Shown: one piece after another, positions 1-64,000 of the stretch
How the letters are laid out: each line of letters starts with the position of its first letter
Numbering within the stretch: the first letter of the stretch is position 1
Sequence record: MK373784.1
Source of the DNA: Escherichia phage vB_EcoM_MM02
Length of the DNA stretch: 64,000 bases
Strand: one strand, 5' to 3'
Translations under genes and position numbers: made by a program
Notes under the pieces: generated by a model
Database searches by the model: none
Told to the model about the DNA's origin: nothing
What the model saw: only the letters and a program-made list of their open reading frames with translations

Positions 1-1170
1 AGGTTGAACCGGGTGAGAACGACCTTGTGGAATCACCTTGTTCTGCTCTTTAAGGCTATTAAAAATAATAGCATCCCATGTTTTAATTGGGCTAAACACA
101 GATTGAATCTGTATCTTAGCATAATAACCCATGTCCAAACTCAAGTTGATGAACTGACGCTTAGCATCAATTTGCAATACACGATACACATCGATAATGT
201 TATAAGAAATATATCGTTGGTGATTGCTTTCACGAAGTTTAGAAATAGGGCCGTCATATTTCAGTTTACCAACGTTCAATTCAAATTCTGAAATGTAATC
301 CAGAGAATACGACGGTTGATTGGTAAAAGAGAATTTTTTGTAAAGGTCAATGTAATCAAGAACAGAGATACCGAACAATGTAATGATTTCACGAGAACCA
401 TACATGTTTTCGATAACTTTAACACGAGTTTTACGATGCGGCGATAAACGTTTCGCAGTAGATTCGCCAAAAATATTCTTGATTCGGTTATACACATATG
501 GAATATCAAATGACTCAACGTTCCATCCAGTCAAAATGACAGGAGTTTTCTGTTGCCAGAAGTTGAGATATTCCATCAACAATTCTTTTTCGTTATCGAA
601 CGGCATATAAATGATTTTATCGATAATTTCAGATGGAACTTCATCACCGCCTTGTTCTTGAAGCTTAGCAGCGATTTCAATAGACCATTCTTCTACATTA
701 CCATATGGAGAATTCAATAGATCAAATACGTAGAACCTGTCGTCAATTGAGTCATAATGGGTGATAGCATCAATCGGATGTTTTGCTTGTGACGGCTCAG
801 GGAACCCGTCCGGAGATGTTACTTCGATGTCGAAGTTAGCCACACGAATTTTTGTATGGTCGTATTTGATTTCATAGTTATAAGTGTCAGACAAATACGC
901 CAATTTGAAATCGTCCATGCCAAGTGCTTCAAGTCCGATATCTTCCATGCGTTTAATCCATTGGGAGGCATCACGCATATTAGCGAACAACTTACGAGTA
1001 CACGGCTTACCGTAGATATCGAAATATTTCGTAGCCTGACTTTCCGGACAATGAGCAAACAGTGATGGTTTATATTCTACTTCACGAGTACGTTCACGGC
1101 CATTAGAATCGATGTAACGTTCAAAAATTGAATCACCAATCTGTTCAACCGTTAAGTAAAATTCTTTCAT
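1..1170 (-). CDS. 43: DNA polymerase gp43, N-terminal ~390 aa (gene continues beyond window start)
   Basis: Minus-strand frame from ATG at 1170-1168 is open to the window edge and reads MKEFY...RTREVEY...GMDDFKLAYLSDTY..., which I recognise as the T4 gp43 N-terminus. Confidence 0.9.
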   Translation of the reverse strand, partial: MKEFYLTVEQIGDSIFERYIDSNGRERTREVEYKPSLFAHCPESQATKYFDIYGKPCTRKLFANMRDASQWIKRMEDIGLEALGMDDFKLAYLSDTYNYEIKYDHTKIRVANFDIEVTSPDGFPEPSQAKHPIDAITHYDSIDDRFYVFDLLNSPYGNVEEWSIEIAAKLQEQGGDEVPSEIIDKIIYMPFDNEKELLMEYLNFWQQKTPVILTGWNVESFDIPYVYNRIKNIFGESTAKRLSPHRKTRVKVIENMYGSREIITLFGISVLDYIDLYKKFSFTNQPSYSLDYISEFELNVGKLKYDGPISKLRESNHQRYISYNIIDVYRVLQIDAKRQFINLSLDMGYYAKIQIQSVFSPIKTWDAIIFNSLKEQNKVIPQGRSHPVQP

Positions 1171-1228
1171 TTAATTTCCTTTAGACGAGTTATTGTCTTT
1201 TGTTTGTTGATGAACTTATTATACTCCA

Positions 1229-1248
1229 AATGGGACCGAAGTCCCATT
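1229..1248 (-). promoter_or_regulatory. Perfect hairpin (8-bp stem, 4-nt loop) in regA-43 intercistronic region, next to a TATAAT box
   Basis: aatgggac-cgaa-gtcccatt inverted repeat ~55 nt upstream of the gene 43 ATG. Confidence 0.4.
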
Positions 1249-1251
1249 GCT

Positions 1252-1629
1252 TTAATTACCAATTGTATATTTTGCTTTCAAAGTCCAGTCATCTTTCTGT
1301 TTAAAGGAGATAACACGGAAGTTATTAGTCAGGCCAAACAGATCTTCACGAGCAGAGTCTTCAATAACAATCAATCCCCAGTCTTCAAGCAACTGAGCAA
1401 TCGAATCACGTCGCTGATAGTCTTCACCATCAATATCAACCTGACGTCCGTCCATACGCAGCATTTCTTTAAAGTGGACGATGTAATATTTACCTTGCTT
1501 TTGGAGGATATGACAGGACTGATAAAGAACTTTATCCTTGTTATTAGCGATGCCCATACGGGTCAAAGTCTCTTTGACTTTCAGAAAATCTTCGGGGTTC
1601 TTCAATTTAATTTCAATCATTTTTACCAT
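1252..1629 (-). CDS. regA: Translational repressor RegA
   Basis: 125-aa ORF directly upstream of 43, as in T4; sequence recognised as RegA. Confidence 0.85.
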
Positions 1630-2186
1630 TCCAATGCTAATTTTTTAAATTGTTTTTGTTCTTTCACATTTTTTGTAACTTCTTTGAGAAACTCATCAGT
1701 GACCATGGCCTTCAGTTCTTTAAGGACTATTGGCAACTTGTTATTTTTTTCAAGGAGCCGCTTATACTCGGTAGCATCATTCATGTTGATTGTGTAACGT
1801 TTCATCAACAGTTTGATAACTAGTAACTCTGAAGTGTCTTCGACTAGTTTAGCCCATTTAGAGAATCGACGACCACGTGGAATTGCCGCCATCATATAGT
1901 TGAAGTGCGCTTCATCACTTAATTCAGAACCGACTAAGTTCATCATGTAAACAGCTGGCATACATTCTGGGAACTGGGATAATGAGTTCTCAACCATAAA
2001 TTTTGAGTAGTCGACCTGAGCAATTGACATAGATTTCTTTTCATTAATAGCATTAATGATTTTAAAGAATTCATTCTCAGGTTTTTCTTTAAACATGTCA
2101 GCACATTTTTGAATCGCATCAGCGTCGTTAGACTTCCATGCAATTTGGTGATCGTTAAGTTGGACGTCATCATCAAATAAGTTCAT
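1623..2186 (-). CDS. 62: Clamp-loader small subunit gp62
   Basis: 187 aa, between regA and 44, overlapping regA start as in T4. Confidence 0.8.
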
Positions 2187-2187
2187 A

Positions 2188-3150
2188 TTATTTCCAAGTC
2201 AGTTCGCAGGTCAGTTGAAGAAGCATATACATAACATGTAATTCAATATTACTTGCTAATCCATGAAACTTATTATTTTCGCCTGCAATTTCATAAAGCG
2301 AAATAATACTTTTACCTGGTGCAACTTTGTCATAACACTCAGAAACTAATTTATCGATGAACCATGAATAATCTGCGGCATATTTTGGAGCTAACGCACG
2401 AAGCTGTTTGATATCTTTATTTTTCATTGCTTCTATGACATCATCTACCGTGCCACGATCATTGGTTACAATCGACAAAATACCTGCATCAAGAACACCT
2501 TTAGACGAGTACTGGTCTAATTGACCAATTGTACGTCGAAAGTCCGGGAAGTTCTTTTTAACCAGAGCTGCAACAACTTTCATATCAGCGATTTCGATAT
2601 TTTCGTTCTTACAGATTTCAACCATGCGATGAATCATTTTCTTCATCATTGAGATTTTATCTTCTTCGGTTGGACGTCCGAATTCGATAACTCGACAACG
2701 ACTACGTAACGGTTCGATAATTCCATCGATGTTGTTGGCAGTAATAATAATAGAACAGTTACTAGAGAATTCTTCCATGAATGTACGAAGGTGACGTTGT
2801 GATTCAGCGAGGCCACTACGGTCAAATTCATCAATAACAATAACTTTAGGCTTGCCTTCCATTGAGACTGAACGAGCGAATGCAGTTAATGGACCACGCA
2901 CAAAATCAATCTTACAATCAGAACCGTTGACGAACATCATTTCGGCATTGATATCATTACATAATGCTTTTGCTACGGTTGTTTTACCGGTACCAGGAGA
3001 TGGAGAGTGTAAAATAATATGAGGAAGTTTTCCTTTAGATACTAAAGACTTGAATGTTTCATGGTCATACGCAGGCAGAATACATTCGTCAATGGAAGAA
3101 GGACGATATTTCTGTTCTAGAATGTGTTCTTTGGAATTGATAGTAATCAT
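2188..3150 (-). CDS. 44: Clamp-loader large subunit gp44 (AAA+ ATPase)
   Basis: 320 aa; Walker [11 protein letters not shown]; N-terminus [17 protein letters not shown] matches T4 gp44. Confidence 0.9.
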
Positions 3151-3176
3151 GTAATTTTCCTCATTATCATTAAACT

Positions 3177-3192
3177 GGAGGATTTCTCCTCC
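3177..3192 (-). promoter_or_regulatory. Intercistronic hairpin between 45 and 44 (ggagga-tttc-tcctcc)
   Basis: Perfect 6-bp inverted repeat ~25 nt upstream of the gene 44 ATG. Confidence 0.35.
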
Positions 3193-3225
3193 ATAATCGT
3201 ATCACAATAAACGTAAAGCTTTGAC

Positions 3226-3912
3226 TTAGAAGTCGTGAGTAGAATCGGCTTCCATCGCAATAACATAACTTACTTGAGAGCTTTCAAACTTGGCTGCAAC
3301 TTTATCACCAGCTCCCCACAACATTACTTTATAGTTACCTGGCTGGATTTTCATATTAGCCATATTGATTACGAAGTTAAAGTTATTAGAACCATCATAA
3401 TCAGTAAGAGTCAAAGAATACTTAGGACGAGTTAGTCCGGAATCTTCAACTTTATTATAGCCATTGATAACAATTTTACCATCTTTATTTGTAATAGCAA
3501 TTGTATCAATCTGAAGTCCACGTGAAACTCGAAGCAATTGTTGAAGGTCTTCAGCTTTAATTTCAGTAATCACAGAAGCCACTGGGAATTGAATTGGCTT
3601 ATTAGGAAAAACAATGGTGCTCTTGTCAGCGGCAGGCCAATAAACTGTGGAACGTGTATCTGCAATTTTAATATTGCCATCAGTATGCATTGAAATTTCG
3701 GCATCATCAGACACTAGACTCAAAATGCTTAAGAAGCTATTCAAATCATAAAGTGCTACGTCAAAATCAATTTCATCAGAGATATTTGCTTCCGCATAAG
3801 TGGTGCCATTAACTGCACGAGTCATAATAAATTTACCTTGACTCAGCAGAATGCCAGAGTTAATAGAGGCAAAGTTTTTCAGAATAGCGATAGTATCTTT
3901 AGACAGTTTCAT
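3226..3912 (-). CDS. 45: Sliding clamp gp45
   Basis: Starts MKLSKDTIAILKNF (fifth codon of the track ORF) and ends ...ADSTHDF, matching T4 gp45 (228 aa). Confidence 0.9.
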   Translation of the reverse strand: MKLSKDTIAILKNFASINSGILLSQGKFIMTRAVNGTTYAEANISDEIDFDVALYDLNSFLSILSLVSDDAEISMHTDGNIKIADTRSTVYWPAADKSTIVFPNKPIQFPVASVITEIKAEDLQQLLRVSRGLQIDTIAITNKDGKIVINGYNKVEDSGLTRPKYSLTLTDYDGSNNFNFVINMANMKIQPGNYKVMLWGAGDKVAAKFESSQVSYVIAMEADSTHDF

Positions 3913-3954
3913 TTTATTTCCTTTCAAGACAATTCAAAGTTTATAACAAATTTA

Positions 3955-4371
3955 TTATGCAACAACCATCTGCTTTTTAATAGCTTCAGGCAGTGATTCA
4001 ATATATTCTGGAATTTTAGAAGCAACAATTTCGCCAGCTGCAATTAGTTGTTCGTCGGCATCAACACAGTAAAAATCTTCAAGGCGTTCAGAACCGTCTT
4101 TATCAAGAACGATTTTAGCACCTGCTTCGATAGAATCTTTATAGTGCTTACGCATCAGATGAATCCACATATCAGATACATCGTTATCAATAAAACCATA
4201 AATCATAAAACGAGTTTCTTGTGGCAAAGATTGGAGTTTTTTAGCACTTGCGTCATCACAATGCAGGACCCATGCTTTACGAACACGATTATGGTTATGT
4301 GGGTTAGCGTCAGTACGGATAGAAGTAACTTTCAGATCAGCAGCAGTGAAACCTTTAGCAGTAGTAAACAT
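3955..4371 (-). CDS. rpbA: RNA polymerase-binding protein RpbA (by synteny)
   Basis: 138-aa ORF immediately upstream of 45, the T4 rpbA position; no motif check possible. Confidence 0.5.
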   Translation of the reverse strand: MFTTAKGFTAADLKVTSIRTDANPHNHNRVRKAWVLHCDDASAKKLQSLPQETRFMIYGFIDNDVSDMWIHLMRKHYKDSIEAGAKIVLDKDGSERLEDFYCVDADEQLIAAGEIVASKIPEYIESLPEAIKKQMVVA

Positions 4372-4383
4372 ATTATTTCTCTC

Positions 4384-4584
4384 TTATTCGTAGAAGTCGG
4401 TAACTGTCCATGCGGAATTGCGATTAGACATTATTTTATTATACTCATCTTTAAAAGCAGATTTGAGCATTTGTTCAGTAACAATATGTTCTTCACCTGA
4501 AAACGTATTGGTCAAAACATATTTTTTAATTTCAGGGACAACAAGAAGATGTTGACCGGTTGAATACTCCATGTTGTTCTCCAT
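4384..4584 (-). CDS. Hypothetical small protein (T4 45.2 position)
   Basis: 66-aa ORF tightly packed between 46 and rpbA. Confidence 0.4.
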   Translation of the reverse strand: MENNMEYSTGQHLLVVPEIKKYVLTNTFSGEEHIVTEQMLKSAFKDEYNKIMSNRNSAWTVTDFYE

Positions 4585-4591
4585 TTAATTT

Positions 4592-4614
4592 GATGTGGTC
4601 ATTATAACCACATC
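4592..4614 (-). promoter_or_regulatory. Inverted repeat enclosing a TTATAAT box (promoter/stem-loop cassette)
   Basis: gatgtgg ... ccacatc arms flank attataa, just upstream of the 4384..4584 ORF. Confidence 0.4.
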
Positions 4615-4626
4615 GTGTTAAAGCGT

Positions 4627-6315
4627 TTATGAAACAGTCATTACAGTAAATCGTCCAACTTTGCTCATTTGAAGATGTTGTCCATAAGCTTGTGGGTCAT
4701 GGTCTCTGTGACTAATTATAAACACGTTTGCATCGGTTAGAGAGTTAAGAATTGTTGAAATGGCTTTAATACCTTCGGAATCAGTCGCGGAATCCATGAC
4801 TTCGTCCATAATTAATGTATTGATTCTAACACCAGAGACCTTTTCAGCAATATCTCGCCACGTAAACAACAATGCGATATCGATACGCGCTTTTTCGCCT
4901 TGACTAAATGAAGCATAACTGAACTCTTCACGGCCACGTGATTTTATAGATTCATTGAATTCTTCATCAATAGAAAACACGTAATCGGCTTCCATGATTT
5001 TAAGATAATGGTTAATCTGCTTGTTGAACAGAGGCACATATTTTTTAATGATAGCACCTTTAATACCAGAATCTTTTAACATATCTGTGATAATACCACG
5101 ATGGTATTTTTCAAGAACGATATCTGATTTTGTTTTAATGATTTTATCAAGTTCTTTTTGAAGCAAAGCTATCTCATCGGCATGGTCGATAAATTCTGCT
5201 GAGGCTTGCTCTATTGCAGCTTTAACTTTCTTAGCTTTATCAATAGTGGCAATCATTGCTTGTTTCTTGGTACGAATATCAGATGCAAGGTCCTGTTTAG
5301 TCTTAACATTAGCTCTATATTCGTCCACTAGGACACTCAGGTTATCTCTGTGACATGTAAGTTGCTCGAATGAGTGATTACATTCGTGAAGCTTATCGGT
5401 AATCTTAGAGACAATAGGGTCACCCTGGTGCAACTGTGATGCGCAAGTAGGACATGTACCGCCATCGTGATACATCTTAATAACTTTGTTGTATGAGTCG
5501 ATTTTAGATTTAATCAAGAATGCTTCTTGTCCTATCTTGTTGAATGCCTCAGTAGGGTCTTCATCAAGAACGATATTAAGTAGTCGCTCATTAGCTTCTT
5601 CGATTTCTGCTTTTAATGAACGAGCTTCTTTGGCTAGGTCGTCATACATATTCTGTAGACGCGCTACATTATCACCAGATAATTTCTTTTGACGTTCGAT
5701 ATTCTCGTTATAAATCTTAATTTGTTGGATAACACCATCTTTCTTAGCATCGAGAACTTGTCCCTGGGAATTAAGTTCTCGAACTTGAGACTTATTGATT
5801 TTATCCATTTCAGCGAGTGTGCCGACTTCTAAAAGGTCTTCGACAAGTTTTCTACGAGCAGGGGTGCTAAGAGCCATGAAAGGGGTATACCCTGCCGTCC
5901 CAAGCACAACGATCTGTTTAAAAGACGCGTATGACATTCCGATGCTACGTTCAAATTCTTCTTGGAAGTCACGACTGCTGGCAGATTCATCGAGACGAAC
6001 ACCGTCAACGGAGATTTCGAAAATATTGGGCTTTTGGCCGCGTCTAATGAAGTATTTTTTATCATCGAATTCCATCCAAAGCTCAACTAAGAGCTCTTTC
6101 TTGTTCGTGCTATTAATGATTTGTCCTTTCTTAACATCACGAAATGGTTTACCGAAAAGTCCGAAAGTAATGGCTTCTAACATCGTAGATTTACCACCGC
6201 CATTTTTACCAGTGATTAATGTCTTTTGGACTTTATCTAATTGGATATCAATAGGATTCCCACCTACCGACATGATGTTTTGATAACGAACACGATTTAA
6301 TTTAAATGATTTCAT
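4627..6315 (-). CDS. 46: Recombination endonuclease subunit gp46 (Rad50/SbcC-like ATPase)
   Basis: 562 aa; N-terminal Walker A GKNGGGKST, long coiled-coil middle, C-terminal ABC signature region. Confidence 0.9.
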   Translation of the reverse strand: MKSFKLNRVRYQNIMSVGGNPIDIQLDKVQKTLITGKNGGGKSTMLEAITFGLFGKPFRDVKKGQIINSTNKKELLVELWMEFDDKKYFIRRGQKPNIFEISVDGVRLDESASSRDFQEEFERSIGMSYASFKQIVVLGTAGYTPFMALSTPARRKLVEDLLEVGTLAEMDKINKSQVRELNSQGQVLDAKKDGVIQQIKIYNENIERQKKLSGDNVARLQNMYDDLAKEARSLKAEIEEANERLLNIVLDEDPTEAFNKIGQEAFLIKSKIDSYNKVIKMYHDGGTCPTCASQLHQGDPIVSKITDKLHECNHSFEQLTCHRDNLSVLVDEYRANVKTKQDLASDIRTKKQAMIATIDKAKKVKAAIEQASAEFIDHADEIALLQKELDKIIKTKSDIVLEKYHRGIITDMLKDSGIKGAIIKKYVPLFNKQINHYLKIMEADYVFSIDEEFNESIKSRGREEFSYASFSQGEKARIDIALLFTWRDIAEKVSGVRINTLIMDEVMDSATDSEGIKAISTILNSLTDANVFIISHRDHDPQAYGQHLQMSKVGRFTVMTVS

Positions 6316-6566
6316 ATGTATTCTCTTCGAATGAAGTCCTCTACATATTTTAACATGTCATCTCTATCAGCAAAATATTCATCTAGTTCCGCATACATAA
6401 CAACACCTGGTGCATACTCGCAAGTAACATACATTGTTCCAAAGAAACGAGGAGTTGATTCCTCGTAATTCTCAGTCCATTCAACGATGCCAATATAACC
6501 GTCACCAATACTAGATTCATGACGATGGATTTCATAATCAGTCTTCGCCATTATACGCATCCTCAA
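6312..6566 (-). CDS. Hypothetical protein (T4 46.1 position)
   Basis: 84-aa ORF overlapping the gene 46 start by 4 nt. Confidence 0.45.
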   Translation of the reverse strand: MRMRIMAKTDYEIHRHESSIGDGYIGIVEWTENYEESTPRFFGTMYVTCEYAPGVVMYAELDEYFADRDDMLKYVEDFIRREYI

Positions 6567-6795
6567 TACACGCTTCAGCCATTTTAAGAATAGAGCCGGG
6601 AGTATCGTTGTCCATTATATTAAAGCTAAATTCAATAGCCCAGTCGGTGCAGACATGAACTGCTTTAACTTCATTGCCTTCAACGCGTAATGGCTCAATC
6701 CAATACTTGATAGTGTTCTTGAATCCATCATCGTCTTTAACGTCCATTTCAACTTCAAGTCCAAGCCCAGCATTATTAAATTCATCTAAAGTCAT
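6538..6795 (-). CDS. Hypothetical protein (T4 46.2 position)
   Basis: 85-aa ORF between 47 and 46. Confidence 0.45.
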   Translation of the reverse strand: MTLDEFNNAGLGLEVEMDVKDDDGFKNTIKYWIEPLRVEGNEVKAVHVCTDWAIEFSFNIMDNDTPGSILKMAEACIEDAYNGED

Positions 6796-7811
6796 TGTGT
6801 TGCCTCAATATAAAGTTCGTTGGAATATTTGACCAGCGCTTCTCTGTCTTCGTCTGAGATATCTGGAATCGCGTCAATATATTCTTTAATGATATCTTGA
6901 AGTGATTTAATCTCGATTTCCTGGTCGTCATCAGATTCAACACTGTTATCAACTTTAGAAACCATGCGAAGAGAGTGAACTACTTTTTCAAGTTCAGATT
7001 CAAACTTAGTCAACTCTGAATCAATTTCTGATACTATAACACGTACGGCTAGATTAGTATAATCAGAATAATTGATTTTGCCTTTAAACGGATAAGTGAT
7101 TCGTCGATGCCATGTTGTTTCATTAGGAATAAATTCCATACGTTCAACGTCAGTGTCAAATACCCAGAATCCGCGAGGGTCGTTCTCATCACCTGCAGTA
7201 AGGGTCCATGGTGTCCCAATATATTTGACGTTAGCAGCTTCAGAGATTGTGTGGAAGTGGCCAGACCAGACTTGTTTATAGGTCTTTAAGAAATCAGGTT
7301 CAAGCCCATGAGACTTCATTCCTTTATAGAAATAAAAGCCATTCAGTTCCCAGTGCCCAACACAATACGCTGCGGAAGAAGTCTTGATGTGCTCTAAGAT
7401 TTCACCTGTATTTTCTTCACACATCCATGGAACGATATCAATCAGACATCCGTCAAAATCTACAGTAGTTGGATGCTCGTAAATAGTAAAGTTTTCAAAT
7501 TGAGTCAACAATTCAGAAACAGTGTTAGGTGTTATTGTATTCTTAAACGCCATGTCATGGTTTCCTATCGTGACATGAACGTGAATGCCTGCTTTAGAAA
7601 TCATATCAACAATTTCACGATTGAATTCCATTGTACGATGTGTTATTGCTTTACGGACGTCAAACCAATCGCCGTACTGAATCCAAGTTTTAATCCCGTG
7701 TTTCTTAGAGTATTCAATTGCTTGACGAATACCATCACGTTGAATATCTTGAACCCATGGGTCGTCTTGTTTGACTCCGATATGGAAGTCGCCTAAGTGC
7801 AAAATTTTCAT
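6792..7811 (-). CDS. 47: Recombination endonuclease subunit gp47 (Mre11/SbcD-like)
   Basis: 339 aa; calcineurin-like phosphoesterase motifs (LGDFH, GNHD); same length as T4 gp47. Confidence 0.9.
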   Translation of the reverse strand: MKILHLGDFHIGVKQDDPWVQDIQRDGIRQAIEYSKKHGIKTWIQYGDWFDVRKAITHRTMEFNREIVDMISKAGIHVHVTIGNHDMAFKNTITPNTVSELLTQFENFTIYEHPTTVDFDGCLIDIVPWMCEENTGEILEHIKTSSAAYCVGHWELNGFYFYKGMKSHGLEPDFLKTYKQVWSGHFHTISEAANVKYIGTPWTLTAGDENDPRGFWVFDTDVERMEFIPNETTWHRRITYPFKGKINYSDYTNLAVRVIVSEIDSELTKFESELEKVVHSLRMVSKVDNSVESDDDQEIEIKSLQDIIKEYIDAIPDISDEDREALVKYSNELYIEATQ

Positions 7812-7856
7812 ATTATTTCCTCATTAGTTAATTCATTTTATCATCCGTTTATAAAG

Positions 7857-7882
7857 CAAAAAAGGAACTCCGAAGAGTTCCT
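7857..7882 (-). terminator. Rho-independent terminator (aggaactc-cgaa-gagttcct hairpin followed by T-run on minus strand)
   Basis: Perfect 8-bp stem with 4-nt loop followed by TTTTTT on the transcribed strand, overlapping the stop of the upstream small ORF. Confidence 0.6.
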
Positions 7883-8054
7883 ATCCACATAGTACACCGT
7901 ACAGAGGCTCATTTGAACTTTTAAATCGAATGGGCTTGTACGTAATAGTTCCTTCGGCTTTAGCTTTATCATAAGACTCTTTAAAATGTCTCATTCTTTC
8001 TGCTTTGCCTTTACGGATTTTATCGAAATTTTCAGAAGTCGGGATGTTCGTCAT
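7881..8054 (-). CDS. Hypothetical 57-aa protein (below the track's length cutoff)
   Basis: ATG with GAGG upstream; occupies the 47-55 gap where T4 carries a-gt. Confidence 0.3.
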   Translation of the reverse strand: MTNIPTSENFDKIRKGKAERMRHFKESYDKAKAEGTITYKPIRFKSSNEPLYGVLCG

Positions 8055-8093
8055 GCATAAGCACCTCTCAGAAAATGCCTAAATCAATTTCTC

Positions 8094-8315
8094 TCATCGT
8101 TTCCACCATTTCTTAACTTGAAATGAATCGACCCACACGAGTTGTTTTGGGTCTGCCTTTACAATAGGCGGACAAATTTCTGTAATAGAACCGTCGTGAT
8201 ATTCCTTTTCAGAAATTTTAACACAAAGAGGACCTCCCAATTTAAGGGTGAACCCTGCGTTCAGCTTCAGACGTTTAAACTTTGTTTGAACTAGCGCCAT
8301 TAATGATGTCCTCAA
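8094..8315 (-). CDS. Hypothetical small protein
   Basis: 73-aa ORF; true start probably an internal Met because it overlaps the next ORF. Confidence 0.3.
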   Translation of the reverse strand: MRTSLMALVQTKFKRLKLNAGFTLKLGGPLCVKISEKEYHDGSITEICPPIVKADPKQLVWVDSFQVKKWWKR

Positions 8316-8598
8316 TAGCCTGACGAGTAGTAACCCACTGGATTTTAATTAACTTGTCATTGTATGGTTGTCGTAGAATATCCCGAGATTTCTTAATAGC
8401 ATATTCGTAAGCTTCGAAGTTGTTTTGAATTGCTGCTTCTTGAGCATGAGCATAAAGACGGTTTAGTTCAAAACGATTCTTTTTAAGAATCTTTTCGGAT
8501 TTTTTACGTGCTTCAGCTTCATTTTTCTTTTGGATTTCTTGTAGCATTTTAGCTACTGCATCTTCTGCTTCTTTATTTTCAATAATCTCGGTAGTCAT
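8275..8598 (-). CDS. Hypothetical protein
   Basis: 107-aa ORF in the compact minus-strand array. Confidence 0.4.
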   Translation of the reverse strand: MTTEIIENKEAEDAVAKMLQEIQKKNEAEARKKSEKILKKNRFELNRLYAHAQEAAIQNNFEAYEYAIKKSRDILRQPYNDKLIKIQWVTTRQAIEDIINGASSNKV

Positions 8599-8599
8599 A

Positions 8600-8815
8600 T
8601 TATCTCATTAAATTAAAATAAAAACGTCCATCCTCTTCAATACAGAACTCATATTCAACTGGAGTCCCGTTTATCGAAAATGACACGTCATGTGGGTTCA
8701 AAGGGTCGATGTCAAAATTAATTTTAAATTCACGACCCAACAGTTTTACCAAATAAGGGATTGCTTCGTCAAAAGGTTCTTCTAAGTAGTTAGAGATGTC
8801 AATTGTCATCCTCAT
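8600..8815 (-). CDS. Hypothetical small protein
   Basis: Likely starts MRMTIDIS..., a few nt after the gene 55 stop; the track's longer ORF overlaps 55 in another frame. Confidence 0.35.
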
Positions 8816-9356
8816 ATAAAAAATCCAAACTAGGCGAATCGCTAACAACTTCCTTCTTTTCAGCCCCAGGAGCTTTATAAGCGGATTCTTCATAATGCGT
8901 CATTTTATCGTAGATGTCTTGAATAAATGTTTCATCTACCAACGCTACCATATCATCGTCATGACTGTCGTAGACATTATGAACGAAGTAACTATATTTC
9001 TTTGCAACTTCCTTACGTTCTTTTTTGATACGTTGGACAAAAGCATTAAAACAAGCTCGAGTTATGTATGCATGTGGGTTATTGTACTTAGTTTCGTCGA
9101 AATTATGAAGTCCCTTAATAGAGGCTTCAATCCCATCTGCAATCATCTCCTGCTTCCAAGACTGGGTATATCCTGAAAAGTTGAAACGTTTGGACAGGCC
9201 TTCGGCGATAAGCATAATTGCTAAACCGATGGTATCATTCTGACGAATAATTTTGTTTGGGTCTTTATTATTTAAGAGCTCCTTTTTCCACTCGATTATA
9301 GCGGCGAGAAGCTCTTTATTATTCACATAGTTATTTTTAGGTTTTTGTTCAGTCAT
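8799..9356 (-). CDS. 55: Late-transcription sigma factor gp55
   Basis: Sequence ...[16 protein letters not shown]...[28 protein letters not shown]... recognised as T4 gp55; ATG at 9356 with AGAGG SD gives 185 aa. Confidence 0.9.
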
Positions 9357-9377
9357 AAGTACCTCTTGGCTCAATTC

Positions 9378-9412
9378 ATAGGTCTATTATATCATAATAT
9401 TTAGAGACCTAT
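9378..9412 (-). promoter_or_regulatory. Promoter/stem-loop cassette upstream of 55
   Basis: 8-bp inverted repeat ataggtct/agacctat with a TATAAT in the loop; a TGCTTTA (MotA-box-like) lies just upstream on the minus strand. Confidence 0.4.
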
Positions 9413-9428
9413 CTTAAAGCACGAGATA

Positions 9429-9698
9429 CTATCGGAGCAAACAATAAGCCTGAAACACTTTTTCCATTAAACGTTTGAACTCATGGATATCGATATAAAG
9501 CTCAGTAAGACCGGCATTATAAAGAAAATCTAAAAAGTTCTCATGTGTTTCGTTATAGTCGCCTTCGTTTAATTGAGATACATGAGTTTCCCAAAAACCA
9601 ACACCTTTAACGAACGGAAAATACGTGACTTTCATGTATTCGTCAACATAAAATTCGCCCAGCTTTTCTTCAGTTATACTGATTCGAGTTAATTTCAT
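9429..9698 (-). CDS. Hypothetical protein
   Basis: 89-aa ORF. Confidence 0.4.
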   Translation of the reverse strand: MKLTRISITEEKLGEFYVDEYMKVTYFPFVKGVGFWETHVSQLNEGDYNETHENFLDFLYNAGLTELYIDIHEFKRLMEKVFQAYCLLR

Positions 9699-9922
9699 TC
9701 TAGTTCCTTTGCTGCTTCAAGAGCAGCATCCAGCGAATCAAATTGGTCAACGAAATCAATATTCAACGCATCGTCAACCGTAGCATATAACCACCATTGT
9801 TTGAATTCGTATTCTAGAATAAATCCAGGACCTTCAATCTGAGGAAGACCTAGACTATTTGTACCAACTTCGTAACCAGCTAGACGCAGGTCATTAATCA
9901 AAGTTTCTGTTAATACGCTCAT
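9695..9922 (-). CDS. Hypothetical acidic protein
   Basis: 75-aa ORF with 4-nt start/stop overlaps to neighbours. Confidence 0.4.
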   Translation of the reverse strand: MSVLTETLINDLRLAGYEVGTNSLGLPQIEGPGFILEYEFKQWWLYATVDDALNIDFVDQFDSLDAALEAAKELE

Positions 9923-10251
9923 TTTACCGCCTTAACAATTTTAAGGTCAACGAATTTTTTCTTACGTTGATTTTTCATACGACGGATAGTCTTTTCAGAG
10001 ATTTCATGTTTCTGATAAGCTTTAGATTCAACACCAAATGCAGCAACGTCAAATTCAGAAAGAATATATTGTACTAGAATTTCACGAATAGAATTACGTC
10101 CAATTTTCTGGTCGTGTTTTTGCATGATTTCATAAAGACGGAATTCCCACGCATCAAGAACTTGAGGAGTAACAACATTGCCAGATTCCAGAAGAGCAAC
10201 AACTTTATCGAAAGCGAAAGAATTAACTACGTTTTTGATTTTAGTAGACAT
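9919..10251 (-). CDS. Hypothetical protein
   Basis: Likely start MSTKIKN at 10251 with GAGGA SD; the upstream extension lies inside the promoter cassette. Confidence 0.4.
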   Translation of the reverse strand: MSTKIKNVVNSFAFDKVVALLESGNVVTPQVLDAWEFRLYEIMQKHDQKIGRNSIREILVQYILSEFDVAAFGVESKAYQKHEISEKTIRRMKNQRKKKFVDLKIVKAVK

Positions 10252-10269
10252 ATTATTTTCCTCGGTTAT

Positions 10270-10318
10270 TTTATTATCCAACGAGAGAATTATACTCATC
10301 TCTCAAGAGTTTGTATAC
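10270..10318 (-). promoter_or_regulatory. Promoter/stem-loop cassette (gagaga/tctctc arms flanking TATAAT)
   Basis: Near-identical to 41098..41147 apart from compensatory stem changes. Confidence 0.5.
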
Positions 10319-10557
10319 TATTTTTTAAGCATGAAAAGTAAGTAATTTGTATCACGTGGAGTAATATCAACACCCATATCAAAGATGCCTTTATAGATTG
10401 GGTATTTGTTTTCTGTTGTATCGAAGCTGAAACTATTTCCATCACAACTAACAGTAATAGCATCTGTTAAAATGTCATACTCAATCCTAACAATTGAATC
10501 ACCAATTTTAACGTCGAGGTGTTTTTTGAATTTGATAAAATCTAATTCTTGGGCCAT
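10318..10557 (-). CDS. Hypothetical protein
   Basis: 79-aa ORF. Confidence 0.4.
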   Translation of the reverse strand: MAQELDFIKFKKHLDVKIGDSIVRIEYDILTDAITVSCDGNSFSFDTTENKYPIYKGIFDMGVDITPRDTNYLLFMLKK

Positions 10558-10620
10558 GATATTTTCCTCATTTTAAGACGATAGGAAGATAATAACATGT
10601 CTTCCTATCGTTGTACATTA

Positions 10621-10821
10621 TTAACCGAACTTTTTAGCGCCTTTCCAGCCTTCGTACATAACTGCACAAGTCAGTAGTACAGCGTGCTGGCATTCTTTGT
10701 ATTTGTAAATCCAGAACCAGCGTAAGAAGTCTTCATCCTCAACGCCGTTGAGTTTCATATTGGCAAAGAATTCGGCACGTTCTTCACGAAGCTTTTGCGA
10801 TAACATAGATTCAGGATTCAT
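10621..10821 (-). CDS. Hypothetical protein
   Basis: 66-aa ORF. Confidence 0.35.
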   Translation of the reverse strand: MNPESMLSQKLREERAEFFANMKLNGVEDEDFLRWFWIYKYKECQHAVLLTCAVMYEGWKGAKKFG

Positions 10822-11045
10822 TTTGTGTTCCAGGCCCCATTTTCATCGATGAACTTAATCCAGTCATTTACAGACCATTTAGTTGTATCACCCTTTGGAT
10901 TAACATTTAAAGTATATAATCCCTGCTTAAAAAGCATTCGTTTGATATTCATAATTTCCTCAACTGTAACGATAACATTCGTTAGCTTTACGTTTGGCTT
11001 CAGTATGAGAAGTATTATAATCATACTCTTCTTTACTGTAAACAT
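10818..11045 (-). CDS. Hypothetical small protein (start uncertain)
   Basis: 75-aa ORF overlapping 10960..11280; real start probably an internal Met. Confidence 0.25.
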   Translation of the reverse strand: MFTVKKSMIIILLILKPNVKLTNVIVTVEEIMNIKRMLFKQGLYTLNVNPKGDTTKWSVNDWIKFIDENGAWNTK

Positions 11046-11280
11046 CTTTTTTCAACTTACGAACTTCTTTGCGGAGTTGTCGATTCATTTCATTCTTGAC
11101 TTCAGAATCAACGCCTTTCATACGTTTCCATTTATCTGAGCGGAAAATGTTTTCAACCATGTCTTTGTGGCTAACACCGTCAGGAGCTTTACGCTTACCA
11201 AAATAGTCATAATCGCGAACTTTCAAATCTTTACGACGATACGTTTTACCCATAAGTACCTCAGAGGTTGATTGATACAA
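10960..11280 (-). CDS. Hypothetical basic protein
   Basis: 106-aa Lys/Arg-rich ORF. Confidence 0.4.
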   Translation of the reverse strand: MYQSTSEVLMGKTYRRKDLKVRDYDYFGKRKAPDGVSHKDMVENIFRSDKWKRMKGVDSEVKNEMNRQLRKEVRKLKKDVYSKEEYDYNTSHTEAKRKANECYRYS

Positions 11281-11509
11281 CGCGTTTGATAAAATTCACT
11301 TCACTTACTGAAAGGTCTTTAAGACCGATTGATTCTAAACGCTGAGTAAGCGTCAACATCGGGATATAATCCCAATGAGTTTTATTTGCTTGATAAGTAC
11401 GAACGCCATTAGCAATTTCAACATGCAAATCGGAAATGGTAACGAATACCGGACGTTCGTCATTAACTTTAAGGGTTAGAACAACTTTCTTTGAATCTAA
11501 ACTAATCAT
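11261..11509 (-). CDS. Hypothetical protein
   Basis: 82-aa ORF. Confidence 0.4.
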   Translation of the reverse strand: MISLDSKKVVLTLKVNDERPVFVTISDLHVEIANGVRTYQANKTHWDYIPMLTLTQRLESIGLKDLSVSEVNFIKRVVSINL

Positions 11510-11688
11510 GACTTAATTTCCTTCGCAATTGAACAGAAGATACCACGGTCACAAAGCATTTCACCAATTTCTGGATATTTGATTGAACGGTACCAAACAT
11601 CCAGGCTTGAAACTCTGGTTATCTGTATGGCATTACCATTGACAGAATAGTACTGGTCAACCTTAATTTCTTTATCTTCAATTGTCAT
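11506..11688 (-). CDS. Hypothetical small protein
   Basis: Likely start MTIEDKEIK with GAGGA SD; the upstream extension overlaps a promoter cassette. Confidence 0.35.
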   Translation of the reverse strand: MTIEDKEIKVDQYYSVNGNAIQITRVSSLDVWYRSIKYPEIGEMLCDRGIFCSIAKEIKS

Positions 11689-11854
11689 TTTATTTTCCTC
11701 TATAGTAGATGGTTTAATCTTAACACATCTATTGAGGATGTAAACTGTTTTATGAAAATATTTTTTGATTTGAGAGGGGCACAAGGAGATAGTGAAGTGA
11801 AGATTCCAATGGATTATATTAGAAATGAGATAAAGAAGACCAGGCGGCACCTGG

Positions 11855-12178
11855 TCAATCTTCTATGATATCAGAGTCATATCCTAATGAAATCAAGGAC
11901 TTTTTAAACTCTGCAATATTCTTTTGTTTCTTATCATTTAAAAATATGACAGGATAACGAATATTAAGTGAAGTGAATCCTGCACGTTTAGCAAGAGATA
12001 CGATTAAAGGACGGTCATATTCAATCTTACCATTATTAGTGAGGACTTTATAAAATGTATAAGGAGCATTGAGATCCTTTAAAAGTTTTGTAACAGCATA
12101 ACATCCTGGACAACGTCCTACTTCTTCAGGGATGCCATAGATTTCAATCTTGTTCTTTAAGTTCGAGTTTTGTTCCAC
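11855..12178 (-). CDS. Glutaredoxin/NrdH-like redoxin (start uncertain, possibly GTG)
   Basis: CPGC active-site motif after KIEIYGIPEEVGR; the upstream part of the track ORF is the antisense shadow of 12144..12461. Confidence 0.5.
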   Translation of the reverse strand: MEQNSNLKNKIEIYGIPEEVGRCPGCYAVTKLLKDLNAPYTFYKVLTNNGKIEYDRPLIVSLAKRAGFTSLNIRYPVIFLNDKKQKNIAEFKKSLISLGYDSDIIED

Positions 12179-12461
12179 GAGAAATAATTCCTTGGTAAGC
12201 CCAATAAGGAGGATTAACAGAATCCTCGCCAGAGTTTTCTTCAGGAAAATAAACCTGGATAACAAATCCAGATTCATCAAAGGTAAAATAAACCGTAGGC
12301 AATTCACCTAACAATTCGGCACGAGCATTAATTTCTTCTAGATCTCGTTCACGTCCAGCCCAAAAACTAGGATTTAGATTACATTCGTAAAAATAATAGT
12401 CATTACCGAACATATCAAAACCCTTCCAACTCTCTACCACATACCGCTCAAAACTAATCAT
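12144..12461 (-). CDS. Hypothetical protein
   Basis: 105-aa ORF. Confidence 0.4.
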   Translation of the reverse strand: MISFERYVVESWKGFDMFGNDYYFYECNLNPSFWAGRERDLEEINARAELLGELPTVYFTFDESGFVIQVYFPEENSGEDSVNPPYWAYQGIISRGTKLELKEQD

Positions 12462-12463
12462 AA

Positions 12464-12679
12464 TTAAGCCTTTTTATCAAGAACAGAATTCAGTTTATTA
12501 GTAATTTTGTCCAAACGTTCATTGAATTCGCTGGAGGATAAACCCTTTTCTGGAGAAATTAAACTAATCACGAAAAATACACCAGTAAAAGGAATAAGAA
12601 AAATAGCTCCAACTGCCATAAACAAAAAGAACGTTACAGTTGTAAGAAAATCAGCTAAACCTTTACGAAATTTGTACAT
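12464..12679 (-). CDS. Hypothetical small membrane protein
   Basis: 71 aa with one strongly hydrophobic helix. Confidence 0.4.
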   Translation of the reverse strand: MYKFRKGLADFLTTVTFFLFMAVGAIFLIPFTGVFFVISLISPEKGLSSSEFNERLDKITNKLNSVLDKKA

Positions 12680-12789
12680 ATTTACCCTTAATTAACTAAG
12701 CATTGATAATCATTAAACTATATTGCGAATAAAATTCTGGACCAAAACGAAAAATCATATCATTTATAGTATCCATAATGTAATTCAAT

Positions 12790-13260
12790 TTAATCATGTT
12801 TCCACACCCCATCGCTATTTGACCAAAGTCGCTGATTATCTGATCCTCGCCAAAGCTTTTTAGTCGGAAGATTTTTCTCATACTTCCCATCAATAATAAC
12901 ATCAACATATTTAAGCATTTCTAGTTGTTTAATATCTTCAAACTTATATCCTGTCCACAACCAAATGCTTTTATTGGGATAAAGATTTTTTACTGTTTGA
13001 GCAATGCGATGAATAACATCTCGGTTATCAGGATAGAGAGGGTCTCCTCCGGTTATAGTTAATCCTTCTATATAATCATTATTCAAACATTCAATCAATT
13101 GTTCTAGTGTCTCTCCAGTGAATGGAGTACCATTTCTAGCATTCCATGTTGATTTATTATAACACCCTTCACATTTATGCAAACAACCTGTAACGAAAAG
13201 AACGACCCTGCATCCAGGGCCATTCACAAAATCGCAAGGATAAAATCTATCATAATTCAT
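12790..13260 (-). CDS. nrdG: Anaerobic ribonucleotide reductase activating protein NrdG (radical SAM)
   Basis: 156 aa; Cx3Cx2C motif CLHKCEGC; directly downstream of nrdD. Confidence 0.85.
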   Translation of the reverse strand: MNYDRFYPCDFVNGPGCRVVLFVTGCLHKCEGCYNKSTWNARNGTPFTGETLEQLIECLNNDYIEGLTITGGDPLYPDNRDVIHRIAQTVKNLYPNKSIWLWTGYKFEDIKQLEMLKYVDVIIDGKYEKNLPTKKLWRGSDNQRLWSNSDGVWKHD

Positions 13261-15074
13261 TGGTGTTTAACCCTATGCATGATTTCTTTATTTTTACCGA
13301 GATTAAATCCGCGCTCGTTCGGATTTCCCAAATAGCCGCATGTTCTTCTTATAGTGTTCATCTTTTTAGGATCAGTTTCTCCACAAACTGAACAAACAAA
13401 TCCGTTTTCAGTAGGAGTCATCTCATGGGTACTTCCACATGTAAAACATTTATCTACTGGCATATTAACACCAAAATAATCTAAATGTTGTGCAGCATAA
13501 TCCCAGACAGCCTCGAGTCCCTTTAAATTGTTTTTCATATCAGGAAGTTCAACATAAGAAATGTGACCACCTGTCGCAATGAAATGATATGGCGCTTCAC
13601 GAGAAATCTTTTCAAACGGAGTAATATTTTCTTCTACTGAAACATGGAAACTATTAGTGTACCAGCCTTTATCGGTAACATCCTTTACATTTCCATATTT
13701 TTCTGTATCGAGTTTACAGAAGCGATAACAAAGGTTTTCAGCAGGAGTAGAATACAAACTAAAAGCAAATCCAGTTCTTTCGGACCACTGTTTAAGATGA
13801 GCATTCATTTTAGTTAAAATTTCTTGCCCAATATCACGACCGACAAGAATATTCAATTCGTGAATACCAATGTATCCTAAAGACACTGAACTTCTACCGT
13901 TTTTAAATAACTCAATTATGTCGTCATCAGGTTTAAGACGAACCCCGAATGCACCTTCTTGGTAAAGAATAGGAGCAACAGTAGCTTTAACTCCTTTTAA
14001 GGAACTAATTCTACACATCAAAGCTTCAAAACATAAATCCATTCGTTCATTGAATAATTCAACAAATTTCTGTTCGTTAAATTGCGTTCCAATATAAGAA
14101 TCTAACGCGATGCGAGGAAGATTCAATGTTACAACACCAAGATTATTGCGACCATCAAGAATTTCATTACCGGTCGAATCTTTCCATACGCTCAAGAAAC
14201 TACGGCAGCCCATTGGAGAAACAGGAACTGAAGAACCGGTAATAGCTTTATTATTCTTAACCGAAATAATGTCAGGATACATTCTTTTGCTTGCACATTC
14301 TAACGCAAGTTGTTTAATATCATAGTTCGGATCATCTTTATAAAGATTAACACCTTCTTCAACAAACATAACAAGTTTAGGAAAAATAGGAGTTATTCCA
14401 TCACGACCAAGACCTTTAATGCGGTTTTTAAGAATTGCCTTCTGAATCATTCGTTCGGTCCAGTCAGTTCCCGTACCAAATGTAATTGTTACAAAAGGCG
14501 TTTGTCCGTTTGAACTAAAGAGAGTATTTACTTCATATTCATAAGCTTGGAATGCATCGTATACATCTTTTTCTGTTTTGGATTGAGCATAATTCAACGC
14601 ATCAGCGATTTGCCATTTTTCTGCATCCTCAATATGTTTAGCGTATGTGCGTTTAACATAAGGAGAAAGAACTTTATCTACATTCGCAAATGTAGTTCCG
14701 CCATACTGGTGTGAAGCAACTTGTGCGGTAATTTGTGCCATAATTGCAGTAGCAACGCCAATAGATTTAGGCGTTTCAATTTGAGCATTGCCTAATTTAA
14801 ATCCATTCTCAAGCATTCCTTTTAAATCTACTAAACAGCAATTAGTAAAAGGCAATGATATACTGTAATCTAAATCATGAAAATGAATTAATCCAACATT
14901 ATGGGCATTTACAATATGACTTGGAAGAATACGACAAGCGATATGTTTAGAAACAATACCGGCCATTAAATCTCTTTTTGTTGGAAAGACACGAGAATCT
15001 TTGTTGGCGTTTTCGGTATTTAATTCTTTATCTTTATTTGAAATAAAATTTAAAACATCTTTCTCTAAAGACAT
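13257..15074 (-). CDS. nrdD: Anaerobic ribonucleoside-triphosphate reductase NrdD
   Basis: 605 aa; C-terminal Zn-ribbon cysteines and glycyl-radical motif RRTCGYLG; uninterrupted. Confidence 0.9.
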   Translation of the reverse strand: MSLEKDVLNFISNKDKELNTENANKDSRVFPTKRDLMAGIVSKHIACRILPSHIVNAHNVGLIHFHDLDYSISLPFTNCCLVDLKGMLENGFKLGNAQIETPKSIGVATAIMAQITAQVASHQYGGTTFANVDKVLSPYVKRTYAKHIEDAEKWQIADALNYAQSKTEKDVYDAFQAYEYEVNTLFSSNGQTPFVTITFGTGTDWTERMIQKAILKNRIKGLGRDGITPIFPKLVMFVEEGVNLYKDDPNYDIKQLALECASKRMYPDIISVKNNKAITGSSVPVSPMGCRSFLSVWKDSTGNEILDGRNNLGVVTLNLPRIALDSYIGTQFNEQKFVELFNERMDLCFEALMCRISSLKGVKATVAPILYQEGAFGVRLKPDDDIIELFKNGRSSVSLGYIGIHELNILVGRDIGQEILTKMNAHLKQWSERTGFAFSLYSTPAENLCYRFCKLDTEKYGNVKDVTDKGWYTNSFHVSVEENITPFEKISREAPYHFIATGGHISYVELPDMKNNLKGLEAVWDYAAQHLDYFGVNMPVDKCFTCGSTHEMTPTENGFVCSVCGETDPKKMNTIRRTCGYLGNPNERGFNLGKNKEIMHRVKHQ

Positions 15075-15886
15075 AATTCTAATTTATCCTTTTGAAATTC
15101 TTCGTCTAAATATGGGTTCCAACCCATTTTAAACCTTTTGATGAAATTATCAATTCTAAATTTCGGTAAGTTTAAATCCGCAAAAATAGATGATTTACTT
15201 TTAAAATCTGGACCTAAATAATCATATAAAATTTCTGCGTATTTTAACCATAATATACAAGTACCGGATTTAATTGCGTTCGGAGTTTTCCAAGGTTTTA
15301 CACCATACATCGGATTTCCACTTCCTTTATGCCTGATAGAAGATGAAATTCCAATTTTAATTTTAGCTTCCTTTGTATGCGAAAATCCACGATGCGGATT
15401 TTCTTTCCAGTATTTTTTAGAAGCTTCTGATATTTTCTTTCTGGCTAAATTAGTATGATGCTTTCCATAAAATCCATTATTTTTGCCTTTATTACGATTT
15501 CTTTTAATCATGGTTATTGATTGCTTTTCTCTAGTTTCTTTAGAAGGAGAAATACCATATGTCGTAAATTTGCCATCAGCATATGCTAAATTAAAATACT
15601 CTTTATTCCATACATCTTTTTCTATATTCTTTTGAAATTCAGCTTCAATGCTAGTTATTTGTTCATCTCCGACTAATTGAAAATATAATATTTCAACTTT
15701 CGGCGTTTCTTTCAATAAGGCTTTTTGAAATTCGGAAGATGACGAAGACGAATAATAAAATTTACCATTTTTATCAATAATATTCGTTCCATCAAAAGTG
15801 CAATTGGTTTTACTTCCAATGTAATAATATGGTGGGGTTTTAGCATTAATTCTATTAATAAATGATAGTTTATATACTACATTCAT
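15065..15886 (-). CDS. Free-standing GIY-YIG homing endonuclease (Seg-like) with NUMOD3-type repeats
   Basis: N-terminal VVYKL...YYYIGSK pattern; two HTxxAKxKIS-like repeats; overlaps both the gene 49 stop and the nrdD start. Confidence 0.6.
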   Translation of the reverse strand: MNVVYKLSFINRINAKTPPYYYIGSKTNCTFDGTNIIDKNGKFYYSSSSSSEFQKALLKETPKVEILYFQLVGDEQITSIEAEFQKNIEKDVWNKEYFNLAYADGKFTTYGISPSKETREKQSITMIKRNRNKGKNNGFYGKHHTNLARKKISEASKKYWKENPHRGFSHTKEAKIKIGISSSIRHKGSGNPMYGVKPWKTPNAIKSGTCILWLKYAEILYDYLGPDFKSKSSIFADLNLPKFRIDNFIKRFKMGWNPYLDEEFQKDKLELCL

Positions 15887-16356
15887 TTTAAACTCTTTCT
15901 AAGCTGCTTTTTGAATGAAGCTATTAATTGTGTTTTAGTATCAGATTCATTATATTCAAATCCTCTTTGAAGCATCTCAGCCATCATTTCCTCTTTACCT
16001 AGTCTTGAGAACTCTTTAGTTTTGTCTGGAACAAAATTAGGATGGATATTATTATCAGAATAATCTTGTTTCAAATAAGCAAGAAGAGCTTCAAGCCATT
16101 CGAGGTAATCAACGTTTTTACCTTTAAGACCAGAACGGTTGAACTTATGCTTCATTTGGCCTTCTGCTGCGTTGCACAGAGAACAGAGTAACCCACGAAC
16201 TCTACCGGCTTTTGGCCCGTTTAATTCGTGGTCGTGGTCAAGATGGTTACCTTGAACATCAGGGTCTAATTCACGGTGGCAAATAGGACACTTACCATTC
16301 TGTGCATCATAAAATTTTTGTTTTTCTTCTTTATATTTTGCGCCTGATAATAACAT
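15883..16356 (-). CDS. 49: Endonuclease VII (Holliday-junction resolvase) gp49
   Basis: 157 aa; ...KFYDAQNGKCPICHRELDP...HLDHDHELNGPKAG... recognised as T4 gp49. Confidence 0.9.
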   Translation of the reverse strand: MLLSGAKYKEEKQKFYDAQNGKCPICHRELDPDVQGNHLDHDHELNGPKAGRVRGLLCSLCNAAEGQMKHKFNRSGLKGKNVDYLEWLEALLAYLKQDYSDNNIHPNFVPDKTKEFSRLGKEEMMAEMLQRGFEYNESDTKTQLIASFKKQLRKSLK

Positions 16357-16391
16357 GATAAACCCTTACCTTAAATAGATAAGGGTATTTA

Positions 16392-16817
16392 TTAACTTAA
16401 ACGTCTTTCTAAATATTCAATGTATTCTGCGGCTGCTTGCATCAGGTTACCTTCATAGCCGTCGTTATTTTCTTGTCCGGCTAATTTAGCTAATGCATAA
16501 GAAATTCGTTCACCTTCGAATTCACCAAGTTTACTACCTAGCACATCCGCAATATCAGCCGAATCAATTTCTTCGAGTTCATCTATTGAATGGGATTCCC
16601 AGAAGCACCAAAGAGAAGTATCACGGTCATAGATGCAAAGTTTCTCACCTGTGTTCAACATCACTTCAATAATGCCATGGTCGCCATAACCATCTTCGGT
16701 AGTAGTACCAATTACCTTGATGATCGTATCTTTCTTTAATTCAGGAAACTTGACTTGTAGTTCTTCATCTTCTTTAACAATCTTGAACCATTTACCGCGA
16801 GTTTCAGAAATATTCAT
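16392..16817 (-). CDS. Hypothetical acidic protein (T4 pin position)
   Basis: 141-aa ORF immediately upstream of 49. Confidence 0.4.
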   Translation of the reverse strand: MNISETRGKWFKIVKEDEELQVKFPELKKDTIIKVIGTTTEDGYGDHGIIEVMLNTGEKLCIYDRDTSLWCFWESHSIDELEEIDSADIADVLGSKLGEFEGERISYALAKLAGQENNDGYEGNLMQAAAEYIEYLERRLS

Positions 16818-16818
16818 A

Positions 16819-17016
16819 TCAATATTCTCTATAAAAGTTACGATGAGAACGTTTAGCTTTGCGAAGCTGGCGTTTAGTAGGACGAACCGTAAATGGTCGT
16901 CCGGAGAAAAAATTTGGTTCAGTTTTAATCAACACATACCAATCGTGTTCGCCACTTTTTAATAAACGGTATAACAATTTAACTTGCATAATAATCTCTT
17001 CCCATTTCCAAATCAA
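16819..17016 (-). CDS. Hypothetical small basic protein
   Basis: 65-aa ORF with Arg/Lys-rich C-terminus. Confidence 0.3.
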   Translation of the reverse strand: MIWKWEEIIMQVKLLYRLLKSGEHDWYVLIKTEPNFFSGRPFTVRPTKRQLRKAKRSHRNFYREY

Positions 17017-17206
17017 TCATATCGTTTACTGTAGGTTCATCATAACACGTTTCTTCGTCGTTGTAAACTGTTTCGACGTCTGGCTCGACAGTTTCCCATC
17101 GAGCGACATACCATGGCTTAACGGTCACACCAATAGCTCGATACTTCAAAATCGGGTTCATCATCATTCCAGGACCAGGGACCAATAGGAATCCATTTAC
17201 CGTCAT
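16979..17206 (-). CDS. Hypothetical protein (overlaps next ORF in another frame)
   Basis: 75-aa ORF; probable internal start. Confidence 0.3.
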   Translation of the reverse strand: MTVNGFLLVPGPGMMMNPILKYRAIGVTVKPWYVARWETVEPDVETVYNDEETCYDEPTVNDMIDLEMGRDYYAS

Positions 17207-17426
17207 CAGTGACGTTATATTCTTCAGGTTCTAGTCCAACGTATTGCCATTGGACTTCATAAGCAGTGCCACCAATTACGACGGTGTTTTCACCCCAGTG
17301 GTTAGCAACGGCAAAGTCAATACCTTCTTCCTTTGCCAGTGAAACCATGTATTCATAGAGTTTATATTCCAGGTCGTCTTCATTACCGTCACCCAGATAA
17401 ATTGTTTGTCCACTTAATTCTATCAT
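17118..17426 (-). CDS. Hypothetical acidic protein
   Basis: 102-aa ORF. Confidence 0.35.
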   Translation of the reverse strand: MIELSGQTIYLGDGNEDDLEYKLYEYMVSLAKEEGIDFAVANHWGENTVVIGGTAYEVQWQYVGLEPEEYNVTDDGKWIPIGPWSWNDDEPDFEVSSYWCDR

Positions 17427-17448
17427 AATTCCGCCATAAATTCGTCAA

Positions 17449-17616
17449 TCATTTAAAGTTCCAGAATGAAGCACCGACCAGAAATAAAGGCCAACAAATC
17501 ATAGACGTCAGCCACCAACAAAAATCACCTGCACCGAAATCATCTAATTTAGCTAGGGTCTTAGCATAGCCAATACCAATGATAAGATACAAAACACCTA
17601 ACATTAATTCAATCAT
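17449..17616 (-). CDS. Hypothetical 55-aa membrane protein (below the track cutoff)
   Basis: ATG overlaps the nrdC stop (ATGA); two hydrophobic segments. Confidence 0.3.
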   Translation of the reverse strand: MIELMLGVLYLIIGIGYAKTLAKLDDFGAGDFCWWLTSMICWPLFLVGASFWNFK

Positions 17617-17876
17617 TTGAAATATTCTCGCAACTCATTAAAACCGCCAATATGACTTCCGTCAGGAGCAAACACTTGAGGCATAGTCAATCCGACTTGT
17701 GATTCACGTCCAAGCTTAACCAGAAGCTCAGCAATTTTCTCATCATCAAAAACACCTTTTTCTGGCATAACGTTAATGAATTCGAATGGCTGTTTCTTAA
17801 TAGTCAGCAATCGTTTCGCATTATCACAATAAATGCATTTATGAATAGTAGAGTCATACCCGTACACTTTAAACAT
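17613..17876 (-). CDS. nrdC: Thioredoxin NrdC
   Basis: MFKVYGYDSTIHKCIYCDNAKRLL... with CxxC; recognised as T4 NrdC (87 aa). Confidence 0.9.
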   Translation of the reverse strand: MFKVYGYDSTIHKCIYCDNAKRLLTIKKQPFEFINVMPEKGVFDDEKIAELLVKLGRESQVGLTMPQVFAPDGSHIGGFNELREYFK

Positions 17877-18282
17877 TATTTTTCCTTTCATCGATTAAAT
17901 ATGCAACGCCAAATACAATACATGTAATAAAACCTGTGATACAGATAGAAACCAACAACACCGTACCAAAGAACCAAATCAAGTTATCTTTAGTAGTTTG
18001 TTTGATATCCATCTCACGAATTTCTATAGCTATAGTATCACCTTTATTCAGAAGCGTATAAAACGACGGTGATACATGCCTGTCAAAAACTCGTCCTTGC
18101 TCATCTTTATAGACGGCAATAAATTCTAATTTAGAATATTTTCCTGTAGATTGACCTGAAATTAATTCCACTACCTCCACAGGAATTACTTTAGTTTCCA
18201 TGTAAGTATTTTGGCTGTTCCAAATGAATGGAATAATAGCAAAAACTAAAGCTGCGATAAAACAACGAAGGCTATATCTCAT
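17869..18282 (-). CDS. Hypothetical membrane protein
   Basis: 137 aa; N- and C-terminal hydrophobic helices. Confidence 0.45.
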   Translation of the reverse strand: MRYSLRCFIAALVFAIIPFIWNSQNTYMETKVIPVEVVELISGQSTGKYSKLEFIAVYKDEQGRVFDRHVSPSFYTLLNKGDTIAIEIREMDIKQTTKDNLIWFFGTVLLVSICITGFITCIVFGVAYLIDERKNNV

Positions 18283-18587
18283 TATAATGTTCTCTCAAAT
18301 TTGTGGAAGCATTTACGGCATTTCAATTTCAAGTTATCACTGGTCCAGTTAACCAGTTGGACTTGGATAGTTCCACATTCCGGGCATGGATGTTTTGCTG
18401 CCGATTTGGCAGCATTTTCACGTCGTTCAACCATTTTCATTATTTCGTTCCATGCTGGAGGAACGAACTCTTCTTCACCATGAATTTTATCTCGCTGGAC
18501 AAATTCAATCTTTGAACTATCATCAATAAACTTAACTAAGCCATGATTAGTGCTCATATCAATATCCTCTAGAAGACGTAGGTTCAT
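18282..18587 (-). CDS. Hypothetical zinc-ribbon protein
   Basis: 101 aa; CPECG ... CRKC cysteine pairs. Confidence 0.45.
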   Translation of the reverse strand: MNLRLLEDIDMSTNHGLVKFIDDSSKIEFVQRDKIHGEEEFVPPAWNEIMKMVERRENAAKSAAKHPCPECGTIQVQLVNWTSDNLKLKCRKCFHKFERTL

Positions 18588-19537
18588 TATAACACCTCAA
18601 TGGCATTTCGTAAACCATCCGCTTTCGCGTTCAGAGCTTTTAACGATTTAGTTTGTTCTGCAATCTGGGCTTCGACTTCTTTCAGACGAGATTTGAGATA
18701 TTCGCGTTCTTCTCTTAAGTTATCAACTTTTTCTGCTTTAGGCTCTTTAATAGGCTTAGGCTTATACTCGTTAGGGTTCTTCAACTTAATTTGAATGCGA
18801 GAACTGTATAACATTGAACCATTATCTTCGGTTTCATCATACATTTCTACCACGTCCATGATTCTTAACATCATGCGAAGTTTATAAGACAGCGAACGAA
18901 TGGTTTTATTGTGCTTCTTAATTTCTTCAGCTTTCATGGTGCCGAGATTACGTGAGTAATAATAAGGAACCTGAATATCAATTGATAATGATGCGGTACC
19001 ATTACCGGTTGGTTTGAACACTGCAGTAACCCAATCTTTAGCATGAACTGTATTTGTACGATCATCGCCGCCTGTGAATAATTTACGAGAATGTTTAAAA
19101 AGCATATTCACTTGGTTATTGAATTCACAAGCAAATTTATCAGCAAATTTAGTTTCAGGAATGGTAGTTAACCAATCAGCCAAATGAGTCTTTTTAACAT
19201 CATTAACAATAGTGAATTCAACCAAATCGGTTTTAGATGTCACAGATTTAATAAAGCTCGGCTTCATAAAGTTTTTAATGTTATCGCGAGCTACAGTAGA
19301 AGATAATAAACGAGAACGTTTGAACCATTGAAGCAGTGTCCCTAATGAATGAGAATATGCATTTTGAGTATCTTTACAGATATGATTTTCTTGGCCTATG
19401 TATGTACCAAAATCGCGAAGAATACCACTTACTACATCTCGGTGTGGAACATCAAATCCTAGTACACCAGAAGCACGTTGGGCATGAACGTTAGCGATAA
19501 GACCTGCAAAGTATTCAATGTAATGTGAACGTGTCAT
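18587..19537 (-). CDS. Hypothetical 316-aa protein with C-terminal coiled coil
   Basis: First of three consecutive ~320-aa ORFs each preceded by a promoter cassette. Confidence 0.5.
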   Translation of the reverse strand: MTRSHYIEYFAGLIANVHAQRASGVLGFDVPHRDVVSGILRDFGTYIGQENHICKDTQNAYSHSLGTLLQWFKRSRLLSSTVARDNIKNFMKPSFIKSVTSKTDLVEFTIVNDVKKTHLADWLTTIPETKFADKFACEFNNQVNMLFKHSRKLFTGGDDRTNTVHAKDWVTAVFKPTGNGTASLSIDIQVPYYYSRNLGTMKAEEIKKHNKTIRSLSYKLRMMLRIMDVVEMYDETEDNGSMLYSSRIQIKLKNPNEYKPKPIKEPKAEKVDNLREEREYLKSRLKEVEAQIAEQTKSLKALNAKADGLRNAIEVL

Positions 19538-19565
19538 AATATTTTCCTCTCGTTAAGATAAATTC

Positions 19566-19595
19566 ATTATACTCCAACCATCCTTGGTTGTAAAC
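19566..19595 (-). promoter_or_regulatory. Early-type promoter cassette (GTTTAC, 18-nt spacer with caacca/tggttg IR, TATAAT)
   Basis: 27 of its 30 nt recur at 20586..20612. Confidence 0.5.
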
Positions 19596-19599
19596 TGAT

Positions 19600-20559
19600 T
19601 TATGATTTTAACGCATTCATTGCGTTAAAAAGTTTAGAGTACTGCAACTGGAGCTTGGTAACTACTTGTTGAGCATCACGAAGCTTAGCTTGTGCTTTGT
19701 CAAGTTCAACAGACAGTTGGTCCATAGTGGCCTTGATTTGATTATAATGGTAATCTTCGACCGGAAGAAGGTCATTAGAAACATTTAGTTTTACTGCAGA
19801 CAGTTTGCACACATTTGGCAAACCTTTAAACATTGATTTACCCGAAGTAGAATAAGCACTTAGGACTTCGGCCTGTTCAATTGGGGTTGCAGTAATTGAC
19901 GCTTCGAACGTTGCATTTTCCTTTTTAAGATTTTGATAGTATTCAGAGTCTTTGTGCCACCATGGCGCAGGAACCTTTTTACCAATAGATACACGAGCCT
20001 GGATAGCGATATGGCCCTTATTCTTGATAGTGTTGATAATATTAAGCTCACGAGAATAAATTGCTTTAATCTGGTGGATATTATCACCTAAAACTTCCAA
20101 CGCTTGGTGGAATACACGAGCAACGTTATCATTCTTAGGTTTATACGTAAGAGTGAACTCGTTCTCACTGATAACCATGATTTCTAACTTATCGTAAGTA
20201 TATTTCAAATGTTTCATGTTAATTGCTTGAGGACGAATACGAGAAGCAATGGCCATCAGATTGTTAAGGTTATTCCGGAACTGCTTAGCGAAATATTGTC
20301 CTTCACCGCCAATACAAAAATTACGAAGTTTCTGTTTGGCCAATAAACGGCTGAACTCGCCATTTTTAATGAACTCTTTAACGGGTGTGTTAGTAACGCA
20401 TTCAAATTGAGTAAACTTACGAGAAGTAATACCATAATATGAACAGACTTCCTCAATCTCTTCAGGAGTCTTTACAGGCATACGGATAGGATTAGGTCCT
20501 GGAGTATATGCGTTCGAGGTAAATTCTTTGATAAGTTCTCTACGTGTAATAAAAGCCAT
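19600..20559 (-). CDS. Hypothetical 319-aa protein with C-terminal coiled coil
   Basis: Second of the triplet. Confidence 0.5.
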   Translation of the reverse strand: MAFITRRELIKEFTSNAYTPGPNPIRMPVKTPEEIEEVCSYYGITSRKFTQFECVTNTPVKEFIKNGEFSRLLAKQKLRNFCIGGEGQYFAKQFRNNLNNLMAIASRIRPQAINMKHLKYTYDKLEIMVISENEFTLTYKPKNDNVARVFHQALEVLGDNIHQIKAIYSRELNIINTIKNKGHIAIQARVSIGKKVPAPWWHKDSEYYQNLKKENATFEASITATPIEQAEVLSAYSTSGKSMFKGLPNVCKLSAVKLNVSNDLLPVEDYHYNQIKATMDQLSVELDKAQAKLRDAQQVVTKLQLQYSKLFNAMNALKS

Positions 20560-20585
20560 TTTATATTCCTCATGTTGAAAAATTT

Positions 20586-20612
20586 ATTATACTCCAACCA
20601 TCCTTGGTTGTA
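20586..20612 (-). promoter_or_regulatory. Promoter cassette, duplicate of 19566..19592
   Basis: Identical 27-mer attatactccaaccatccttggttgta. Confidence 0.5.
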
Positions 20613-20614
20613 CA

Positions 20615-21610
20615 TCATTCCTTAAGAAGTTTTACTACTTGAATAAGATTAGCTCGTTCTGTTTTATTTTTACCGTTTAAGCCTGCTAATCGTGAGATTT
20701 CATCGTCAGTCTGTTGAATAGTTACATTAAGTTCGTTAATCAAAGCTTCAAAGTATTTGATTTGCTCGGCATGTTTTGATTCAAATTTCTGAACAGGAAT
20801 AACGTCTTGGTTCAGTTCATCAATAAGGTCTTTAAGAGCATCTTCTTGGTTGATATCATATTCAACTTCTTTTATTTCTTCAACGAGCTCGTCTTTATAT
20901 CTAACGTCTTTTAGTCCTGGTGCTGGTCCTGAAATCTCTTCTTTAAGAGTACAAACATATCCAATACGGTATCCAATGCCGTCTCGCTTGATATCAACTT
21001 CGTCGATAAATCCACAATGTTTAAGTCCAGAGCCGATTATGTCAAAATATCCTTGACGTCGTCCTTCAAACGTTACACGAACTACTAAGACAGTTTTGCC
21101 ACCGACCTTTTGAAGCTCACATTTATAAAAGTTTGTTGAACCTGAATAACATGGATGAGTTTTAAAGTTCATCTGACGATCTAGGCCCATTTGTAAACGT
21201 GCTGTTACGGCCATAAAACGTGTTTGGTTCTCGTTAAGATGAGCAACAATCCATTTCAAAGGCATTTTACCCTGTTCACGGCCGAACAAATCAGTACGTC
21301 CTAGATTACGCAGGATGTTGTTAGAGTTAATCATCGACAGAACGTTAAGTTTATTCAGCGCGCTGAAGATTCCATCAGCCATTGATTTTCCATAACCTTT
21401 ACACGCTTTAATAAGTGCTCGCGGCAGATTAGTATAGATTTCAGACGGCATATGAAAATCAAATTTACTAGTCAGTAATTGATGAACTTGGATAGCAATT
21501 TGCTCATAATTAAGTGCTCTGCGATCGTTATGGTCTTTAAACCATACTTTAATCTGTGAAGCACATAAACCGTTAATTTCATGTTTTACCGCATCAGATG
21601 TAATGCTCAT
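20615..21610 (-). CDS. Hypothetical 331-aa protein with C-terminal coiled coil
   Basis: Third of the triplet. Confidence 0.5.
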   Translation of the reverse strand: MSITSDAVKHEINGLCASQIKVWFKDHNDRRALNYEQIAIQVHQLLTSKFDFHMPSEIYTNLPRALIKACKGYGKSMADGIFSALNKLNVLSMINSNNILRNLGRTDLFGREQGKMPLKWIVAHLNENQTRFMAVTARLQMGLDRQMNFKTHPCYSGSTNFYKCELQKVGGKTVLVVRVTFEGRRQGYFDIIGSGLKHCGFIDEVDIKRDGIGYRIGYVCTLKEEISGPAPGLKDVRYKDELVEEIKEVEYDINQEDALKDLIDELNQDVIPVQKFESKHAEQIKYFEALINELNVTIQQTDDEISRLAGLNGKNKTERANLIQVVKLLKE

Positions 21611-21672
21611 AACTATTTCCTCAGATTGAATTGGAACTCAAAACCATTATAACCCGTCCTTGGGTAAAGCGT

Positions 21673-22200
21673 TTATGCGTGAACCGTCTTTAAACGTTCT
21701 TCAAATTTCCGAAGAGTACTAATACGTTCTGCTTTCTGTTTTGTATAGTTTGCAATACGTTCTGAAGTGAGAGCGTATCGTTCGTTTACTGATTCTTTCA
21801 TGAAGTCAGGGATTTCACGAGAAGCTTTAATTTCATCAAACTTATCGAGTACTGCCTGGTCTTCAGCGATTAAATTTTCGTACATCTCGATATCTTTCTT
21901 GATAAACTCGATATCTTCCTGGGTTACTTTGGATAAACGAGATGCTTTATCCTTTTTGTACTGCTCGTTAGTTTCACGAGACCAGAATAATGTACGTTTT
22001 TTGTTAGTGTTTTTGTAGACTTCCACAATTCCAACTGAATCGATGATAACAATCCAATTCCAGCGAGATTTGAAAATCTGGCCTCCGTCCACGGTAATCT
22101 CGTTACCATAAGCAATGTCATTAAAGAACTTACTTTGTGCTTCAGATTTAAATTTACCGTCGTTATAATTTACCAGGTTGAAAATATCTTTAGCGTTCAT
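21673..22200 (-). CDS. Hypothetical protein
   Basis: 175-aa ORF. Confidence 0.45.
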   Translation of the reverse strand: MNAKDIFNLVNYNDGKFKSEAQSKFFNDIAYGNEITVDGGQIFKSRWNWIVIIDSVGIVEVYKNTNKKRTLFWSRETNEQYKKDKASRLSKVTQEDIEFIKKDIEMYENLIAEDQAVLDKFDEIKASREIPDFMKESVNERYALTSERIANYTKQKAERISTLRKFEERLKTVHA

Positions 22201-22218
22201 GTTTTACCTCCAGTAGTT

Positions 22219-22256
22219 GATAGGTCTATAATAACATAACCATAGACCTTGTAAAC
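22219..22256 (-). promoter_or_regulatory. Promoter/stem-loop cassette (aggtctat/atagacct arms, GTTTAC -35)
   Basis: IR flanks an ATTAT-rich -10 region; gtaaac on the plus strand at its distal end. Confidence 0.45.
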
Positions 22257-22258
22257 AA

Positions 22259-22546
22259 CTAAAAGAAACTTTTTTCGGTATTTTTTCCACTGAACCAAAC
22301 AGACTTCGGGATTTTTTGTAATTTTTCAGATTTAAGTTTCTCTTCCTGTTCTTTCTTATATACACCCTTGTCGTACTGGAGCATCTCTATGGCATTCTTT
22401 TGCAAACGATCTAAGGTAATTAAGGCTTTAGTTTTTCCTTTCAAGGAAGAGTCCTGGCGAACCTCCTCGCTATATTGCATAGTAGAACTAACCATACGAT
22501 GAGCATAGAGTTCGACTGCGGCTTTAATTTTTTGCATAAAATCCAT
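22259..22546 (-). CDS. Hypothetical protein
   Basis: 95-aa ORF. Confidence 0.4.
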   Translation of the reverse strand: MDFMQKIKAAVELYAHRMVSSTMQYSEEVRQDSSLKGKTKALITLDRLQKNAIEMLQYDKGVYKKEQEEKLKSEKLQKIPKSVWFSGKNTEKSFF

Positions 22547-22683
22547 AACATATCCTCTTTGATTTGTACATCATTATTTTAAATATTTCTATGCCCTCAG
22601 TAGGTTCCTGGTGTCCTTCTTTGAGGTAAGCCATATGATTATTCATCTTTATGGCTTTTGTTACCTCAGAACTTCCTATAAGC

Positions 22684-23685
22684 TTATTTCAGTAAAGTAA
22701 CTTCCGAGATTTCCTCCCAACCATCTTTATCAGTTGAAATAAAATCTGCTACATAAAGAGCCGTACGTAATGATACATTGCGAAGACGAGATACGTTAGC
22801 CTTCATCCAGGACAATGCTTTATACGTTTCTGCATCAGTCAGACCACGTTTCTGCATCATGTCAGTAGATAATATTACATCTTCAACTCGAACCATAATC
22901 TCTTCATTAGAGTGTACTCCAAGGTCGAGATACACTGAACGAGATACTAAAGCTTGAAGGTGTGGAGCAAGTTTCGAACCCCGTTCTAACTCTTTATCGA
23001 TATCAACGTTTGTAATGAAAACGATAGTACCTTCAAACTCAAATTCTTTATCAATACCCTTATCCTCGAGATAAGATGACGCAGTGCTCCAACAAACTTT
23101 GCGTTTATCTCCGGTGTCTAATGCTGCTTTAAGAAGATTCAAGATGTCCATATCTGAGAATACGTCAACGTCGTCGATTAAGAGAACGCTGTCTGCATCA
23201 CGGTTGAGCCAAAGTTGTTCGTAAAGGCCAATACCAGAGATTTTACCATTAATGCTTTTGTATTTGATGAAACCGTTATCATTAGCATTATTAAGTGCTT
23301 TATCCAGAGAATACGTCTTACCAATACCGGCTGCACCTGAAATAATGAGTGAACGAATTTTGCCATCGATAATGCCATTCGTCATCATGTTCATTACTTT
23401 AAAGCGTTTGTTGATACGAGTTTTCATATCTTCAGTGCTTTCAACAACTGCAACTGGTGATGTCTCAACTCCTTCCATTACGATGTCTGATTTGAAGACC
23501 CATACTCCACGTTCAGAACCATCAATCATAACGAAAATTTTACCATCACCTAAGTGGGAACATTCAGGATTAAGCTTTGCCGGGAACCAGGTCTTTGTGG
23601 CAACATAAGAACCAGAGATTTCGTTATTACGATAGATACCTTTTTTGATTTGAATGTTGAACATTTTATTCTCCAATTTACTCAT
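22684..23685 (-). CDS. Predicted P-loop NTPase (AAA-like)
   Basis: 333 aa; Walker A GAAGIGKT and Walker B VLLIDDVD after a ~110-aa N-terminal domain. Confidence 0.6.
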   Translation of the reverse strand: MSKLENKMFNIQIKKGIYRNNEISGSYVATKTWFPAKLNPECSHLGDGKIFVMIDGSERGVWVFKSDIVMEGVETSPVAVVESTEDMKTRINKRFKVMNMMTNGIIDGKIRSLIISGAAGIGKTYSLDKALNNANDNGFIKYKSINGKISGIGLYEQLWLNRDADSVLLIDDVDVFSDMDILNLLKAALDTGDKRKVCWSTASSYLEDKGIDKEFEFEGTIVFITNVDIDKELERGSKLAPHLQALVSRSVYLDLGVHSNEEIMVRVEDVILSTDMMQKRGLTDAETYKALSWMKANVSRLRNVSLRTALYVADFISTDKDGWEEISEVTLLK

Positions 23686-23782
23686 TTCGTTTCGATAGGT
23701 CTATAGTATCATATCCTAAAAGCATGTACACTACTTTTTAAAAATATTTTAACCCCCTAAAGGGACCCGAAGGTCCCCACAT

Positions 23783-24049
23783 TTACTTATCGCACTTAGC
23801 AACATAATTAGGCATATCACAGAATACGGAGCGAGTAACTACTCGTCCCTTTGACCATGCTTCAGTTGCTTGTCCGGCCGTGCTATTAATATAGCTTGAT
23901 TTGATATTCTCAATACCCTGAGAATGTGATGCATTTACCGAACCGTTGGAAGGCCCAGAAGACTGGTTACCACCAGCTCCTGTACCTGTGGTAGCACCAA
24001 CAGAGAATGCCATCATTACTGCGAATAAACCAATTACTAATTTTTTCAT
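23783..24049 (-). CDS. Hypothetical secreted small protein
   Basis: 88 aa; N-terminal signal-peptide-like MKKLVIGLFAVMMAFSVGA; Gly/Ser-rich. Confidence 0.45.
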   Translation of the reverse strand: MKKLVIGLFAVMMAFSVGATTGTGAGGNQSSGPSNGSVNASHSQGIENIKSSYINSTAGQATEAWSKGRVVTRSVFCDMPNYVAKCDK

Positions 24050-24080
24050 ATTTACCTCAAGTTAAGAGTTATTTATCTAC

Positions 24081-25067
24081 TTATTTATAGTAAGAATTAT
24101 GATTTTCGAGATAGACTTGCTCAAGGAAATCATCCCAGAAACTCATATCTACTTTTTGTTGCATACCGTTCTTAGCGGCTTGTTCTGATGCTTGTTCTAC
24201 CTGGTCAACAATGTCTTCCAGGAATTCTTGTACAGTTTTAAACGTATGTTTACCAAGCTTAACATCGAGAATAAATGGAGCATCCTGAAGTGGGTAAACC
24301 AGGTCGCCGGTTTTGTAAATTTCCAATAATTGAAGTCCACCACGACATGCATGACTCAATGCTTTCCAGTCAATACCTTCGTTAGCTTCTGCCTTACGAG
24401 CACGTTCACCATAGTTCTCTTCCAGTTTAACCAGGATGGCATTGAACTCTTTATTGGTTAACGTATCTTGGAATTTACGGTCTAACAGATTATAGAATGT
24501 TTGCTTACCTGTTTTCTCGTTTTCGGTTTCAACCCACGAAGCAAATTCACCTACAGGCAGAACATTCTTCATATGTGATAAACGAATTACTGCACCATTA
24601 TCAAAGTATTGTCCCCATTCATTAGAACGTTTAAGGGCTTGACGAAGAACAGCCAGTCGAGAACCCTTGACGCCGTATTTAGAAGCTTGCTTACGGACAT
24701 ACCCTAAATAAGATTTCATGTTAGTGGTATAGAAACGAGACCTGTTATCTTGAATATATTTCCATACATCAGGCAAATCAGATTTAACTACTAGACTTTG
24801 TGGAGTGTGAAGCATATCTAATGCGACGGTTTCACCATCCGCAGCTAGTTTAAAGAAATATTTGAGACTATACAACTCATGGTCCACGTCGTCTTTTGTG
24901 TTCTTAGAAGATGTGTTATTCGTGTTCTTGCTCATGTGTTCTTTAACGTTACCAGTCAAGATATCACGAGCATGAGGGACATAAATTTCTTTAAAATCGA
25001 CGTCAGATTCGGGAGTAGACGTTCCGTAAAGGTGGCTACCAAAGTAAGCCTTAACAATCGTTTTCAT
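24081..25067 (-). CDS. Predicted Pol-beta-superfamily nucleotidyltransferase
   Basis: 328 aa; N-terminal FGSHLYGTSTPESDVDF fits the hG[GS]x9-13DhD NTase signature; start overlaps the stop of the upstream membrane-protein ORF. Confidence 0.55.
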   Translation of the reverse strand: MKTIVKAYFGSHLYGTSTPESDVDFKEIYVPHARDILTGNVKEHMSKNTNNTSSKNTKDDVDHELYSLKYFFKLAADGETVALDMLHTPQSLVVKSDLPDVWKYIQDNRSRFYTTNMKSYLGYVRKQASKYGVKGSRLAVLRQALKRSNEWGQYFDNGAVIRLSHMKNVLPVGEFASWVETENEKTGKQTFYNLLDRKFQDTLTNKEFNAILVKLEENYGERARKAEANEGIDWKALSHACRGGLQLLEIYKTGDLVYPLQDAPFILDVKLGKHTFKTVQEFLEDIVDQVEQASEQAAKNGMQQKVDMSFWDDFLEQVYLENHNSYYK

Positions 25068-25540
25068 TATTTAGCCTTATATTCAAGAGTAGGACAGACT
25101 TTTTCTTTACGAGCTTTAAGGTATTCACCTATTAATGATTTCTTACGTTCAATAGGCTCAAGTCCATTTTTAATTCGTTCTTGGTTTTGTGCAATGAGCT
25201 CAATTTCTTTATAATATTTTCTGTCGGTATATTTGTCTAACAACCAAGACGGACCAATTACCAACCCGGTAGCAATAAAAGCCATGACTGCTACCATTAA
25301 AATGCCTACACCAATTGAGGCTGGAACTAATGTCCATAGACTGCTAAAAACAAAGAATTTAGTTAAAATTTCCTGGCCAATGATTGTGACTGCTGCTAAA
25401 ATCGCAAATCCAATAATTGAAACAGCCAATACAGGGATTAACGTTTTCCAAAAATAAGCACACAACGTTTTCGGACGATTCCATGTACTATTGAACGCGG
25501 CATAAATTTTAAAGTGCCAAGAGTTTTCATTGATAATCAT
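25067..25540 (-). CDS. Hypothetical membrane protein (about 3 TM helices)
   Basis: 157 aa; translationally coupled to the NTase gene. Confidence 0.5.
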   Translation of the reverse strand: MIINENSWHFKIYAAFNSTWNRPKTLCAYFWKTLIPVLAVSIIGFAILAAVTIIGQEILTKFFVFSSLWTLVPASIGVGILMVAVMAFIATGLVIGPSWLLDKYTDRKYYKEIELIAQNQERIKNGLEPIERKKSLIGEYLKARKEKVCPTLEYKAK

Positions 25541-25550
25541 AATAATTTCC

Positions 25551-26084
25551 TTATTTCAAGGTTGGGATAATAGAATCAAGATAAGCTTTAAGAGCAACTG
25601 CTTCATCTTTGTCTAATGTAATGATATGTTGACGAAGGTCATCAATTTGGCGAATAACTACGACATCACCATCTTCATAAGAAGGATTAACGCCTAGGAC
25701 TGTTGTATAGTCAGGGCGGTCCTGATTTGTAATAAAAGCATTACGGCATTTAGCCCATTGAAGTTTGGCCTTTTTGGCTGTTTCAGATTCCATTAATTCT
25801 TTCACCTTAGTGACGAATGTTTTCCAATTATTAATAGAAAAACATTCGTCTTCAGTTTCGATATTGGCCGCGTTGTAAAGACCAGGATAAAAACGAACTT
25901 GGAGGTCTTCACCAATGTTAATTACCTCTCGACGACGTCCAGACGGATTGAGTTTCAAAATCTTATCCAGTTCCATAGGAAGAATAGTAGCAGCATCATC
26001 TTCTTGTGTCAGAACATACACATAACCACGTTTTTCGATACATAAATCACCGAACAACTCGGTTGTTTCAATTACAGTTTTCAT
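25551..26084 (-). CDS. Hypothetical protein
   Basis: Likely start MKTVIETTEL at 26084; the track start is a TTG four codons upstream. Confidence 0.45.
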   Translation of the reverse strand: MKTVIETTELFGDLCIEKRGYVYVLTQEDDAATILPMELDKILKLNPSGRRREVINIGEDLQVRFYPGLYNAANIETEDECFSINNWKTFVTKVKELMESETAKKAKLQWAKCRNAFITNQDRPDYTTVLGVNPSYEDGDVVVIRQIDDLRQHIITLDKDEAVALKAYLDSIIPTLK

Positions 26085-26085
26085 A

Positions 26086-26265
26086 TTATTCACCAATTAA
26101 AGTTTCAACAAAATTCACCAAAGCATTCTGGCAAGCGTCAACCTGATTTTCATAAAAATCTCCGTTATCATTTACCGCATGATAAGCTACGTCATTCAAA
26201 TCTGAATCAGCTTCACGTAAGTCACGGATAAGGTCCATCAATTTATTAGCTTGTTCACGGGTCAT
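26086..26265 (-). CDS. Hypothetical 59-aa protein (below the track cutoff)
   Basis: MTREQANKLMDLIRDL...; start overlaps the stop of the next small ORF. Confidence 0.3.
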   Translation of the reverse strand: MTREQANKLMDLIRDLREADSDLNDVAYHAVNDNGDFYENQVDACQNALVNFVETLIGE

Positions 26266-26372
26266 TTTACCATACTCGTTTCAATAAGATTCACTATGCC
26301 GTTTACCATGTTATAGGTAAACATCGGATAATTGTATTGTACTACAACATAAGCGATAAGCAAAAGTTTCAT
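26262..26372 (-). CDS. Hypothetical 36-aa hydrophobic peptide
   Basis: MKLLLIAYVVVQYNYP...; sits directly downstream of a promoter cassette. Confidence 0.25.
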   Translation of the reverse strand: MKLLLIAYVVVQYNYPMFTYNMVNGIVNLIETSMVK

Positions 26373-26383
26373 TTTGTTCTCCG

Positions 26384-26433
26384 TTTGTTTTGATAGGACT
26401 ACTATAACATAGTCCTACCAAGATGTAAACTAC
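26384..26433 (-). promoter_or_regulatory. Promoter/stem-loop cassette (GTTTAC, taggacta/tagtccta IR flanking TTATAGT)
   Basis: 50-mer identical to 45091..45140. Confidence 0.55.
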
Positions 26434-26663
26434 CGATTGTGTTTTAAATGTTGATAAAGTTCTTCAACTTGTTTTGGGTCCAAAACAATTAGGTCATTTT
26501 CTTGGCGAAGATAAATCCATCCATTATCCCCAGGACCATTTTTACAAAACATCACCACCATATCATCATCTTCAGCGCTTTCAGGTAAAAGTTCAAGTAC
26601 ACCGTCTTCAGATTTTCCAGTATAATCGTAAAGCATAATATCCTCACATAATCTCGTTAACAT
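26430..26663 (-). CDS. Hypothetical protein
   Basis: 77-aa ORF. Confidence 0.4.
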   Translation of the reverse strand: MLTRLCEDIMLYDYTGKSEDGVLELLPESAEDDDMVVMFCKNGPGDNGWIYLRQENDLIVLDPKQVEELYQHLKHNR

Positions 26664-26823
26664 ACATTTGCAATTCGGTGTGGGCTTCAGCCATCTTTTT
26701 CATAGCTCTGTTAATGTCGATGTCTCCATCTTCGCAACCATGAGCATTTTCCCAATCGGATACAGAATTAGCATACTCTTCAATCAAAAACATCAACTTA
26801 GAAATCTTTTCTTTACGTGTCAT
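26644..26823 (-). CDS. Hypothetical small protein
   Basis: Likely start MTRKEKISKL with GAGGAG SD; the upstream extension lies inside a promoter cassette. Confidence 0.35.
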   Translation of the reverse strand: MTRKEKISKLMFLIEEYANSVSDWENAHGCEDGDIDINRAMKKMAEAHTELQMYVNEIM

Positions 26824-26829
26824 AACGTT

Positions 26830-26879
26830 CTCCTCTAGTAAGTAAGGACTACTATAACACAACCTGAGGAGAAGTAAAC
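26830..26879 (-). promoter_or_regulatory. Promoter cassette with SD-containing inverted repeat (ctcctc/gaggag)
   Basis: GTTTAC at the distal end; the 3' arm of the IR carries the GAGGAG SD of the downstream ORF. Confidence 0.45.
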
Positions 26880-26894
26880 TGATAGATGCCAAAA

Positions 26895-26918
26895 AGCCCC
26901 AACCATAAGGAAGGGGCT
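26895..26918 (-). terminator. Structured terminator-like hairpin (agcccc..ggggct with internal loop) followed by T-run on minus strand
   Basis: Downstream of the rI stop; a near-identical element recurs at 42243..42264. Confidence 0.5.
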
Positions 26919-26924
26919 AGTAAA

Positions 26925-27227
26925 TTAGATAGATGTAGGCTCTAATTTTATTTTCATGAACTCGGCAAATTGTCTGGCAGTTTTTATGCCTTGTTCATGA
27001 CATTCAAATGCATCATCACAGGGACTATTTTTGTAATGCTTTGCCATATACTTATAGAATTTTTCAGAATTCTCGACATTTTGAATTTCAAACAAAGTAT
27101 ATACGTTTTTAATCCCTGATTCCATAAAGTTATCAAAATATGGGTCGATATGTGCAGTACCAACGATAGGAGTTGTTGCTGCAAAAAACCCCAGCATCGC
27201 TATGACAGCTATCGCTCTTAAGGCCAT
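26925..27227 (-). CDS. rI: Lysis-inhibition regulator RI
   Basis: 100 aa; N-terminal signal-anchor; ...DPYFDNFMESGIKNVYTLFE... recognised as T4 RI; adjacent to tk as in T4. Confidence 0.8.
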   Translation of the reverse strand: MALRAIAVIAMLGFFAATTPIVGTAHIDPYFDNFMESGIKNVYTLFEIQNVENSEKFYKYMAKHYKNSPCDDAFECHEQGIKTARQFAEFMKIKLEPTSI

Positions 27228-27239
27228 ATAGGCCTCCTG

Positions 27240-27452
27240 TTAATTTTGGCCAGTATTTATTTTTCGCCTTTGGACGGCCTTAACATCTGCGAGGTATTTT
27301 TCCAGCTTGCGCTTGCGTGTATAATCAGCTTTAGAACCAGTTTGACGGATATCCTCGTTTAAATGAGAAATAGAATGTCCTAATTCTCTTCGGATTTCAT
27401 CTAATTGGGTTACAGTAAGATTACGAAGTTGTCTTTCGTTTAATTGCTGCAT
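27240..27452 (-). CDS. Hypothetical protein
   Basis: 70-aa ORF between rI and tk. Confidence 0.4.
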
Positions 27453-27479
27453 ATATACCTCTTGGTTAGATATTAGTAT

Positions 27480-28061
27480 TTATAACAACCCTGTCAAATC
27501 GTTCCAATGCTTCCGGCATAATGACACATATCTATCGGTATCACCAATTTCAATTTGACTGCCATCTGTAATTGGAAGTCCGTCTTCCGTGACTCTAGCT
27601 ACCATTGTGGCCTTTTTACCACAATGACAGACACCTTTAAGTTCAACAAGCTTATCGGCAATAGCCATTAATGCTTGAGAACCTTCAAATAGATTACCTT
27701 TAAAATCTGTTCGTAGTCCATATGCCATTACCGGCACATTGTATACGTCAACAATACGACTAAGTTGATACACCTTTTCAGTAGTTAAGAACTGAGCTTC
27801 GTCAACAAATACGCAGTGAATATCCTTTTGTGCTGCAGCCCATTTATAGAATTCAAAGATATCCATGTCTTTTGTAATTATATTGGCGTCCTGACGAATA
27901 CCAATACGAGAGACTATTTCACCTTTTGAATCGCGAGTATCAATAGCCGGTTTAAGAACTAATACACCCATGCCACGTTCTTTATAGTTATGTGCGGCAG
28001 TAAGTAATGAAGCAGACTTACCAGCGTTCATAGCGGCATAGGTAAAAATTAAACTAGCCAT
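27480..28061 (-). CDS. tk: Thymidine kinase
   Basis: 193 aa; P-loop MNAGKS; C-terminal CxxC...CRKHW zinc motif typical of type II TK. Confidence 0.9.
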   Translation of the reverse strand: MASLIFTYAAMNAGKSASLLTAAHNYKERGMGVLVLKPAIDTRDSKGEIVSRIGIRQDANIITKDMDIFEFYKWAAAQKDIHCVFVDEAQFLTTEKVYQLSRIVDVYNVPVMAYGLRTDFKGNLFEGSQALMAIADKLVELKGVCHCGKKATMVARVTEDGLPITDGSQIEIGDTDRYVSLCRKHWNDLTGLL

Positions 28062-28070
28062 AAGAGTCCC

Positions 28071-28253
28071 TTATAGTGAATTCACGTAGTCAATGAGTTC
28101 TTGTTCTTTCCTGTCAAATGATTCCATCAATGCTTGATATTCTTCGTCCGTCAAAGGAGCATATTCATCGTACGCATTGGTGGCTGCTTGCTCATCCAAT
28201 AGGTCATGGATAAGTTCGAACAGTTTAGTTTTCTCTTCTTTAGTCAATTTCAT
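28071..28253 (-). CDS. Hypothetical small acidic protein
   Basis: 60-aa ORF. Confidence 0.35.
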   Translation of the reverse strand: MKLTKEEKTKLFELIHDLLDEQAATNAYDEYAPLTDEEYQALMESFDRKEQELIDYVNSL

Positions 28254-28477
28254 TTAGGTTCACCTTCTTTAACGAAATCTGGGTAAGGGTAAAATCCTGA
28301 GTAAAACCCTTCACCTTTATGATTGCTACAACCTTTGTTCGAACAGTAACACCAATAATCAAAATCACAAGCCATTTCGTCATTGCATAAAGCAAAAACT
28401 ACAGGCCATTCGCATTTTTCGCATTTAGCACCTGTAAGAATTTTTGTTTGACTCATAGCCATGTCACCTTTAAGCAA
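28250..28477 (-). CDS. Hypothetical Cys-rich small protein
   Basis: 75 aa with about 10 cysteines (CEKCEWP...CYCSNKGC). Confidence 0.35.
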   Translation of the reverse strand: MLKGDMAMSQTKILTGAKCEKCEWPVVFALCNDEMACDFDYWCYCSNKGCSNHKGEGFYSGFYPYPDFVKEGEPK

Positions 28478-28680
28478 TATTCTTCTACATGTTGTTTACG
28501 GCCTTTCTTATCAATAAAGGTATATTCAACGAATGTTCCGATGTAGTCTTTATCTACATCATGTGGACTATTAATTGGACATTTGGTACGACAAATGCGT
28601 TCCCATTGACGAATAATTACTGCCTTATTCTTTGGGTCATATGGATGTGGATAATGTATATTCATAATAACGGTTCCCAA
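28453..28680 (-). CDS. Hypothetical protein
   Basis: 75-aa ORF. Confidence 0.35.
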   Translation of the reverse strand: MGTVIMNIHYPHPYDPKNKAVIIRQWERICRTKCPINSPHDVDKDYIGTFVEYTFIDKKGRKQHVEEYCLKVTWL

Positions 28681-29159
28681 TCAACAATCACAATTTCTAG
28701 TTTAGTAGAATACGTATCTAAAATCTCTTCGATGACATCCCAGTTTCCACCACCAATACCTGCACCAATTCTTGGCATATAAATTACAGGCTTTATTATC
28801 TTATTCTTTCCGAATTCATTTAATTCTATTATACAATTCATTAAAGCAGAGTACTCAAAATTAGGTCCCGGCTCAAACTGTGTATAAAGATTAAAGCAAT
28901 AAGCTTTATGGGTCTTAAAATATTTTTCATAAACCGAATAAGTCCCTAGTTTAGACTCGTCTCCGAATTCGGTTTGAAGTTTATCGGCTTCCAGAATTTT
29001 TGGATAAGCCTTTGCTAATTGTCCTGCCACACCCGCGCCCATTGTATGAAAACAATTACACCCATGAGCAATATTATTACCTTTAGAAAACAGGGCGACA
29101 ATATCGCCCTTGATATAGTTTTTAATCACTTGCTGCAAGTCCTCTATTATAAGAGTCAA
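28662..29159 (-). CDS. Macrodomain protein (TARG1/DarG-like ADP-ribose hydrolase fold)
   Basis: 165 aa; GDIVALF...IAHGCNCFHTMGAGVAGQ resembles the GD(I/L)F...AHC...MGAGIA signature as I recall it for TARG1-type macrodomains. Confidence 0.6.
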   Translation of the reverse strand: MTLIIEDLQQVIKNYIKGDIVALFSKGNNIAHGCNCFHTMGAGVAGQLAKAYPKILEADKLQTEFGDESKLGTYSVYEKYFKTHKAYCFNLYTQFEPGPNFEYSALMNCIIELNEFGKNKIIKPVIYMPRIGAGIGGGNWDVIEEILDTYSTKLEIVIVDWEPLL

Positions 29160-29469
29160 CTAGACGGTCCACCATAGAATTGCATGCTGCCTTATCTTTA
29201 GGTTCCGCCACCGAGCATTCTAATATTTGCCATTTTTTATAGTATCTTTTAATTAAGGTAGACGCCTTGAACCTACTAGACGCCCCATCTTTTTCTCCGT
29301 CTTTATACGCGTATAACAATTTTTGTGAAAAATCTACTTTACACTCTTGACTTTTACCACAGTAATCAGACGCCGTTCTGTTTGTATACTCCGTTACATC
29401 AGTATATGTAGTATTAGCAAAAGCGTTAAATGAAACCAAGCCAACTATTAAAGCCAACATTTTGGTCAT
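29122..29469 (-). CDS. Hypothetical secreted protein
   Basis: 115 aa; signal-peptide-like N-terminus MTKMLALIVGLVSFNAFA; four cysteines. Confidence 0.45.
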   Translation of the reverse strand: MTKMLALIVGLVSFNAFANTTYTDVTEYTNRTASDYCGKSQECKVDFSQKLLYAYKDGEKDGASSRFKASTLIKRYYKKWQILECSVAEPKDKAACNSMVDRLVDSYNRGLAASD

Positions 29470-30008
29470 TCTTTTATTTCCAGTAGTTTATTTGATTTAA
29501 GGTAATTAGCCTTTTCTAGGACTTCAGAAGCATATTTACTTCCAGCACTTGTCTTCCATCCCGCATTATATGAGGATATAGCTTTTCTTATATCCCCGTT
29601 ATGTATATTTAACCAATAAGAAAATTCGATATAAGCCCATCTGGCTGAATTAGACCGCTTAGATAGCATTTTCTTAATTTGGGCATCAGTCATATTATAA
29701 CCAAGTTGGTTAATTCTTGCCCTCATCGTTGGTAGATAATTTTGGAACATTCCATACGCATGGTGACCTTTCTTATCTTTAAGATTAATACCGGCTGATG
29801 ATTCCTGCCATAGTATTGCGGCCATTATGTATCCAAGTCCTTTCTTATGCATATTTTCATGCGTTTTAAATTTTCCATCCTTAGAAAACTGTTCCCCAAA
29901 CTGATAAGCATAATTCAAGTTATCGAGTTGGACATTACTAAAAGTATGCTCGGAGCTATGTGCTGATAATGAAAGAGCAAATAGACCAGCGAGTAGTGCT
30001 TTTCTCAT
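29466..30008 (-). CDS. Secreted lytic-transglycosylase-like (SLT domain) protein
   Basis: 180 aa; signal peptide; SLT motifs QESS, AYGMFQ, SYNAG. Confidence 0.6.
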   Translation of the reverse strand: MRKALLAGLFALSLSAHSSEHTFSNVQLDNLNYAYQFGEQFSKDGKFKTHENMHKKGLGYIMAAILWQESSAGINLKDKKGHHAYGMFQNYLPTMRARINQLGYNMTDAQIKKMLSKRSNSARWAYIEFSYWLNIHNGDIRKAISSYNAGWKTSAGSKYASEVLEKANYLKSNKLLEIKE

Positions 30009-30016
30009 GTTTACCT

Positions 30017-30475
30017 CTAGATTTTAATCACTGCTTTAGAAGCTTTTCCTGGTAGTCGTTTATTGTTAATAATAGCCATTCTGCATTGAAGAGTCTTCAT
30101 TTTGAATGCCGGATTTTCGCGACAAACTGTAAGTCCTAACCAAAGATTTCCGTCAGTTATTTCTAAACGGCCTGGACGATACTCGACACCTTCGACAAAA
30201 TCTTCATCAACATCTGGACGTGCCGGCATTGATAAAAATTCTGCAACTTCTTTAACGTGATTTTTTACTTTATGAAATAATTCAAAAACGTAATTCTCAT
30301 CTATTTCTCTCTGGATGGCACGATCTAAGAGATGTTGAGAATACTTGATATGAAAGCCTGGTAGTCCAAGAGACTTTGCAGCATCTTTTATACCGACATT
30401 TATTTTGCGGAACTCCGTTTCAAAGATTCGACGGAGTTTATTACGGCGGATAAAAACTTCCGAATTGATAGTCAT
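30017..30475 (-). CDS. regB: Endoribonuclease RegB
   Basis: MTINSEVFIRRNKLRR... recognised as T4 RegB; ATG at 30475 with GAGGAG SD. Confidence 0.85.
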   Translation of the reverse strand: MTINSEVFIRRNKLRRIFETEFRKINVGIKDAAKSLGLPGFHIKYSQHLLDRAIQREIDENYVFELFHKVKNHVKEVAEFLSMPARPDVDEDFVEGVEYRPGRLEITDGNLWLGLTVCRENPAFKMKTLQCRMAIINNKRLPGKASKAVIKI

Positions 30476-30483
30476 TTTGATTT

Positions 30484-30532
30484 CTCCTCTAGTTGACAAG
30501 TCTATAGTAACACAACTAGAGGAGAAGTAAAC
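30484..30532 (-). promoter_or_regulatory. Promoter cassette with 12-bp inverted repeat sequestering the regB SD
   Basis: GTTTAC, 17-nt spacer, TACTAT; IR arms ctcctctagttg/caactagaggag; the 3' arm is the regB Shine-Dalgarno. Confidence 0.5.
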
Positions 30533-30831
30533 TACTCTTTGAAAGGAATTAACTTTTTAACTGCTTTAGATACTTCGTCACGAACCTGATGGAAGTTCTT
30601 GAGCTGTTCAAGGCGTTGTTCGTAATACGCAATCTCATCTTCTTCAAGACAATCGTCAGCGTCTTCTTTCAGATATGCCTTGTACTCATTAAAGAGGGCC
30701 CATAGGCGGTTCTCAAAGTCATCAAGGCTTTGAATTTTCTTGTGCTTCAGAACAAGGCCAAAAGGATTGCTTTCAGTTATGCGTCTAGATGCTTCATAAT
30801 GAGTTCCAAAGCCTGATAGGATTTGAGCCAT
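30532..30831 (-). CDS. Hypothetical protein
   Basis: 99-aa ORF. Confidence 0.4.
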
Positions 30832-31265
30832 TAGTATTTTTCCTCAGGTCGAAATACTGCACGACATGCCCACATGCTGGCTTCTTTTAGATGTTGCTTA
30901 GCATACTTAAGAGCCTGCACTGCATCCATATCTTCTTTGGTTTGTTGCTCTGTTTCATTTTCTTTCAAGATATATGCTTCTTCAATCAGAGCATCAAACA
31001 ACAATCCAAGACGGACTTCTGCATCTTTAATAGCGTTCACTTTACCGATTTTATCATCGGTATGCGGCTTGTAGCCTTTGATGTCTTCAATCGACATAAG
31101 GAATTTCCTCATCTGTGGCAAGGTCATATTCGACCAATTGGATAGGCTCATTAATACCATATCCACGTACAGTGATATCAGTTGTCGGATAGTTTCCAGT
31201 AATATCACCCATTCTAAATGATTCAATGAATGATTGCTCGCCTGAGCAACTAAACCAGGCGGCAA
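30831..31265 (-). CDS. Hypothetical protein (start uncertain)
   Basis: 144-aa ORF partly overlapping 31087..31311; real start may be the internal MSIEDIKGY. Confidence 0.3.
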
Positions 31266-31311
31266 AACATTTTAAAACATCTTCAGACCCTTCTATAAAC
31301 AATTTAGCCAT
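31087..31311 (-). CDS. Hypothetical protein
   Basis: 74-aa ORF. Confidence 0.3.
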   Translation of the reverse strand: MAKLFIEGSEDVLKCFAAWFSCSGEQSFIESFRMGDITGNYPTTDITVRGYGINEPIQLVEYDLATDEEIPYVD

Positions 31312-31673
31312 TATAGACTCTCAGTAAAGGTGCGAGCGATAACGTCACGCTGCTGTTCCGGAGTTAGAGAGTTAAAGCGAACTGCATAACCGGATACACG
31401 GATGGTCAGCTGCGGATATTTTTCCGGATGCTTAACTGCATCTTCTAGAGTTTCACGACGCAGAACGTTAACGTTCAGATGTTGTCCACCTTCAATTTTA
31501 ACTTTAGGTTGATGTTCAATTTCAATTTCACGGGCATTCAAACCGTAGAAAATTTCTGGGTCTACAATAGCGTCTTCTTTAAAAGTCTTAGAGACAATAA
31601 TCCGGGCTTGAGTACCGTCTTCAAAATAAATAGTGCCTTTGTGTGTGCCTTCAAGAATTTGATATGCTTTCAT
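31311..31673 (-). CDS. GrcA/YfiD-like autonomous glycyl-radical cofactor
   Basis: 120 aa; C-terminal half ...[60 protein letters not shown] matches the glycyl-radical domain as I recall it for E. coli GrcA. Confidence 0.8.
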
Positions 31674-31679
31674 ATAACC

Positions 31680-31988
31680 TCAATTAGAAAATAAATTTAT
31701 CCAAGTTTTTTCTTTAATCAAAAATGGGTCGGAATTAAACGCCATTAAACTTTGAGTGATTAATCCCTTAAATGGCCCATCAATAAATTCCATTTTGAAA
31801 TGCGGAATACTAGTCATCAACCGTGCATTAGGAGCAGTACAAAGAACCTGCTGCCCTGCGAACGGACCTTTAGTCAAACGATATCGTTTAGGTTTAAAAT
31901 GGTAAATCTCGTAATTTTCTACAAGGGCCCTTTTATTGCATACTGGGCTGTTATAACAATATTCAAAAACTTCAATAGTGGTCATCAT
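31680..31988 (-). CDS. Hypothetical protein
   Basis: 102-aa ORF. Confidence 0.4.
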   Translation of the reverse strand: MMTTIEVFEYCYNSPVCNKRALVENYEIYHFKPKRYRLTKGPFAGQQVLCTAPNARLMTSIPHFKMEFIDGPFKGLITQSLMAFNSDPFLIKEKTWINLFSN

Positions 31989-32560
31989 TGCATTCCAATC
32001 ACAAAAAATTGAGGACGAGCATTACCGCCGATGCAATATTTGCTTTTGCAACAATGTTGGACTGTTTTAATATGTACATTGTAAATCTTATCCATATCAG
32101 GAGCTTTAATAGGCTCGTCAATTATATACAGAATACGAGAAAGCGTTAATCCACGGAATTTAGAACCTTCATTGCCAATAAAACTACGAACAGAATCGGT
32201 AAATAAACGGAATCGAATATCGTCGCTAGAATATCGAGAAAATTCTTTTTCAATGTTGCCAGCAGAAATTTTAGCATAAGCTGAAGTATTAGAAAGAACA
32301 ATAACTGTTCCGCCATCATACAGCCAATTAGCAGCAAAGTTAGTCACAGCAATTGATTTACCTGATTGTCGGCCGCCGTCTAAACGAAGTGTACAGTACT
32401 GCTTGAGTACGTCTTCAAATGGTGGGACATAACCGTTCTTACAAATTTCTTCTACTCTAGCATCAGAATGGTGTGTAAAAGCATTCATCAGGGATAGATA
32501 AGGTCCAGTTAAAAATGTTCTCATATTATTTCTCTTAAGGTTGGGGCCATTCCGTGGCAC
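31985..32560 (-). CDS. Hypothetical protein with P-loop-like motif
   Basis: 191 aa; GGRQSGKS. Confidence 0.4.
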   Translation of the reverse strand: MPRNGPNLKRNNMRTFLTGPYLSLMNAFTHHSDARVEEICKNGYVPPFEDVLKQYCTLRLDGGRQSGKSIAVTNFAANWLYDGGTVIVLSNTSAYAKISAGNIEKEFSRYSSDDIRFRLFTDSVRSFIGNEGSKFRGLTLSRILYIIDEPIKAPDMDKIYNVHIKTVQHCCKSKYCIGGNARPQFFVIGMQ

Positions 32561-32637
32561 ATGAATTGTCCATTTCTGTATTTACCCCTCCAAGTAATTA
32601 TGAATATACTATCACAATTCTAGGAGAAAGTAAACTG

Positions 32638-32940
32638 TTATTTACCTTTAATTACTTTAGCTGCTTCGATAGCCGCTTGCTGAAGGTCATCCATAGACAT
32701 ACCGAATTTAGAAGCAAAGTTATCAATTTTCTTTTCGACAGCATTCAAAGGCTTGGCCTGTTTACCTTCATTAGCGCCAGGAAGAGCGAGAATACGCTCT
32801 TTGTCAATATAAAGGCTTACAAGTTTCTTACGGTCTTTATCGGACAAATCATGAAATGAATGAGCCTTTTTATTTATAGCGGCTTCTAATTTACCTGCAC
32901 TCACTCGCGCTTCAGTAATAAATTCTTTATATGTTTTCAT
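32638..32940 (-). CDS. Internal (capsid-packaged) protein, IPII/IPIII-like
   Basis: N-terminal MKTYKEFITEA capsid-targeting sequence; T4 ipII/ipIII position next to denV. Confidence 0.65.
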   Translation of the reverse strand: MKTYKEFITEARVSAGKLEAAINKKAHSFHDLSDKDRKKLVSLYIDKERILALPGANEGKQAKPLNAVEKKIDNFASKFGMSMDDLQQAAIEAAKVIKGK

Positions 32941-33004
32941 TTTTTGTTTCCTTGTTTGTTTTGATAGAGTAATTATACCATATTAATACTTAAGCGTAAA
33001 CAAT

Positions 33005-33265
33005 TTAAGCTTTACCGCCAGAAATAATTCCGAAGTTGTTAAAATCGTATCCAATATCGTCAACATCTACTTTAGGATTTACTACAACATAAGCAATTTC
33101 ACTACGTTTTGCATAGGTGTTGATTTCTTTACCATCGCCACCTAAGAAAGAATACCCATTACGTTTTAATGAGCCAAAGTCTTCGGCATCACCAATGAAA
33201 GCTTTAACTTTAAATTTAGGACCTTTGGCATCTGCTTCAACGATAAATTCTTGATACATTTTCAT
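33005..33265 (-). CDS. Internal protein-like (CTS-bearing)
   Basis: N-terminal MKMYQEFIVEA. Confidence 0.55.
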   Translation of the reverse strand: MKMYQEFIVEADAKGPKFKVKAFIGDAEDFGSLKRNGYSFLGGDGKEINTYAKRSEIAYVVVNPKVDVDDIGYDFNNFGIISGGKA

Positions 33266-33271
33266 TTTTCC

Positions 33272-33685
33272 TTAGTAAATTGATTTACCATAGTATTTGT
33301 ACCAAGTCGGACGTTGAGCAATTTTTTCATCTAAGCGTGCTTGACTTATCGCAATGGACGCTTCGGACGGGACGTAATTATTACGAAATTCTACAGGAAT
33401 GTCGGAAATATCCTGGACAGTCGTGTCCTTGATTTTGAAACCACGTTTCAAGCATTCAGCGATTAGCTCGATTTGACGTAAACGTAAAAATTCGAGTTTG
33501 TCGTAAAAGAATGTTACGTGACCTGTGCCTAAGATAAATGTTGGAGAGATTTTAAAATCCTTTACACGTTTACCGTTTTGAACATGTTTACGGACTGCAC
33601 CAAATACGCGTGGTAATTCACGATACTCAGCCATAAGATGTTGGTCGGACAGTTCAGAAACAAGTGTTAAATTGATACGAGTCAT
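33272..33685 (-). CDS. denV: Endonuclease V (pyrimidine-dimer glycosylase) DenV
   Basis: [31 protein letters not shown]... recognised as T4 DenV; 138 aa from ATG at 33685. Confidence 0.9.
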
Positions 33686-33690
33686 AATTT

Positions 33691-33742
33691 CCTCCAAGTA
33701 GTTGATGAATGTATAGTATCAAAACCCTTGGAGGAAGTAAAC
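33691..33742 (-). promoter_or_regulatory. Promoter cassette with inverted repeat sequestering the denV SD
   Basis: GTTTAC, TACTAT-like -10; arms cctccaag/cttggagg, the 3' arm being the denV Shine-Dalgarno. Confidence 0.45.
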
Positions 33743-33743
33743 A

Positions 33744-34025
33744 CTATTTTTCTGAAGCGCCTGAAATATATTTTTCAAGACGTTGTTTCATCAGCGAGCC
33801 GTTCTTAGCGATTTCTTCTGGTTTATCGCACATACGCAACAAGGCTTCAAGCTTAGCGATATCGCTGGTACGTTCAAATTTGCGAGTATCTATCTTACTA
33901 GCAAGTTCAGAAATACGTGCTAATAGACTTTCAGCTTCAACCAAAGCTGCACCTAGCTTAGTTGCAAATGTGTCAGTAGCTTCGTTAAGAATAGATTCTG
34001 ATAAAAATTCACTATATGTTTTCAT
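33744..34025 (-). CDS. Internal protein-like (CTS-bearing)
   Basis: Starts [11 protein letters not shown]; its ATG overlaps the e stop (ATGA). Confidence 0.5.
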
Positions 34026-34510
34026 ATATACGCTTTCCAAGTTCCTGTTTTAAATGTTGAGATTACGCGTTTCGCGCGATTAGGTGTCTGACGATACCAT
34101 TTAGATTGGGCTAGATTTACTGCCGCTTCATCCCAACGTTTCTGTTGAAGCATACGAAGAGAATTAGTAAAACCGGCGACGCCTGATACACCCATTTGGA
34201 AGACCATATTGACCAATGCACACCGACGAACCGCATCTAAAGAATCATATACCGGTTTAAGTTTAGCATTACCCAAGATTCCGCGAACGGCTTTATCAAC
34301 GTCTTCATTAAATAGCTTTTCAGCCTCATCAAGGGTAATTGTACCGTTGCATTTACGTCCGATCATTCTGTCAAGTTCAGCTTTAGCTACGGCTAAAGAC
34401 GGGGTCTTTGTTACTAAATGGCCTATGCCAATAGTCCAAAAGCCTTCGGTGTCTTTGTATAAAGTCAGTCTAAGACCTTCGTCATTACGAAGCATTTCAA
34501 ATATATTCAT
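34022..34510 (-). CDS. e: Lysozyme (endolysin) e
   Basis: [31 protein letters not shown]... recognised as T4 lysozyme; 162 aa from ATG at 34510. Confidence 0.9.
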
Positions 34511-34512
34511 AA

Positions 34513-34536
34513 TACCTCCCACGTTTATAGGAGGTA
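34513..34536 (-). promoter_or_regulatory. Hairpin sequestering the lysozyme SD with late-promoter-like TATAAAC in the loop
   Basis: Minus-strand TACCTCC-TATAAACGT-GGGAGGTA immediately before the ATG; matches the transcript-specific translational control described for T4 gene e. Confidence 0.55.
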
Positions 34537-34544
34537 TTTATTAC

Positions 34545-35003
34545 TTATAGGAGTGTAGTGAGCACCTTATATAATGATTTGCCCATTACATATTCCCATT
34601 GAGAAGGTTTAATTAAAGCGAATGCATCAAATTCAGGAATCTGTCGTCCGTCCGGGAATGCATGATAGGAATTACAAACACTGTTTCTGAATTGCTCGTG
34701 CTCTACAGGGATGGTATATAGGAACAGATGAATATTCTTATTGTCTGAGTAATGATGTTCACCTAGGTCTTTCAGGAAGGCAGGGTCATATTGTGTAAAC
34801 CCAGTTTCTTCTTCGCATTCACGAATAGCGGCTTCAATAGGAGATTCGCCAGGTTCGACACGGCCTTTAGGAATATCCCACCGATGAGCTAATGCACCTT
34901 TAGGACGAGAACCAGTTACACGGCCCATGAATAACTCTTTATCTTTTGACATGAAGATAATACCGGCTGATAGCTCTTTCACTTTATTTTTCTTACTCAT
35001 CAT
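34545..35003 (-). CDS. nudE: Nudix hydrolase NudE
   Basis: 152 aa; Nudix box GRVEPGESPIEAAIRECEEETG; downstream of e as in T4. Confidence 0.8.
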   Translation of the reverse strand: MMSKKNKVKELSAGIIFMSKDKELFMGRVTGSRPKGALAHRWDIPKGRVEPGESPIEAAIRECEEETGFTQYDPAFLKDLGEHHYSDNKNIHLFLYTIPVEHEQFRNSVCNSYHAFPDGRQIPEFDAFALIKPSQWEYVMGKSLYKVLTTLL

Positions 35004-35229
35004 CTCGGTCCCATGATTTGGCCATTAATTCGGACATAAATTCTTCAATACGCGTTTCTTTAGATGGACTTTCACTATTAGAGACCGCAAGTTTGTAATC
35101 TGCAATAGGACAGAACATATCAAGGTCCATATTAAAATCGTCTTTGATTTTTTCTTCTGACACATCTTTATCGTATGTGTACAGATAACTATCACATGAT
35201 TCTGATTTAATGTAAATTGCTATACTCAT
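34993..35229 (-). CDS. Hypothetical small protein
   Basis: Likely start MSIAIYIK with AGGAA SD. Confidence 0.3.
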   Translation of the reverse strand: MSIAIYIKSESCDSYLYTYDKDVSEEKIKDDFNMDLDMFCPIADYKLAVSNSESPSKETRIEEFMSELMAKSWDRDDE

Positions 35230-35717
35230 CTCAAATTCCTGCATTCGGTAATAAAACGTTCAACTTCATTATTCTTGGCCTTTATCTTGTCTTTACGTTC
35301 CTGTAAACTACTTTTAACAAGATTAATAATGATGCCTACAGTACCGCCGCCAATGATGCCACCAACAACACTTATGATAATAGATGCTAATAAGATAGCA
35401 ATAATATCAACAAAACCGAAAGAACTCACCTTAGTACTAAAAAACCATACCGACGGTACAAATATAATCCATCCTGTTATCCATTGGCACTTATTGAAAA
35501 ACTTTTCAAGCTCAGCTTGAGTTGTTCGTATTACTTCATCGATAGGTTGATATCCATTAATGTATCTGTTCACGATAATACCTGCTGGCTGGTCGATTTT
35601 AAATTCTTGGCAAATATGTTTCACTAAGTAGGATGGACATCCTGTCCAATCTACTGAATAGTATGAAATACCTTCGTTGCCATCGTCTATATTAGACCAA
35701 TATGTTTTGTTAATCAT
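35226..35717 (-). CDS. Hypothetical membrane protein, C-terminal FITECR motif
   Basis: 163 aa; one or two TM helices; ends ...ERFITECRNLR. Confidence 0.45.
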   Translation of the reverse strand: MINKTYWSNIDDGNEGISYYSVDWTGCPSYLVKHICQEFKIDQPAGIIVNRYINGYQPIDEVIRTTQAELEKFFNKCQWITGWIIFVPSVWFFSTKVSSFGFVDIIAILLASIIISVVGGIIGGGTVGIIINLVKSSLQERKDKIKAKNNEVERFITECRNLR

Positions 35718-36403
35718 TACCAGCCTTCCATAGGGAATTCCAGATAAACTTGAGCATTGACACGAATTTCATTGGTAATCTTTTTAACTCGGTCTGTATT
35801 ACGAGATACACGTCCGAACCAACGCCATCCGTTACTAATTGCACGAGAACCAGTGTGCCATGTTTGCCAATCAAACTGAAGAAGAGTACGATCTGGAGCT
35901 TCCCATTTCTCTAGTTCACCTTTTTCAATTTTTTCGAGGACTTCTTTGTGCCACTGGCGATAGATAAGTTCGCCATCAGGAATCTGACTGAACTCTGCAG
36001 TTCCTGTTGCAAAATGAGTAGGACACACGTCAGCGTTAACAAGACCAAGAATATGTTCAGAATGGTAACGAGGGTTGTCATAGTCAGGTTGTCCTGCAGT
36101 AATAAAGTGTTGACCAACTGGAATATCAGGGCGAGGAACATCGTCATGGTGGTATCCAGGAATAGCAGGATACCAACCAGGCATCAGCATATGAACCCGA
36201 GAATCAAATACAACATGTTGATTAGTCCAATCAATTGGGAGATTGGCAATAAAGCTACGAGTGATTGAGCCACCATTATCCCAAGCAAAACCCAAATCAC
36301 AATTAAAGAACATTGGTTCATTTTTGATTCGGTCATTTTGTACGTTATGTGCAAAACTACCAACTGCACGAGCTTGACTATTAAAAGTTTTAGAACTATT
36401 CAT
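35717..36403 (-). CDS. Hypothetical 228-aa protein
   Basis: His/Asp-rich segments (GYHHDDVP); no confident family assignment. Confidence 0.45.
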   Translation of the reverse strand: MNSSKTFNSQARAVGSFAHNVQNDRIKNEPMFFNCDLGFAWDNGGSITRSFIANLPIDWTNQHVVFDSRVHMLMPGWYPAIPGYHHDDVPRPDIPVGQHFITAGQPDYDNPRYHSEHILGLVNADVCPTHFATGTAEFSQIPDGELIYRQWHKEVLEKIEKGELEKWEAPDRTLLQFDWQTWHTGSRAISNGWRWFGRVSRNTDRVKKITNEIRVNAQVYLEFPMEGW

Positions 36404-36404
36404 A

Positions 36405-36710
36405 TTATTTTCCTCGACATTCTTTAATGAAATTTTCTAGATTGGTAGATTCAATAGCTTTTTTACGAGCTTCTGCATGTTCTTCTTCAGACAATTTACA
36501 TTTATAATTAACCCAGACATTATGGTCGAAACTAGTCGTGGCATATAATAACAATGCTCCAACGAATAGCAAAAACGGCGATAAGAATACAAAACCAGGA
36601 ACACCATCCATACTGTAAGCCTTTTGTAATACTGCAACAGAAAGAGCTGCGTAAAAAAGTGATACAAATATTGTTAAAAGACCAATTCGGTTGGTTTCGC
36701 CTAATTTCAT
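36405..36710 (-). CDS. Hypothetical membrane protein, C-terminal FIKECR motif
   Basis: 101 aa; two TM helices; ends ...ENFIKECRGK. Confidence 0.45.
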   Translation of the reverse strand: MKLGETNRIGLLTIFVSLFYAALSVAVLQKAYSMDGVPGFVFLSPFLLFVGALLLYATTSFDHNVWVNYKCKLSEEEHAEARKKAIESTNLENFIKECRGK

Positions 36711-36768
36711 AATATTCTCCTCATGTTTTAATAGGACTACTATAACATAGTCCTATCAGTTTGTACAC

Positions 36769-36987
36769 TTATTTTGACATTTCTTCGATGTCACGACGAT
36801 ACCCATCACGAACTTCACGAAGAGCTTCAAGGCCACACATAGGCTCGATACCAGTAATGTGAACTTGATTAATCTGATACTCTACATCTTCTAACTGAGC
36901 GAAAACATAACGACGTTCTGCTGCACAACCAGGTTTAGCTTTACCGAAACGTTTATTCAAAGTAGTCATTTTTATATCTCCATTCAC
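36769..36987 (-). CDS. Hypothetical protein
   Basis: 72-aa ORF. Confidence 0.4.
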   Translation of the reverse strand: MNGDIKMTTLNKRFGKAKPGCAAERRYVFAQLEDVEYQINQVHITGIEPMCGLEALREVRDGYRRDIEEMSK

Positions 36988-37049
36988 TCATTTGTTTTGA
37001 TAGGTCTATAGTATCAACAACTACAGACCTTGTAAACTGTTTTGCGAAA

Positions 37050-38006
37050 TTATTTGAAAGGTTTTACCATATGGAAATTTTGTTTGAAACGTTTGACGTA
37101 ATCGTCGTGTCCTAAGCTTTGGTACATACTTACTACTTTGCTATAATTTTCCCAAGCGAACTCACGGAACCATCCTGATGTGATTGATGTACAGACCTTT
37201 TCAAGGGCCATCATAAAACTATCACGTGGATGGATTTTAAAGTCGTTAGGAATCTGTGAACGTTCAAGAGCTAATACACAAGCTTCTTCATATACACCGG
37301 CTAATTTAACCATTTCTGGGAATGATTCGAACTTCTCGCGCGATGTCATAACTTCTGAGCCTTCTTTCATATAAAACTTATAAGCAGGCTGGTCAGTTAG
37401 TGCAATGGCTTCATGGATAGTATCATGGTCATACGTATAGATGTCATCTTTAAAGAACGCACTTTTAGAAGTGTCAAGAACTGGGTGAGCATAATTCAAG
37501 GTTTCTTTCTGGCGTTTCAGCATAATTTCAGTAAGTTCATCGTTCAGTGTAACACCTTTACCACGAAGATACTGAATATGGTTCATAGTCTTTAAAAAGA
37601 ATGGATTATTTTTCTTGAAACGATGAGACATCTTAATTGCAAGACATATCTCAGGAGTTGCCCAGTAAAACCCGTTCAAACGGTCTTTAGTCAAATTTTT
37701 CTTGGCGTATTTTAAAAGGTCATAAGAAGACGTGAAATCTTCAGGAGTGAGTTCACCGACTAGTTCGCGAACGTTAGTGATAGCCGGAACGATGTATGCT
37801 TCAAAATGAGTTTCGCGTCCATTATGGAAGCATTTGAAAACTTGGACATCAGGGTTATCTTGGTGAACATATACACCCATCATTTGATTTTTGAATGCAT
37901 TCCAAGAACCTTGGTCCGCAATAAAGTCCCAATCACTATTTTTAATAGCGCTAGAATCAATAAGACCGTGATAGTGAAGTGCACGAGAACCAATAACTAA
38001 CATCAT
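37050..38006 (-). CDS. Hypothetical 318-aa protein
   Basis: Largest ORF in the e-tRNA island; N-terminal VIGSRALHYHG...SDWDF is weakly NTase-like. Confidence 0.45.
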   Translation of the reverse strand: MMLVIGSRALHYHGLIDSSAIKNSDWDFIADQGSWNAFKNQMMGVYVHQDNPDVQVFKCFHNGRETHFEAYIVPAITNVRELVGELTPEDFTSSYDLLKYAKKNLTKDRLNGFYWATPEICLAIKMSHRFKKNNPFFLKTMNHIQYLRGKGVTLNDELTEIMLKRQKETLNYAHPVLDTSKSAFFKDDIYTYDHDTIHEAIALTDQPAYKFYMKEGSEVMTSREKFESFPEMVKLAGVYEEACVLALERSQIPNDFKIHPRDSFMMALEKVCTSITSGWFREFAWENYSKVVSMYQSLGHDDYVKRFKQNFHMVKPFK

Positions 38007-38034
38007 AATATTTTCCTCGGATTAATTCATTAAC

Positions 38035-38286
38035 TTAAATTTCACGACATGCGATATTATATTCATCCCAGAGGTCATCATGTGAAGCCTCTACCAATGG
38101 AACGATTGTACCGTTTATGTCTTCATTATAAGGGCAAATTGTACAGTGCGCATCTTCGAATCGGATGCCTTTGTGTTCAGATTTTTTATAACGCATATCG
38201 AATATCTTTGCAAACTTTTCACGAGTAATGGTTTTACCAACCACTTTGGTTCCTATACTTTCGTAATAAATCATTGTGGACTCCAT
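38035..38286 (-). CDS. Hypothetical protein
   Basis: 83-aa ORF. Confidence 0.4.
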   Translation of the reverse strand: MESTMIYYESIGTKVVGKTITREKFAKIFDMRYKKSEHKGIRFEDAHCTICPYNEDINGTIVPLVEASHDDLWDEYNIACREI

Positions 38287-38336
38287 TTGTTTTGATAGGA
38301 CTACTATAACATAGCCCTATCTTGTTGTAAACTGTT

Positions 38337-38534
38337 TTAGCAAGAATAACTAGATGATACCCAGCCTTGAACAGTGATACTATTGTGGGATAATGAGATC
38401 GCGTCCTGGAGATTCAGACCTGCGTTATCTTCAATCCATAATGTAACTTCTTCGCGTTCTTCTGTTGCAATTTGGAACAGGTTTTCCAGAGCAGCTACTG
38501 CCGTACGTACAGCACAATCTAATTCACGAGACAT
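38337..38534 (-). CDS. Small protein of the C-terminal GWVSSSxxC family
   Basis: 65 aa; ends ...VQGWVSSSYSC. Confidence 0.4.
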   Translation of the reverse strand: MSRELDCAVRTAVAALENLFQIATEEREEVTLWIEDNAGLNLQDAISLSHNSITVQGWVSSSYSC

Positions 38535-38543
38535 ATTGTTTCC

Positions 38544-38816
38544 TTAGCAAGTGTGAGAAGATGCGACCCAACCACCGGTTTCGAGGCTCAGGTTGTAGTC
38601 GTATTGGTAAACGTCAGCCCATTCAGCATAGCCGTTTTTTGTACAACGTTCAAGATCGGCTTTAAGATGTCCGGGTGAATGATAGGTTCCACCCATACCA
38701 TAAGCTGGGTACAAGTTGAACGTTGTGTTTTGTTTATCAGCAATTTCTTTGGCAGCCTCAATAGCTGCATAGATTTTTGCTACAGCTTCAGCCAGTTCGG
38801 TTTGTTCTTTAGACAT
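38544..38816 (-). CDS. Small protein of the C-terminal GWVSSSxxC family
   Basis: 90 aa; ends ...ETGGWVASSHTC. Confidence 0.4.
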   Translation of the reverse strand: MSKEQTELAEAVAKIYAAIEAAKEIADKQNTTFNLYPAYGMGGTYHSPGHLKADLERCTKNGYAEWADVYQYDYNLSLETGGWVASSHTC

Positions 38817-38825
38817 AATGATTCC

Positions 38826-39131
38826 TTAGCACAACGCAGAAGACGAAACCCAAGCACCTTCAGTAATAACGTAACCATTACCTTCACGCTTAACATCGCC
38901 ACCATTATTTTCAATTTCATCTTTCATCCACTGGGATACGATTTCACCCTTAGGATAATAAGTACGACCGCTACCATAATCACCTACAGAAAATGATACG
39001 GCATATTGGTCTGCGATCTTTGTTGCTTCTTCTTCGATACGTTCAGCTTGATTCAGAAGTTTATAAATTGCATCTGAAGCGGATTTGGCATCATTAAACT
39101 CTGGTACTTTAATTTCAATAATCTTACTCAT
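38826..39131 (-). CDS. Small protein of the C-terminal GWVSSSxxC family
   Basis: 101 aa; ends ...TEGAWVSSSALC. Confidence 0.4.
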   Translation of the reverse strand: MSKIIEIKVPEFNDAKSASDAIYKLLNQAERIEEEATKIADQYAVSFSVGDYGSGRTYYPKGEIVSQWMKDEIENNGGDVKREGNGYVITEGAWVSSSALC

Positions 39132-39487
39132 TTTCTACATTCCTTAATAAAGTTTTCGATTGTTTCATTTTCACGTCTAGCTAGGAGTTCATTATAACTA
39201 ATCATTTGAGAAGCGTAAACCTTTTTATTTTTCTTGTTGTGGTTTATAAAATCGTAGTAAAAATAGACTATAGTACAAAATGATGCGATGGATGCAAAGG
39301 CTTGGGTATACCGTAAGTCCTGCCATTGGTCTGTGAATCCACCAGTGTTCCCTATAAATCCTAACACAACGCCGTCAATAAGAAATCCAACTAATCCAAA
39401 GGCAAATCCCATGCCAATACTCATAATAAAAATTAGAATGTTCTCACCAAGAGAAGGCCATACGGTTAAGAGTTGAGGCTTTTGCAT
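39128..39487 (-). CDS. Hypothetical membrane protein, C-terminal FIKECR motif
   Basis: 119 aa; about 3 TM helices; ends ...ENFIKECRK. Confidence 0.45.
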   Translation of the reverse strand: MQKPQLLTVWPSLGENILIFIMSIGMGFAFGLVGFLIDGVVLGFIGNTGGFTDQWQDLRYTQAFASIASFCTIVYFYYDFINHNKKNKKVYASQMISYNELLARRENETIENFIKECRK

Positions 39488-39861
39488 CTTATTTCCTTAA
39501 CGAATTCCATAGCTTCTTCATATTCATACTTTTTAACAGCTTCATCATACTGAGCTTGGGCTTTTGCGCACTGAACTCTCCATTCTCTTAATCGGGCTCT
39601 GTGATGACGGCCTTGGTGCCAATATCCTACCCAATTAATAGGCATTAATAAAAACGGTACAATAAGTGGTGCGACGAACATTAATGAAAATGCTGCATCA
39701 GACGATATAACTTCACTAGAATCTAAAACAGCTCCTATAATCATAAAGATTAAAAATGCTAAAGCTAAAATAGGGCCAAATAGTACTTCATTTGGGATTA
39801 ATTTACGCTTGTATTCATACGCCCAGGGCTTACTTGGCATGTATAGGGTTGGCTTTGACAT
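39466..39861 (-). CDS. Hypothetical membrane protein
   Basis: Likely start MSKPTLYMPSK; two TM helices; C-terminus ...EFVKEIRCK. Confidence 0.4.
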   Translation of the reverse strand: MSKPTLYMPSKPWAYEYKRKLIPNEVLFGPILALAFLIFMIIGAVLDSSEVISSDAAFSLMFVAPLIVPFLLMPINWVGYWHQGRHHRARLREWRVQCAKAQAQYDEAVKKYEYEEAMEFVKEIRCKSLNS

Positions 39862-40453
39862 ATTCTCTACATTCCATAATAAATTGCTCAAGGATTAAAT
39901 TGTTAGTGAAATTAGGACTAACAACCATAGTTTCATAAAGCGCATCAATAGCACTTAAAGCATCAACTCTTTTAAGCAAAGGCTTGCCTTCATACATAGT
40001 TTCAGAATCGATGATTAACGTAAAGTAATATTTTTTATTATCGACTAGAACTTCTGTATCGATATAAAACATATTAGACCTCAGAAGCTTATCTCTAAAA
40101 CCATAATAATCTTCAGAGCGTTCGCTGATATATTCCCATTCAGTGTTTAAACAACAAACAGACCATGTAGGAGCAACGAAATCAGTGAATCTAATATCAT
40201 GGTCTGCAACTAGTTTAGCAATAGCTCCGATATCATGAATCATAATACCTGGGGCTAATAAAGATTTTCTGCTATGGCTAGCCGTTTTCTCGGTGGTCTC
40301 ATAAGAAGACGACCAGTACCATTTACGTCCGGTTGCAACATATCGTAATGAATCAACTAAAGACGTAGGTGGATTTACCTTATCTCGGAACTCTTCGAAC
40401 ATTGAGTCAATATCATTATTTTGGTTTCGCATGTTAACTCCTTTATTATCCAA
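39830..40453 (-). CDS. Hypothetical protein with FIMECR motif near C-terminus
   Basis: 207-aa ORF. Confidence 0.4.
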   Translation of the reverse strand: MDNKGVNMRNQNNDIDSMFEEFRDKVNPPTSLVDSLRYVATGRKWYWSSSYETTEKTASHSRKSLLAPGIMIHDIGAIAKLVADHDIRFTDFVAPTWSVCCLNTEWEYISERSEDYYGFRDKLLRSNMFYIDTEVLVDNKKYYFTLIIDSETMYEGKPLLKRVDALSAIDALYETMVVSPNFTNNLILEQFIMECREYVKANPIHAK

Positions 40454-40481
40454 AAGGAGGACCGGAGTCCTCCGTATTATT

Positions 40482-41075
40482 TTATTTCAAAGAGTTAATA
40501 TATTCTTGTACATCAGCAGAAGTGGTTTCGACGCCGGCTGGAGTGCCATTGAACGTTTCAACACGAGTCAGAGTGTCTTCGATATCAACCTTAGTCAGTG
40601 CAGCTATTTCAATTACATCATCGGCCGTAGAGATACCAAGGGCATTGGCTGCTCGAGTTTCACGAATGTATTCGAGTTTGATTGCCAGGTTCTGACGAGC
40701 ATCGTCAAGTTCAACCACCTTACGAGCAATTTCAATTCGCATAGCGGCGTACCCGTCAGCTTTTGTATTAAGTTGTTCGGCAGTTCGACGATACAGAAGA
40801 CCAAGCTTAGCATGCATAGTAACATCTTGTCCTTCAGCCAGGAGCTTACGAATTTCACGTTCCTTAGAAGCGGCTTGCTTGTTCTTTTCATTAACAAGTT
40901 CGCGAATACGTTTTTCTTCATTAATAGATTTAACAGAAGCCGTTTTTAGTTCTTTGATTTGGGTAATCAACTTATCTGCAGCTGCGTTATACTGTTCTTC
41001 GACAGTCAGATTTTTAGCCATAGCAGTATCCAGTTTAGTGCGAATGAATTCAACAAGTTTCTTCAGTGTGTTCAT
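40482..41075 (-). CDS. Hypothetical coiled-coil protein
   Basis: Likely start [10 protein letters not shown] with AAAGG SD; predicted all-helical. Confidence 0.45.
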
Positions 41076-41097
41076 ATTATTACCTTTCAATTGGTGG

Positions 41098-41147
41098 TTT
41101 ATTATCCAACGAGAGCATTATACTCTGCTCTCAAGAGTTTGTAAATT
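41098..41147 (-). promoter_or_regulatory. Promoter/stem-loop cassette (gagagc/gctctc arms flanking TATAAT)
   Basis: Near-copy of 10270..10318 with compensatory stem substitutions. Confidence 0.5.
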
Positions 41148-41373
41148 ATTTTTTAATCAAATTGACATAAAACTTGGCGTCTTCGGGGTGCATGCCTTCG
41201 CAGTATTCTTCAACCATGAACTTCTTAACAGCTTCATAAGGACCACTCAGATTAAGCTCAGTTGTCCAGAACTTGGAATCTTGGACTGAATCGATACGAA
41301 CTTCAGGGTGGCGGTTGCGAATAACTTCTTCTGTGTATTCATAATCAACGACATCAATACTAACTTTAGCCAT
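41146..41373 (-). CDS. Hypothetical protein
   Basis: 75-aa ORF. Confidence 0.4.
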   Translation of the reverse strand: MAKVSIDVVDYEYTEEVIRNRHPEVRIDSVQDSKFWTTELNLSGPYEAVKKFMVEEYCEGMHPEDAKFYVNLIKK

Positions 41374-41419
41374 TTTGTTTTCCTCTTGATTTGATAGGAC
41401 TACTATAACATAAACTTAC

Positions 41420-41584
41420 TTAGATGTAAATTATTTCAACGTCACCTTTAGCTGCTTTATAACCTTCAGCCCAAGATACAACAGAGTTTTTATCCGAGGA
41501 TTCAAATTCAGGCATTGGACTTTCACCAATATTCACACAGTATGTTTCTTCATTTTCATCGAACCAAATAATTAAAGTAGTCAT
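41420..41584 (-). CDS. Hypothetical small protein
   Basis: Likely start MTTLIIWFDE with GAGGAG SD. Confidence 0.3.
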   Translation of the reverse strand: MTTLIIWFDENEETYCVNIGESPMPEFESSDKNSVVSWAEGYKAAKGDVEIIYI

Positions 41585-41643
41585 TTTGTTTACTCCTCTG
41601 TAGTTGATAAGTCTATAGTACCACCATCCTTGGCGTTTGTACA

Positions 41644-42147
41644 TCATTTATTTTTAATTTTGCAAATTTTTTCTGCTTCAGCAATTGCAGCGTCAATGAT
41701 GCTTTGTGCAATTTTATTACTAGTTGACCTGGCAATCACACTAAGAACAATTTCTTTTTCTTCACCACCCCAACCCCAAGTCCTTTGTTCGTGGGTACCT
41801 TTAACTACAGCTGAAACTTCAACAGAACGTCCACCATCAGAAGTTTTAACATCTACAACCCAATCACCATCTTTCTCTTCTACCCTTGATTTATCCCAAG
41901 AAATACTAATATATGATTCGCCGTCAATAGAAGTCGCCGGGTTTTTCTCTACCGTAAGACCTTCACTTTCCAGCCATTCAATAGTATTTGCGCATAAATC
42001 AGAAGAACACCTCATCGGAAACCGGCAAGATTTTTCACCTTTAGATGCTGCATCGTACATCTTTTCCAAAATACGCTTTTGCACGTTTTTAAAAATAGTT
42101 TCAGCAGATTCTTCAGATTTTTTATTCAGTTCAGTGTAAAGACTCAT
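41644..42147 (-). CDS. Hypothetical protein
   Basis: 167-aa ORF. Confidence 0.45.
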   Translation of the reverse strand: MSLYTELNKKSEESAETIFKNVQKRILEKMYDAASKGEKSCRFPMRCSSDLCANTIEWLESEGLTVEKNPATSIDGESYISISWDKSRVEEKDGDWVVDVKTSDGGRSVEVSAVVKGTHEQRTWGWGGEEKEIVLSVIARSTSNKIAQSIIDAAIAEAEKICKIKNK

Positions 42148-42242
42148 AACATTTTCCTCTATGGTTGATAAGTCTATAGTATCATGTCCTTAGAAGAAGT
42201 AAACATCTTTATGAAATATTTTTATGCCCTAGATACCAAAAG

Positions 42243-42264
42243 GCCCCAACCATAAGGAAGGGGC
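42243..42264 (-). terminator. Structured terminator-like hairpin (gcccc..ggggc with internal loop)
   Basis: Downstream of the 42271..42735 stop; same element as 26895..26918. Confidence 0.45.
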
Positions 42265-42270
42265 ATTCTA

Positions 42271-42735
42271 TTATTTAATTTGTTTAGCAGACCAGATACG
42301 GTCTTTAATAAGTTTTTGGATATCTTCAACATACTCAAGGCTATGAGCGTGAGGATTATCTTTGAAGCTATGTGCTCGTGCCAGTTTCTGGCCTTCTGTT
42401 TTGATTACTAAAAGCTCTTTAAGAATTGCTTCATACTTAGAAATAATTCCTTTGGCGATATTTTTTTCTTGAGCTGCTTTAGGGTCTGTTTTTGGCGCAG
42501 GTGCTTTACCTGTAGCTTTCTGGAACAATTCACCTGATGCAGCTAGGCTTTTAAAAACTCGGCTAACAGTATTAGCATTAGTAAAACCTTCGGCTTTAAA
42601 ATCTCTAATAAAACGGAAACGTTCTTCATCAGAGGCGTCTTTGTAAGAATATTTACCTGCTTGAATTGCTGCAATCGCAGCGGCTTTTACATCTGAACTA
42701 GATTGTTCAGTCAAAAATTCAGCGTATGATTTCAT
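42271..42735 (-). CDS. Internal protein-like (CTS-bearing) 154-aa protein
   Basis: N-terminal MKSYAEFLTEQ resembles the capsid-targeting sequence. Confidence 0.5.
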   Translation of the reverse strand: MKSYAEFLTEQSSSDVKAAAIAAIQAGKYSYKDASDEERFRFIRDFKAEGFTNANTVSRVFKSLAASGELFQKATGKAPAPKTDPKAAQEKNIAKGIISKYEAILKELLVIKTEGQKLARAHSFKDNPHAHSLEYVEDIQKLIKDRIWSAKQIK

Positions 42736-42781
42736 GTTGCTTTTCCTAAGTTAATTAACTTATCTATTTATTATGCCAAAA

Positions 42782-42805
42782 AGCCCCGACCTTTCGGAAG
42801 GGGCT
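42782..42805 (-). terminator. Structured terminator-like hairpin (agcccc..ggggct) followed by T-run on minus strand
   Basis: Third copy of the architecture; lies between the tRNA region and the downstream ORF. Confidence 0.45.
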
Positions 42806-43116
42806 AAGCCTTGCGGCAACCTTGTCGGGGTTCCACCTGCTAAGGCAAGTGTTTGTACGAAACGCCGGGATTCGAACCCGGTTATTAAGCAGTTGACGCT
42901 ACTCAATATTTTTAAAAGGCCATATCTCGACCATATCCGAACGTTCCGTCAAAAACGCTACTCGGCTTACGGCAAAGATATTTCCTCGAATCGATAATTC
43001 GGTGCGCCGTTTCTGCTGTGATGTAAGGGGATATTAACAAATCGTAAAGATTTATTAAGACCAGTCCTTACTCAGGGAACATCAGTCCGACGACTTGCCG
43101 GTAGCGACCCGGCTTC

Positions 43117-43463
43117 TTATTTTGGCATATCATCAATTTGCTCTCGACGCCGACGCCATAGATTAATCGCTTCATTAACACATTCAGCATTTGGTATATG
43201 ACGACAATAGTATAGTGATTCGCGTTTCTGGAACCGATGTTGTAATGGAATTTCGTTTAAAAGGTCTTTACGGTCAAAGTATTCAAAACTAGTTAACCCT
43301 GAACGGTTTTTAAGAAACTTCCAATGGCCAAATTCATTTTGGAAATAAACGTAATCAGCGTGTTGATATAACGAATTAATCAACCGGTCGGAAATAACTG
43401 TTTCACGTTCGTTAAAATAAAACGTTAAGTCATGAACTACCAGATAAATATTGCCTTTCATAT
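43117..43463 (-). CDS. Hypothetical protein adjacent to tRNA genes
   Basis: Likely start MKGNIYLVVHDL with GAGGA SD 17 nt after tRNA-Arg; the track ORF's upstream extension runs into the tRNA. Confidence 0.4.
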
Positions 43464-43479
43464 TTTCCTCACTTAAAGT

Positions 43480-43556
<77 letters not shown>

Positions 43557-43559
43557 GAT

Positions 43560-43634
43560 TGGTGACCCTGGCTGGTTTCGATCCAGCTACCTATCAGTTA
43601 TGAGCTGACAGCTCTCCCATTGAGCTACAGGGCC
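43560..43634 (-). tRNA. tRNA with CAT anticodon (Ile2 or Met type), CCA encoded
   Basis: Hand-folded cloverleaf: acceptor GGCCCTG/CAGGGTC, D stem GCTC/GAGC, anticodon loop CTCATAA, T stem GCTGG/CCAGC, 3' ACCA. Confidence 0.7.
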
Positions 43635-43713
43635 TAAATAACTTTCTATTATGAAAGGCACTTTAGAGCACCTTTGGTAATAGAGGGTATGAATTAATAA
43701 TAACACATAATTC

Positions 43714-44229
43714 TTAAAGCAAATCAATCATTTTAACAGTCGGCAAAACGATTTCTTCTTCAATATAAGCAAATTCAACACATTCAACTACACGCAAGAA
43801 ATCATAATCATAATATTCAGAAGCATGGCCAAGAATATCAATGAGACCTTCTGATACTAAATATCCATTCTCATGGAACAGGTCGAATACACGCGATTCG
43901 TCTTCTTCAGATTTATTACCGAGGTCGACTTCAATATCAAAGACCTTTTTAATGAATTCTGGATAAAGCTGGTCTGAGAACAGTCCTTCAACCAAGTATT
44001 CATAGATTAAAAGCGAACAATCACTGAATAGTGTATTACCACAGTAACGTTCAGCTTTAGTGCTGGAATGACGGCTCTTAAATTTCTTTAAGAGATATTT
44101 AAACTGTTGGAGCTCATGCTCTTCTACACCAAATAATGTTTTGGTTTTATAGTTGTCGCCGTCATTTTCCCAAGTAGTGACATCAATTACGTAACCCTTA
44201 GGAATTGTACTGCCTAAACAAATATTCAT
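43714..44229 (-). CDS. Hypothetical acidic protein
   Basis: 171-aa ORF. Confidence 0.45.
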   Translation of the reverse strand: MNICLGSTIPKGYVIDVTTWENDGDNYKTKTLFGVEEHELQQFKYLLKKFKSRHSSTKAERYCGNTLFSDCSLLIYEYLVEGLFSDQLYPEFIKKVFDIEVDLGNKSEEDESRVFDLFHENGYLVSEGLIDILGHASEYYDYDFLRVVECVEFAYIEEEIVLPTVKMIDLL

Positions 44230-44233
44230 TTAC

Positions 44234-44524
44234 TCACCGTACCATATTAATGTAATTATATTCAATGCAACGTAATTTCAAAGGATTCTTGAAAATATCA
44301 TATTCAAGAGGGCCTTTTTCTGTTTCAATAAAGAAATCAAAGTTAACTGTGTTAAATTTATCGTCTTCACAGAGTAATTTAACTTGCGAAGATGAACGGT
44401 CGATATAAACCTTTTCAACCTCAAAGTTAGTCAGAATACCGTAGTCATCAACTAGTGCTTTAGCTGCACGTTGATCGCTTTCATATCCATTCTCAATGGA
44501 CGATACTTTAGCATAAAGAATCAT
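44234..44524 (-). CDS. Hypothetical protein
   Basis: 96-aa ORF. Confidence 0.4.
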   Translation of the reverse strand: MILYAKVSSIENGYESDQRAAKALVDDYGILTNFEVEKVYIDRSSSQVKLLCEDDKFNTVNFDFFIETEKGPLEYDIFKNPLKLRCIEYNYINMVR

Positions 44525-44883
44525 GAATGTTCCACCATTTCAAAGGTATGAGCATCAACAATATGATACCAGTCAAAATTTTCTTCTGCGTTTTTATAAA
44601 TTTCGCGAAGAGCCTCAACAGTTTTTCCTGTAGCAACAAGGTCGTCAATACCACCAAGAGGATAACAGTCATAACCAGCAAACAGAAGGAAATTAATAGT
44701 TTCTGTAGGTTCTGGATGCAGTGTACCGTTGTCATCGACTACTTCAAAGAACATATAACCAGGCGATTTAGATTTAATCCAAGCCCATGCTTGAGCTGCT
44801 GAATCAAATGGTCTGCGTATCAAACGACAATCATGGTCTTTAGAAGGATTTGCTTCAAAATCCGCATATACGTGATATTTCAT
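44521..44883 (-). CDS. Hypothetical protein
   Basis: Likely start MKYHVYADFE with AAGGTGAG SD right after the upstream stop. Confidence 0.4.
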   Translation of the reverse strand: MKYHVYADFEANPSKDHDCRLIRRPFDSAAQAWAWIKSKSPGYMFFEVVDDNGTLHPEPTETINFLLFAGYDCYPLGGIDDLVATGKTVEALREIYKNAEENFDWYHIVDAHTFEMVEHS

Positions 44884-44884
44884 T

Positions 44885-45091
44885 TTACTCACCTTTTGCA
44901 ATTTTATCCATAACAATAGCGATTAAACCGATTAGAAATGCTACTACCAATGAGATAGAATTTTCAGTTGTTGTCAGTAGTCCGCAAATGAATCCTACAA
45001 ACATCGAAAAACTAAAAGCCATTGAAGCAATTACTACAGCAACATTACGAATCAGTTCAGCGCGTTTCATTTTATTTCTCCATTTACTCAT
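44885..45091 (-). CDS. Hypothetical small membrane protein
   Basis: 68 aa; two hydrophobic helices. Confidence 0.35.
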   Translation of the reverse strand: MSKWRNKMKRAELIRNVAVVIASMAFSFSMFVGFICGLLTTTENSISLVVAFLIGLIAIVMDKIAKGE

Positions 45092-45140
45092 TTGTTTTGA
45101 TAGGACTACTATAACATAGTCCTACCAAGATGTAAACTAC
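45091..45140 (-). promoter_or_regulatory. Promoter/stem-loop cassette, identical 50-mer to 26384..26433
   Basis: tttgttttgataggactactataacatagtcctaccaagatgtaaactac. Confidence 0.55.
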
Positions 45141-45428
45141 TTACAGAAGAGTTTTTGCAATAATTTTAAGCTGAGCTACAGAAATATGCTTAGCTTTAAA
45201 CAGTGCAGTCTCTTCGGCCGGAGAGATAACAATAGTAGCGCCGTCTTTCTTAGCAGACCATCCATCCCCTAAGTAAACAGTACCTTTTACTTCTTCGCCG
45301 TCAACCAGACTAATCATTGGTTTACCCTCACGTCCTTTATTTGCTTTAATAACTTCGGAAGTAAGGGTTGCTTCGGTCAGAGTAGAAACGTTAGCAACAG
45401 GTGATATAAATTCTTTATAGGTTTTCAT
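45141..45428 (-). CDS. Internal protein-like (CTS-bearing), T4 ipI position
   Basis: N-terminal MKTYKEFISP; upstream of 57B as ipI is in T4. Confidence 0.5.
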   Translation of the reverse strand: MKTYKEFISPVANVSTLTEATLTSEVIKANKGREGKPMISLVDGEEVKGTVYLGDGWSAKKDGATIVISPAEETALFKAKHISVAQLKIIAKTLL

Positions 45429-45505
45429 TTTATTTCCTTGAGGTTGTTTATTTGATAGGATGATAGTAACACACCATCATCCTTATGTAAACTGTTTTGT
45501 GAAAA

Positions 45506-46191
<686 letters not shown>

Positions 46192-46195
46192 TTTA

Positions 46196-46930
46196 TTACC
46201 TTAAGATTGTTTCAATTTTAGAATAAAGCTCTTCTAAAGAGCCGTCGTTTGTAATAACTAAATCGCCTTCTTCAATAGGCAACCCAGCTTCTGTAATATG
46301 TTTATCGGTGGATTCCGTACCAGAGCGAACCACATGAATAACTGTAGCACCCATCGCTCTAGCGGTTTCCATTTCATGGACTTGGCGTGTATCGGTTACA
46401 ACATAGTAATCGAAATCACTTCCAATATAATCCATATAGTTTAATGCAAAAAGTTTAACCCAATACATACGGTCAAATAAATTAACGACAACATCCGTAC
46501 CGAGGGCTTGCATAAGACGGCGGACTGACCATGTGTCGTTGATATTATTTATAGCTTCACGCAGGGCTTCATATGGTTTAATATCTAGATACGAATATCC
46601 ACCTTCTAACGATGATAATACTTTAACATTATTAATCGGTAAATAATGACTTTGCAAATAAATTAGCGCTTCTTCCAATAATTCAATAACATCCAACTTA
46701 TTGAGATTTAATGGTGTTTCACGGTCGTATCCAATGCCTTCAAAGTATTCGTATTTCAACTCGGTGAATACATCAGGGTTTTCAGCATGTTTACGACCCC
46801 ATGCGATTGCCAATGCATCTTTAATTGGATATGCTAATTGATATTTTACAGATTTAAAGTTTGAATTGATATAATCAGCAGTAGTATCTTTGCCACTACG
46901 TTTGATGCCACTTAAAAAGATTAGCTCCAT
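46196..46930 (-). CDS. 1: dNMP kinase gp1
   Basis: 244 aa; P-loop GIKRSGKDT; ...RQVHEMETARAMGATVIHVVR... recognised as T4 gp1. Confidence 0.9.
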   Translation of the reverse strand: MELIFLSGIKRSGKDTTADYINSNFKSVKYQLAYPIKDALAIAWGRKHAENPDVFTELKYEYFEGIGYDRETPLNLNKLDVIELLEEALIYLQSHYLPINNVKVLSSLEGGYSYLDIKPYEALREAINNINDTWSVRRLMQALGTDVVVNLFDRMYWVKLFALNYMDYIGSDFDYYVVTDTRQVHEMETARAMGATVIHVVRSGTESTDKHITEAGLPIEEGDLVITNDGSLEELYSKIETILR

Positions 46931-46983
46931 AGGTTTTCCTCATATAATTTATGAGTGATTATAACATACGGAGCTAGAAGCGA

Positions 46984-47568
46984 TTAACGCAAGGAAGGGT
47001 GTCTAGAAATGGATTTAGATTCGACTGCTTGACGTGGTTGTTGAGATACAATGACTTCACCATCCTTTTCTATCGTCATATACGCATAGTGAATAGTTGC
47101 TACGCATGTAACGGCAGGGTCAGAGTCTTCAGTGTAACTAAATTCAATTTCACTCAAATCAGAAATCCATGGTTTATAGAAATTCGCCGTCAAAACTACT
47201 TCAGTCTTATTGTTGTTTAAAATGTGCAAAGTAACAAACTCAGGACCATCGGAGTGGGCTGTATTATGACCGGTTATATAGTTATTAGTGCTGAGCATCC
47301 ATTTATACATGTTCATCCAGGACGTCATGTCTTCATCAACTATAAATCGTACAACAAAAGGGTCATATTCAAATGTGGTGCCTGCACGCATTGCACGTCC
47401 TAGCCCCATCGTGCCTGTCACAGTTTCAACAACAGGAATTCTCACACCTGGCAATGGAGCCGTTTGGGCATTGAGCACAAAACCTGAAGTTCGTGTACTA
47501 TCTGGGATATCCACAACAAAGTTTGTTATATTTGTTTGGTTAAAAATCTGTCTCGCTGGACGAGTCAT
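46984..47568 (-). CDS. 3: Tail completion / sheath stabiliser gp3 (by synteny)
   Basis: ATG at 47568 with GAGG SD; between genes 1 and 2 as in T4. Confidence 0.6.
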   Translation of the reverse strand: MTRPARQIFNQTNITNFVVDIPDSTRTSGFVLNAQTAPLPGVRIPVVETVTGTMGLGRAMRAGTTFEYDPFVVRFIVDEDMTSWMNMYKWMLSTNNYITGHNTAHSDGPEFVTLHILNNNKTEVVLTANFYKPWISDLSEIEFSYTEDSDPAVTCVATIHYAYMTIEKDGEVIVSQQPRQAVESKSISRHPSLR

Positions 47569-47670
47569 AAGCACCTCAAAAACGCTTTAATAAAAATGCA
47601 GTATAATGGTTTTAGGTCTCTTCCATTAATCCGGTTCAACAGAATATCAGAAGAACGGAAGAGAATAGAA

Positions 47671-48492
47671 TTAAGATTTCCAAACAGTATTCGCAGAGAA
47701 ACGTTTTCCTTTTGACATAAACTGCTGAGTAGGTAACATGATTATGTTAGCCCAGTCTTTAGGAGCTATTTCTGTTATTGTTCCTCTAATGTGGCCTGGC
47801 AGGTATGCTTTAATCATTTTGTCAGCACCTTGAAATCCTTTCACCTTGCTCCAGTCTATCTTCAACTTTGTGTTATTAGTAATAGTAGTTGTGCTAGCAT
47901 ATTGCTTCAGCAATTCTTCAAGAAACTGTTGTCGTGCTTTAGGTGGGATATAGTGCAAGTTTAACCCGTACATCAAATTATGTTTACCTAATCCTAAATA
48001 AATAATCAAAGGATATCTGTCCCAATACGGCAGAGTATCTTTATGTTTAGCATCATACACGTAAGTATAAATTTTGCCTGGCGTAGGCTTGACTACTTTA
48101 TGACCTTTTACACTTTTCTTAATTGTTTCAACAAACCACTTAGATGATTTATTGTTTACTGCTGCGCCTTCATTTCTAATCTTTTCTCGTATTGAACTGC
48201 GAAACGAGTTTATCATCAGAAGTTGACGTTCTTGCTTATTGAGTTTATTTTTAGGTTTAGATTCAAGCGTTTCAATTTTCTGTGCAGTCTTAATAGATGA
48301 TGCATATCTAGACATTGCAGATGTAAACGACGAGTATTTTATTCCTTTTGATTCTGCAAATGCTTTTGCAGTGATTCCTTTCTCTTTAGCTTTCTTGTAT
48401 TCTAATCCTATCTCAATCCATTTTCTTTCATTCATAGACTGAGCAATCTTAGGGGCTTGTACGCCTTCAGATATAATTTGGAATATGCTCAT
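47671..48492 (-). CDS. 2: DNA end-protector gp2
   Basis: 273 aa; basic protein in the T4 gene 2 position and of the T4 gp2 length. Confidence 0.8.
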
Positions 48493-48494
48493 AA

Positions 48495-48944
48495 TTACCC
48501 CTTGTATCCGAGTTTCCTAAGTCCATCTTCGGTTAGAACTCGAAATTTTATATTTCTCTTTTCAGCAACAGCTGAGGCAGCTTTCCATTTGTCGCAGTTT
48601 ACAGACCAGGTATATATTTCATTCATATAACGTTTCTTTGCTGCGGTAGTAAGATTTGCAGGCTTAATAGGTGGTTGAGTTTCTTTCTTTGGTTTTATTT
48701 CTACAAAGAACTCTTGACCTGATGCATCTTTCATCCATATGTCCATATAGTATCGACGTTTCTTACCTTCTGCGTTACAGAAATATGGAATTACTGCTGT
48801 TTCACTACCCCATGCAATAATTTCTGGATTTTTATCCAACCATTCGAAAAAGAATTTTTCCCAGTTTGAACGATACGTTATTTTGGTATGGTCTCCACGG
48901 TATTTTTTTAAATTTTTTGGGACCCATTTACCAGAGTAGGCCAT
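48495..48944 (-). CDS. 4: Head completion protein gp4
   Basis: [54 protein letters not shown]... recognised as T4 gp4; ATG at 48944 with AAGGAGGA SD. Confidence 0.9.
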
Positions 48945-48955
48945 GTTGTCCTCCT

Positions 48956-48963
48956 TATAAATA
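48956..48963 (+). promoter_or_regulatory. Late promoter TATAAATA for gene 53
   Basis: Exact T4 late consensus ~43 nt upstream of the gene 53 start. Confidence 0.6.
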
Positions 48964-48970
48964 GTATTAT

Positions 48971-48978
48971 TATTTATA
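48971..48978 (-). promoter_or_regulatory. Late promoter TATAAATA (minus strand) for gene 4
   Basis: Plus-strand tatttata is TATAAATA on the minus strand, ~27 nt upstream of the gene 4 ATG. Confidence 0.5.
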
Positions 48979-49005
48979 CCAATTTCATATTGGAAGGAGA
49001 CTATC

Positions 49006-49581
49006 TTGTTATTTACATTCTTCGACCCAATAGGATATAGTGCTAAAACAGTTGATAAGAATGCACCTACTATTCCTATGACAGACATATTTCGTAACTA
49101 TAAAGAGTACTTTAAGCGTGTTGCTGCCAATTATAGATTACGTTCTTATTATATTAAAGGCTCTCCGCGTCCTGAAGAACTAGCAAACATAATTTATGGC
49201 AACCCTCAATTATACTGGGTCCTTTTGATGTGTAATGACAACTACGACCCGTATTATGGTTGGATTACATCTCAGGAAGCAGCGTATCAAGCTTCTATTC
49301 AGAAATATGCTAATGCAGGCGGCGACCAAATTCTTTATCATATTAACGAGAACCGTGAGAAATTTTACAATTTAGTTTCATATCCAGACGAGCCTTTAGT
49401 GTGGTACGATAAAGGTGATGAAGCTCGTAAGTATCCGCAATATAAAGGACCTTTAGCTGCAGTAGATATTTATGAAGCGGCAGTATTAGATAATGAAAAA
49501 CTTCGTAAAATAAAAATTGTTGCAAAAGAAGATATAAACTCGTTTATTACTGATTTGATTCGTGAGATGGAGATTGCATAA
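49006..49581 (+). CDS. 53: Baseplate wedge protein gp53 (TTG start)
   Basis: MLFTFFDPIGYSAKTVDKNAPTIPMTDIFRNYKEYFKR... recognised as T4 gp53; GGAAGGAGA SD. Confidence 0.9.
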   Translation: MLFTFFDPIGYSAKTVDKNAPTIPMTDIFRNYKEYFKRVAANYRLRSYYIKGSPRPEELANIIYGNPQLYWVLLMCNDNYDPYYGWITSQEAAYQASIQKYANAGGDQILYHINENREKFYNLVSYPDEPLVWYDKGDEARKYPQYKGPLAAVDIYEAAVLDNEKLRKIKIVAKEDINSFITDLIREMEIA

Positions 49582-51314
49582 TGGAAATGATTAGCAGTAG
49601 CCTTAATTGGTTCGTGGGTGTTGTCGAGGACAGAATGGACCCATTAAAACAAGGGCGAGTTCGAGTTCGAGTCGTTGGTCTTCATCCAGCACAGAGAGCA
49701 CAAGGTGATGTACAAGGTATTCCTACAGAAAAACTTCCATGGATGACTGTTATTCAACCTATTACGTCTGCATCAATGTCAGGTATTGGTGGTTCTGTTA
49801 CAGGTCCTGTTGAAGGAACTCGAGTATATGGTCATTTCTTAGACAAATGGAAAACAAACGGGATCGTACTTGGTACATACGGCGGAATCGTACGTGAAAA
49901 GCCTAATAGACTTGAAGGTTTTTCAGACCCGACAGGCCAGTATCCGCGACGTTTAGGTAATGATACGAACGTATTAAACCAAGGTGGTGAAGCCGGTTAT
50001 TATTCAAACTCTAACGTAATTCAAGATAACAACTTGGATTATGGTATAAACCCAGACGATACAGATTTAGCAAATATTCCAGAAGATGATGACCCTAATT
50101 TTACAATAACAGAAATGTTACGTCGTGACGAAGGTCTTCGTGATAAAGTGTATTGGGACCATCTCGGGTATCCTACAGTAGGTATTGGACACCTTATCGT
50201 AATGGAAAAGACCCGAGATATGTCTCGAATTAATAAATTGTTATCTGATCAAGTAGGGCGTGAAGTAACAGGAAATCCAGGAACTATTACATTAGAAGAA
50301 GCAACAGCGTTATTTGAGAAAGACCTTGCTAAGATGCAGAAAGACATTCGTTCTAATTCTAAAGTAGGTCCTGTTTATGCTAAAATGAACAGGTCTCGTC
50401 AAATGGCATTAGAAAACATGTGCTTCCAAATGGGCGTTGGTGGTGTAGCAAAATTCAATACTATGCTTAAAGCAATGGCCACAGGCGATTGGAAAACTGC
50501 ATACAAATCTGGACGCGATTCATTATGGTTCCAACAGACTAAAGGACGCGCTTCGCGTGTAACAACAATTATTTTAACCGGTAACATGGAATCATACGGT
50601 GTTCCTGTTAAAACACCGCCTTCACCAGGAGTTGGTGCCGATTTAGTTACTAGAAATACCGATCCAGAAGACCCGGCCGGTCCTCCTGTTCCATTAGATT
50701 CACGCATCCTTTTTAAAGAACCGGAATCAAGTTATCGTGGTGAGTATCCATACGTTCATGCTATGGAAACAGAAAGTGGTCATATCCAAGAATTTGACGA
50801 TACTCCAGGTAATGAACGTTATCGCTTAGTTCATCCAACAGGGTCATATGAGGAAGTTTCTCCGTCTGGGCGTCGTACTCGTAAAACTGTAGAAGACCTT
50901 TTTGACATCACTAATGGCGATGGGAACTTTTTGATTTCTGGCGATAAGCTTGTTAACGTTGGTGCTAATGAAATATATTATAACATGGCAGACCGCCTCC
51001 ATCAAATAGACGGCAATGACACAATCTTTATTCGTGGTAACCAATCTAAAACTGTTGAAGGCGATGGAACTCTTTACGTTAAGGGTAATATCAAAATAGT
51101 TGTTGACGGAAATGCAGATATTCTTGTTAAAGGTGATGCTAAAACTCAGGTCGAAGGGAATCATGATTACACCGTCAACGGAAACGTTAAATGGACTGTT
51201 AATGGTAATGTTGATATGACTGTTGCCGGGGATTGGGCAGAAACAATGTCTACAATGAGCTCAGTAGCTTCAGGACAATACACTGTTGACGGATCTCGTA
51301 TTGATATTGGGTAA
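49581..51314 (+). CDS. 5: Baseplate hub / tail-associated lysozyme gp5
   Basis: 577 aa; N-terminal OB domain, central lysozyme domain, C-terminal beta-helix VxGxxxxx repeats; matches T4 gp5. Confidence 0.95.
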   Translation: MEMISSSLNWFVGVVEDRMDPLKQGRVRVRVVGLHPAQRAQGDVQGIPTEKLPWMTVIQPITSASMSGIGGSVTGPVEGTRVYGHFLDKWKTNGIVLGTYGGIVREKPNRLEGFSDPTGQYPRRLGNDTNVLNQGGEAGYYSNSNVIQDNNLDYGINPDDTDLANIPEDDDPNFTITEMLRRDEGLRDKVYWDHLGYPTVGIGHLIVMEKTRDMSRINKLLSDQVGREVTGNPGTITLEEATALFEKDLAKMQKDIRSNSKVGPVYAKMNRSRQMALENMCFQMGVGGVAKFNTMLKAMATGDWKTAYKSGRDSLWFQQTKGRASRVTTIILTGNMESYGVPVKTPPSPGVGADLVTRNTDPEDPAGPPVPLDSRILFKEPESSYRGEYPYVHAMETESGHIQEFDDTPGNERYRLVHPTGSYEEVSPSGRRTRKTVEDLFDITNGDGNFLISGDKLVNVGANEIYYNMADRLHQIDGNDTIFIRGNQSKTVEGDGTLYVKGNIKIVVDGNADILVKGDAKTQVEGNHDYTVNGNVKWTVNGNVDMTVAGDWAETMSTMSSVASGQYTVDGSRIDIG

Positions 51315-51317
51315 TAT

Positions 51318-51833
51318 ATGGCACAAATACTTCCTTTAAATACCGACTTAGGAGAAGACATGGAAGGGGCGTCTATTGACGTCCTTTTTACTCCACAGTT
51401 AGAAACAACCGAAACTTTAGTGTCAATAAATATAACAGATTATGAACCGACACAAGGCATTACGGTAGATGGTAATCGTTTATATGGAACATATGAAAGT
51501 GTGTTTAGCTTTTCTTCGGACGCATTGAAATACCGATTAAATGATGATTTTGAAACCGCATCTTCATGGGATGATTTACCAAAAGATGAGTCCACACAGT
51601 TATATTTGTGGAGAGCTCCTCAGAATCTTCGTAAAGTGTTTAGTTATACGGTTGAAATGATTTATAACTACCAAGAAGAAAGTTCATCAGGCGGTTCTAG
51701 AAGTGACTCTGGTGTAGAACCTCCACCAGCTCCAGTACAAAAAACTCTTACTAAGGTTTATACAAAAACTATAGTAGGAAATTGGAGCAAATGGGCTCAT
51801 CAATTACGAAACTATGTTTATGTGAGGCCGTGA
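51318..51833 (+). CDS. Hypothetical protein gp5.1 (by synteny)
   Basis: 171-aa ORF between 5 and 5.4. Confidence 0.55.
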
Positions 51834-51835
51834 AA

Positions 51836-52129
51836 ATGTCTGGCTTAAGTTACGACAAGTGCGTTACAACAGGTCATGAAGCATGGCCTCCTACTGTAAT
51901 AAATGCTTCCCAATCTAAAGTGTTCACCGGCGGTATTCCTGTTCTTGTGGCAGGAGACCAAATAACACCTCATACAGAAATTAAAAAACCATACGAGACT
52001 CATGGAGGTGTTACTGAACCTCGTACATCTAAAGTATACGTCACCGGTAAAAAGGCCGTTCAAATGGCTGACCCAATTTCATGCGGGGATACTGTTTCTC
52101 AGGCCTCGTCAAAAGTCTTTATAAAATAG
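51836..52129 (+). CDS. Spike-tip PAAR-like protein gp5.4
   Basis: 97 aa from the ATG at 51836; position and size as for T4 gp5.4. Confidence 0.65.
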
Positions 52130-52137
52130 GAATTAAA

Positions 52138-54111
52138 ATGGCAAACACTCCTGTAAATTATCAATTAACCCGAACAGCGAATGCTATTCCCGAGATTTTT
52201 ATCGGGGGCACATTTGCCGAAATCAAACAGAACATTATTGAATGGCTCAATGGGCAGAATGAATTTCTTGATTATGATTTTGAAGGTTCACGCTTAAACG
52301 TATTGTGCGACCTTTTAGCATATAACACTCTTTACATCCAACAGTTCAGTAATAGTGCAGTGTATGAAAGTTTTATGCGTACTGCAAACTTGCGTAGTTC
52401 TGTTGTACAAGCGGCTCAAGATAACGGATATCTGCCTTCATCTAAATCAGCAGCACAAACAGAAATTATGCTCACATGTACAGATGCATTAAATAGAAAC
52501 TATATCACCATTCCACGTGGCACTCGTTTCTTAGCATACGCTAAAGATACTTCTGTTAACCCGTATAACTTTGTTTCTACTGAAGATGTCATTGTAGTTA
52601 AAGACAAAAATAACCAATATTTTCCACGTCTTCGATTAGCTCAAGGACGTATTGTTCGCACTGAATTAACATTTGATAGATTAAAACCTATCATTATTCG
52701 TGATAAGAATATTGACCGTAATTTGGTTAAGTTGTATGTTGACGGAGCAGAATGGATTAACTGGACTCGTAAGTCGATGGTTCACGCTGGTTCTACGTCA
52801 ACAATCTATTATATGCGTGAAACAGTTGATGGGAACACCGAATTTTATTTTGGTGAAGGCGAAATCTCTATTAACACGTCAGAAGGTGCGTTAACATCTA
52901 ACTATATTGGTGGCCTTAAACCTGTTCAGGGTTCTAAAATCGTAATTGAGTATATTTCTACTAATGGCGCAGATGCTAACGGTGCTGTAGGATTTTCTTA
53001 TGCTGATACATTAGCTAATATCACGGTAATCGATATTAATGAGAACCCTAGCAATAACCCAGACTTTGTTGGGGCCGACGGCGGTGGTGACCCTGAAGAT
53101 ATTGAACGTATCCGCGAATTAGGCACAATTAAACGCGAAACTCAACAACGTTGTGTAACCGCTTCCGACTATGACACATTCGTTTCTGAGCGGTTTGGTT
53201 CTATTATTCAAGCGGTTCAAACATTTACAGATTCATCTAAACCAGGGTACGCCTATATTGCTGCTAAGCCTAAATCTGGATTGTATTTGACTTCTGTCCA
53301 ACGTGATGATATCAAAAACTATTTGAATGATTATAACTTAGGGACTATTACACCTGTTGTTATTTCGCCTGATTATTTGTTTATCAAAATGAATATCAAA
53401 GTTACATACGCGTTGAATAAACTCCAAGAATCAGAACAATATCTTGAAGGGCAGATTATTAATAAAATTGACCGTTATTATATTGAAGATGTAGAAATTT
53501 TTAACTCATCGTTTGCAAAATCTAAAATGCTAACTTATGTCGATGATGCAGATATTTCTATTATTGGTTCTTCAGCTACTATTCAAATGGTTCGCGAAGT
53601 ACAAAACTTCTATAAAACGCCTGAGGCCGGTATTAAATACAATAATCAGATTAAAGATAGATCGATGGAATCTAATATATTCTCGTTTGATTCGCACAGA
53701 CCTAATCCAGAAAATGCAAACGAAACTATTAAATATGGTGTTCGCATAGTATCTTCTGACCGTAATGACCGTGGCATAGGTCAAGTTATTATTGGTCCAT
53801 TTGCAGATGGCGATGTTGTTGAAAACGAAAATATACAACCTTATACAGGTAATGATTTTAATAAACTTACTGTTACTGACGGACGAAACAAATACTATTC
53901 AATTGGTGAAGTGAATTATCCTGCCGATTCGATTTATTGGAACATTGCTAAAATTGACCTCACTTCAGACCGTTTTGAAGTTCAAACAATTGAACTTTAT
54001 TCCGACCCTGCAGATGATATTATTTTTACAAAGGATGGTTCTTTAATCGTATTCGAAAATGACTTACGTCCTCAGTACTTAACTATAGATTTGGAGCCTA
54101 TTTCACAATGA
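52138..54111 (+). CDS. 6: Baseplate wedge protein gp6
   Basis: ATG at 52138 with AGGAA SD; about 657 aa as for T4 gp6. Confidence 0.85.
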   Translation: MANTPVNYQLTRTANAIPEIFIGGTFAEIKQNIIEWLNGQNEFLDYDFEGSRLNVLCDLLAYNTLYIQQFSNSAVYESFMRTANLRSSVVQAAQDNGYLPSSKSAAQTEIMLTCTDALNRNYITIPRGTRFLAYAKDTSVNPYNFVSTEDVIVVKDKNNQYFPRLRLAQGRIVRTELTFDRLKPIIIRDKNIDRNLVKLYVDGAEWINWTRKSMVHAGSTSTIYYMRETVDGNTEFYFGEGEISINTSEGALTSNYIGGLKPVQGSKIVIEYISTNGADANGAVGFSYADTLANITVIDINENPSNNPDFVGADGGGDPEDIERIRELGTIKRETQQRCVTASDYDTFVSERFGSIIQAVQTFTDSSKPGYAYIAAKPKSGLYLTSVQRDDIKNYLNDYNLGTITPVVISPDYLFIKMNIKVTYALNKLQESEQYLEGQIINKIDRYYIEDVEIFNSSFAKSKMLTYVDDADISIIGSSATIQMVREVQNFYKTPEAGIKYNNQIKDRSMESNIFSFDSHRPNPENANETIKYGVRIVSSDRNDRGIGQVIIGPFADGDVVENENIQPYTGNDFNKLTVTDGRNKYYSIGEVNYPADSIYWNIAKIDLTSDRFEVQTIELYSDPADDIIFTKDGSLIVFENDLRPQYLTIDLEPISQ

Positions 54112-57100
54112 CAGTAAAAGCGCCAGCAGTCACAAGTCTCAGAATATCCAAGTTGTCCGCTAACCAAGTTCAAATACGCTGGGATGACGTTGGTGCTAAT
54201 TTCTACTATTTCGTAGAAATCGCTGAGACTAAAACGGCAGACGGTGAAATAATTCCCCCTGCCAGCTACAGATGGATAAATTTAGGATATACTCCTAATA
54301 GCAACTGGTTCGAAAGTAGCTTAGACCCATTAACTTCTTATATTATTCGTGTATCAACTGCCGCCGAAGGCTTCGAGAGATCTGATTGGGTATATACCGA
54401 AATATTTGAATCATTTCAGACTAACGCGTATACATTTCAACATATGATTGAAATGCAATTGGCTAACACTTTTATTAGAGAAAAATTTACAAATAACAAC
54501 ATGGCTTATGTCGATTTTAATAACGACACTATAATGGCAGCTCTAATGAATGAATCGTTCCAATTTAGCCCTGCTTATGCGGATATTTCATCTATTAAAA
54601 ATTTCATTATTGGCGAAAATGAGTATCATGAAATTCAAGGTTCGATTCAACAGGTGTGTCATGATATAAACCGTGTTTATTTGATGGAATCCGAAGGAAT
54701 TCTTTATTTGTTTGAACGGTATCAGCCTGTGGTTAAAGTCTCTAATGATAAGGGACAAACCTGGAAATCGGTTAAATTGTTTAATGACCGTGTAGGGTAC
54801 CCTGTATCAAGAACAGTGTATTACCAGACAGGTTATACCACGTATGTTCTTGGGTATGATAAATTATTTTACGGCCGTAAATCAACTGACGTTCGTTGGT
54901 CTGCTGATGATGTGAGATTTAGTTCTCAAGATATAACATTTGCTAAAATTGGTGACCAGTTAAATTTAGGATTTGATGTAGAAATATTTGGTAACTACGC
55001 ATCATTACCTGCTAACGTATCACGTATTGCAGAAGCTATCGTTTGCAACGACGATTATGTATACGTTGCTGCTCGAGATAAAGTTCGTTTTATTAAAACT
55101 AGTAATGCCCCTATTGATTCAGACCCGTTATCTCCGACATATTCCGAACGTTTGTTTGAACAAGAAACATTTAACATCACAGGTAACCCTAAGGCAGTTT
55201 GCTATAAAATGGATTCTGTTGGCGGTAAAATATTTGCACTGATTATCGGCGAAGTTGTTAATCTTAATGACGACCCGAGGACCACTCCTATTGTTGATTC
55301 TGCTGATAAGGGCGTTTACGTTCTAGACCATGATGCTGGCACATTTAAACGTGTGTTTGGTAATACTGAAGAAGAACGCCGTCGTATTGAACCTGGGTAC
55401 ACCAGTATGTCTACTGATGGTGTTGAGTTATCTATTTCATCTAGTAATTTTAAATTTCTAGAATCGGATATTGTTGATGACCCAAAAACACAAATCAAGT
55501 ACGGTTTAATCGGTGCTGTTAAATATGAGTATCCTCGCGAATGGTTGGCTGATAAACATTATCATATGATGGCATTTATTTCAACTGAAGACTCTCAATG
55601 GGAATCGTTCACTCCTCAACCGATGGAATACTATGCTGAGCCATTCTTTAGTTATTCTAGAAAGTCCGGTACTCGATGTTGGATTAATAACTCAGACAAG
55701 GCTGTTGTAATTTATTCTGATTTACTTTACACTAAGGTTATTGAGAATCATCCACTTAGTTCTTCAGACCGTGAAGTTCATGAATATTGGAAGGACGGTG
55801 ACTGTACAATAGTGATGCCTAACGTAGATTTCACCGGATTTAAAAAATATGCATCCGGCATGATTTTCTATAAATCATCAGGTGAGATTATTTCTTATTA
55901 TGATTTTAGTTATCGTGTTAGAGATAATGTTTCTATAATTTGGAAGCCTACTAATATATTCTTAACAGCATCGTTACAAAACCAAGAAAAAGATACCACA
56001 TGGACTCCTGTAGAAGAGAATGGTATTGCAGACCCAGATTTACGACCATTGCTCACTACAATGATGCCGGAGTCTTATCTTTTAGATAATACAAACTTCG
56101 AAGCATTCTGCGAGGCTTATATTCAGTATCTTTCTGACGGTTATGGGACCCATTATAACAACCTTTTGAATCTTATTAAAAATCAATATCCGCGCGAAGA
56201 ACATGCGTGGGAATATTTATGGTCTGAGATTTATAAACGAAACATTTACTTAAACGCCGAAAAACGCGATTTAGTGTCTCGTTTCTTTGAATCAAGAAGT
56301 TATGACTTCTATTCAACTAAAGGAACTGAAGCGTCATATAAATTCTTGTTTAAAGTGCTTTATAACGAAGATGTTGAAATTGAAATTGAATCTAGTTCCG
56401 GGACCGAATATGATATCATCATTGAATCTGATTCGTTGACAGAAGATTTGGTCGGACAAACCATATACACCGCTACAGGACGTTGTAATGTGACGTATAT
56501 CGAGAGAAGTTACTCTAAAGGTAAATTACAATGGACTGTAACAATTCACAACCTCTTAGGTCGTTTAATCCAAGGGCAGGAAGTTAAAGCTGAAAGACTC
56601 CCTGGTTTTGAAGGTGAAATTGTTCGTGGTATTAAAGGTAAAGAGCTTTCTCAGAACAACATCGATTACATAAATCGTGGTAGAGCATACTACGTAATGA
56701 AGATTAAATCTAAACTTCCATCATCTCGTTGGAAATCAGACGTATTACGTTTTGTTCATCCGGTTGGATTTGGATTTATCGCAATTACCCTTCTCACAAT
56801 GTTTATTAACACCGGATTAACACTTAAACATGTTGAAACCATTATTAATAAATACAAAAACTATAAGTGGGATTCTGGATTACCGACTAAATATGCAGAC
56901 CGAGTGGCTAAATTAGACCCACAAGGAAATGTTGAGTTTGACCCTATTACAGGTAAAGCGATATATGAAATAGGCCCTATGGCTGGTCAAGATTATCCAT
57001 TGCCTGAAGATTATAACGCTGAAAACAATAACTCCATATTTCAAGGTCAACTTCCATCGGAACGACGTAAACTGATGAGCCCATTATTTGATGCGTCCGG

Positions 57101-57206
57101 AACAACATTCTCTAGATTTAGAGATTTGGTTGAACAACGGTTAATCGATAATGTAGGAAATCCAAGAGACCCCGTGAATCCACCACAGGTTAAATTAGAT
57201 GAATGA
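54108..57206 (+). CDS. 7: Baseplate wedge protein gp7
   Basis: 1032 aa, same length as T4 gp7; overlaps the gene 6 stop. Confidence 0.9.
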   Translation: MTVKAPAVTSLRISKLSANQVQIRWDDVGANFYYFVEIAETKTADGEIIPPASYRWINLGYTPNSNWFESSLDPLTSYIIRVSTAAEGFERSDWVYTEIFESFQTNAYTFQHMIEMQLANTFIREKFTNNNMAYVDFNNDTIMAALMNESFQFSPAYADISSIKNFIIGENEYHEIQGSIQQVCHDINRVYLMESEGILYLFERYQPVVKVSNDKGQTWKSVKLFNDRVGYPVSRTVYYQTGYTTYVLGYDKLFYGRKSTDVRWSADDVRFSSQDITFAKIGDQLNLGFDVEIFGNYASLPANVSRIAEAIVCNDDYVYVAARDKVRFIKTSNAPIDSDPLSPTYSERLFEQETFNITGNPKAVCYKMDSVGGKIFALIIGEVVNLNDDPRTTPIVDSADKGVYVLDHDAGTFKRVFGNTEEERRRIEPGYTSMSTDGVELSISSSNFKFLESDIVDDPKTQIKYGLIGAVKYEYPREWLADKHYHMMAFISTEDSQWESFTPQPMEYYAEPFFSYSRKSGTRCWINNSDKAVVIYSDLLYTKVIENHPLSSSDREVHEYWKDGDCTIVMPNVDFTGFKKYASGMIFYKSSGEIISYYDFSYRVRDNVSIIWKPTNIFLTASLQNQEKDTTWTPVEENGIADPDLRPLLTTMMPESYLLDNTNFEAFCEAYIQYLSDGYGTHYNNLLNLIKNQYPREEHAWEYLWSEIYKRNIYLNAEKRDLVSRFFESRSYDFYSTKGTEASYKFLFKVLYNEDVEIEIESSSGTEYDIIIESDSLTEDLVGQTIYTATGRCNVTYIERSYSKGKLQWTVTIHNLLGRLIQGQEVKAERLPGFEGEIVRGIKGKELSQNNIDYINRGRAYYVMKIKSKLPSSRWKSDVLRFVHPVGFGFIAITLLTMFINTGLTLKHVETIINKYKNYKWDSGLPTKYADRVAKLDPQGNVEFDPITGKAIYEIGPMAGQDYPLPEDYNAENNNSIFQGQLPSERRKLMSPLFDASGTTFSRFRDLVEQRLIDNVGNPRDPVNPPQVKLDE

Positions 57207-58203
57207 TTCAAGTGTTATCTATCGTGCAATAGTTACATCAAAATTTAGAACAGAGAAAATGCTGAATTTTTATAATTCAGTTGGGGATGGAGATGATAAG
57301 AACTCCATTTATATTACGTTTGGACGTTCAGAGCCTTGGGCGTCAAATGAAAATGAGGTGGGCTTCGCCCCACCTTATCCTACAGATTCTGTTCTTGGTG
57401 TTACTGATATGTGGACCCATATGATGGGTACCGTTAAAGTTTTACCTTCAATGTTAGATTCTGTTATTCCTAGACGTGATTGGGGAGATGTGCGATATCC
57501 AGACCCTTACACGTTTAGAATTAACGATATAGTCGCATGTAATACTGCTCCGTACAACGCGACAGAAGTTGGAGCTGGTTGGTTAATTTACCGTTGTTTA
57601 GATGTCCCTGACGTAGGGCTCTGTTCAATAGAATCTTTAGATAATAAAGATGAATGTCTTAAATTGGGTGGTAAATGGACTCCGTCTGTTCGTTCTATGT
57701 CTCCTCCTGAAGGCAGAGGCGATGCTAATGGGGTTATCGAAACCGGTGATGGATATATTTGGGAATATCTTTATGAGATTCCTGCTGATGTGTCAATTAA
57801 CCGTTGCACTAACGAATATCTTGTAGTTCCATGGCCGGAAGAAATTAAAGAAGACCCCACCCGTTGGGGATATGAAAATAACTTAACTTGGCAACAAGAT
57901 GACTACGGTTTGATTTACCGTGTTAAAGCTAATACGATGCGGTTTAAAGCATATTTTGATTCTGTTTATTTCCCTGAGGCAGCTTTGCCTGGTAACAAGG
58001 GTTTTAGACAGATATCAATTATCGCAAACCCGTTAGAAGCTAAGAAAAATCCAAATGACCCTAATATTAAAGCAGAAAAGGATTATTACGACCCTAGAGA
58101 CCTGCAACGTCATTCCGGTGAAATGATTTATATGGAAAACCGACCACCTGTTATTATGGCAATGGACCAAACAGAAGAAATTAACATTTTGTTTATGTTT
58201 TAA
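57199..58203 (+). CDS. 8: Baseplate wedge protein gp8
   Basis: 334 aa, same length as T4 gp8. Confidence 0.9.
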   Translation: MNDSSVIYRAIVTSKFRTEKMLNFYNSVGDGDDKNSIYITFGRSEPWASNENEVGFAPPYPTDSVLGVTDMWTHMMGTVKVLPSMLDSVIPRRDWGDVRYPDPYTFRINDIVACNTAPYNATEVGAGWLIYRCLDVPDVGLCSIESLDNKDECLKLGGKWTPSVRSMSPPEGRGDANGVIETGDGYIWEYLYEIPADVSINRCTNEYLVVPWPEEIKEDPTRWGYENNLTWQQDDYGLIYRVKANTMRFKAYFDSVYFPEAALPGNKGFRQISIIANPLEAKKNPNDPNIKAEKDYYDPRDLQRHSGEMIYMENRPPVIMAMDQTEEINILFMF

Positions 58204-58206
58204 TTA

Positions 58207-58230
58207 GGGAGCCTTCGGGCTCCCATTTTT
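58207..58230 (+). terminator. Rho-independent terminator after gene 8
   Basis: gggagcc-ttcg-ggctccc hairpin followed by a T-run. Confidence 0.65.
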
Positions 58231-58235
58231 GTATC

Positions 58236-58243
58236 TATAAATA
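58236..58243 (+). promoter_or_regulatory. Late promoter TATAAATA for gene 9
   Basis: Exact late consensus ~33 nt upstream of the gene 9 ATG. Confidence 0.6.
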
Positions 58244-58275
58244 GAATATAATATCGGACAACAAAAGGCAGAATT

Positions 58276-59148
58276 ATGGCATTTTTTAAGCAAACTCCTA
58301 AACAATTAATCGATACCGGCGAAATTGGTAATGCCTCAACAGGTGATATCTTATTCGACGGTGGTAATAAAATAAATGACGATATCAACGCTATTTACAA
58401 TGCATTTGGCGATCAACGTAAAATGGCCGTAGCAGATGGAACCGGACCTACAGGTCAAACTATTCATGCCACAGGTTATTATCAAAAAGGAAAGGCGGTC
58501 GATTATCAAACTCCTATTAAACCAGGCACCATGCATGATATTGATGCTTCTGATGGTGGTGTGATTGTTATTATCGACCGTCCTGAATTAGGTGACTCTG
58601 TAGAATTCATAAACTCTAATGGGTCTATTTCTGTTAACAATCCTTTAAGTATCCAAGTAACCGATGGTTCGATTAAAGGTGTTCTTAATAATCTTGTTAT
58701 TTCAACCCCTTATACCCATGTTGTTCTTCGTTGTGTTGAACTTAACGGGCCAACTTCAGTATGGAATTATTCTACTGATAGCATGTTTGGGCAGAAAGAA
58801 TCTCCTGTCGATGGGACTTGGAGTCTTACAGGAAACTCAGTTTCTATTCCTCTGTTTTATCGCACAGATTATAACATGGCTAAATTGCTTGTTACATGCC
58901 AATCCGCAGACGGTAGAAAAATAAAAACATGCGAAATAAATATTCTAATAGATACAATTAACTCGGAAGTTCTTTCTACCGAATTTGCAGTAATGCGAGT
59001 TGGTAATGTAGATGAAACCGACGAGATTGCTAATATTAGCTTTAGTATTATTAACAACTTTGCTACTATGACGATTACATCCGATATTATTGGATTACGT
59101 TCGGCAGTTAAAATTATCTCAACTCAGAAAATTGGGGTCGCTCAATAA
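58276..59148 (+). CDS. 9: Baseplate protein gp9 (long-tail-fibre socket)
   Basis: 290 aa in the T4 gene 9 position. Confidence 0.85.
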   Translation: MAFFKQTPKQLIDTGEIGNASTGDILFDGGNKINDDINAIYNAFGDQRKMAVADGTGPTGQTIHATGYYQKGKAVDYQTPIKPGTMHDIDASDGGVIVIIDRPELGDSVEFINSNGSISVNNPLSIQVTDGSIKGVLNNLVISTPYTHVVLRCVELNGPTSVWNYSTDSMFGQKESPVDGTWSLTGNSVSIPLFYRTDYNMAKLLVTCQSADGRKIKTCEINILIDTINSEVLSTEFAVMRVGNVDETDEIANISFSIINNFATMTITSDIIGLRSAVKIISTQKIGVAQ

Positions 59149-60953
59149 TGAAACAAAATATTAAAATTGGTAACGTCGTTGATGACGGACAAGGCGATTA
59201 CCTTCGTCGAGGTGGTGAAAAAATAAATGAGAACTTTGACGAAATCTATTATGAATTAGGTGATGGTGAAGTTCCTTATGCCGCTGGCGCATGGAAGACT
59301 TATGATGCGGCTGATGGTCTTAATCTTAAGGCTGCTTGGGGTAAATCTTATGCAATTAATACTACTTCTGGGCGAGTTTCGGTAAATCTTCCTAAAGGGA
59401 CAATTGCAGACTATAATAAAGTTATTCGTGCTCGTGACGTATTTGCAACTTGGAACATTAACCCTGTTACTTTAATTCCGGCAAACGGAGACACGATTAA
59501 AGGTTCTTCATCTCCGGTAGAAATTAACGTTCAGTTCTCTGATTTAGAATTAGTTTATTGTGCTCCTGGACGTTGGGAATACATCAAGAACAAACAAATT
59601 GATAAAATAGTTAGCTCTGACATTAGTAATGTTGCTCGTAGAGAATATCTGGTTGAAACCCAAGGTCAGACCGATTTCATGGATGTTTTTAACGGTACCT
59701 CTTATAACGTTAACAACATTCGCGTAAAACATCGTGGCAACGAATTGTATTATGGTGATGTATTCAGTGATAATAGTGATTTTGGTTCTCCAGGCGCTAA
59801 TCCTGGTGAACTGGTTGCACTTGATGGATTTAATATTAGATTACGCCAACCATGTAATGTTGGAGACACTGTACAAATTGAGACATTCCTAGATGGTGTT
59901 TCTCAGTGGCGTAGTTCATATACTCGTCGCCAAGTTCGCATTTTAGATAGTAAATTGACTGCTAAAAAGTCTATTGACGGAAGTATTTACGTCACTGATT
60001 TGAGTACATTCAGGTCTATTCCATTTACAGCATTTGGTATTAATCCTACAGAACCACCTAACCCGAATTCATTAGAAGTTCGCTTCAATGGTATTCTCCA
60101 AGAATTAGCGGGTACTGTTGGAACTCCTATTTTCCGTTGTGAAGGTGTGGATGCTGATTCTGAAGAGTCATGCGCTAATCTCGGTGGGACATGGACTCAA
60201 TCGTATACAGATTATGCGATTGAATATACTGATAATATCCCTAGCGCAATTCTGTTTGACCGTCAATTTGAAGACCAAGACATTATTACCATCACATGGT
60301 TTAATAACGATTTAGGAACTCTTCTTGAAATGGAAGAAATTCTTGATGTCGCTGATGAGAAATATGTTTCTCAAGGGTCTAACATTGAAATTACTGGTGA
60401 CGTTGCATTAACCGATTTCGATAAAATTGGATGGCCTAATGTAGAACCTGTTCCTAAGTATGAACGTGAATTCTCGACTATCTCAGCAATATTTGATACA
60501 ATTTATCCTGTCGGGACTATTTACGAAAATGCGGTTAACCCTAATAATCCGGCCACTTATTTAGGTTTTGGTTCATGGAAAATTTGGGGACAAGGCAAAG
60601 TATTAGCAGGTTGGAATGACGACGCGTCGGATCCTAATTTTGCATTAAATAATAATGACCTTGACGTCAATGGTAACCCTACTCATACCGCAGGTGGTAC
60701 CGTTGGTGTAACAACCATCACATTAGAAAATGCTGATTTACCGGCTACACAAACCGATGAAAAGGTTCTTATTTCTGATGATAATGGTACAGTAATTATA
60801 GGCGGTTGCCAATACGACCCGGATGAAGAAGGTCCTATTTACACTAAATATCGTGAAGACCATGCAAAGACTAATGGATCTCATGTTCCAGCGCGTTCTA
60901 TAACTAATATTCAGCCATCTATAACTGTATACCGTTGGGTAAGGATTGCATAA
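59148..60953 (+). CDS. 10: Baseplate protein gp10
   Basis: 601 aa in the T4 gene 10 position. Confidence 0.9.
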
Positions 60954-61612
60954 TGACTGTACTTAATACAAAGGCGGGAGTTATTTCCCGTCATGCTGAT
61001 TTTTTGAATTACAGAAAAAATCCAGATCAAATTGATGTTTTAAACAACCAAGCTGTAGGTTCCGTGACTATTTCTCAGTTAGCTCGCGGTTTTTATGATG
61101 CTAACGTAGAATCTGCAATAAATGATGTCCATAATATGGCACGAGCTGATATTGGTACTGTTGTCACAAACACTTCAGGCGTATCGCCTGAAGGTACAGC
61201 ACAAGTTGATTATTGGACTTTTTCTGGTGATGTTCTCGACGATACTTTGGCCCCTGGAACGCCGGTCGTTATTAACGTATTTGGACTTGCTGTTAAAGCA
61301 ACAATCGGTATGACTGATAACGAATTAACGGCACAAGTTCGTATAGCTTTACAAGAAGCCATTGCTAATCAAATCGCTATTTCTTCTTATAAAGACCATC
61401 CGTCCGAAGGTAATAAACTTCAGGTGACATATTTAGATAACCAACGTCATGTGTTGCCAACATATGCTTCGTTTGGTGTAACAATTTCGCAAGAAATTTT
61501 GTCTGAAGCAAAATCCGGATACGGAACATGGAATTTATTGGGTGCCCAAACGGTTACTCTTGATAACCATGATACTCCTACCGTTTTCTACCACTTTGTG
61601 AGAGCCTCATGA
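60953..61612 (+). CDS. 11: Baseplate protein gp11
   Basis: ATG overlaps the gene 10 stop (TAATG); ...[15 protein letters not shown]... recognised as T4 gp11. Confidence 0.9.
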
Positions 61613-63192
61613 GTAATAACAATACATACCAACACGTTTCAAATGAATCTATTTACGTTGAATTCGACCCTACGGGGTCGAATTTTCCAGACACGGTCAC
61701 TAATGTCCAAGCCGCATTAGCTGCTATTTCTCCTTCAGGTGTTAATGGCGTACCGGAAGCAACAACTACTACACCTGGAATTATTCAAATAGCTACTCCA
61801 CAAGAAGTTATTGATGGATTAGATAATAGTAAAGCTGTTACTCCGGCAACACTGAATGCTCGACTACAATATCCTAATGCAACCGAAACTCAATATGGCT
61901 TAACTCGTTATGCTACTGAAGATGAAGCAGTAACAGGAACTATTGACGATGCATCAATTACTCCGCTTAAATTGAATCAAAAAATAGACAATGTATTTCA
62001 GACAAAAGTGTCAACAGAAGCAACAAATGGTGTAATTAAAATTTCAACTTCTGCTGCGGCATTAGCCGGTTCTGACGATACGACGGCAATGACTCCGTTA
62101 AAAACGCAACAATTAGCAATTAAACTTATTTCGCAAATTGCTCCAAATAATGGTGACGCAACCGAATCTATTACTGGTGTTGTTCGTTTGGCTACAGTTG
62201 CTCAAGCGCAACAAGGCACCCTTCGTGAAGGCTATGCAATTTCACCTTATACCTTTATGAATTCAGTAGCATCAGAAACTAATAAAGGTGTCGTTAAACT
62301 AGGGACACAGACCGAAGTAAATAGTAACAACTCTTCAGTTGTAGTGACCGGCGCAACATTAAACGGGCGTGGGGCTACAACTTCTTTACGTGGAGTTGTT
62401 CGTTTAACTACACAAGCGGGTAGCCAATCAGGTGGTGATGGTTCTTCTGCCCTTGCTTGGAATGCTGATGTTATCCACCAACGAGGCGGACAAACTATTA
62501 ATGGCACGCTTCGCATTAATAATACGTTGACGGTTGGTTCTGGTGGCGCTAATATAACGGGTAATGTCAATATGACCGGTGGTTATATTCAAGGCAATCG
62601 TATTGTGACTCAAAATGAATTGGACCGAATTCTTCCAGTTGGCGCTATTACAATGTGGGCTGCAGATAGTTTACCGAGTTCTGACTGGCGCTTCTGTCAT
62701 GGTGGGACCGTTTCTGCTTCAGAATGTCCTGTATATGCTTCCAGAATTGGGACACGATATGGTGGTAGTTCTTCTAACCCAGGCTTGCCTGATATGCGTG
62801 GATTATTTGTTCGCGGCTCAGGTCGTGGTAACCATTTAACTAACCCTAATGTTAATGGTAATGACCAATTCGGTAAGCCTCGTCTGGCGGTAGGTTGTAC
62901 CGGTGGATATGTCGGTGAAGTGCAAAAACAACAGATGTCGTATCATAAGCATGCTGGTGGTTTTGGCGAACATGACGATTCCGGTGCATTTGGTAATACT
63001 CGTCGTTCAAACTTTGTTGGTACTCGTAAAGGACTTGACTGGGATAACCGTTCATATTTTACTAACGAAGGATATGAAATTGATCCAGCGTCTCAGCGTA
63101 ACTCTAAATATACCATGAATCGCCCAGAATTAATTGGAAATGAAACTCGTCCATGGAATATTTCTTTAAACTATATCATTAAGGTAAAATAA
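61609..63192 (+). CDS. 12: Short tail fibre gp12
   Basis: 527 aa, same length as T4 gp12. Confidence 0.9.
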
Positions 63193-64000
63193 TGGCTGAT
63201 ATAACTCTGGTAGATTTACCATATGTTGACGGCCCGCCAGACGCGGGTCAGAGTCGTATTGAATGGATTAAAAACGATGAAGAAATAACAGGTGCTGACA
63301 CAAAATACGGTTCTGAAGGTGTAATGAACCGTCCTATTGTTGAAGTTCAACGTAACGTAGAAGCGTTAGATGTTAATATTAAAACTATAGCATCTTCTTT
63401 GAATACGGCCAATGAAGATATCAAAGTTATTCAAGGTATTTTAGATGTTTCTGGGGATGTTGATGCTCTTGCACAGATAGGCCAGAACACCCAAGATATT
63501 GATGTCATTAAAGTCACAGTTCAAACCCATGCTAGTGAATTGAATGATTTGAATGAACATATTGATGCGAATACTGATGATATTGGTGTTTATAATCAGG
63601 AAACAGATTCAGTTTATAGAACGGTTCGTAACGACCTGCTTTGGATTAAAAATGAATTAGGACAATATACTGGTCAAGATATTAATGGGGTTCCTACTCC
63701 AGGAAATGATAGCACTGGTATGAAACGCCGTATTATGACTAATAGCTCCGTAATTGTTGACCACGGTGTTCGATTAACTGATCTAGAAACTAAATTTGCT
63801 GATTCTGACGTCGGCTCTTTAACTATTGAAGTTGAACACTTGCGCGAAGAAATGGGACCTCGCACTTCTTTCACTACTCCGGTGTTTAGTCGTCTTTCCA
63901 GTATTGATTTAACTTTGTCGCGTCAAAATGCTGACTTGGACGGCATTAAACAGTCTATTGGGTATCCTAATACGACTTCTATTATTACTACCACTAATGC
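63192..64000 (+). CDS. wac: Fibritin (whisker) Wac, N-terminal part (runs off window end)
   Basis: ATG at 63192 overlaps the gene 12 stop; [27 protein letters not shown]... recognised as T4 fibritin. Confidence 0.9.
   Translation, partial: MADITLVDLPYVDGPPDAGQSRIEWIKNDEEITGADTKYGSEGVMNRPIVEVQRNVEALDVNIKTIASSLNTANEDIKVIQGILDVSGDVDALAQIGQNTQDIDVIKVTVQTHASELNDLNEHIDANTDDIGVYNQETDSVYRTVRNDLLWIKNELGQYTGQDINGVPTPGNDSTGMKRRIMTNSSVIVDHGVRLTDLETKFADSDVGSLTIEVEHLREEMGPRTSFTTPVFSRLSSIDLTLSRQNADLDGIKQSIGYPNTTSIITTTN

Follow-up and report, generated by a model that had tools for sequence, protein, structure and literature searches.

RNA repair was first shown to beat a host anticodon nuclease in phage T4, where Pnk and Rnl1 carry it out. 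The RlaP family of nucleotidyltransferases was reportedly named by Burroughs and Aravind in 2016, who are said to have put forward its role in RNA repair. The idea that NrdC.11/RlaP proteins restore nucleotides trimmed from RNA has likewise been published (PMC7824862; PMC12776372). In the 2025 preprint of Carruthers, Fatma and Huang, two RlaPs from Pseudomonas, PfRlaP and PaRlaP, added one or two NMPs to the 3'-OH of RNA, preferred Mn2+, and did not act on DNA or protein acceptors; tRNA that had lost a nucleotide was better aminoacylated after repair by the Pseudomonas enzymes (PMC12776372). T4 NrdC.11 is listed there in PF10127 as an uncharacterised RlaP of SSN cluster 5, while the assayed enzymes belong to cluster 1a (PMC12776372). 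In the crystal structure of PfRlaP, the last C-terminal helix packs back on the nucleotidyltransferase (NTase) domain. In T4, the nrdC.11-mobD.3 block is deletable (PMC9825161).

We analyzed a stretch of 64,000 nucleotides of Escherichia phage vB_EcoM_MM02 (MK373784.1; hereafter, the window), in which two adjacent ORFs had been predicted to form a module of a membrane protein with three transmembrane (TM) helices and a Pol-beta-type NTase. Both ORFs are real genes on the minus strand, and tblastn found the NTase gene in 1520 and the membrane-protein gene in 1207 phage records. As predicted, the ATG of the NTase gene overlaps the stop of the membrane gene, the two having one base in common; the junction reads …AAATAATGAAAACG…. 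The features of the locus are as follows.

24081..25067, minus strand: gene for an RlaP-family NTase of 328 aa, the ortholog of T4 NrdC.11 (ORF, Pfam, PHROG, identity to T4 and JS09 proteins, AF2 model).
25067..25540, minus strand: gene for an inner-membrane protein of 157 aa, PHROG 944 (ORF, PHROG, conserved residues, AF2 model, hydropathy and charge).
25065..25069, minus strand: TAATG junction, stop of the membrane gene and start of the NTase gene with one base in common (read directly from the sequence).
25035..25043, minus strand: codons of F9-G10-S11, the hG[GS] NTase motif (conservation in 124 homologs, hhalign).
24996..25004, minus strand: codons of D22-V23-D24, with the metal-binding carboxylates of the DxD motif where strand beta-2 starts (conservation, hhalign, model).
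24882..24884, minus strand: codon of D62, the probable third catalytic carboxylate, in strand 61-67 (conservation, hhalign).
25551..26096, minus strand: MobD.1 or y05I-like upstream neighbour, given for context only (Pfam T4_y05I_N and T4_y05I_C).
26401..26429, minus strand: candidate sigma-70-like promoter, TTTACA-17 nt-TG-TATAGT (consensus scan, weak).

The MobD.1/y05I-like ORF is separated from the membrane gene by 10 nt. The candidate promoter could serve a run of genes that includes the membrane and NTase genes. Scans of the region for sigma-70 promoters and terminators yielded no more sites than expected from shuffled sequence. No MotA-box middle promoter adjoins the pair or lies closer to it than this candidate, and a scan of 22-28 kb against Rfam found no RNA family.

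The 328-aa protein, whose N-terminus is MKTIVKAYFGSHLYGTSTPESDVDF, belongs to a known gene family: it is the T-even counterpart of T4 nrdC.11 and falls into the RlaP family (PF10127). The assignment to the Pol-beta superfamily, which had been made from an hG[GS]...DhD signature, is borne out by a Pfam match that scores 49.1 bits where the cut-off is 23 (E = 7.7e-13) and covers residues 6-136 of the protein and positions 23-144 of the 249 in the profile. The match to PHROG 388 ('nucleotidyltransferase') has an E-value of 2e-125, and PF10127 is precomputed on 240 out of 240 homologs among the matches listed. Published T-even phages, including JS09, encode 100% identical proteins, and T4 NrdC.11 is 79% identical over the full length. 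The T4 protein also has the same N-terminus and is encoded on the same strand and in the same place, between MobD.1 and NrdC.10; it has 336 aa as compared to 328 aa here, owing to an internal indel. An additional ORF of 88 aa with a signal peptide lies between nrdC.11 and nrdC.10 in MM02 and is missing in T4. Elsewhere in Pfam, NTP_transf_2 matched the 328-aa protein at E = 0.09, below its cut-off. Sequence searches of a copy of PDB that does not include PfRlaP, with the protein itself and with the phage and canonical-RlaP profiles, yielded no relative, and nothing significant was found in NCBIfam and PADLOC for either the NTase or the membrane protein. Since RlaP biochemistry has been reported in a study that names T4 NrdC.11 (PMC12776372), the statement of the original prediction that the function is undetermined is out of date at the family level.

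Conservation was assessed in an alignment of 124 diverse homologs that are only ~35% identical to the MM02 protein. No substitution is seen at G10, D22, or D24, 123 homologs retain S11, and position 62 is occupied by D in 109 and by E in 15; E64 and D84 are further near-invariant acidic residues. In an hhalign comparison with canonical RlaP, in which only residues 3-135 align (probability 52%, E = 1.4e-4), G10-S11 correspond to G37-S38, D22 and D24 to D49 and D51, and D62 to the invariant D88. We considered D84 as the third catalytic carboxylate and dropped it for D62, because D84 is in a helix and D62 pairs with the invariant aspartate of canonical RlaP. The catalytic carboxylates are conserved in all 124 homologs, with D or E at position 62. 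Many basic residues (K26, K55, K134, R137, R222, K235, and R242) are also invariant, which fits a nucleic-acid substrate.

Structure prediction and a Foldseek search, which were among the checks suggested along with the original prediction, gave a confident AF2 model with the Pol-beta NTase fold (pLDDT 91.1) and ANT(4') enzymes as the top matches. The model consists of the NTase core, in which strand 23-30 is present, a beta-sheet insert at ~176-200, and then helices at 205-326. In outline, this order of an NTase domain and then a helical one may correspond to that of RlaP. The protein differs from RlaP in its length (328 aa vs. ~250-270 aa), in the insert, and in that the N-terminal ~130 residues alone are alignable. 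Profile comparison gives no alignment of the C-terminal half with canonical RlaP, and therefore the choice of substrate could differ.

Of the 8331 cluster representatives in the NrdC.11 clade, the top 150 match over essentially the full length. To describe its genomic context in bacteria, we sampled 67 loci with a full-length NrdC.11-type gene. A canonical RlaP paralog is encoded directly downstream in 31 of them, and the neighbours include RtcB (6 loci), Ro60/TROVE (5), Pnkp (5), and Hen1 (4); combined, RtcB, Pnkp, Hen1 or Ro60 is found in 12 of the 67 loci. Some NrdC.11-type homologs are fused to HD_4 domains, and one, P0497, carries PolyA_pol_RNAbd and HD domains at its C-terminus. These Pfam domains also occur in bacterial CCA-adding enzymes. 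Class II CCA-adding enzymes are comparable in being template-independent NTases that act on RNA 3' ends, and in the domains shared with P0497. However, they represent another NTase family, as the 328-aa protein lacks an HD domain and has no Pfam match to the PolyA_pol head (PF01743) at E <= 0.1. The paired-RlaP operons of bacteria and the HD fusions support an RNA 3'-end substrate for the NrdC.11 clade. In the window, tblastn searches with RNA ligase, Pnkp, RtcB, and kinase queries gave no match, and thus RNA repair is not supported by the local context; in this respect, too, the phage gene differs from RlaP, as no ligase gene adjoins it. JK45, the nearest RefSeq relative, encodes Pnk, Rnl1, and Rnl2, which are 55-85 kb away.

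We consider it probable, by analogy with the characterised enzymes and with moderate confidence, that NrdC.11 is an RlaP acting as a template-independent RNA 3'-end NTase, and that the membrane gene is not its obligate partner. Among the functions listed in the original prediction (tRNA repair, nucleotide signalling, and toxin-antitoxin activity), the evidence favours the tRNA or RNA repair part. In this mechanism, D22, D24, and D62 would hold two metal ions, probably Mn2+, and the enzyme would use NTPs to extend a broken RNA by one or two NMPs at its 3'-OH. The likeliest RNA would be a tRNA of host or phage that a ribonuclease of the host, for instance an anticodon nuclease, has cleaved and shortened. 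The polynucleotide kinase/phosphatase and the RNA ligases of the phage, whose genes are located elsewhere in its genome, could then restore the full-length working RNA. NrdC.11 would provide a non-essential accessory function early in infection. For the phage enzyme we infer the RlaP-like chemistry, the RNA target, and the role against host nucleases.

It is rather unlikely that the NTase acts on something other than an RNA end, be it a small molecule (as with aminoglycoside nucleotidyltransferases), a protein (by AMPylation), or a DNA or nucleotide signal made de novo (as with HalB or CD-NTases), an activity that could serve host takeover or counter-defence. The top Foldseek matches are ANT(4') kanamycin nucleotidyltransferases (best E-value 1.6e-3), whose substrate is a small molecule and which have the two-domain layout in common with our model, an NTase domain and then a helical one; moreover, no alignment with characterised RlaPs extends over the C-terminal half, and no RNA-repair gene adjoins in the phage. 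Still, the TM-score to ANT(4') is ~0.26 at an identity of 9-10%, with no family-level sequence match, and for the structural matches in general the TM-scores are 0.25-0.35, the identities are 9-17%, and only the common core aligns. RlaP is the only significant family match; full-length homologs from the clade reside in RtcB, Pnkp-Hen1, and Ro60 operons, and fusions of homologs with PolyA_pol_RNAbd and HD domains occur. Furthermore, the characterised RlaPs refuse DNA and protein acceptors (PMC12776372).

The 157-aa protein is assigned to PHROG 944 (E = 3.8e-53) and is without a match in Pfam; its family is confined to phages. The three TM helices predicted originally are probably two. A Kyte-Doolittle scan picks out residues 37-55 and 76-94 as strongly hydrophobic, and two such segments are seen in 43 out of 54 family members, with three in the remaining 11. 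The AF2 model (pLDDT 75) is a two-helix hairpin that brings the N- and C-terminal segments together, and both termini have a net positive charge. These observations make two TM helices with the N-in/C-in topology likelier than three, and the protein is most likely, as modelled, a two-helix membrane protein with both ends cytoplasmic. The terminal segments, predicted to be cytoplasmic, carry conserved motifs S7-W8-H9, C27-x-Y29, and K147-x-C149.

A rival reading of the pair is a two-component module in which the membrane protein anchors the NTase, gates it or is regulated by it. We regard this as unlikely, and we give the same low weight to its variants, in which the pair is an analogue or antagonist of Hailong-type TM+NTase systems or an inner-membrane tether for RNA repair. 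In favour of the module, the TAATG overlap couples translation of the two genes. In our survey of 86 phage and 80 bacterial NTase loci, a membrane gene overlaps the NTase start in 14 phage loci, including phages whose NTase is only ~68% identical. It lies 0.3-1.8 kb from the NTase gene in 32 phage loci and is absent within 4 kb in 40. Hence a membrane gene on the same strand and at most 1.8 kb upstream is found in 46 of the 86 loci, and proximity at this rate is compatible with some functional link. On the other hand, unrelated neighbours of the NTase are retained about as often (38 of the 86 loci have NrdC.10 and 30 have MobD.1), and the membrane family is not found near the NrdC.11-type gene in any of the 80 bacterial loci; the NTase homologs that come without it include the distant ones of phages and bacteria. 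The overlap, from which the original prediction had deduced co-translation, does not exceed what chance would give in this genome: 38 out of 101 same-strand neighbour pairs in the window overlap, 25 of the 101 by exactly 1 or 4 nt, and since such overlaps are routine here, one shared nucleotide is no mark of a dedicated module. T4 retains NrdC.11 in the order MobD.1, mobD, NrdC.11, where the HNH homing endonuclease mobD fills the slot of the membrane gene and itself overlaps the nrdC.11 start; there is no membrane gene in the T4 locus.

The comparison with Hailong also argues against the module. In Hailong, the membrane effector is controlled by an oligonucleotide that the NTase makes; HalB, of ~217 aa, synthesises protein-primed oligo-dA. 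HalA, from this bacterial anti-phage system, is a large channel of four subunits that bears a crown on its cytoplasmic side (PMC13434031). The membrane protein studied here, a predicted hairpin of 157 aa, is unlike HalA in size and architecture, and a Foldseek search of its model against PDB, HalA included, returned only noise (no match better than E = 2.9). The likeness of the NTase to HalB is restricted to a 121-residue NTase core at 17% identity, with no match at the sequence level, and PADLOC gave no significant match. In addition, the operon is not conserved, the membrane gene being absent from the T4 locus.

We also sampled genomic contexts of PHROG 944 by tblastn and contig look-ups. 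In Pakpunavirus the gene precedes an Rnl1-type ligase and a kinase, and in Biquartavirus it precedes a PHA02142-type ligase; this adjacency to RNA ligases speaks for the module. In other lineages, the gene is found beside Nampt/Prs or unknown ORFs with no NTase or ligase nearby, and ICP1 has it with neither of the two nearby. The specific association of the membrane family with RNA repair, considered after the Pakpunavirus and Biquartavirus contexts, was downgraded because of the further lineages with Nampt/Prs or unknown neighbours.

Overall, a two-gene module is only weakly supported, and the membrane gene is an ordinary conserved phage neighbour of the NTase gene, not a proven partner. Under the RNA 3'-end reading of NrdC.11, the membrane protein would be a separate, phage-specific small inner-membrane protein from the same packed early transcription unit, and the one-base overlap would reflect T-even genome compaction rather than an obligate partnership. 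It seems very improbable that the PHROG 944 protein is a dedicated partner in RNA-end repair or half of a Hailong-like TM+NTase signalling pair. In the first case, the Cys/His mini-domain on its cytoplasmic side would bring RNA-end enzymes to the inner membrane or control them there (T-even phages: NrdC.11/RlaP; Pakpunavirus: Rnl1 with the kinase; Biquartavirus: the PHA02142-type ligase), and tRNA repair would be sited where membrane-entering or membrane-associated ribonucleases act. Finally, a toxin-antitoxin or abortive-infection-like pair, with a MenT/AbiEii-type toxic NTase or an MNT-type antitoxin in a selfish or exclusion cassette, can be set aside almost entirely: the minimal NTase fold is common to these families, MntA gives a faint NCBIfam match (E = 0.058), and MNT/HEPN structures rank low among the fold-search matches, but the MntA score of 13.3 bits falls short of the cut-off (60), neither a HEPN neighbour nor another cognate partner is present, PADLOC gives no match, the 328-aa protein with its large conserved helical domain is unlike minimal NTases, and the gene is single-copy and syntenic across T4-like phages and also occurs in cellular RNA-repair operons.

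The MM02 locus adds only another ortholog, and the RNA-repair idea is already known. What follows from the analysis is that the recurrent 'thioredoxin' annotation of the NrdC.11 gene is corrected, and that the membrane neighbour of NrdC.11 is not a fixed partner. If NrdC.11 indeed restores nucleotides removed by 'smart' ribotoxins such as RloC, it would supply a missing third step of the classic T4 pathway of Pnk and Rnl1 and, given the 1520 phage records with the NTase gene, would represent a widespread counter-defence.

The window comes from a T-even-type phage (Tevenvirinae), and its ∼2.4-kb region with the gene pair is 97-98.6% identical to those of Escherichia phage NicPhage and Shigella phage JK45, the latter classified as a Tequatrovirus. 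Both ORFs of the original prediction, of 157 and 328 amino acids, are present, and the claimed start/stop overlap is a single shared base (TAATG); the observation was essentially correct except for the number of transmembrane (TM) helices. All neighborhood genes are on the minus strand, in the following order:

upstream of MobD.1/y05I, first in the gene order, minus strand, 59-aa ORF
25551..26096, minus strand, MobD.1/y05I gene
25067..25540, minus strand, membrane protein gene, 157 aa
24081..25067, minus strand, nucleotidyltransferase gene, 328 aa
23783..24049, minus strand, 88-aa signal-peptide ORF (PHROG 2243), between nrdC.11 and nrdC.10
22684..23685, minus strand, NrdC.10 ortholog gene

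The 88-aa ORF, which has a clear signal peptide, appears to be a small gene inserted recently; a homolog turned up in just 3 of 86 related loci, and the corresponding interval in T4 is no more than a gap of 114 bp. In the NrdC.10 ortholog, Pfam shows weak similarity to P-loop/AAA families (AAA_22, AAA_16, nSTAND3) and, toward the C-terminus, an HTH_37-like stretch, each scoring under its cut-off; where NrdC.10 lies within ∼2.3 kb of nrdC.11 (38 of 86 loci), it is nearly always downstream. ARAGORN detected a pair of tRNA genes, tRNA-Arg(TCT) and tRNA-Met(CAT), at 43480-43634 on the minus strand, and no others in the 64-kb window. Matches to a MotA-box-like middle-promoter pattern (TGCTTnA, 10-14 nt, TAnnnT) number 18 in the window versus 5.9 expected from shuffles, for example at 28823-28848, 43697-43721, and 7835-7858, all on the minus strand; this whole-window scan found none immediately upstream of the pair.

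The 328-aa enzyme is the product of a known gene, T4 nrdC.11 (79% identity over the full length), from a known and recently characterized family, RlaP. Phage JS09 encodes an identical protein (100%), and tblastn retrieved homologs from 1520 phage records, the most divergent of them in Caulobacter, Sinorhizobium, and Phaeobacter phages (27-35% identity). The only significant Pfam family is RlaP (PF10127; residues 6-136, 49.1 bits, cut-off 23, E = 7.7e-13), and the protein also matches PHROG 388, "nucleotidyltransferase" (E = 2e-125). In many deposited T4-like genomes the ortholog is labeled "thioredoxin"; as it has no match to the thioredoxin family, this is apparently an error spread from the gene name.

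In an alignment of 124 homologs (∼35% identity to the enzyme), G10, D22, and D24 never vary, S11 is kept in 123, and position 62 holds either D or E throughout. Complete or near-complete conservation extends to several basic and aromatic residues: K26, N56, Y123, Q127, and Y131-G-x-K-G-x-R137, followed in the C-terminal part by Y219-G-x-R222, D233-W-K235, H239, and R242. The AlphaFold2 model built from this alignment is confident (pLDDT 91.1, pTM 0.81). Its N-terminus forms a Pol-beta-type sheet, with D22 and D24 opening strand 2 and D62 on the strand 61-67; helices, a three-stranded insert at ∼176-200, and a helical C-terminal domain follow. The carboxylates D22, D24, and D62, the last the probable third catalytic residue, are conserved and placed in the model, so that the triad whose absence would have refuted the Pol-beta assignment is present. 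Judged from sequence and model, the enzyme looks catalytically competent.

The two genes had also been proposed to form a co-translated module, and comparison makes this part unlikely. Among 86 phage loci with the nucleotidyltransferase gene, a membrane-family gene searched for within 4 kb overlaps the enzyme start in 14, lies 0.3-1.8 kb upstream, separated from it by one to three genes, in 32, and is absent in 40, including T4, RB43-like, Aeromonas, KVP40-like, Cr30, and phiM19 loci and environmental contigs. Bacterial NrdC.11-type loci contained no member of the membrane family. What occupies the slot upstream of nrdC.11 varies among T4 and its closest relatives: some have the membrane gene, and T4 (L002:3238-5011) has the promoter-less homing endonuclease mobD. 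Three T4 relatives (L011, L012, L058) carry the membrane-gene allele with a 4-nt overlap, and the enzymes of T4's closest relatives are 78% identical to that of the window. Start/stop overlaps are the norm here: of 101 same-strand neighbor pairs in the window, 38 overlap, and in 25 of these the overlap is 1 or 4 nt. Two unrelated genes taken as a control, NrdC.10 and MobD.1, stay close to the enzyme gene about as often (38/86 and 30/86 loci), and the linkage therefore looks like inherited T-even synteny. Elsewhere, the membrane-family gene precedes an Rnl1-type ligase and a P-loop kinase in Pakpunavirus, is one or two ORFs ahead of a PHA02142-type RNA ligase in Biquartavirus, and lies amid unannotated ORFs in ICP1, Vibrio 1.170.O, Aeromonas phage 65, GAP32, and TDDLMA; the ligase contexts are intriguing, although noticed post hoc and diluted by the others. 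Genome compaction and common descent offer the simplest account of the coupling. A functional analogy to Hailong, the bacterial HalA-HalB anti-phage system, is unlikely, and we consider membership excluded, because HalB resembles the enzyme only in the core fold (17% identity) and not at the sequence level, the membrane hairpin has no match in the PDB, and the linkage is not conserved.

The membrane protein itself, a conserved phage accessory, is assigned to PHROG 944 (E = 3.8e-53), with no match in Pfam or NCBIfam and no meaningful one in PADLOC; the family numbers only 291 proteins in a large protein collection, none with a Pfam domain, and looks phage-only. Conserved features are the N-terminal S7-W8-H9, L26-C27-x-Y29 directly ahead of the first hydrophobic segment, and a C-terminal basic motif, K147-x-C149-P; these tail motifs are kept as far as ICP1 and Pakpunavirus. 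Instead of the predicted three TM helices, hydropathy yields two strong segments, as in 43 of 54 relatives, and the AlphaFold2 model (pLDDT 75) pairs helices 26-62 and 68-124 in a hairpin, with a short strand near each terminus (2-4 and 153-155). As both termini are also net positive, we read the protein as probably two-TM with both ends in the cytoplasm, in which case a small domain on the cytoplasmic side, perhaps binding a metal, could be built from the conserved histidine and pair of cysteines.

To return to the enzyme, a library-wide search with the NrdC.11-clade profile yielded 8331 cluster representatives, 1726 with E ≤ 1e-30; the best 150 are all essentially full-length matches. Natural fusions with HD_4 (homologs P0363 and P0162, about 495 aa) and with PolyA_pol_RNAbd plus HD (P0497, 672 aa), the latter domains also occurring in bacterial CCA-adding enzymes, point to RNA 3' ends as the probable substrate. 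We also scanned bacterial genomes, obtaining 80 loci with full-length NrdC.11-type genes (30-52% identity), and clustered the neighbors, annotating recurrent ones. In 31 of the 67 loci where the NrdC.11-type gene was called, a canonical ∼268-aa RlaP (PF10127, E = 1.7e-64) is directly downstream, usually with a 4-nt overlap (e.g., bacterial loci L123:5001-6784, L114:2338-6802, and L104:5001-8158, from L103-L172). RNA-repair neighbors in the 67 loci include RtcB (6), Ro60/TROVE (5), Pnkp (5), and Hen1 (4), and hence the clade is embedded in bona fide RNA-repair operons; near the paired genes, Pnkp-Hen1, RtcB, or Ro60 are often close by. The two-nucleotidyltransferase operon suggests division of labor or a heterodimer. 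T-even phages, in this window, have the NrdC.11-type copy only. In profile-profile comparison with canonical RlaPs, residues 3-135 alone align (probability 52%, E = 1.4e-4), pairing G10-S11 with G37-S38, D22/D24 with D49/D51, D62 with D88, and D84 with E110, while the C-terminal halves show no alignment.

Two Pseudomonas RlaPs were characterized in a December 2025 preprint: both extend RNA 3'-OH ends, but not DNA or protein, by one or two NMPs, prefer Mn2+, have little NTP specificity, favor the 3' end of a cleaved-tRNA mimic, and partly restore aminoacylation of repaired tRNA lacking one anticodon-loop nucleotide (PMC12776372). Its authors proposed RlaP as an antidote to nucleotide-trimming ribotoxins such as RloC, and placed T4 NrdC.11 in PF10127 SSN cluster 5, labeled "of unknown function" (PMC12776372). 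In a jumbo-phage survey, RlaP occurs in phages together with RNA ligases (PMC7824862). The nrdC.11-mobD.3 block is among large fragments missing from viable T4 mutants (PMC9825161), and therefore nrdC.11 is dispensable in the laboratory.

The 64-kb window contains no ligase, Pnkp, or RtcB genes; in the close relative JK45, Rnl2, Pnk, and Rnl1 genes are located at 112-142 kb. For the substrate and biological role in the phage, which we infer, the best-supported reading is that the NrdC.11-type enzyme would add one or two nucleotides, template-independently, to broken RNA 3' ends, a step that would be accessory to the T-even Pnk/Rnl repair pathway.

Follow-up and report, generated by a model that had tools for sequence, protein, structure and literature searches.

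Early promoter cassettes with overlapping stem-loops in an RB69-like Mosigvirus: predicted read-through RNA hairpins and homology for recombination

Genes in the early region of Escherichia phage vB_EcoM_MM02 are preceded by short repeated cassettes, which probably combine three roles: an early sigma70 promoter of the promoter early stem-loop (PeSL) type, an RNA hairpin that would form only in transcripts reading through from upstream and in some cases would mask the Shine-Dalgarno (SD) sequence of the next gene, and a stretch of homology for recombination. The window (the whole stretch of 64,000 nucleotides of MK373784.1 analysed here) is the early region of a Mosigvirus, RB69-like with 96-99 % identity. 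Elements of this kind are already known as PeSL cassettes, and at least 21 of the sites were predicted as RB69 early promoters in 2006. The present analysis adds the RB69 (Mosigvirus) group to the phages with PeSL-type elements and brings clean natural cases of gene gain, loss and swapping through cassettes.

Promoter cassettes and their hairpin layouts

The sequence-only reading had reported that a 50-mer at 26384-26433 recurs some 19 kb away at 45091-45140, and a 27-mer at 19566-19592 recurs at 20586-20612. Both identities are exact (50/50 and 27/27 nt); the longer match ends at these positions on both sides, and its copies are spaced 18,707 nt apart. On the minus strand the 50-mer reads GTAGTTTACATCTTGGTAGGACTATGTTATAGTAGTCCTATCAAAACAAA, comprising a GTTTAC -35 box, an 18-nt spacer and a TATAGT -10 box around which lie the arms (G)GTAGGACTA and TAGTCCTA(TC). 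Gene conversion is not required to explain the exact identity, since the two copies in phage JK45 differ by a single base and one substitution therefore suffices.

A strict scan for GTTTAC-N16-18-TATAAT gave 21 matches on the minus strand and 5 on the plus strand, against 5.2 +/- 2.8 in dinucleotide shuffles; a generic sigma70 scan told little about DNA this rich in AT, with 76 sites found where 66.5 +/- 9 were expected. In a repeat search of the window the promoter sites fell into families of 5-7 copies each. The curated set consists of 26 minus-strand cassettes from 10.2 to 45.5 kb, every one of them within the early/hyperplastic minus-strand block, and the late-gene block at 49-64 kb holds none. 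Cassettes at 10618, 11043, 11745, 17068, 18615, 23731, 32635, 33001 and 39220 are additional to those listed earlier, with 11043, 17068, 18615 and 39220 lying inside coding sequence, where the assignment is less certain. An Rfam scan at gathering thresholds returned two tRNAs only, and the cassettes match no RNA family.

Cassettes are about 60-70 nt long and constitute self-contained expression units, in which the upstream stop codon is followed by an A-rich stretch, GTTTAC, a spacer of 17-18 nt, TG-n-TAnnnT, the start region CCTATCAA, a leader of about 20 nt, a GGAG-type SD and the ATG (consensus aaAataGTTTACa ... TGtTAtaATa.aCcTATcaaa). The A fraction upstream of the promoters is 0.47 against a background of 0.32, and most cassettes keep one of two set distances, 27-28 or 37-38 nt, between the -10 box and the ATG. 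This arrangement, a sigma70-type promoter with an overlapping stem-loop set between a stop codon and the next SD and ATG, agrees with the earlier proposal of PeSL-type cassettes. The cassettes are predicted T4-type early (host sigma70) promoters of RB69-like Mosigvirus; 21 of 26 RB69 Pe sites (Nolan 2006, PMC1524935; RB69 42.5-77.2 kb) coincide with curated cassettes, and Pe:57689 is the site of the 50-mer. In that study the same sites were predicted as RB69 early promoters and the promoters were only scored; inverted repeats or stem-loops at them are not mentioned.

All 19 sites listed in the sequence-only reading are promoter-like and lie in minus-strand gaps, but a GTTTAC-like -35 box is present in only 17 of them, including the variants ATGTAC (20586, 41600), GTGTAC (36731), GTATAC (10270) and ATTTAC (41098, 41390). 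At 4592 and 9378 the promoter module holds but the early type does not, as these carry a MotA-box-like (T/C)GCTTTA and look like middle promoters, analogous to 'PmSL' elements. The first of these (4585-4626, minus strand) has a CGCTTTA box, TATAAT and an 8-10-bp stem flanking the -10 box (z -5.2), and the second (9357-9428, minus strand) has a TGCTTTA box with the arms ATAGGTCT / AGACCTAT around the -10 box (z -4.1). The inverted repeat claimed for the listed sites is present beyond chance, but the copy at 41390 is degenerate and those at 10270 and 41600 are weak.

The hairpins follow three layouts, in which the stem flanks the -10 box (class A), the spacer pairs with the downstream SD (class B) or the stem lies within the spacer (class C); all of the cassettes described here are on the minus strand. 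In the class A cassette at 26370-26430, the site of the 50-mer (-35 box GTTTAC at 26430-26425, -10 box TATAGT; dG -18.3, z -4.8), arms at 26409-26421 and 26390-26402 bracket the -10 box and are followed by a leader, GGAG and the ATG of a 36-aa ORF. The cassette at 45068-45137, 5' of a trna.4-like gene, shares the core 26384-26433 (dG -20.0, z -5.0). Further members are found at 38272-38332 (arms GATAGGGCTA / TAGTCCTATC, one sense-strand pair being G.U; z -3.2), at 10555-10618 (ATGTAC -35 box, 12-13-bp stem ACGATAGGAAGA / TCTTCCTATCGT; z -4.3), at 45426-45492 5' of IPI (PF11634), where the 3' arm overlaps the -10 box (z -3.6), and at 22198-22256 5' of nrdC.8 (z -2.1). The orthologous nrdC.8 promoters of the T4-type and of a third lineage have a class B SD-masking stem, not class A. 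Two class A cassettes bound a 261-bp segment absent from p000v and RB69: that at 36708-36768 (GTGTAC -35 box; z -3.8) is its left junction, and that at 36967-37037, of a TACTAT subtype (arms AGGTCTGTAGT / ACTATAGACCT; z -3.6), is the right junction of the deletion. The cassette at 41073-41146 (z -2.7) is 90 % identical over 62 nt to its paralogue at 10249-10318 (family D8), which has a weak 6-bp stem (z -0.5), and a degenerate copy at 41371-41431 has a mutated 5' arm and has lost the hairpin (z -0.3).

Class B is exemplified by the cassette at 30473-30532, 5' of regB, whose spacer pairs with the SD in a perfect 14-bp stem, TTCTCCTCTAGTTG / CAACTAGAGGAGAA (dG -21.6, z -5.4), with the predicted transcription start in the loop. 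At 33683-33742, 5' of denV, the SD-masking stem is TTCCTCCAAG / CTTGGAGGAA (z -4.6), and T4 denV has the stem TCTCCTGTAG / CTACAGGAGA at the equivalent place. The cassette at 26821-26879 (stem TTCTCCTC / GAGGAGAA) has an intrinsic terminator just before it, a repeat (D6) at 26883-26917 on the minus strand that reads GCCCCTTCC..GGGGC and then a T-run, further copies of which lie at 42230-42264 and 42770-42804. One such terminator repeat also stands before the cassette at 42145-42204 (stem TTCTTCTA / TAGAGGAA with one G.U pair; z -1.9), near which a replacement boundary falls at 42210. Two cassettes are class B-like: that at 32574-32635 in the internal-protein locus (dG -20.0, z -4.0; replacement boundaries at 32563 and 32587), and that at 11686-11745, 5' of 55.6, with CCTC-GAGG pairing around an inner stem (z -2.8).

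The two copies of the 27-mer belong to class C cassettes at 19535-19595 and 20557-20615; the former has the spacer hairpin CAACCA-AGGA-TGGTTG and is a crossover partner in a 969-bp deletion of p000v. A class C-like cassette at 41585-41644 has a weak stem, CGCCA-AGGA-TGGTG, and is the crossover partner of 41431 in NicPhage and LF82-41. In an early promoter cassette at 32938-33001 the hairpin is not significant (z -0.5; replacement boundary 33003), and another at 23662-23731 is hairpin-free, with a terminator before it and a leader common to the 36990 and 45091 cassettes (D19).

Hairpin statistics and strand preference

Folding of each element, which the sequence-only reading had proposed as a check, was carried out with RNAfold on the stretch from the -35 box to the ATG of the 26 cassettes, with 150 62-mers of the same strand as controls. 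The mean z was -2.2 for cassettes and -0.39 for controls (Mann-Whitney p = 3e-6), with z < -2 in 54 % (14/26) against 8 % and z < -3 in 38 % against 2.7 %, statistics which are somewhat inflated because paralogous cassettes are not independent. A significant hairpin is absent in about 6 of the 26 cassettes, so that the stem is not obligatory for promoter function.

It could be argued that the stems are functionless by-products of cassette duplication and an AT-rich promoter consensus, the repeats being merely similar strong promoters. About six cassettes do work, on paper, without a stem, and paralogy accounts for part of the recurrence of the arms. This explanation nevertheless seems barely credible, given that the z-scores lie far beyond the controls, that between lineages stems at the same locus are kept by changes on both sides, and that T4 has stems of different sequence at orthologous sites. 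A stem is kept with a different sequence at the orthologous promoters of regB, trna.4 and nrdC.8 in diverged lineages, and, in comparison with T4, at denV, ipI and nrdC.4/5. The sequence-only reading had taken T4 to lack such inverted repeats at its early promoters; this is contradicted by the same scan of T4 (AF158101), whose promoters were located with our own scan rule, as its 19 promoters have a mean z of -2.0 and matching hairpin layouts. PeSLs are also listed for PST/T4 in Comeau 2014 (PMC4122927).

The sense strand folds more stably than the antisense strand (Wilcoxon p = 0.007), by -2.0 kcal/mol in cassettes and by -0.65 kcal/mol in controls, which show the preference too, in weaker form. 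Stem mismatches on the sense strand comprise 9 G.T pairs against 2 A.C pairs. As the hairpins thus favour the strand on which G·U pairs can form, they most likely act at the RNA level, in read-through transcripts, and the stems appear to be under selection as RNA.

Alternatively, the inverted repeats might act as DNA, either as operators of dimeric proteins or as cruciform or hairpin targets for recombination or nucleases. The mechanism by which T4 early promoters are shut off is not fully known, a repressor would be expected to act at the -10 box, which the arms enclose, and a stem-binding recombination protein was speculated upon in Arbiol 2010 (PMC2839356). We consider a DNA role quite improbable. 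In a cruciform the opposite arm would have A.C where these mismatches are G.T, and the arms of class B lie 17-30 nt apart. Arm sequences differ widely between cassettes and orthologues (TAGGACTA, AGGTCTAT, GAGAGCA, GGATGATGG, CAACCA, CTCC...), which argues against a single sequence-specific binder, and a palindromic operator test on cassette arms and orthologues found no shared half-site with two-strand symmetry.

Action as RNA may also take the form of termination or attenuation, the original PeSL function, by which each cassette would be isolated transcriptionally. When a PeSL stem-loop of RB49/phi1 was inserted between a promoter and lacZ, expression fell about as much as with rrnB T1 (PMC2839356), although such a drop cannot tell termination from SD masking or RNA processing. 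The stems here are placed exactly between cistrons, and separate true terminators stand before three cassettes. However, the stems embedded in promoters measure 6-14 bp, are AT-rich or of mixed composition, and have a CAAAACAAA-type sequence after them instead of a U-run. A terminator scan of 22-42 kb found the separate GC-rich terminators and called no promoter-embedded stem of class A, B or C; GC-rich stems with a U-run occurred only in separate hairpins at 26883-26917, 42230-42264, 42770-42804, ~23750, ~29100 and ~40460. In view of the missing U-run, none of the promoter-overlapping stems looks like an intrinsic terminator, as judged from sequence. Class B stems moreover include the SD, and translational control is thus a better fit for them. 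Taken with these observations, a terminator or attenuator role is rather unlikely.

Predicted SD masking in the regB leader and related cassettes

The reading that we prefer, an RNA hairpin confined to read-through transcripts, can be followed most closely at regB. In 10 of 11 regB leaders from 5 lineages, GGAG is paired in the minimum free energy fold (dG -14 to -23). The -10 box lies in the loop and the predicted start about 7 nt downstream of it; the leader of the gene's own transcript has dG = 0 in all regB lineages, with GGAG paired in the read-through fold. The SD is also paired in the predicted folds of the denV, 26879, 42204 and 32635 cassettes.

Covariation in the regB stem was assessed on 9 sequences from 5 lineages, in an alignment without gaps that was fixed at the SD and anti-SD and that leans towards structure. 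Six of 14 pairs (15 cells) are changed on both sides, a number reached in 1 of 500 shuffles (3.3 +/- 1.0 pairs), and controls slid along the alignment gave 0-2 such pairs; 80 % of cells are paired, against 47-54 % in controls. Translation by itself keeps the SD half of the stem invariant, and RNAalifold on a plain MAFFT alignment recovered the SD/anti-SD core only, the arms being out of register. With these qualifications, the regB stem appears to be conserved by compensatory changes in five lineages.

A mechanism can be proposed from the geometry of the cassettes. In most hairpin cassettes the predicted start lies inside the stem or at its 3' edge, so the hairpin would form only in RNA from an upstream promoter; RNA from the cassette's own promoter would have a free leader with no hairpin, and read-through RNA would carry the hairpin. 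About one cassette in four, those of regB and denV among them, has its 5' arm just after the -35 box, and this arm is predicted to pair with the downstream SD. Translation of read-through RNA from such class B cassettes would be masked, and its GGAG presumably shielded from RegB. The remaining cassettes, whose stem is located in the spacer or on both sides of the -10 box, would keep the SD free. Stems of classes A and C most likely insulate neighbouring cistrons, either as a pause or attenuator or as a barrier by which the upstream message is stabilised at its 3' end, and this role is the weakest step of the explanation. At the DNA level, near-identical cassettes of 40-75 nt supply homology for the phage's homologous recombination, through which the small genes between them can be deleted, duplicated, inserted and swapped.

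A comparable design is found in the T4 genes e, 49, soc and I-TevI, where long transcripts sequester the SD in a helix, and a promoter inside the helix gives a shorter, translated RNA that lacks the 5' arm (PMC3014915). Leaders of this T4 type for genes 49 and e are present in the window on the minus strand. That of gene 49 (16357-16391) has a late-promoter-like TAATAAATA and a hairpin over the ribosome-binding site (z -4.1), and in that of gene e (34511-34544), which also has TAATAAATA, ACCTCC...GGAGGT masks the SD, as read from the sequence. The internal promoter of the T4 leaders is late (gp55, TATAAATA) and delays expression, whereas that of the cassettes is of the early sigma70 type (GTTTAC-N17/18-TAnnnT), and translation would therefore be confined to immediate-early, promoter-proximal RNA. 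Class B is thus predicted to work like the T4 family of SD-masking leaders without being a strict member, and may be regarded as the early-promoter counterpart of its late-promoter hairpins. Nothing specific on an early-promoter version was found in the literature searched, and the PeSL papers (PMC2839356, PMC4122927) do not discuss SD masking.

A more far-reaching version joins several of these elements, and we lean slightly against its holding in all its parts together. The hairpins would be switches that respond to the origin of the transcript and not terminators, and regB, denV and several other genes would be translated, with GGAG exposed to RegB, only from RNA of their own early promoters, making them strictly immediate-early at the protein level. 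The design would be kept by compensatory evolution across T-even lineages, recombination within cassettes would toggle between the SD-masking and the -10-flanking form, and the cassette would move as an independent unit and could pass from one phage family to another, as from Straboviridae to the Vequintavirinae phage W70. If SD masking is true, many T-even early genes would be translated only from own-promoter transcripts, which would give a sharper view of early/delayed-early timing and of RegB control. Engineering of phages relevant to therapy would be affected as well, since any gene placed between cassettes comes under the cassette logic.

Recombination at cassettes and comparison with known PeSLs

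The suggestion that the cassettes take part in recombination and module shuffling is borne out by the comparison with relatives, in which indels and replacements end at or inside cassettes and hybrid or duplicated cassettes occur, as in PMC2839356 and PMC4122927. Among five relatives that are 95-98 % identical, 13 of 32 distinct indel boundaries fall within a cassette +/- 7 nt, an excess both over the whole region (p = 3e-9) and over a null restricted to intergenic DNA (p = 0.0012). Cassettes make up 41 % of the short intergenic DNA, and the association is therefore partly one of viable indels ending between genes. Such clustering might also be expected if the stems were DNA targets; however, many breakpoints are at the 5' edge of the -35 box, outside the stem, and the junctions resemble plain homologous crossovers. 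Homologous recombination between cassettes, as proposed above, is consistent with the hybrid junctions at 19592/20562 (53-nt overlap), 36768/37030 and 41410/41578 (45-48 nt).

Duplicated cassettes are found around inserted genes. In JK45 and NicPhage the 45065-45139 cassette is present on either side of an extra 258-bp IP-type ORF, and in RB69 cassettes are duplicated around extra ORFs at 23660-23724 and 45406-45460. One gene may have different upstream cassettes in different relatives. Deletion, duplication, insertion and swapping of small genes, mediated by cassettes, are thus shown by genome comparison.

One class A cassette is found in the Vequintavirinae phage W70, between genes unrelated to those of T4-likes, which points to independent movement of regulatory cassettes from one phage family to another. 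The 148-kb phage A6-6 was dropped as a second cross-family case, as its flank shows homology to the gene at 36769-36969 of the window and the phage is therefore T4-like.

The cassettes share with the PeSLs of RB49/phi1 (Arbiol 2010, PMC2839356) the form of repeated intergenic modules running from the upstream stop codon to the SD and ATG of the next gene, a location in hyperplastic regions 5' of small ORFs, and indel ends that, among close relatives, fall inside the elements, where crossovers take place between the -10 box and the SD. They differ in the -35 box, which is GTTTAC (T4 type) here and TTGACA there, in their stems, which are AT-rich or mixed and devoid of terminator features as against GGGG...CCCC, and in the subset predicted to mask the downstream SD. 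Experiments demonstrated both terminator activity and mini-circles in RB49/phi1. The T-even promoter consensus TTTACW N17 TAYWAT of the PST/T4 PeSLs (Comeau 2014, PMC4122927) is the same as here, and the stem motif AGNA-loop-TCNT given there fits the AGGA...TCCT arms. The PeSLs and PmSLs of PST/T4 and nt-1/KVP40 likewise adjoin indels, occur in internal-protein loci and include middle-promoter versions. According to the legend in that paper the PST stems lie just upstream of the promoter, whereas here and in T4 many flank the -10 box or reach the SD. No RB69-type phages were analysed there, and 'RB69' occurs 0 times in the text.

As cited in Arbiol 2010 (PMC2839356), Repoila 1994 described conserved promoter/hairpin flanks at T-even internal-protein loci, and the work as cited there concerns those loci only. 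IP-type genes with the MKTYKEFI leader are likewise bounded by cassettes in the window, at 32.5-33.3 and 45.1-45.5 kb, and no other genes are swapped or inserted as often among the relatives.

Predicted early promoter cassettes of the window

The window (G+C 37.3 %) is 96-99 % identical to Mosigvirus (RB69-like) phages (NicPhage 98.8 %, JK45 98.2 %, APCEc01 and RB69 ~96 %) and, by comparison with annotated relatives, carries a minus-strand early region at ~1.9-49 kb (46/47, 55, nrdG/D, 49, nrdC cluster, tk, vs, regB, denV, internal proteins, e, tRNAs, 57, 1, 3, 2, 4) followed by plus-strand baseplate genes. The sequence-only reading had interpreted at least 20 intergenic sites as promoter-early stem-loop (PeSL) cassettes; all 19 that it listed are real modules, and the two repeats it reported, a 50-mer (26384-26433 and 45091-45140) and a 27-mer (19566-19592 and 20586-20612), are both exact. 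A strict scan for GTTTAC/TATAAT gave 21 matches on the minus strand and 5 on the plus strand (shuffles 5.2 +/- 2.8). Inspection of all minus-strand intergenic gaps, combined with a relaxed scan, yielded 26 early-type cassettes as well as four MotA-box (middle-type) modules (4592, 9378, ~21640 and ~46960).

The build of the cassettes, named here by their -35-side coordinate, is stereotyped, with the consensus aaAataGTTTACa ... TGtTAtaATa.aCcTATcaaa, a -35 box abutted or overlapped by the upstream gene's stop codon (TAGTTTAC, TAAGTGTAC, TGATGTAC) and a spacing of 27-28 or 37-38 nt between -10 box and ATG. The 50-mer reads GTAGTTTAC-ATCTTGGTAGGACTATGT-TATAGT-AGTCCTATCAAAACAAA on the minus strand and is 100 % identical to RB69 57629-57678, within Pe:57689. 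Nolan et al. 2006 predicted 58 early promoters in RB69, with no mention of inverted repeats; 21 of the 26 in the corresponding region coincide with window cassettes. Perfect GTTTAC-N18-TATAAT matches also occur twice within coding sequence, as putative promoters at 18586-18615 and 39191-39220 whose -10 box overlaps an ATG (TATAATGAAC); deletions in p000v and LF82-41 also have a boundary at 39220. On the minus strand at 1190-1262, a GC-rich hairpin ATGGGACTTCGGTCCCAT directly precedes GGAGTATAAT; no -35 box can be recognised there, and the -10 side recurs in the cassettes at 19566 and 20586 (repeat family D10).

Hairpins and their layouts

Predicted folds from -35 box to ATG had a mean z-score of -2.2 (t-test p = 4e-6), compared with -0.39 for 150 control 62-mers of the same strand, and values below -3 were reached by 38 % of the cassettes and 2.7 % of the controls (Mann-Whitney p = 3e-6); the hairpins are real and selected. 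In class A, the stem (7-13 bp; 6 bp in the weaker member 10318) lies around or across the -10 box, with its end at the predicted +1 (26430, 45137, 38332, 36768, 37037, 22256, 45492, 10618, 41146 and 10318). In class B, the arm that directly follows the -35 box (..CTCC..) is predicted to pair with the Shine-Dalgarno (SD) sequence further downstream (..GGAG..), as at 30532/regB (14 perfect pairs), 33742/denV, 26879, 42204, 32635 and 11745. Class C is a short hairpin in the spacer with an AGGA loop (19595, 20615 and 41644); such a cassette precedes each of two neighbouring nrdC.5/nrdC.6-like genes of ~320 aa (19600-20559, DUF7235, and 20615-21610). About six cassettes show no significant stem.

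Antisense folds of the cassettes are less stable than sense folds (p = 0.007), the difference (sense minus antisense) being -2.0 kcal/mol, compared with -0.65 for the control segments. The best stems, window and T4 pooled, hold nine G.T and two A.C at their non-Watson-Crick positions, and arm sequences differ greatly from cassette to cassette. These observations point to a structure of the sense RNA, and disfavour a protein-binding palindrome or a cruciform.

Judged by sequence, the promoter-embedded stems do not resemble intrinsic terminators: they are followed by CAAAACAAA-type sequence, and none was called in a terminator scan of 22-42 kb, which did detect separate GC-rich terminators. Such terminators precede three cassettes, and one of them is a three-copy repeat (26883-26917, 42230-42264 and 42770-42804; GCCCC..GGGGC and a T-run), two copies of which directly precede early cassettes; a 560-bp segment delimited by the copies at 42230 and 42770 is replaced in relatives. 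A 381-nt non-coding stretch (42736-43116) beside tRNA-Arg(tct) and tRNA-Met(cat), with a tRNA-like T-arm GGTTCGAATCCCGGC and no match in Rfam, may correspond to the small RNAs rnaC/rnaD of T4.

Conservation of the predicted SD masking and comparison with T4

Among regB loci from viral contigs, covering five lineages with 98-56 % protein identity, the predicted stem burying GGAG is kept in all five (dG -14 to -23, z -2.4 to -6.2), and its inner halves differ by lineage (TCTAGTTG/CAACTAGA, TCTTGACTG/CAGTTAAGA, TCTTTATG/CATAAAGA, TGTAAG/CTTACA); one lineage has TTTCCTT/AAGGAGA outside an inner GGGCCAT/ATGGCCC stem. When the loci were aligned without gaps, with SD and anti-SD as anchors, two-sided change was seen in 6 of 14 pairs (15 cells), compared with 3.3 +/- 1.0 in shuffles (observed value reached in 1/500) and 0-2 in slid controls, and 80 % of the cells were paired vs 47-54 %. 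The regB leader of the promoter-proximal transcript is predicted to be unstructured in every lineage. The denV stem is TTCCTCCAAG/CTTGGAGGAA in the window and TCTCCTGTAG/CTACAGGAGA in T4. At trna.4 the class A stem is kept despite very different arms (GGTAGGACTA vs GATAGGGTAGTG). As nrdC.8 is class A in the window and class B in two other lineages, the layouts interconvert.

The remark in the sequence-only reading that T4 early promoters are devoid of such inverted repeats proved wrong, because the same pipeline applied to T4 30-78 kb gave 19 promoters with a mean z of -2.0 and the same hairpin classes (ipI, ipII, ipIII, regB, denV, nrdC.8 and the mobD region); PeSLs are indeed listed for PST/T4 by Comeau 2014. 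The PeSL interpretation itself holds, and the cassettes are PeSL-type elements, now in the RB69 group. The classical T4 type of SD masking, a late promoter within the masking hairpin, is also present in the window, in the leaders of gene 49 (16357-16391; z = -4.1) and gene e (34511-34544; ACCTCC...GGAGGT with TAATAAATA); class B cassettes are built in the same way, but around a predicted early promoter. Translation or SD masking is discussed in neither PeSL paper (Arbiol 2010; Comeau 2014), and no description of the early-promoter version was found in the literature searched, older subscription literature excepted. What is added to PeSLs is evidence that the predicted stems are selected as sense-strand RNA, a conserved subset predicted to mask the SD, and a cross-family copy.

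Recombination at cassettes and their spread

The window was compared with JK45, p000v, NicPhage, LF82-41 and RB69; the first four comparisons revealed 16 distinct events at 10.4-49 kb, four or five of which are homing-endonuclease or intron insertions (14536, 15016-15881, 43480 and 48492). Thirteen of 32 boundaries fall within a cassette +/- 7 nt (p = 3e-9 vs the whole region; p = 0.0012 vs an intergenic-only null, cassettes occupying 41 % of short gaps), and identity frequently breaks down exactly where the -35 box begins on its 5' side. In p000v, the 969-bp gene between the 27-mer cassettes, the first of the ~320-aa pair, has been deleted by cassette-cassette recombination, and a hybrid promoter is left in which the two cassettes overlap by 53 nt. 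Segment 36769-37029 is missing from p000v and RB69, with the two -35 boxes as the junction; cassettes 41431 and 41644 correspond to a single hybrid cassette in NicPhage and LF82-41; and RB69 has two further insertions flanked by cassettes. For several genes the cassette varies among relatives. As the two 50-mers differ by a single base in JK45, their exact identity in the window needs no special event.

Genes of the internal protein (IP) type are the most frequent targets of replacement or insertion among relatives; their starts (MKTYKEFI... leader) form a four-copy repeat (32918-32943, 33243-33268, 34003-34028 and 45406-45431). IPI (PF11634) lies at 45141-45428, and JK45 and NicPhage carry an additional IP-type ORF between two copies of the 45137 cassette. 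The 866-bp segment 15016-15881 is missing from all five relatives (RB69 included); its minus-strand ORF at 15065-15886 (273 aa) lies between nrdD and gene 49 and, given a NUMOD3 motif, probably encodes a homing endonuclease of the free-standing kind. JK45 instead carries an I-TevII-type gene in an insert of 1047 bp at window position 14536.

Members of the 50-mer family are present in 204 phage records, with 1-5 sites each. Escherichia phage W70 (Vequintavirinae, OP778610, 40474-40606) carries one copy, a near-perfect match to the class A cassette (...GTATACAAGTTGATAGGACTATGTTATAGTAGTCCTATCAAAACAAATGAGGAGAACAAAATG). The genes flanking it are related to those of phi92- and phAPEC8-like phages and not to T4-like genes, and only the ~90-nt cassette matches the more than 260 T4-like genomes, which is good evidence, at the level of sequence, that the cassette can pass from one phage family to another on its own.

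What the first reader, a model, noticed from the sequence alone, without database searches (positions are those of the whole stretch)
28662..29159. TARG1/DarG-like macrodomain protein next to tk
The N-terminus GDIVALF...IAHGCNCFHTMGAGVAGQ resembles the signature I recall for the TARG1 branch of macrodomains, to which the DarG antitoxin macrodomain also belongs. These enzymes remove ADP-ribose from glutamate or from DNA thymidine. A phage copy could reverse host ADP-ribosylation of phage DNA, for example by DarT-type toxins, or tune the phage's own ADP-ribosyltransferase activity. I do not recall a macrodomain gene at this position in T4.
Basis: partly seen in the sequence, partly recalled or inferred. 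Interest (0 to 1): 0.65.

Follow-up and report, generated by a model that had tools for sequence, protein, structure and literature searches.

The report
Phage tk.4/AdfM macrodomain, already known

Summary

It is the ortholog of T4 Tk.4 (85% identity, same tk.3-tk.4-vs position).

A November 2025 preprint found tk.4 to be the single T4 gene needed on hosts with DarTG2. A clean knockout became sensitive, and the gene was renamed adfM. The anti-DarT idea is therefore supported by genetics in the ortholog. Enzymatic removal of ADP-ribose from thymidine is still inferred.

One nuance seen here: the catalytic lysine of TARG1 (K84), DarG (K80) and PhiKZ AdfM (K78) is an invariant glutamine (Q84) in this family. 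SCO6735 has the same arrangement, and its Gln85 and Asn27 are essential for cleaving thymidine-linked ADP-ribose. The protein also lacks DarG's C-terminal domain and any DarT partner.

Verdict: real, ordinary, already known.

The parts
28662..29129 (-). tk.4 / adfM coding sequence (155 aa, GTG start, stop included): a single-domain macrodomain protein
   Evidence: ORF. It has the same extent as JK36 QEG05691 'macro domain-containing protein' in collinear coordinates. It is 85% identical to T4 Tk.4 over all 155 residues with no gaps. Pfam Macro. AF2 pLDDT 95.9.
29130..29159 (-). Ten-codon upstream extension of the maximal ORF (TTG start), probably not translated
   Evidence: T4 and RB32 have an in-frame TAG just before their ATG and a 1-nt indel here, so the extension is not conserved. 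Homologs align from residue 11 of the 165-aa ORF.
29140..29144 (-). GAGGA Shine-Dalgarno sequence, 10 nt upstream of the GTG start and inside the 3' end of vs
   Evidence: Read from the sequence. Conserved as GAGGA in T4 and RB32.
29055..29057 (-). Codon for Asn25, in the H22-G-C-N25-C26 motif
   Evidence: N in 119 of 121 family members. It aligns with SCO6735 Asn27 and with the DarG N22 / PhiKZ AdfM N23 column. Those residues are needed for activity.
29031..29042 (-). Codons M30-G31-A32-G33, the first glycine-rich ADP-ribose-binding loop
   Evidence: G33 is invariant and M30/G31 nearly so. They align with MGAG of TARG1 and MGKG of DarG.
28878..28880 (-). Codon for Gln84, at the position of the catalytic lysine of TARG1, DarG and PhiKZ AdfM
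   Evidence: Q in 121 of 121 sequences. It aligns with TARG1 K84, with DarG K80 and PhiKZ K78 in MAFFT, and with SCO6735 Gln85. In the model it directly follows strand 75-82 and is followed by an 8-residue loop before the helix at Y93, the same spacing as in TARG1.
28740..28775 (-). Codons P119-W130 (PRIGAGIGGGNW), the second glycine-rich diphosphate-binding loop
   Evidence: P119, I121, G122, G124 and W130 are invariant. They align with PRIGCGLDRLQW of TARG1 and PRIGCGLAGGTW of SCO6735. TARG1 Asp125 corresponds to Gly126.
29092..29110 (-). 8-bp hairpin (AGGGCGAU-AUU-GUCGCCCU) followed by a U-rich run, 18 nt into the coding sequence; significance unknown
   Evidence: Terminator-like hit. It is the centroid structure of the local fold, although the whole 91-nt stretch has a z-score of only -1.7. 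The DNA is identical in T4, RB32 and KMB42, and lost in Moon and F48.
29122..29469 (-). Upstream neighbour vs (valyl-tRNA synthetase modifier); its stop overlaps the tk.4 start (GTGATTAA)
   Evidence: PHROG 1256, E = 1.5e-35. Annotated in JK36, RB32 and T4.
28453..28665 (-). Downstream neighbour tk.3; its start overlaps the tk.4 stop by 4 nt
   Evidence: PHROG 2008, E = 9.7e-42. Same position as tk.3 in T4 and RB32.

Best explanation
The gene is the Mosigvirus ortholog of T4 tk.4 (adfM, 'anti-DarT factor macrodomain'). It encodes a stand-alone 155-aa macrodomain that is probably translationally coupled to vs, in a run of same-strand genes with overlapping stops and starts.

Proposed mechanism: when a host DarTG2 system is triggered, DarT2 attaches ADP-ribose to thymidines in single-stranded phage DNA and blocks replication. 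The phage macrodomain binds the ADP-ribose in its glycine-rich cleft and hydrolyses the thymidine-ribose bond, which restores the DNA.

Shown here: the fold, the orthology, the synteny and the active-site residues. Shown by others for the T4 ortholog: the gene is needed on DarTG2 hosts. Inferred: hydrolysis itself, and the chemistry. The chemistry should be lysine-independent, with Gln84 (held by Asn25) positioning the distal ribose as in SCO6735, not the Lys-based chemistry of DarG and TARG1.
For: - Orthology. 85% identity and 95% positives to T4 Tk.4 with no gaps, and the same tk.3 | tk.4 | vs order.
- Function of the ortholog. tk.4 was the single significant transposon-screen hit on DarTG2 hosts, and a clean knockout sensitised T4.
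- Active site. Asn25 and Gln84 are conserved in 119/121 and 121/121 homologs. They align with SCO6735 Asn27 and Gln85 at hhalign probability 98.3%. SCO6735 cleaves thymidine-linked ADP-ribose on ssDNA, and its Q85A, Q85E and N27S mutants lose activity (PMC9411070).
- Precedent. A different phage macrodomain, PhiKZ AdfM, removes DarT2 marks from DNA in vitro and protects the phage (PMC13309987).
Against: - No biochemistry exists for T4 Tk.4 or for this protein. The preprint states only that enzymatic removal 'seems likely'.
- The catalytic Lys of DarG, TARG1 and PhiKZ AdfM is absent.
- The extended Lys-bearing mobile loop that SCO6735 uses for DNA is 5 residues shorter here.
- SCO6735 Q85A still inhibits DarT by binding, so a non-catalytic contribution is possible.
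- This Mosigvirus copy has not been tested against any DarTG2 system.
Confidence: 0.82

Rival explanations
1. It is an ADP-ribose-1''-phosphate phosphatase like yeast Poa1p, the historical 'phosphatase / A1pp' annotation. It would clear a small-molecule by-product of RNA 2'-phosphate removal and would not act on DNA.
For: - T4 and many phage records call it 'phosphatase' or 'Poa1p_like', as does PHROG 335.
- It hits Poa1p by sequence at E = 1.8e-8 and shares the H-x-C-N-C motif.
Against: - The annotation comes from a domain name, not from an assay.
- The genetic phenotype of the T4 ortholog is specific to DarTG2.
- The family's invariant Gln84 and Asn25 match the residues needed for thymidine-ADP-ribose cleavage in SCO6735.
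- From general knowledge, many macrodomains show weak Appr-1''-p phosphatase activity in vitro without this being their role.
Confidence: 0.07
2. It neutralises DarT2 mainly by binding the toxin or shielding its product, acting as a stoichiometric antitoxin mimic. Hydrolysis would be dispensable.
For: - Catalytically dead SCO6735 Q85A, DarG K80A and TARG1 K84A still inhibit DarT in vitro, SCO6735 most strongly.
- Other phage anti-DarT factors, such as ICP1 AdfB, appear to act through direct interaction.
- The canonical catalytic Lys is missing here.
Against: - The whole ADP-ribose-binding and catalytic set (HGCNC, MGAG, NxYTQ, PxIGxGxxGxW) is invariant or nearly so across 120 homologs, including stand-alone bacterial ones with no DarT nearby. 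This conservation argues for an enzyme.
- The protein lacks the DarT-binding C-terminal domain of DarG.
Confidence: 0.07
3. It erases or tunes ADP-ribosylation written by the phage's own transferases (Alt, ModA, ModB), or reverses other host ADP-ribosylation such as RNA marks. The DarTG2 effect would then be a side activity.
For: - T-even phages encode three ADP-ribosyltransferases (general knowledge).
- Macrodomains of this class can act on protein and nucleic-acid substrates; SCO6735 and TARG1 do so.
Against: - Alt and Mod enzymes modify arginine, a linkage that macrodomains are not known to cleave (general knowledge).
- No ADP-ribosyltransferase gene lies near tk.4 in the part of the window checked.
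- SCO6735 is inactive on 2'-OH RNA ADP-ribosylation and, in the assays of that paper's results, on 5'-phosphate-linked marks, although its discussion says otherwise for RNA phosphate ends.
- The T4 knockout phenotype reported is conditional on DarTG2.
Confidence: 0.04

Closest known systems
T4 Tk.4 = AdfM (NP_049723; bioRxiv 10.1101/2025.11.20.689424)
   Same: 155 aa, 85% identical with no gaps. Same position between tk.3 and vs, with the start overlapping the vs stop. Same N25 and Q84 and the same glycine loops.
   Different: 23 substitutions, for example GAGIGGGNW here against GAGIGKGNW in T4. GTG start instead of ATG. This copy has not been tested experimentally.
Streptomyces coelicolor SCO6735 (PDB 5E3B) and Bacteroides BT1257 (2AFC/2FG1): orphan Gln-type macrodomains of the ALC1/TARG1-like class
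   Same: - Asn and Gln at the two positions shown to be essential in SCO6735 (N27, Q85).
- No Lys/Asp dyad.
- Stand-alone genes with no DarT partner.
- SCO6735 cleaves thymidine-ADP-ribose on ssDNA.
   Different: - Only about 24-30% identity.
- The loop after Gln is 5 residues shorter and lacks the lysines SCO6735 uses for DNA.
- Gly23 replaces Val25.
- The H-G-C-N-C motif resembles Poa1p.
DarG antitoxin of DarTG2 (Taq 5M3E, Mtb 5M3I)
   Same: Same macrodomain class and the conserved Asn. Presumed same substrate, DarT2-made thymidine-ADP-ribose on ssDNA.
   Different: - Catalytic Lys80 is Gln here.
- No C-terminal DarT-binding domain.
- No DarT operon partner.
- NCBIfam DarG score is 33 bits against a cut-off of 250, and the PADLOC DarG score is 36 bits.
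PhiKZ gp104 'AdfM' of nucleus-forming phages (PMC13309987)
   Same: A phage-encoded single macrodomain that counters DarTG2, given the same name independently.
   Different: A different subfamily. PhiKZ AdfM is closely DarG-like: 133 bits on the PADLOC DarG model, E = 1e-24 to Mtb DarG, and it keeps Lys78. It is only about 19-20% identical to the window protein, with an ambiguous alignment around the catalytic loop.
Human TARG1/OARD1 (4J5R) and yeast Poa1p (6LFR)
   Same: Top Foldseek hits. The strand-loop-helix spacing around residue 84 is identical to TARG1. The HxCNC motif is shared with Poa1p.
   Different: TARG1's Lys84/Asp125 dyad is Gln84/Gly126 here. Poa1p is a eukaryotic small-molecule phosphatase.

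Membership tests
Macrodomain (Pfam PF01661) | Profile score above the curated gathering threshold | tested here: met
   28.2 bits against a cut-off of 22, covering profile positions 2-117 of 118.
Macrodomain (Pfam PF01661) | Three-layer alpha/beta/alpha fold with a mixed central sheet, superposable on solved macrodomains | tested here: met
Macrodomain (Pfam PF01661) | Two glycine-rich loops that hold the ADP-ribose diphosphate | tested here: met
   MGAG (30-33) and PRIGAGIGGGNW (119-130) are invariant or nearly so and align with the loops of TARG1, DarG and SCO6735. ADP-ribose binding itself was not tested.
T4 Tk.4 / AdfM orthologous group | Full-length high identity to T4 Tk.4 | tested here: met
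   132/155 identical, 147/155 positive, no gaps.
T4 Tk.4 / AdfM orthologous group | Conserved position tk - ... - tk.3 - tk.4 - vs - vs.1 - regB on one strand | tested here: met
T4 Tk.4 / AdfM orthologous group | Needed for growth on DarTG2-expressing hosts | not testable with these tools
   Shown only for T4. It needs a knockout of this phage.
TARG1 (OARD1) | Catalytic Lys84/Asp125 dyad | tested here: not met
   Gln84 and Gly126 occupy these positions (HMMER profile alignment; hhalign 98.2%). Q is found in 121/121 homologs and A or G at position 126.
DarG antitoxin (DarTG2) | Macrodomain with catalytic Asn22 and Lys80 | tested here: not met
   The Asn is present (N25) but the Lys is replaced by Gln. 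The loop alignment to DarG-type sequences is less certain in hhalign, but it is anchored through TARG1 and SCO6735.
DarG antitoxin (DarTG2) | C-terminal DarT-binding domain, and a score above the NCBIfam equivalog cut-off | tested here: not met
   The protein has only 155 aa. It matches profile positions 4-146 of 338 and scores 33.3 bits against a cut-off of 250.
DarG antitoxin (DarTG2) | Encoded next to a DarT toxin gene | tested here: not met
   The neighbours are tk.3 and vs. The 80 bacterial homolog loci share no conserved neighbour family.
SCO6735/BT1257-type (Gln-type) orphan macrodomain hydrolases | Gln at the TARG1-Lys84 position, together with the Asn that positions it | tested here: met
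   N25 = N27 and Q84 = Q85 in hhalign at 98.3%. The residue numbering was checked against the residues named in the paper.
SCO6735/BT1257-type (Gln-type) orphan macrodomain hydrolases | Extended mobile loop with Lys89/Lys94 for DNA binding | tested here: not met
   There is a 5-residue gap in the window protein after Q84-F-E, and the loop FEPGPNFE has no lysines.
SCO6735/BT1257-type (Gln-type) orphan macrodomain hydrolases | Hydrolysis of thymidine-linked ADP-ribose on ssDNA | not testable with these tools
   This needs an enzyme assay.
Poa1p-like ADP-ribose-1''-phosphate phosphatases | H-x-C-N-C active-site motif and sequence similarity to Poa1p | tested here: met
   IAHGCNC aligns with LIHSCNC, E = 1.8e-8. 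Phosphatase activity was not tested.

The most novel reading that the evidence does not exclude
The T-even AdfM (Tk.4) family is not a captured DarG antitoxin. It would be a separately recruited, lysine-less 'Gln-type' macrodomain related to orphan bacterial enzymes such as BT1257 and SCO6735, but with a short TARG1-like loop and a Poa1p-like HGCNC motif. It would therefore remove thymidine-linked ADP-ribose by a water- and backbone-mediated mechanism distinct from that of DarG and PhiKZ AdfM, and it might have a wider or different substrate range. In that case two unrelated routes to anti-DarTG2 activity currently share one name.
Probability: 0.5. Interest if true: 0.35.

Novelty: already known. 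Interest (0 to 1): 0.15.

Why it matters
It matters little as a discovery. The gene has carried a macro/A1pp label in T4 records for years, and a 2025 preprint showed genetically that the T4 ortholog is an anti-DarTG2 factor.

The value here is practical:
- The ortholog in this Mosigvirus can be annotated as adfM with the correct GTG start.
- The catalytic position holds an invariant glutamine, not the DarG/TARG1 lysine. This tells anyone doing the missing biochemistry which mutants to make (N25A, Q84A, Q84K).
- The T4-type and PhiKZ-type 'AdfM' proteins should not be assumed to work the same way.

Tried and rejected
1. The 165-aa TTG-start reading. Rejected, because T4 has a stop codon and a frame shift there.
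2. Plus-strand ORFs 28489..28782 and 29019..29177 as alternative genes. They match no PHROG family.
3. Filing the protein as DarG. Rejected on the NCBIfam cut-off, the missing C-terminal domain, the missing DarT neighbour and the missing Lys.
4. Filing it as TARG1. Rejected because the dyad is absent.
5. A direct profile alignment to PhiKZ AdfM. It gave an ambiguous placement of the catalytic loop, so I anchored the position through TARG1 and SCO6735 instead.
6. A search for a conserved partner gene, such as DarT, beside 80 bacterial homologs. Only lineage-specific housekeeping neighbours and spurious GC-rich ORFs turned up. DarT was not searched for with a profile, so rare cases could have been missed.
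7. Promoter and terminator scans of 27000-31500. Counts were no higher than in shuffled sequence.
8. Plasmid search. It found only distant homologs of 42% identity or less.
9. A literature search on the bare term 'AdfM'. It was swamped by unrelated hits, mostly materials-science papers (the string occurs in adfm.* journal DOIs) and computing acronyms.

Full report
**Observation.** The ten N-terminal codons are probably not part of the gene.
- T4, RB32 and the 99%-identical Mosigvirus record JK36 all annotate a 468-nt, 155-aa gene.
- T4 has an in-frame TAG immediately before its ATG, and a 1-nt indel relative to the window upstream.
- A GAGGA Shine-Dalgarno sequence 10-11 nt upstream of the start is conserved.

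The coding sequence is therefore 28662..29129. It starts at a GTG that overlaps the stop of vs (GTGATTAA) and ends 4 nt inside tk.3. The plus-strand ORFs over the same DNA match no phage family, whereas every minus-strand neighbour does.

**It is a macrodomain.**
- Pfam Macro scores 28.2 bits against a gathering score of 22, over nearly the whole profile. PHROG 335 scores E = 2e-66.
- By sequence alone it hits the solved structures BT1257, yeast Poa1p, SCO6735, Taq and Mtb DarG, and human TARG1. A 55-sequence family profile raises these to E = 1.7e-17 to 6e-11.
- An AlphaFold2 model built on that alignment has mean pLDDT 95.9 and pTM 0.91.
- Foldseek ranks TARG1, Poa1p, Taq DarG, BT1257, Mtb DarG and SCO6735 first.

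**It is tk.4, and T4 has it.** The window is collinear with Shigella phage JK36 (genus Mosigvirus), checked over window positions 1-32039, about the first half. The order is rI, rI.1, tk, tk.2, two small ORFs, tk.4, vs, vs.1, regB, all on the minus strand.
- T4 (NC_000866) has tk.4 at the same place between tk.3 and vs. It is annotated 'phosphatase; Tk.4; contains A1pp phosphatase motif'. A1pp is an older name for the macro domain.
- The window protein is 85% identical and 95% similar to T4 Tk.4, with no gaps.
- Homologs occur in 2,798 phage records. They span T-even relatives, rV5-like and Felix-O1-like phages, and Pseudomonas, Vibrio, Acinetobacter and Bacillus phages. Many are already labelled 'macro domain protein', 'phosphatase' or 'Poa1p_like'.

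**Function, from the literature.** A November 2025 preprint (bioRxiv 10.1101/2025.11.20.689424) screened a T4 transposon library on E. coli expressing DarTG2.
- It found tk.4 as the single significant hit.
- A clean knockout sensitised T4 to DarTG2.
- The authors renamed the gene adfM. They state that enzymatic removal of ADP-ribose from DNA 'seems likely' but did not test it.

Separately, a Cell Reports 2026 paper gave the same name to PhiKZ gp104. It showed that this protein removes DarT2 marks from a T-ADP-ribosylated oligonucleotide and protects nucleus-forming phages. T-even phages also carry the NADAR enzyme AdfN, which acts against DarTG1 but not DarTG2.

**Active-site anatomy.** In 120 homologs plus the query, several motifs are invariant or nearly so: H22-G-C-N25-C26, M30-G-A-G33, N80-x-Y82-T-Q84 and P119-x-I-G-x-G-I-x-G-G-x-W130. 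Q84 is present in 121/121 sequences and N25 in 119/121.
- The family profile aligns T83-Q84 with TARG1 T83-K84, and G126 with TARG1 D125 (HMMER; hhalign probability 98.2%).
- In the model, Q84 directly follows strand 75-82 and is followed by an 8-residue loop before the helix at Y93. This is the same spacing as in TARG1.
- MAFFT places Q84 in the column of Taq DarG K80, Mtb DarG and PhiKZ AdfM K78. hhalign against PhiKZ AdfM alone was ambiguous in this loop.
- Against SCO6735, hhalign (98.3%) pairs N25 with Asn27, G23 with Val25 and Q84 with Gln85. I checked the SCO6735 numbering against the residues named in the paper.
- SCO6735 cleaves thymidine-linked ADP-ribose on ssDNA without any lysine. 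Q85A, Q85E and N27S abolish activity, and Gln85 is proposed to position the distal ribose while a backbone-held water starts the reaction (PMC9411070).

The window protein therefore carries the SCO6735-type residues rather than the DarG/TARG1-type ones. Unlike SCO6735, its loop after the Gln is 5 residues shorter and has no lysines.

**Membership.** It is a macrodomain and a Tk.4/AdfM ortholog.
- It is not a DarG. It scores 33 bits on the NCBIfam DarG equivalog (cut-off 250) and matches only the N-terminal 146 of 338 profile positions. It scores 36 bits on the PADLOC DarG model, where PhiKZ AdfM scores 133. It has no DarT neighbour.
- It is not TARG1, because the dyad is absent.
- It shares the HxCNC motif with Poa1p, which explains the 'phosphatase' label. 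That label rests on a domain name, not on an assay.

**Bacterial relatives.** A scan of one genome per species found 377 confirmed homologs at 35-45% identity in many phyla. In the 80 best loci the gene is nearly always a stand-alone ORF of 140-180 aa. No neighbour family is shared by more than 17 loci, and the shared ones are lineage-specific housekeeping genes or spurious GC-rich ORFs. This fits an orphan enzyme like SCO6735 rather than a toxin-antitoxin partner. I did not search for DarT with a profile.

**Rivals.**
- A Poa1p-like small-molecule phosphatase. This is the historical label, and it has no supporting phenotype.
- A mainly stoichiometric DarT inhibitor. This is possible as a contribution, because dead SCO6735 still inhibits DarT. 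The invariant catalytic set in DarT-less bacteria argues for an enzyme.
- An eraser of the phage's own Alt/Mod marks. Those are arginine-linked, and macrodomains are not known to cleave that linkage (general knowledge).

**Verdict.** The feature is real, correctly recognised as a TARG1/DarG-class macrodomain, and correctly guessed to counter DarT. It is also the well-conserved T4 gene tk.4, already annotated as a macro domain, and a preprint has already assigned its T4 ortholog the anti-DarTG2 role. Novelty: already known. Interest: low.

The only modestly new point is that the T-even AdfM family has an invariant Gln where DarG, TARG1 and PhiKZ AdfM have the catalytic Lys. This predicts a different chemistry and suggests an independent origin from orphan bacterial macrodomains.

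Noticed in passing
window 29092..29110 (minus strand), inside tk.4, 18 nt after the GTG start: An 8-bp GC-rich hairpin (AGGGCGAU-AUU-GUCGCCCU) is followed by a U-rich run. The 26-nt stretch containing it is identical in T4, RB32 and KMB42, although the KMB42 protein is only 58% identical overall. The hairpin is lost in phages Moon and F48. It could be an RNA structure or attenuator, or a shared recombination boundary. The local fold z-score is only -1.7.
   Followed up: partly
window 29130..29159 compared with T4 (L003 about 5391..5436): A 1-nt indel relative to T4, together with loss of T4's in-frame TAG, opens a 10-codon upstream extension. A mechanical ORF call therefore gives 165 aa where the conserved protein has 155 aa.
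   Followed up: yes
window 29122..29469 (vs) and 29466..30008 (vs.1), minus strand: Both proteins begin with what look like Sec signal peptides (MTKMLALIVGLVSFNAFA... and MRKALLAGLFALSLSAHS...). This is odd for a 'valyl-tRNA synthetase modifier'. GenBank record JK36 labels the vs.1 homolog 'endoribonuclease RegB', which looks like an annotation error, because the true regB is the next gene (30017..30475). The HIDEN-SEQ preprint reports vs as the T4 gene most depleted in minimal medium.
   Followed up: no
window 28250..28456, minus strand: A small Cys-rich ORF (CEKCEW...CNDEMACDFDYWCYCSNKGCSNH, PHROG 2306) lies between tk.2 and tk.3. T4's annotation has no gene at this position, but RB32 and JK36 do. 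It may be a zinc-binding protein of unknown function.
   Followed up: no
L004 12518..13006 (PhiKZ gp104) compared with window 28662..29129: Two phage proteins from different macrodomain subfamilies were independently named AdfM in 2025-2026: Lys-type PhiKZ gp104 and Gln-type T4 Tk.4. This name collision could mislead annotation transfer.
   Followed up: partly
L006-L085 (bacterial homolog loci): In about 10 Rhodobacterales loci the stand-alone macrodomain gene is followed 11 nt downstream by a gene for a 406-aa protein that looks like an endonuclease/exonuclease/phosphatase family member (judged by eye, not profile-tested). This may be a lineage-specific operon.
   Followed up: no
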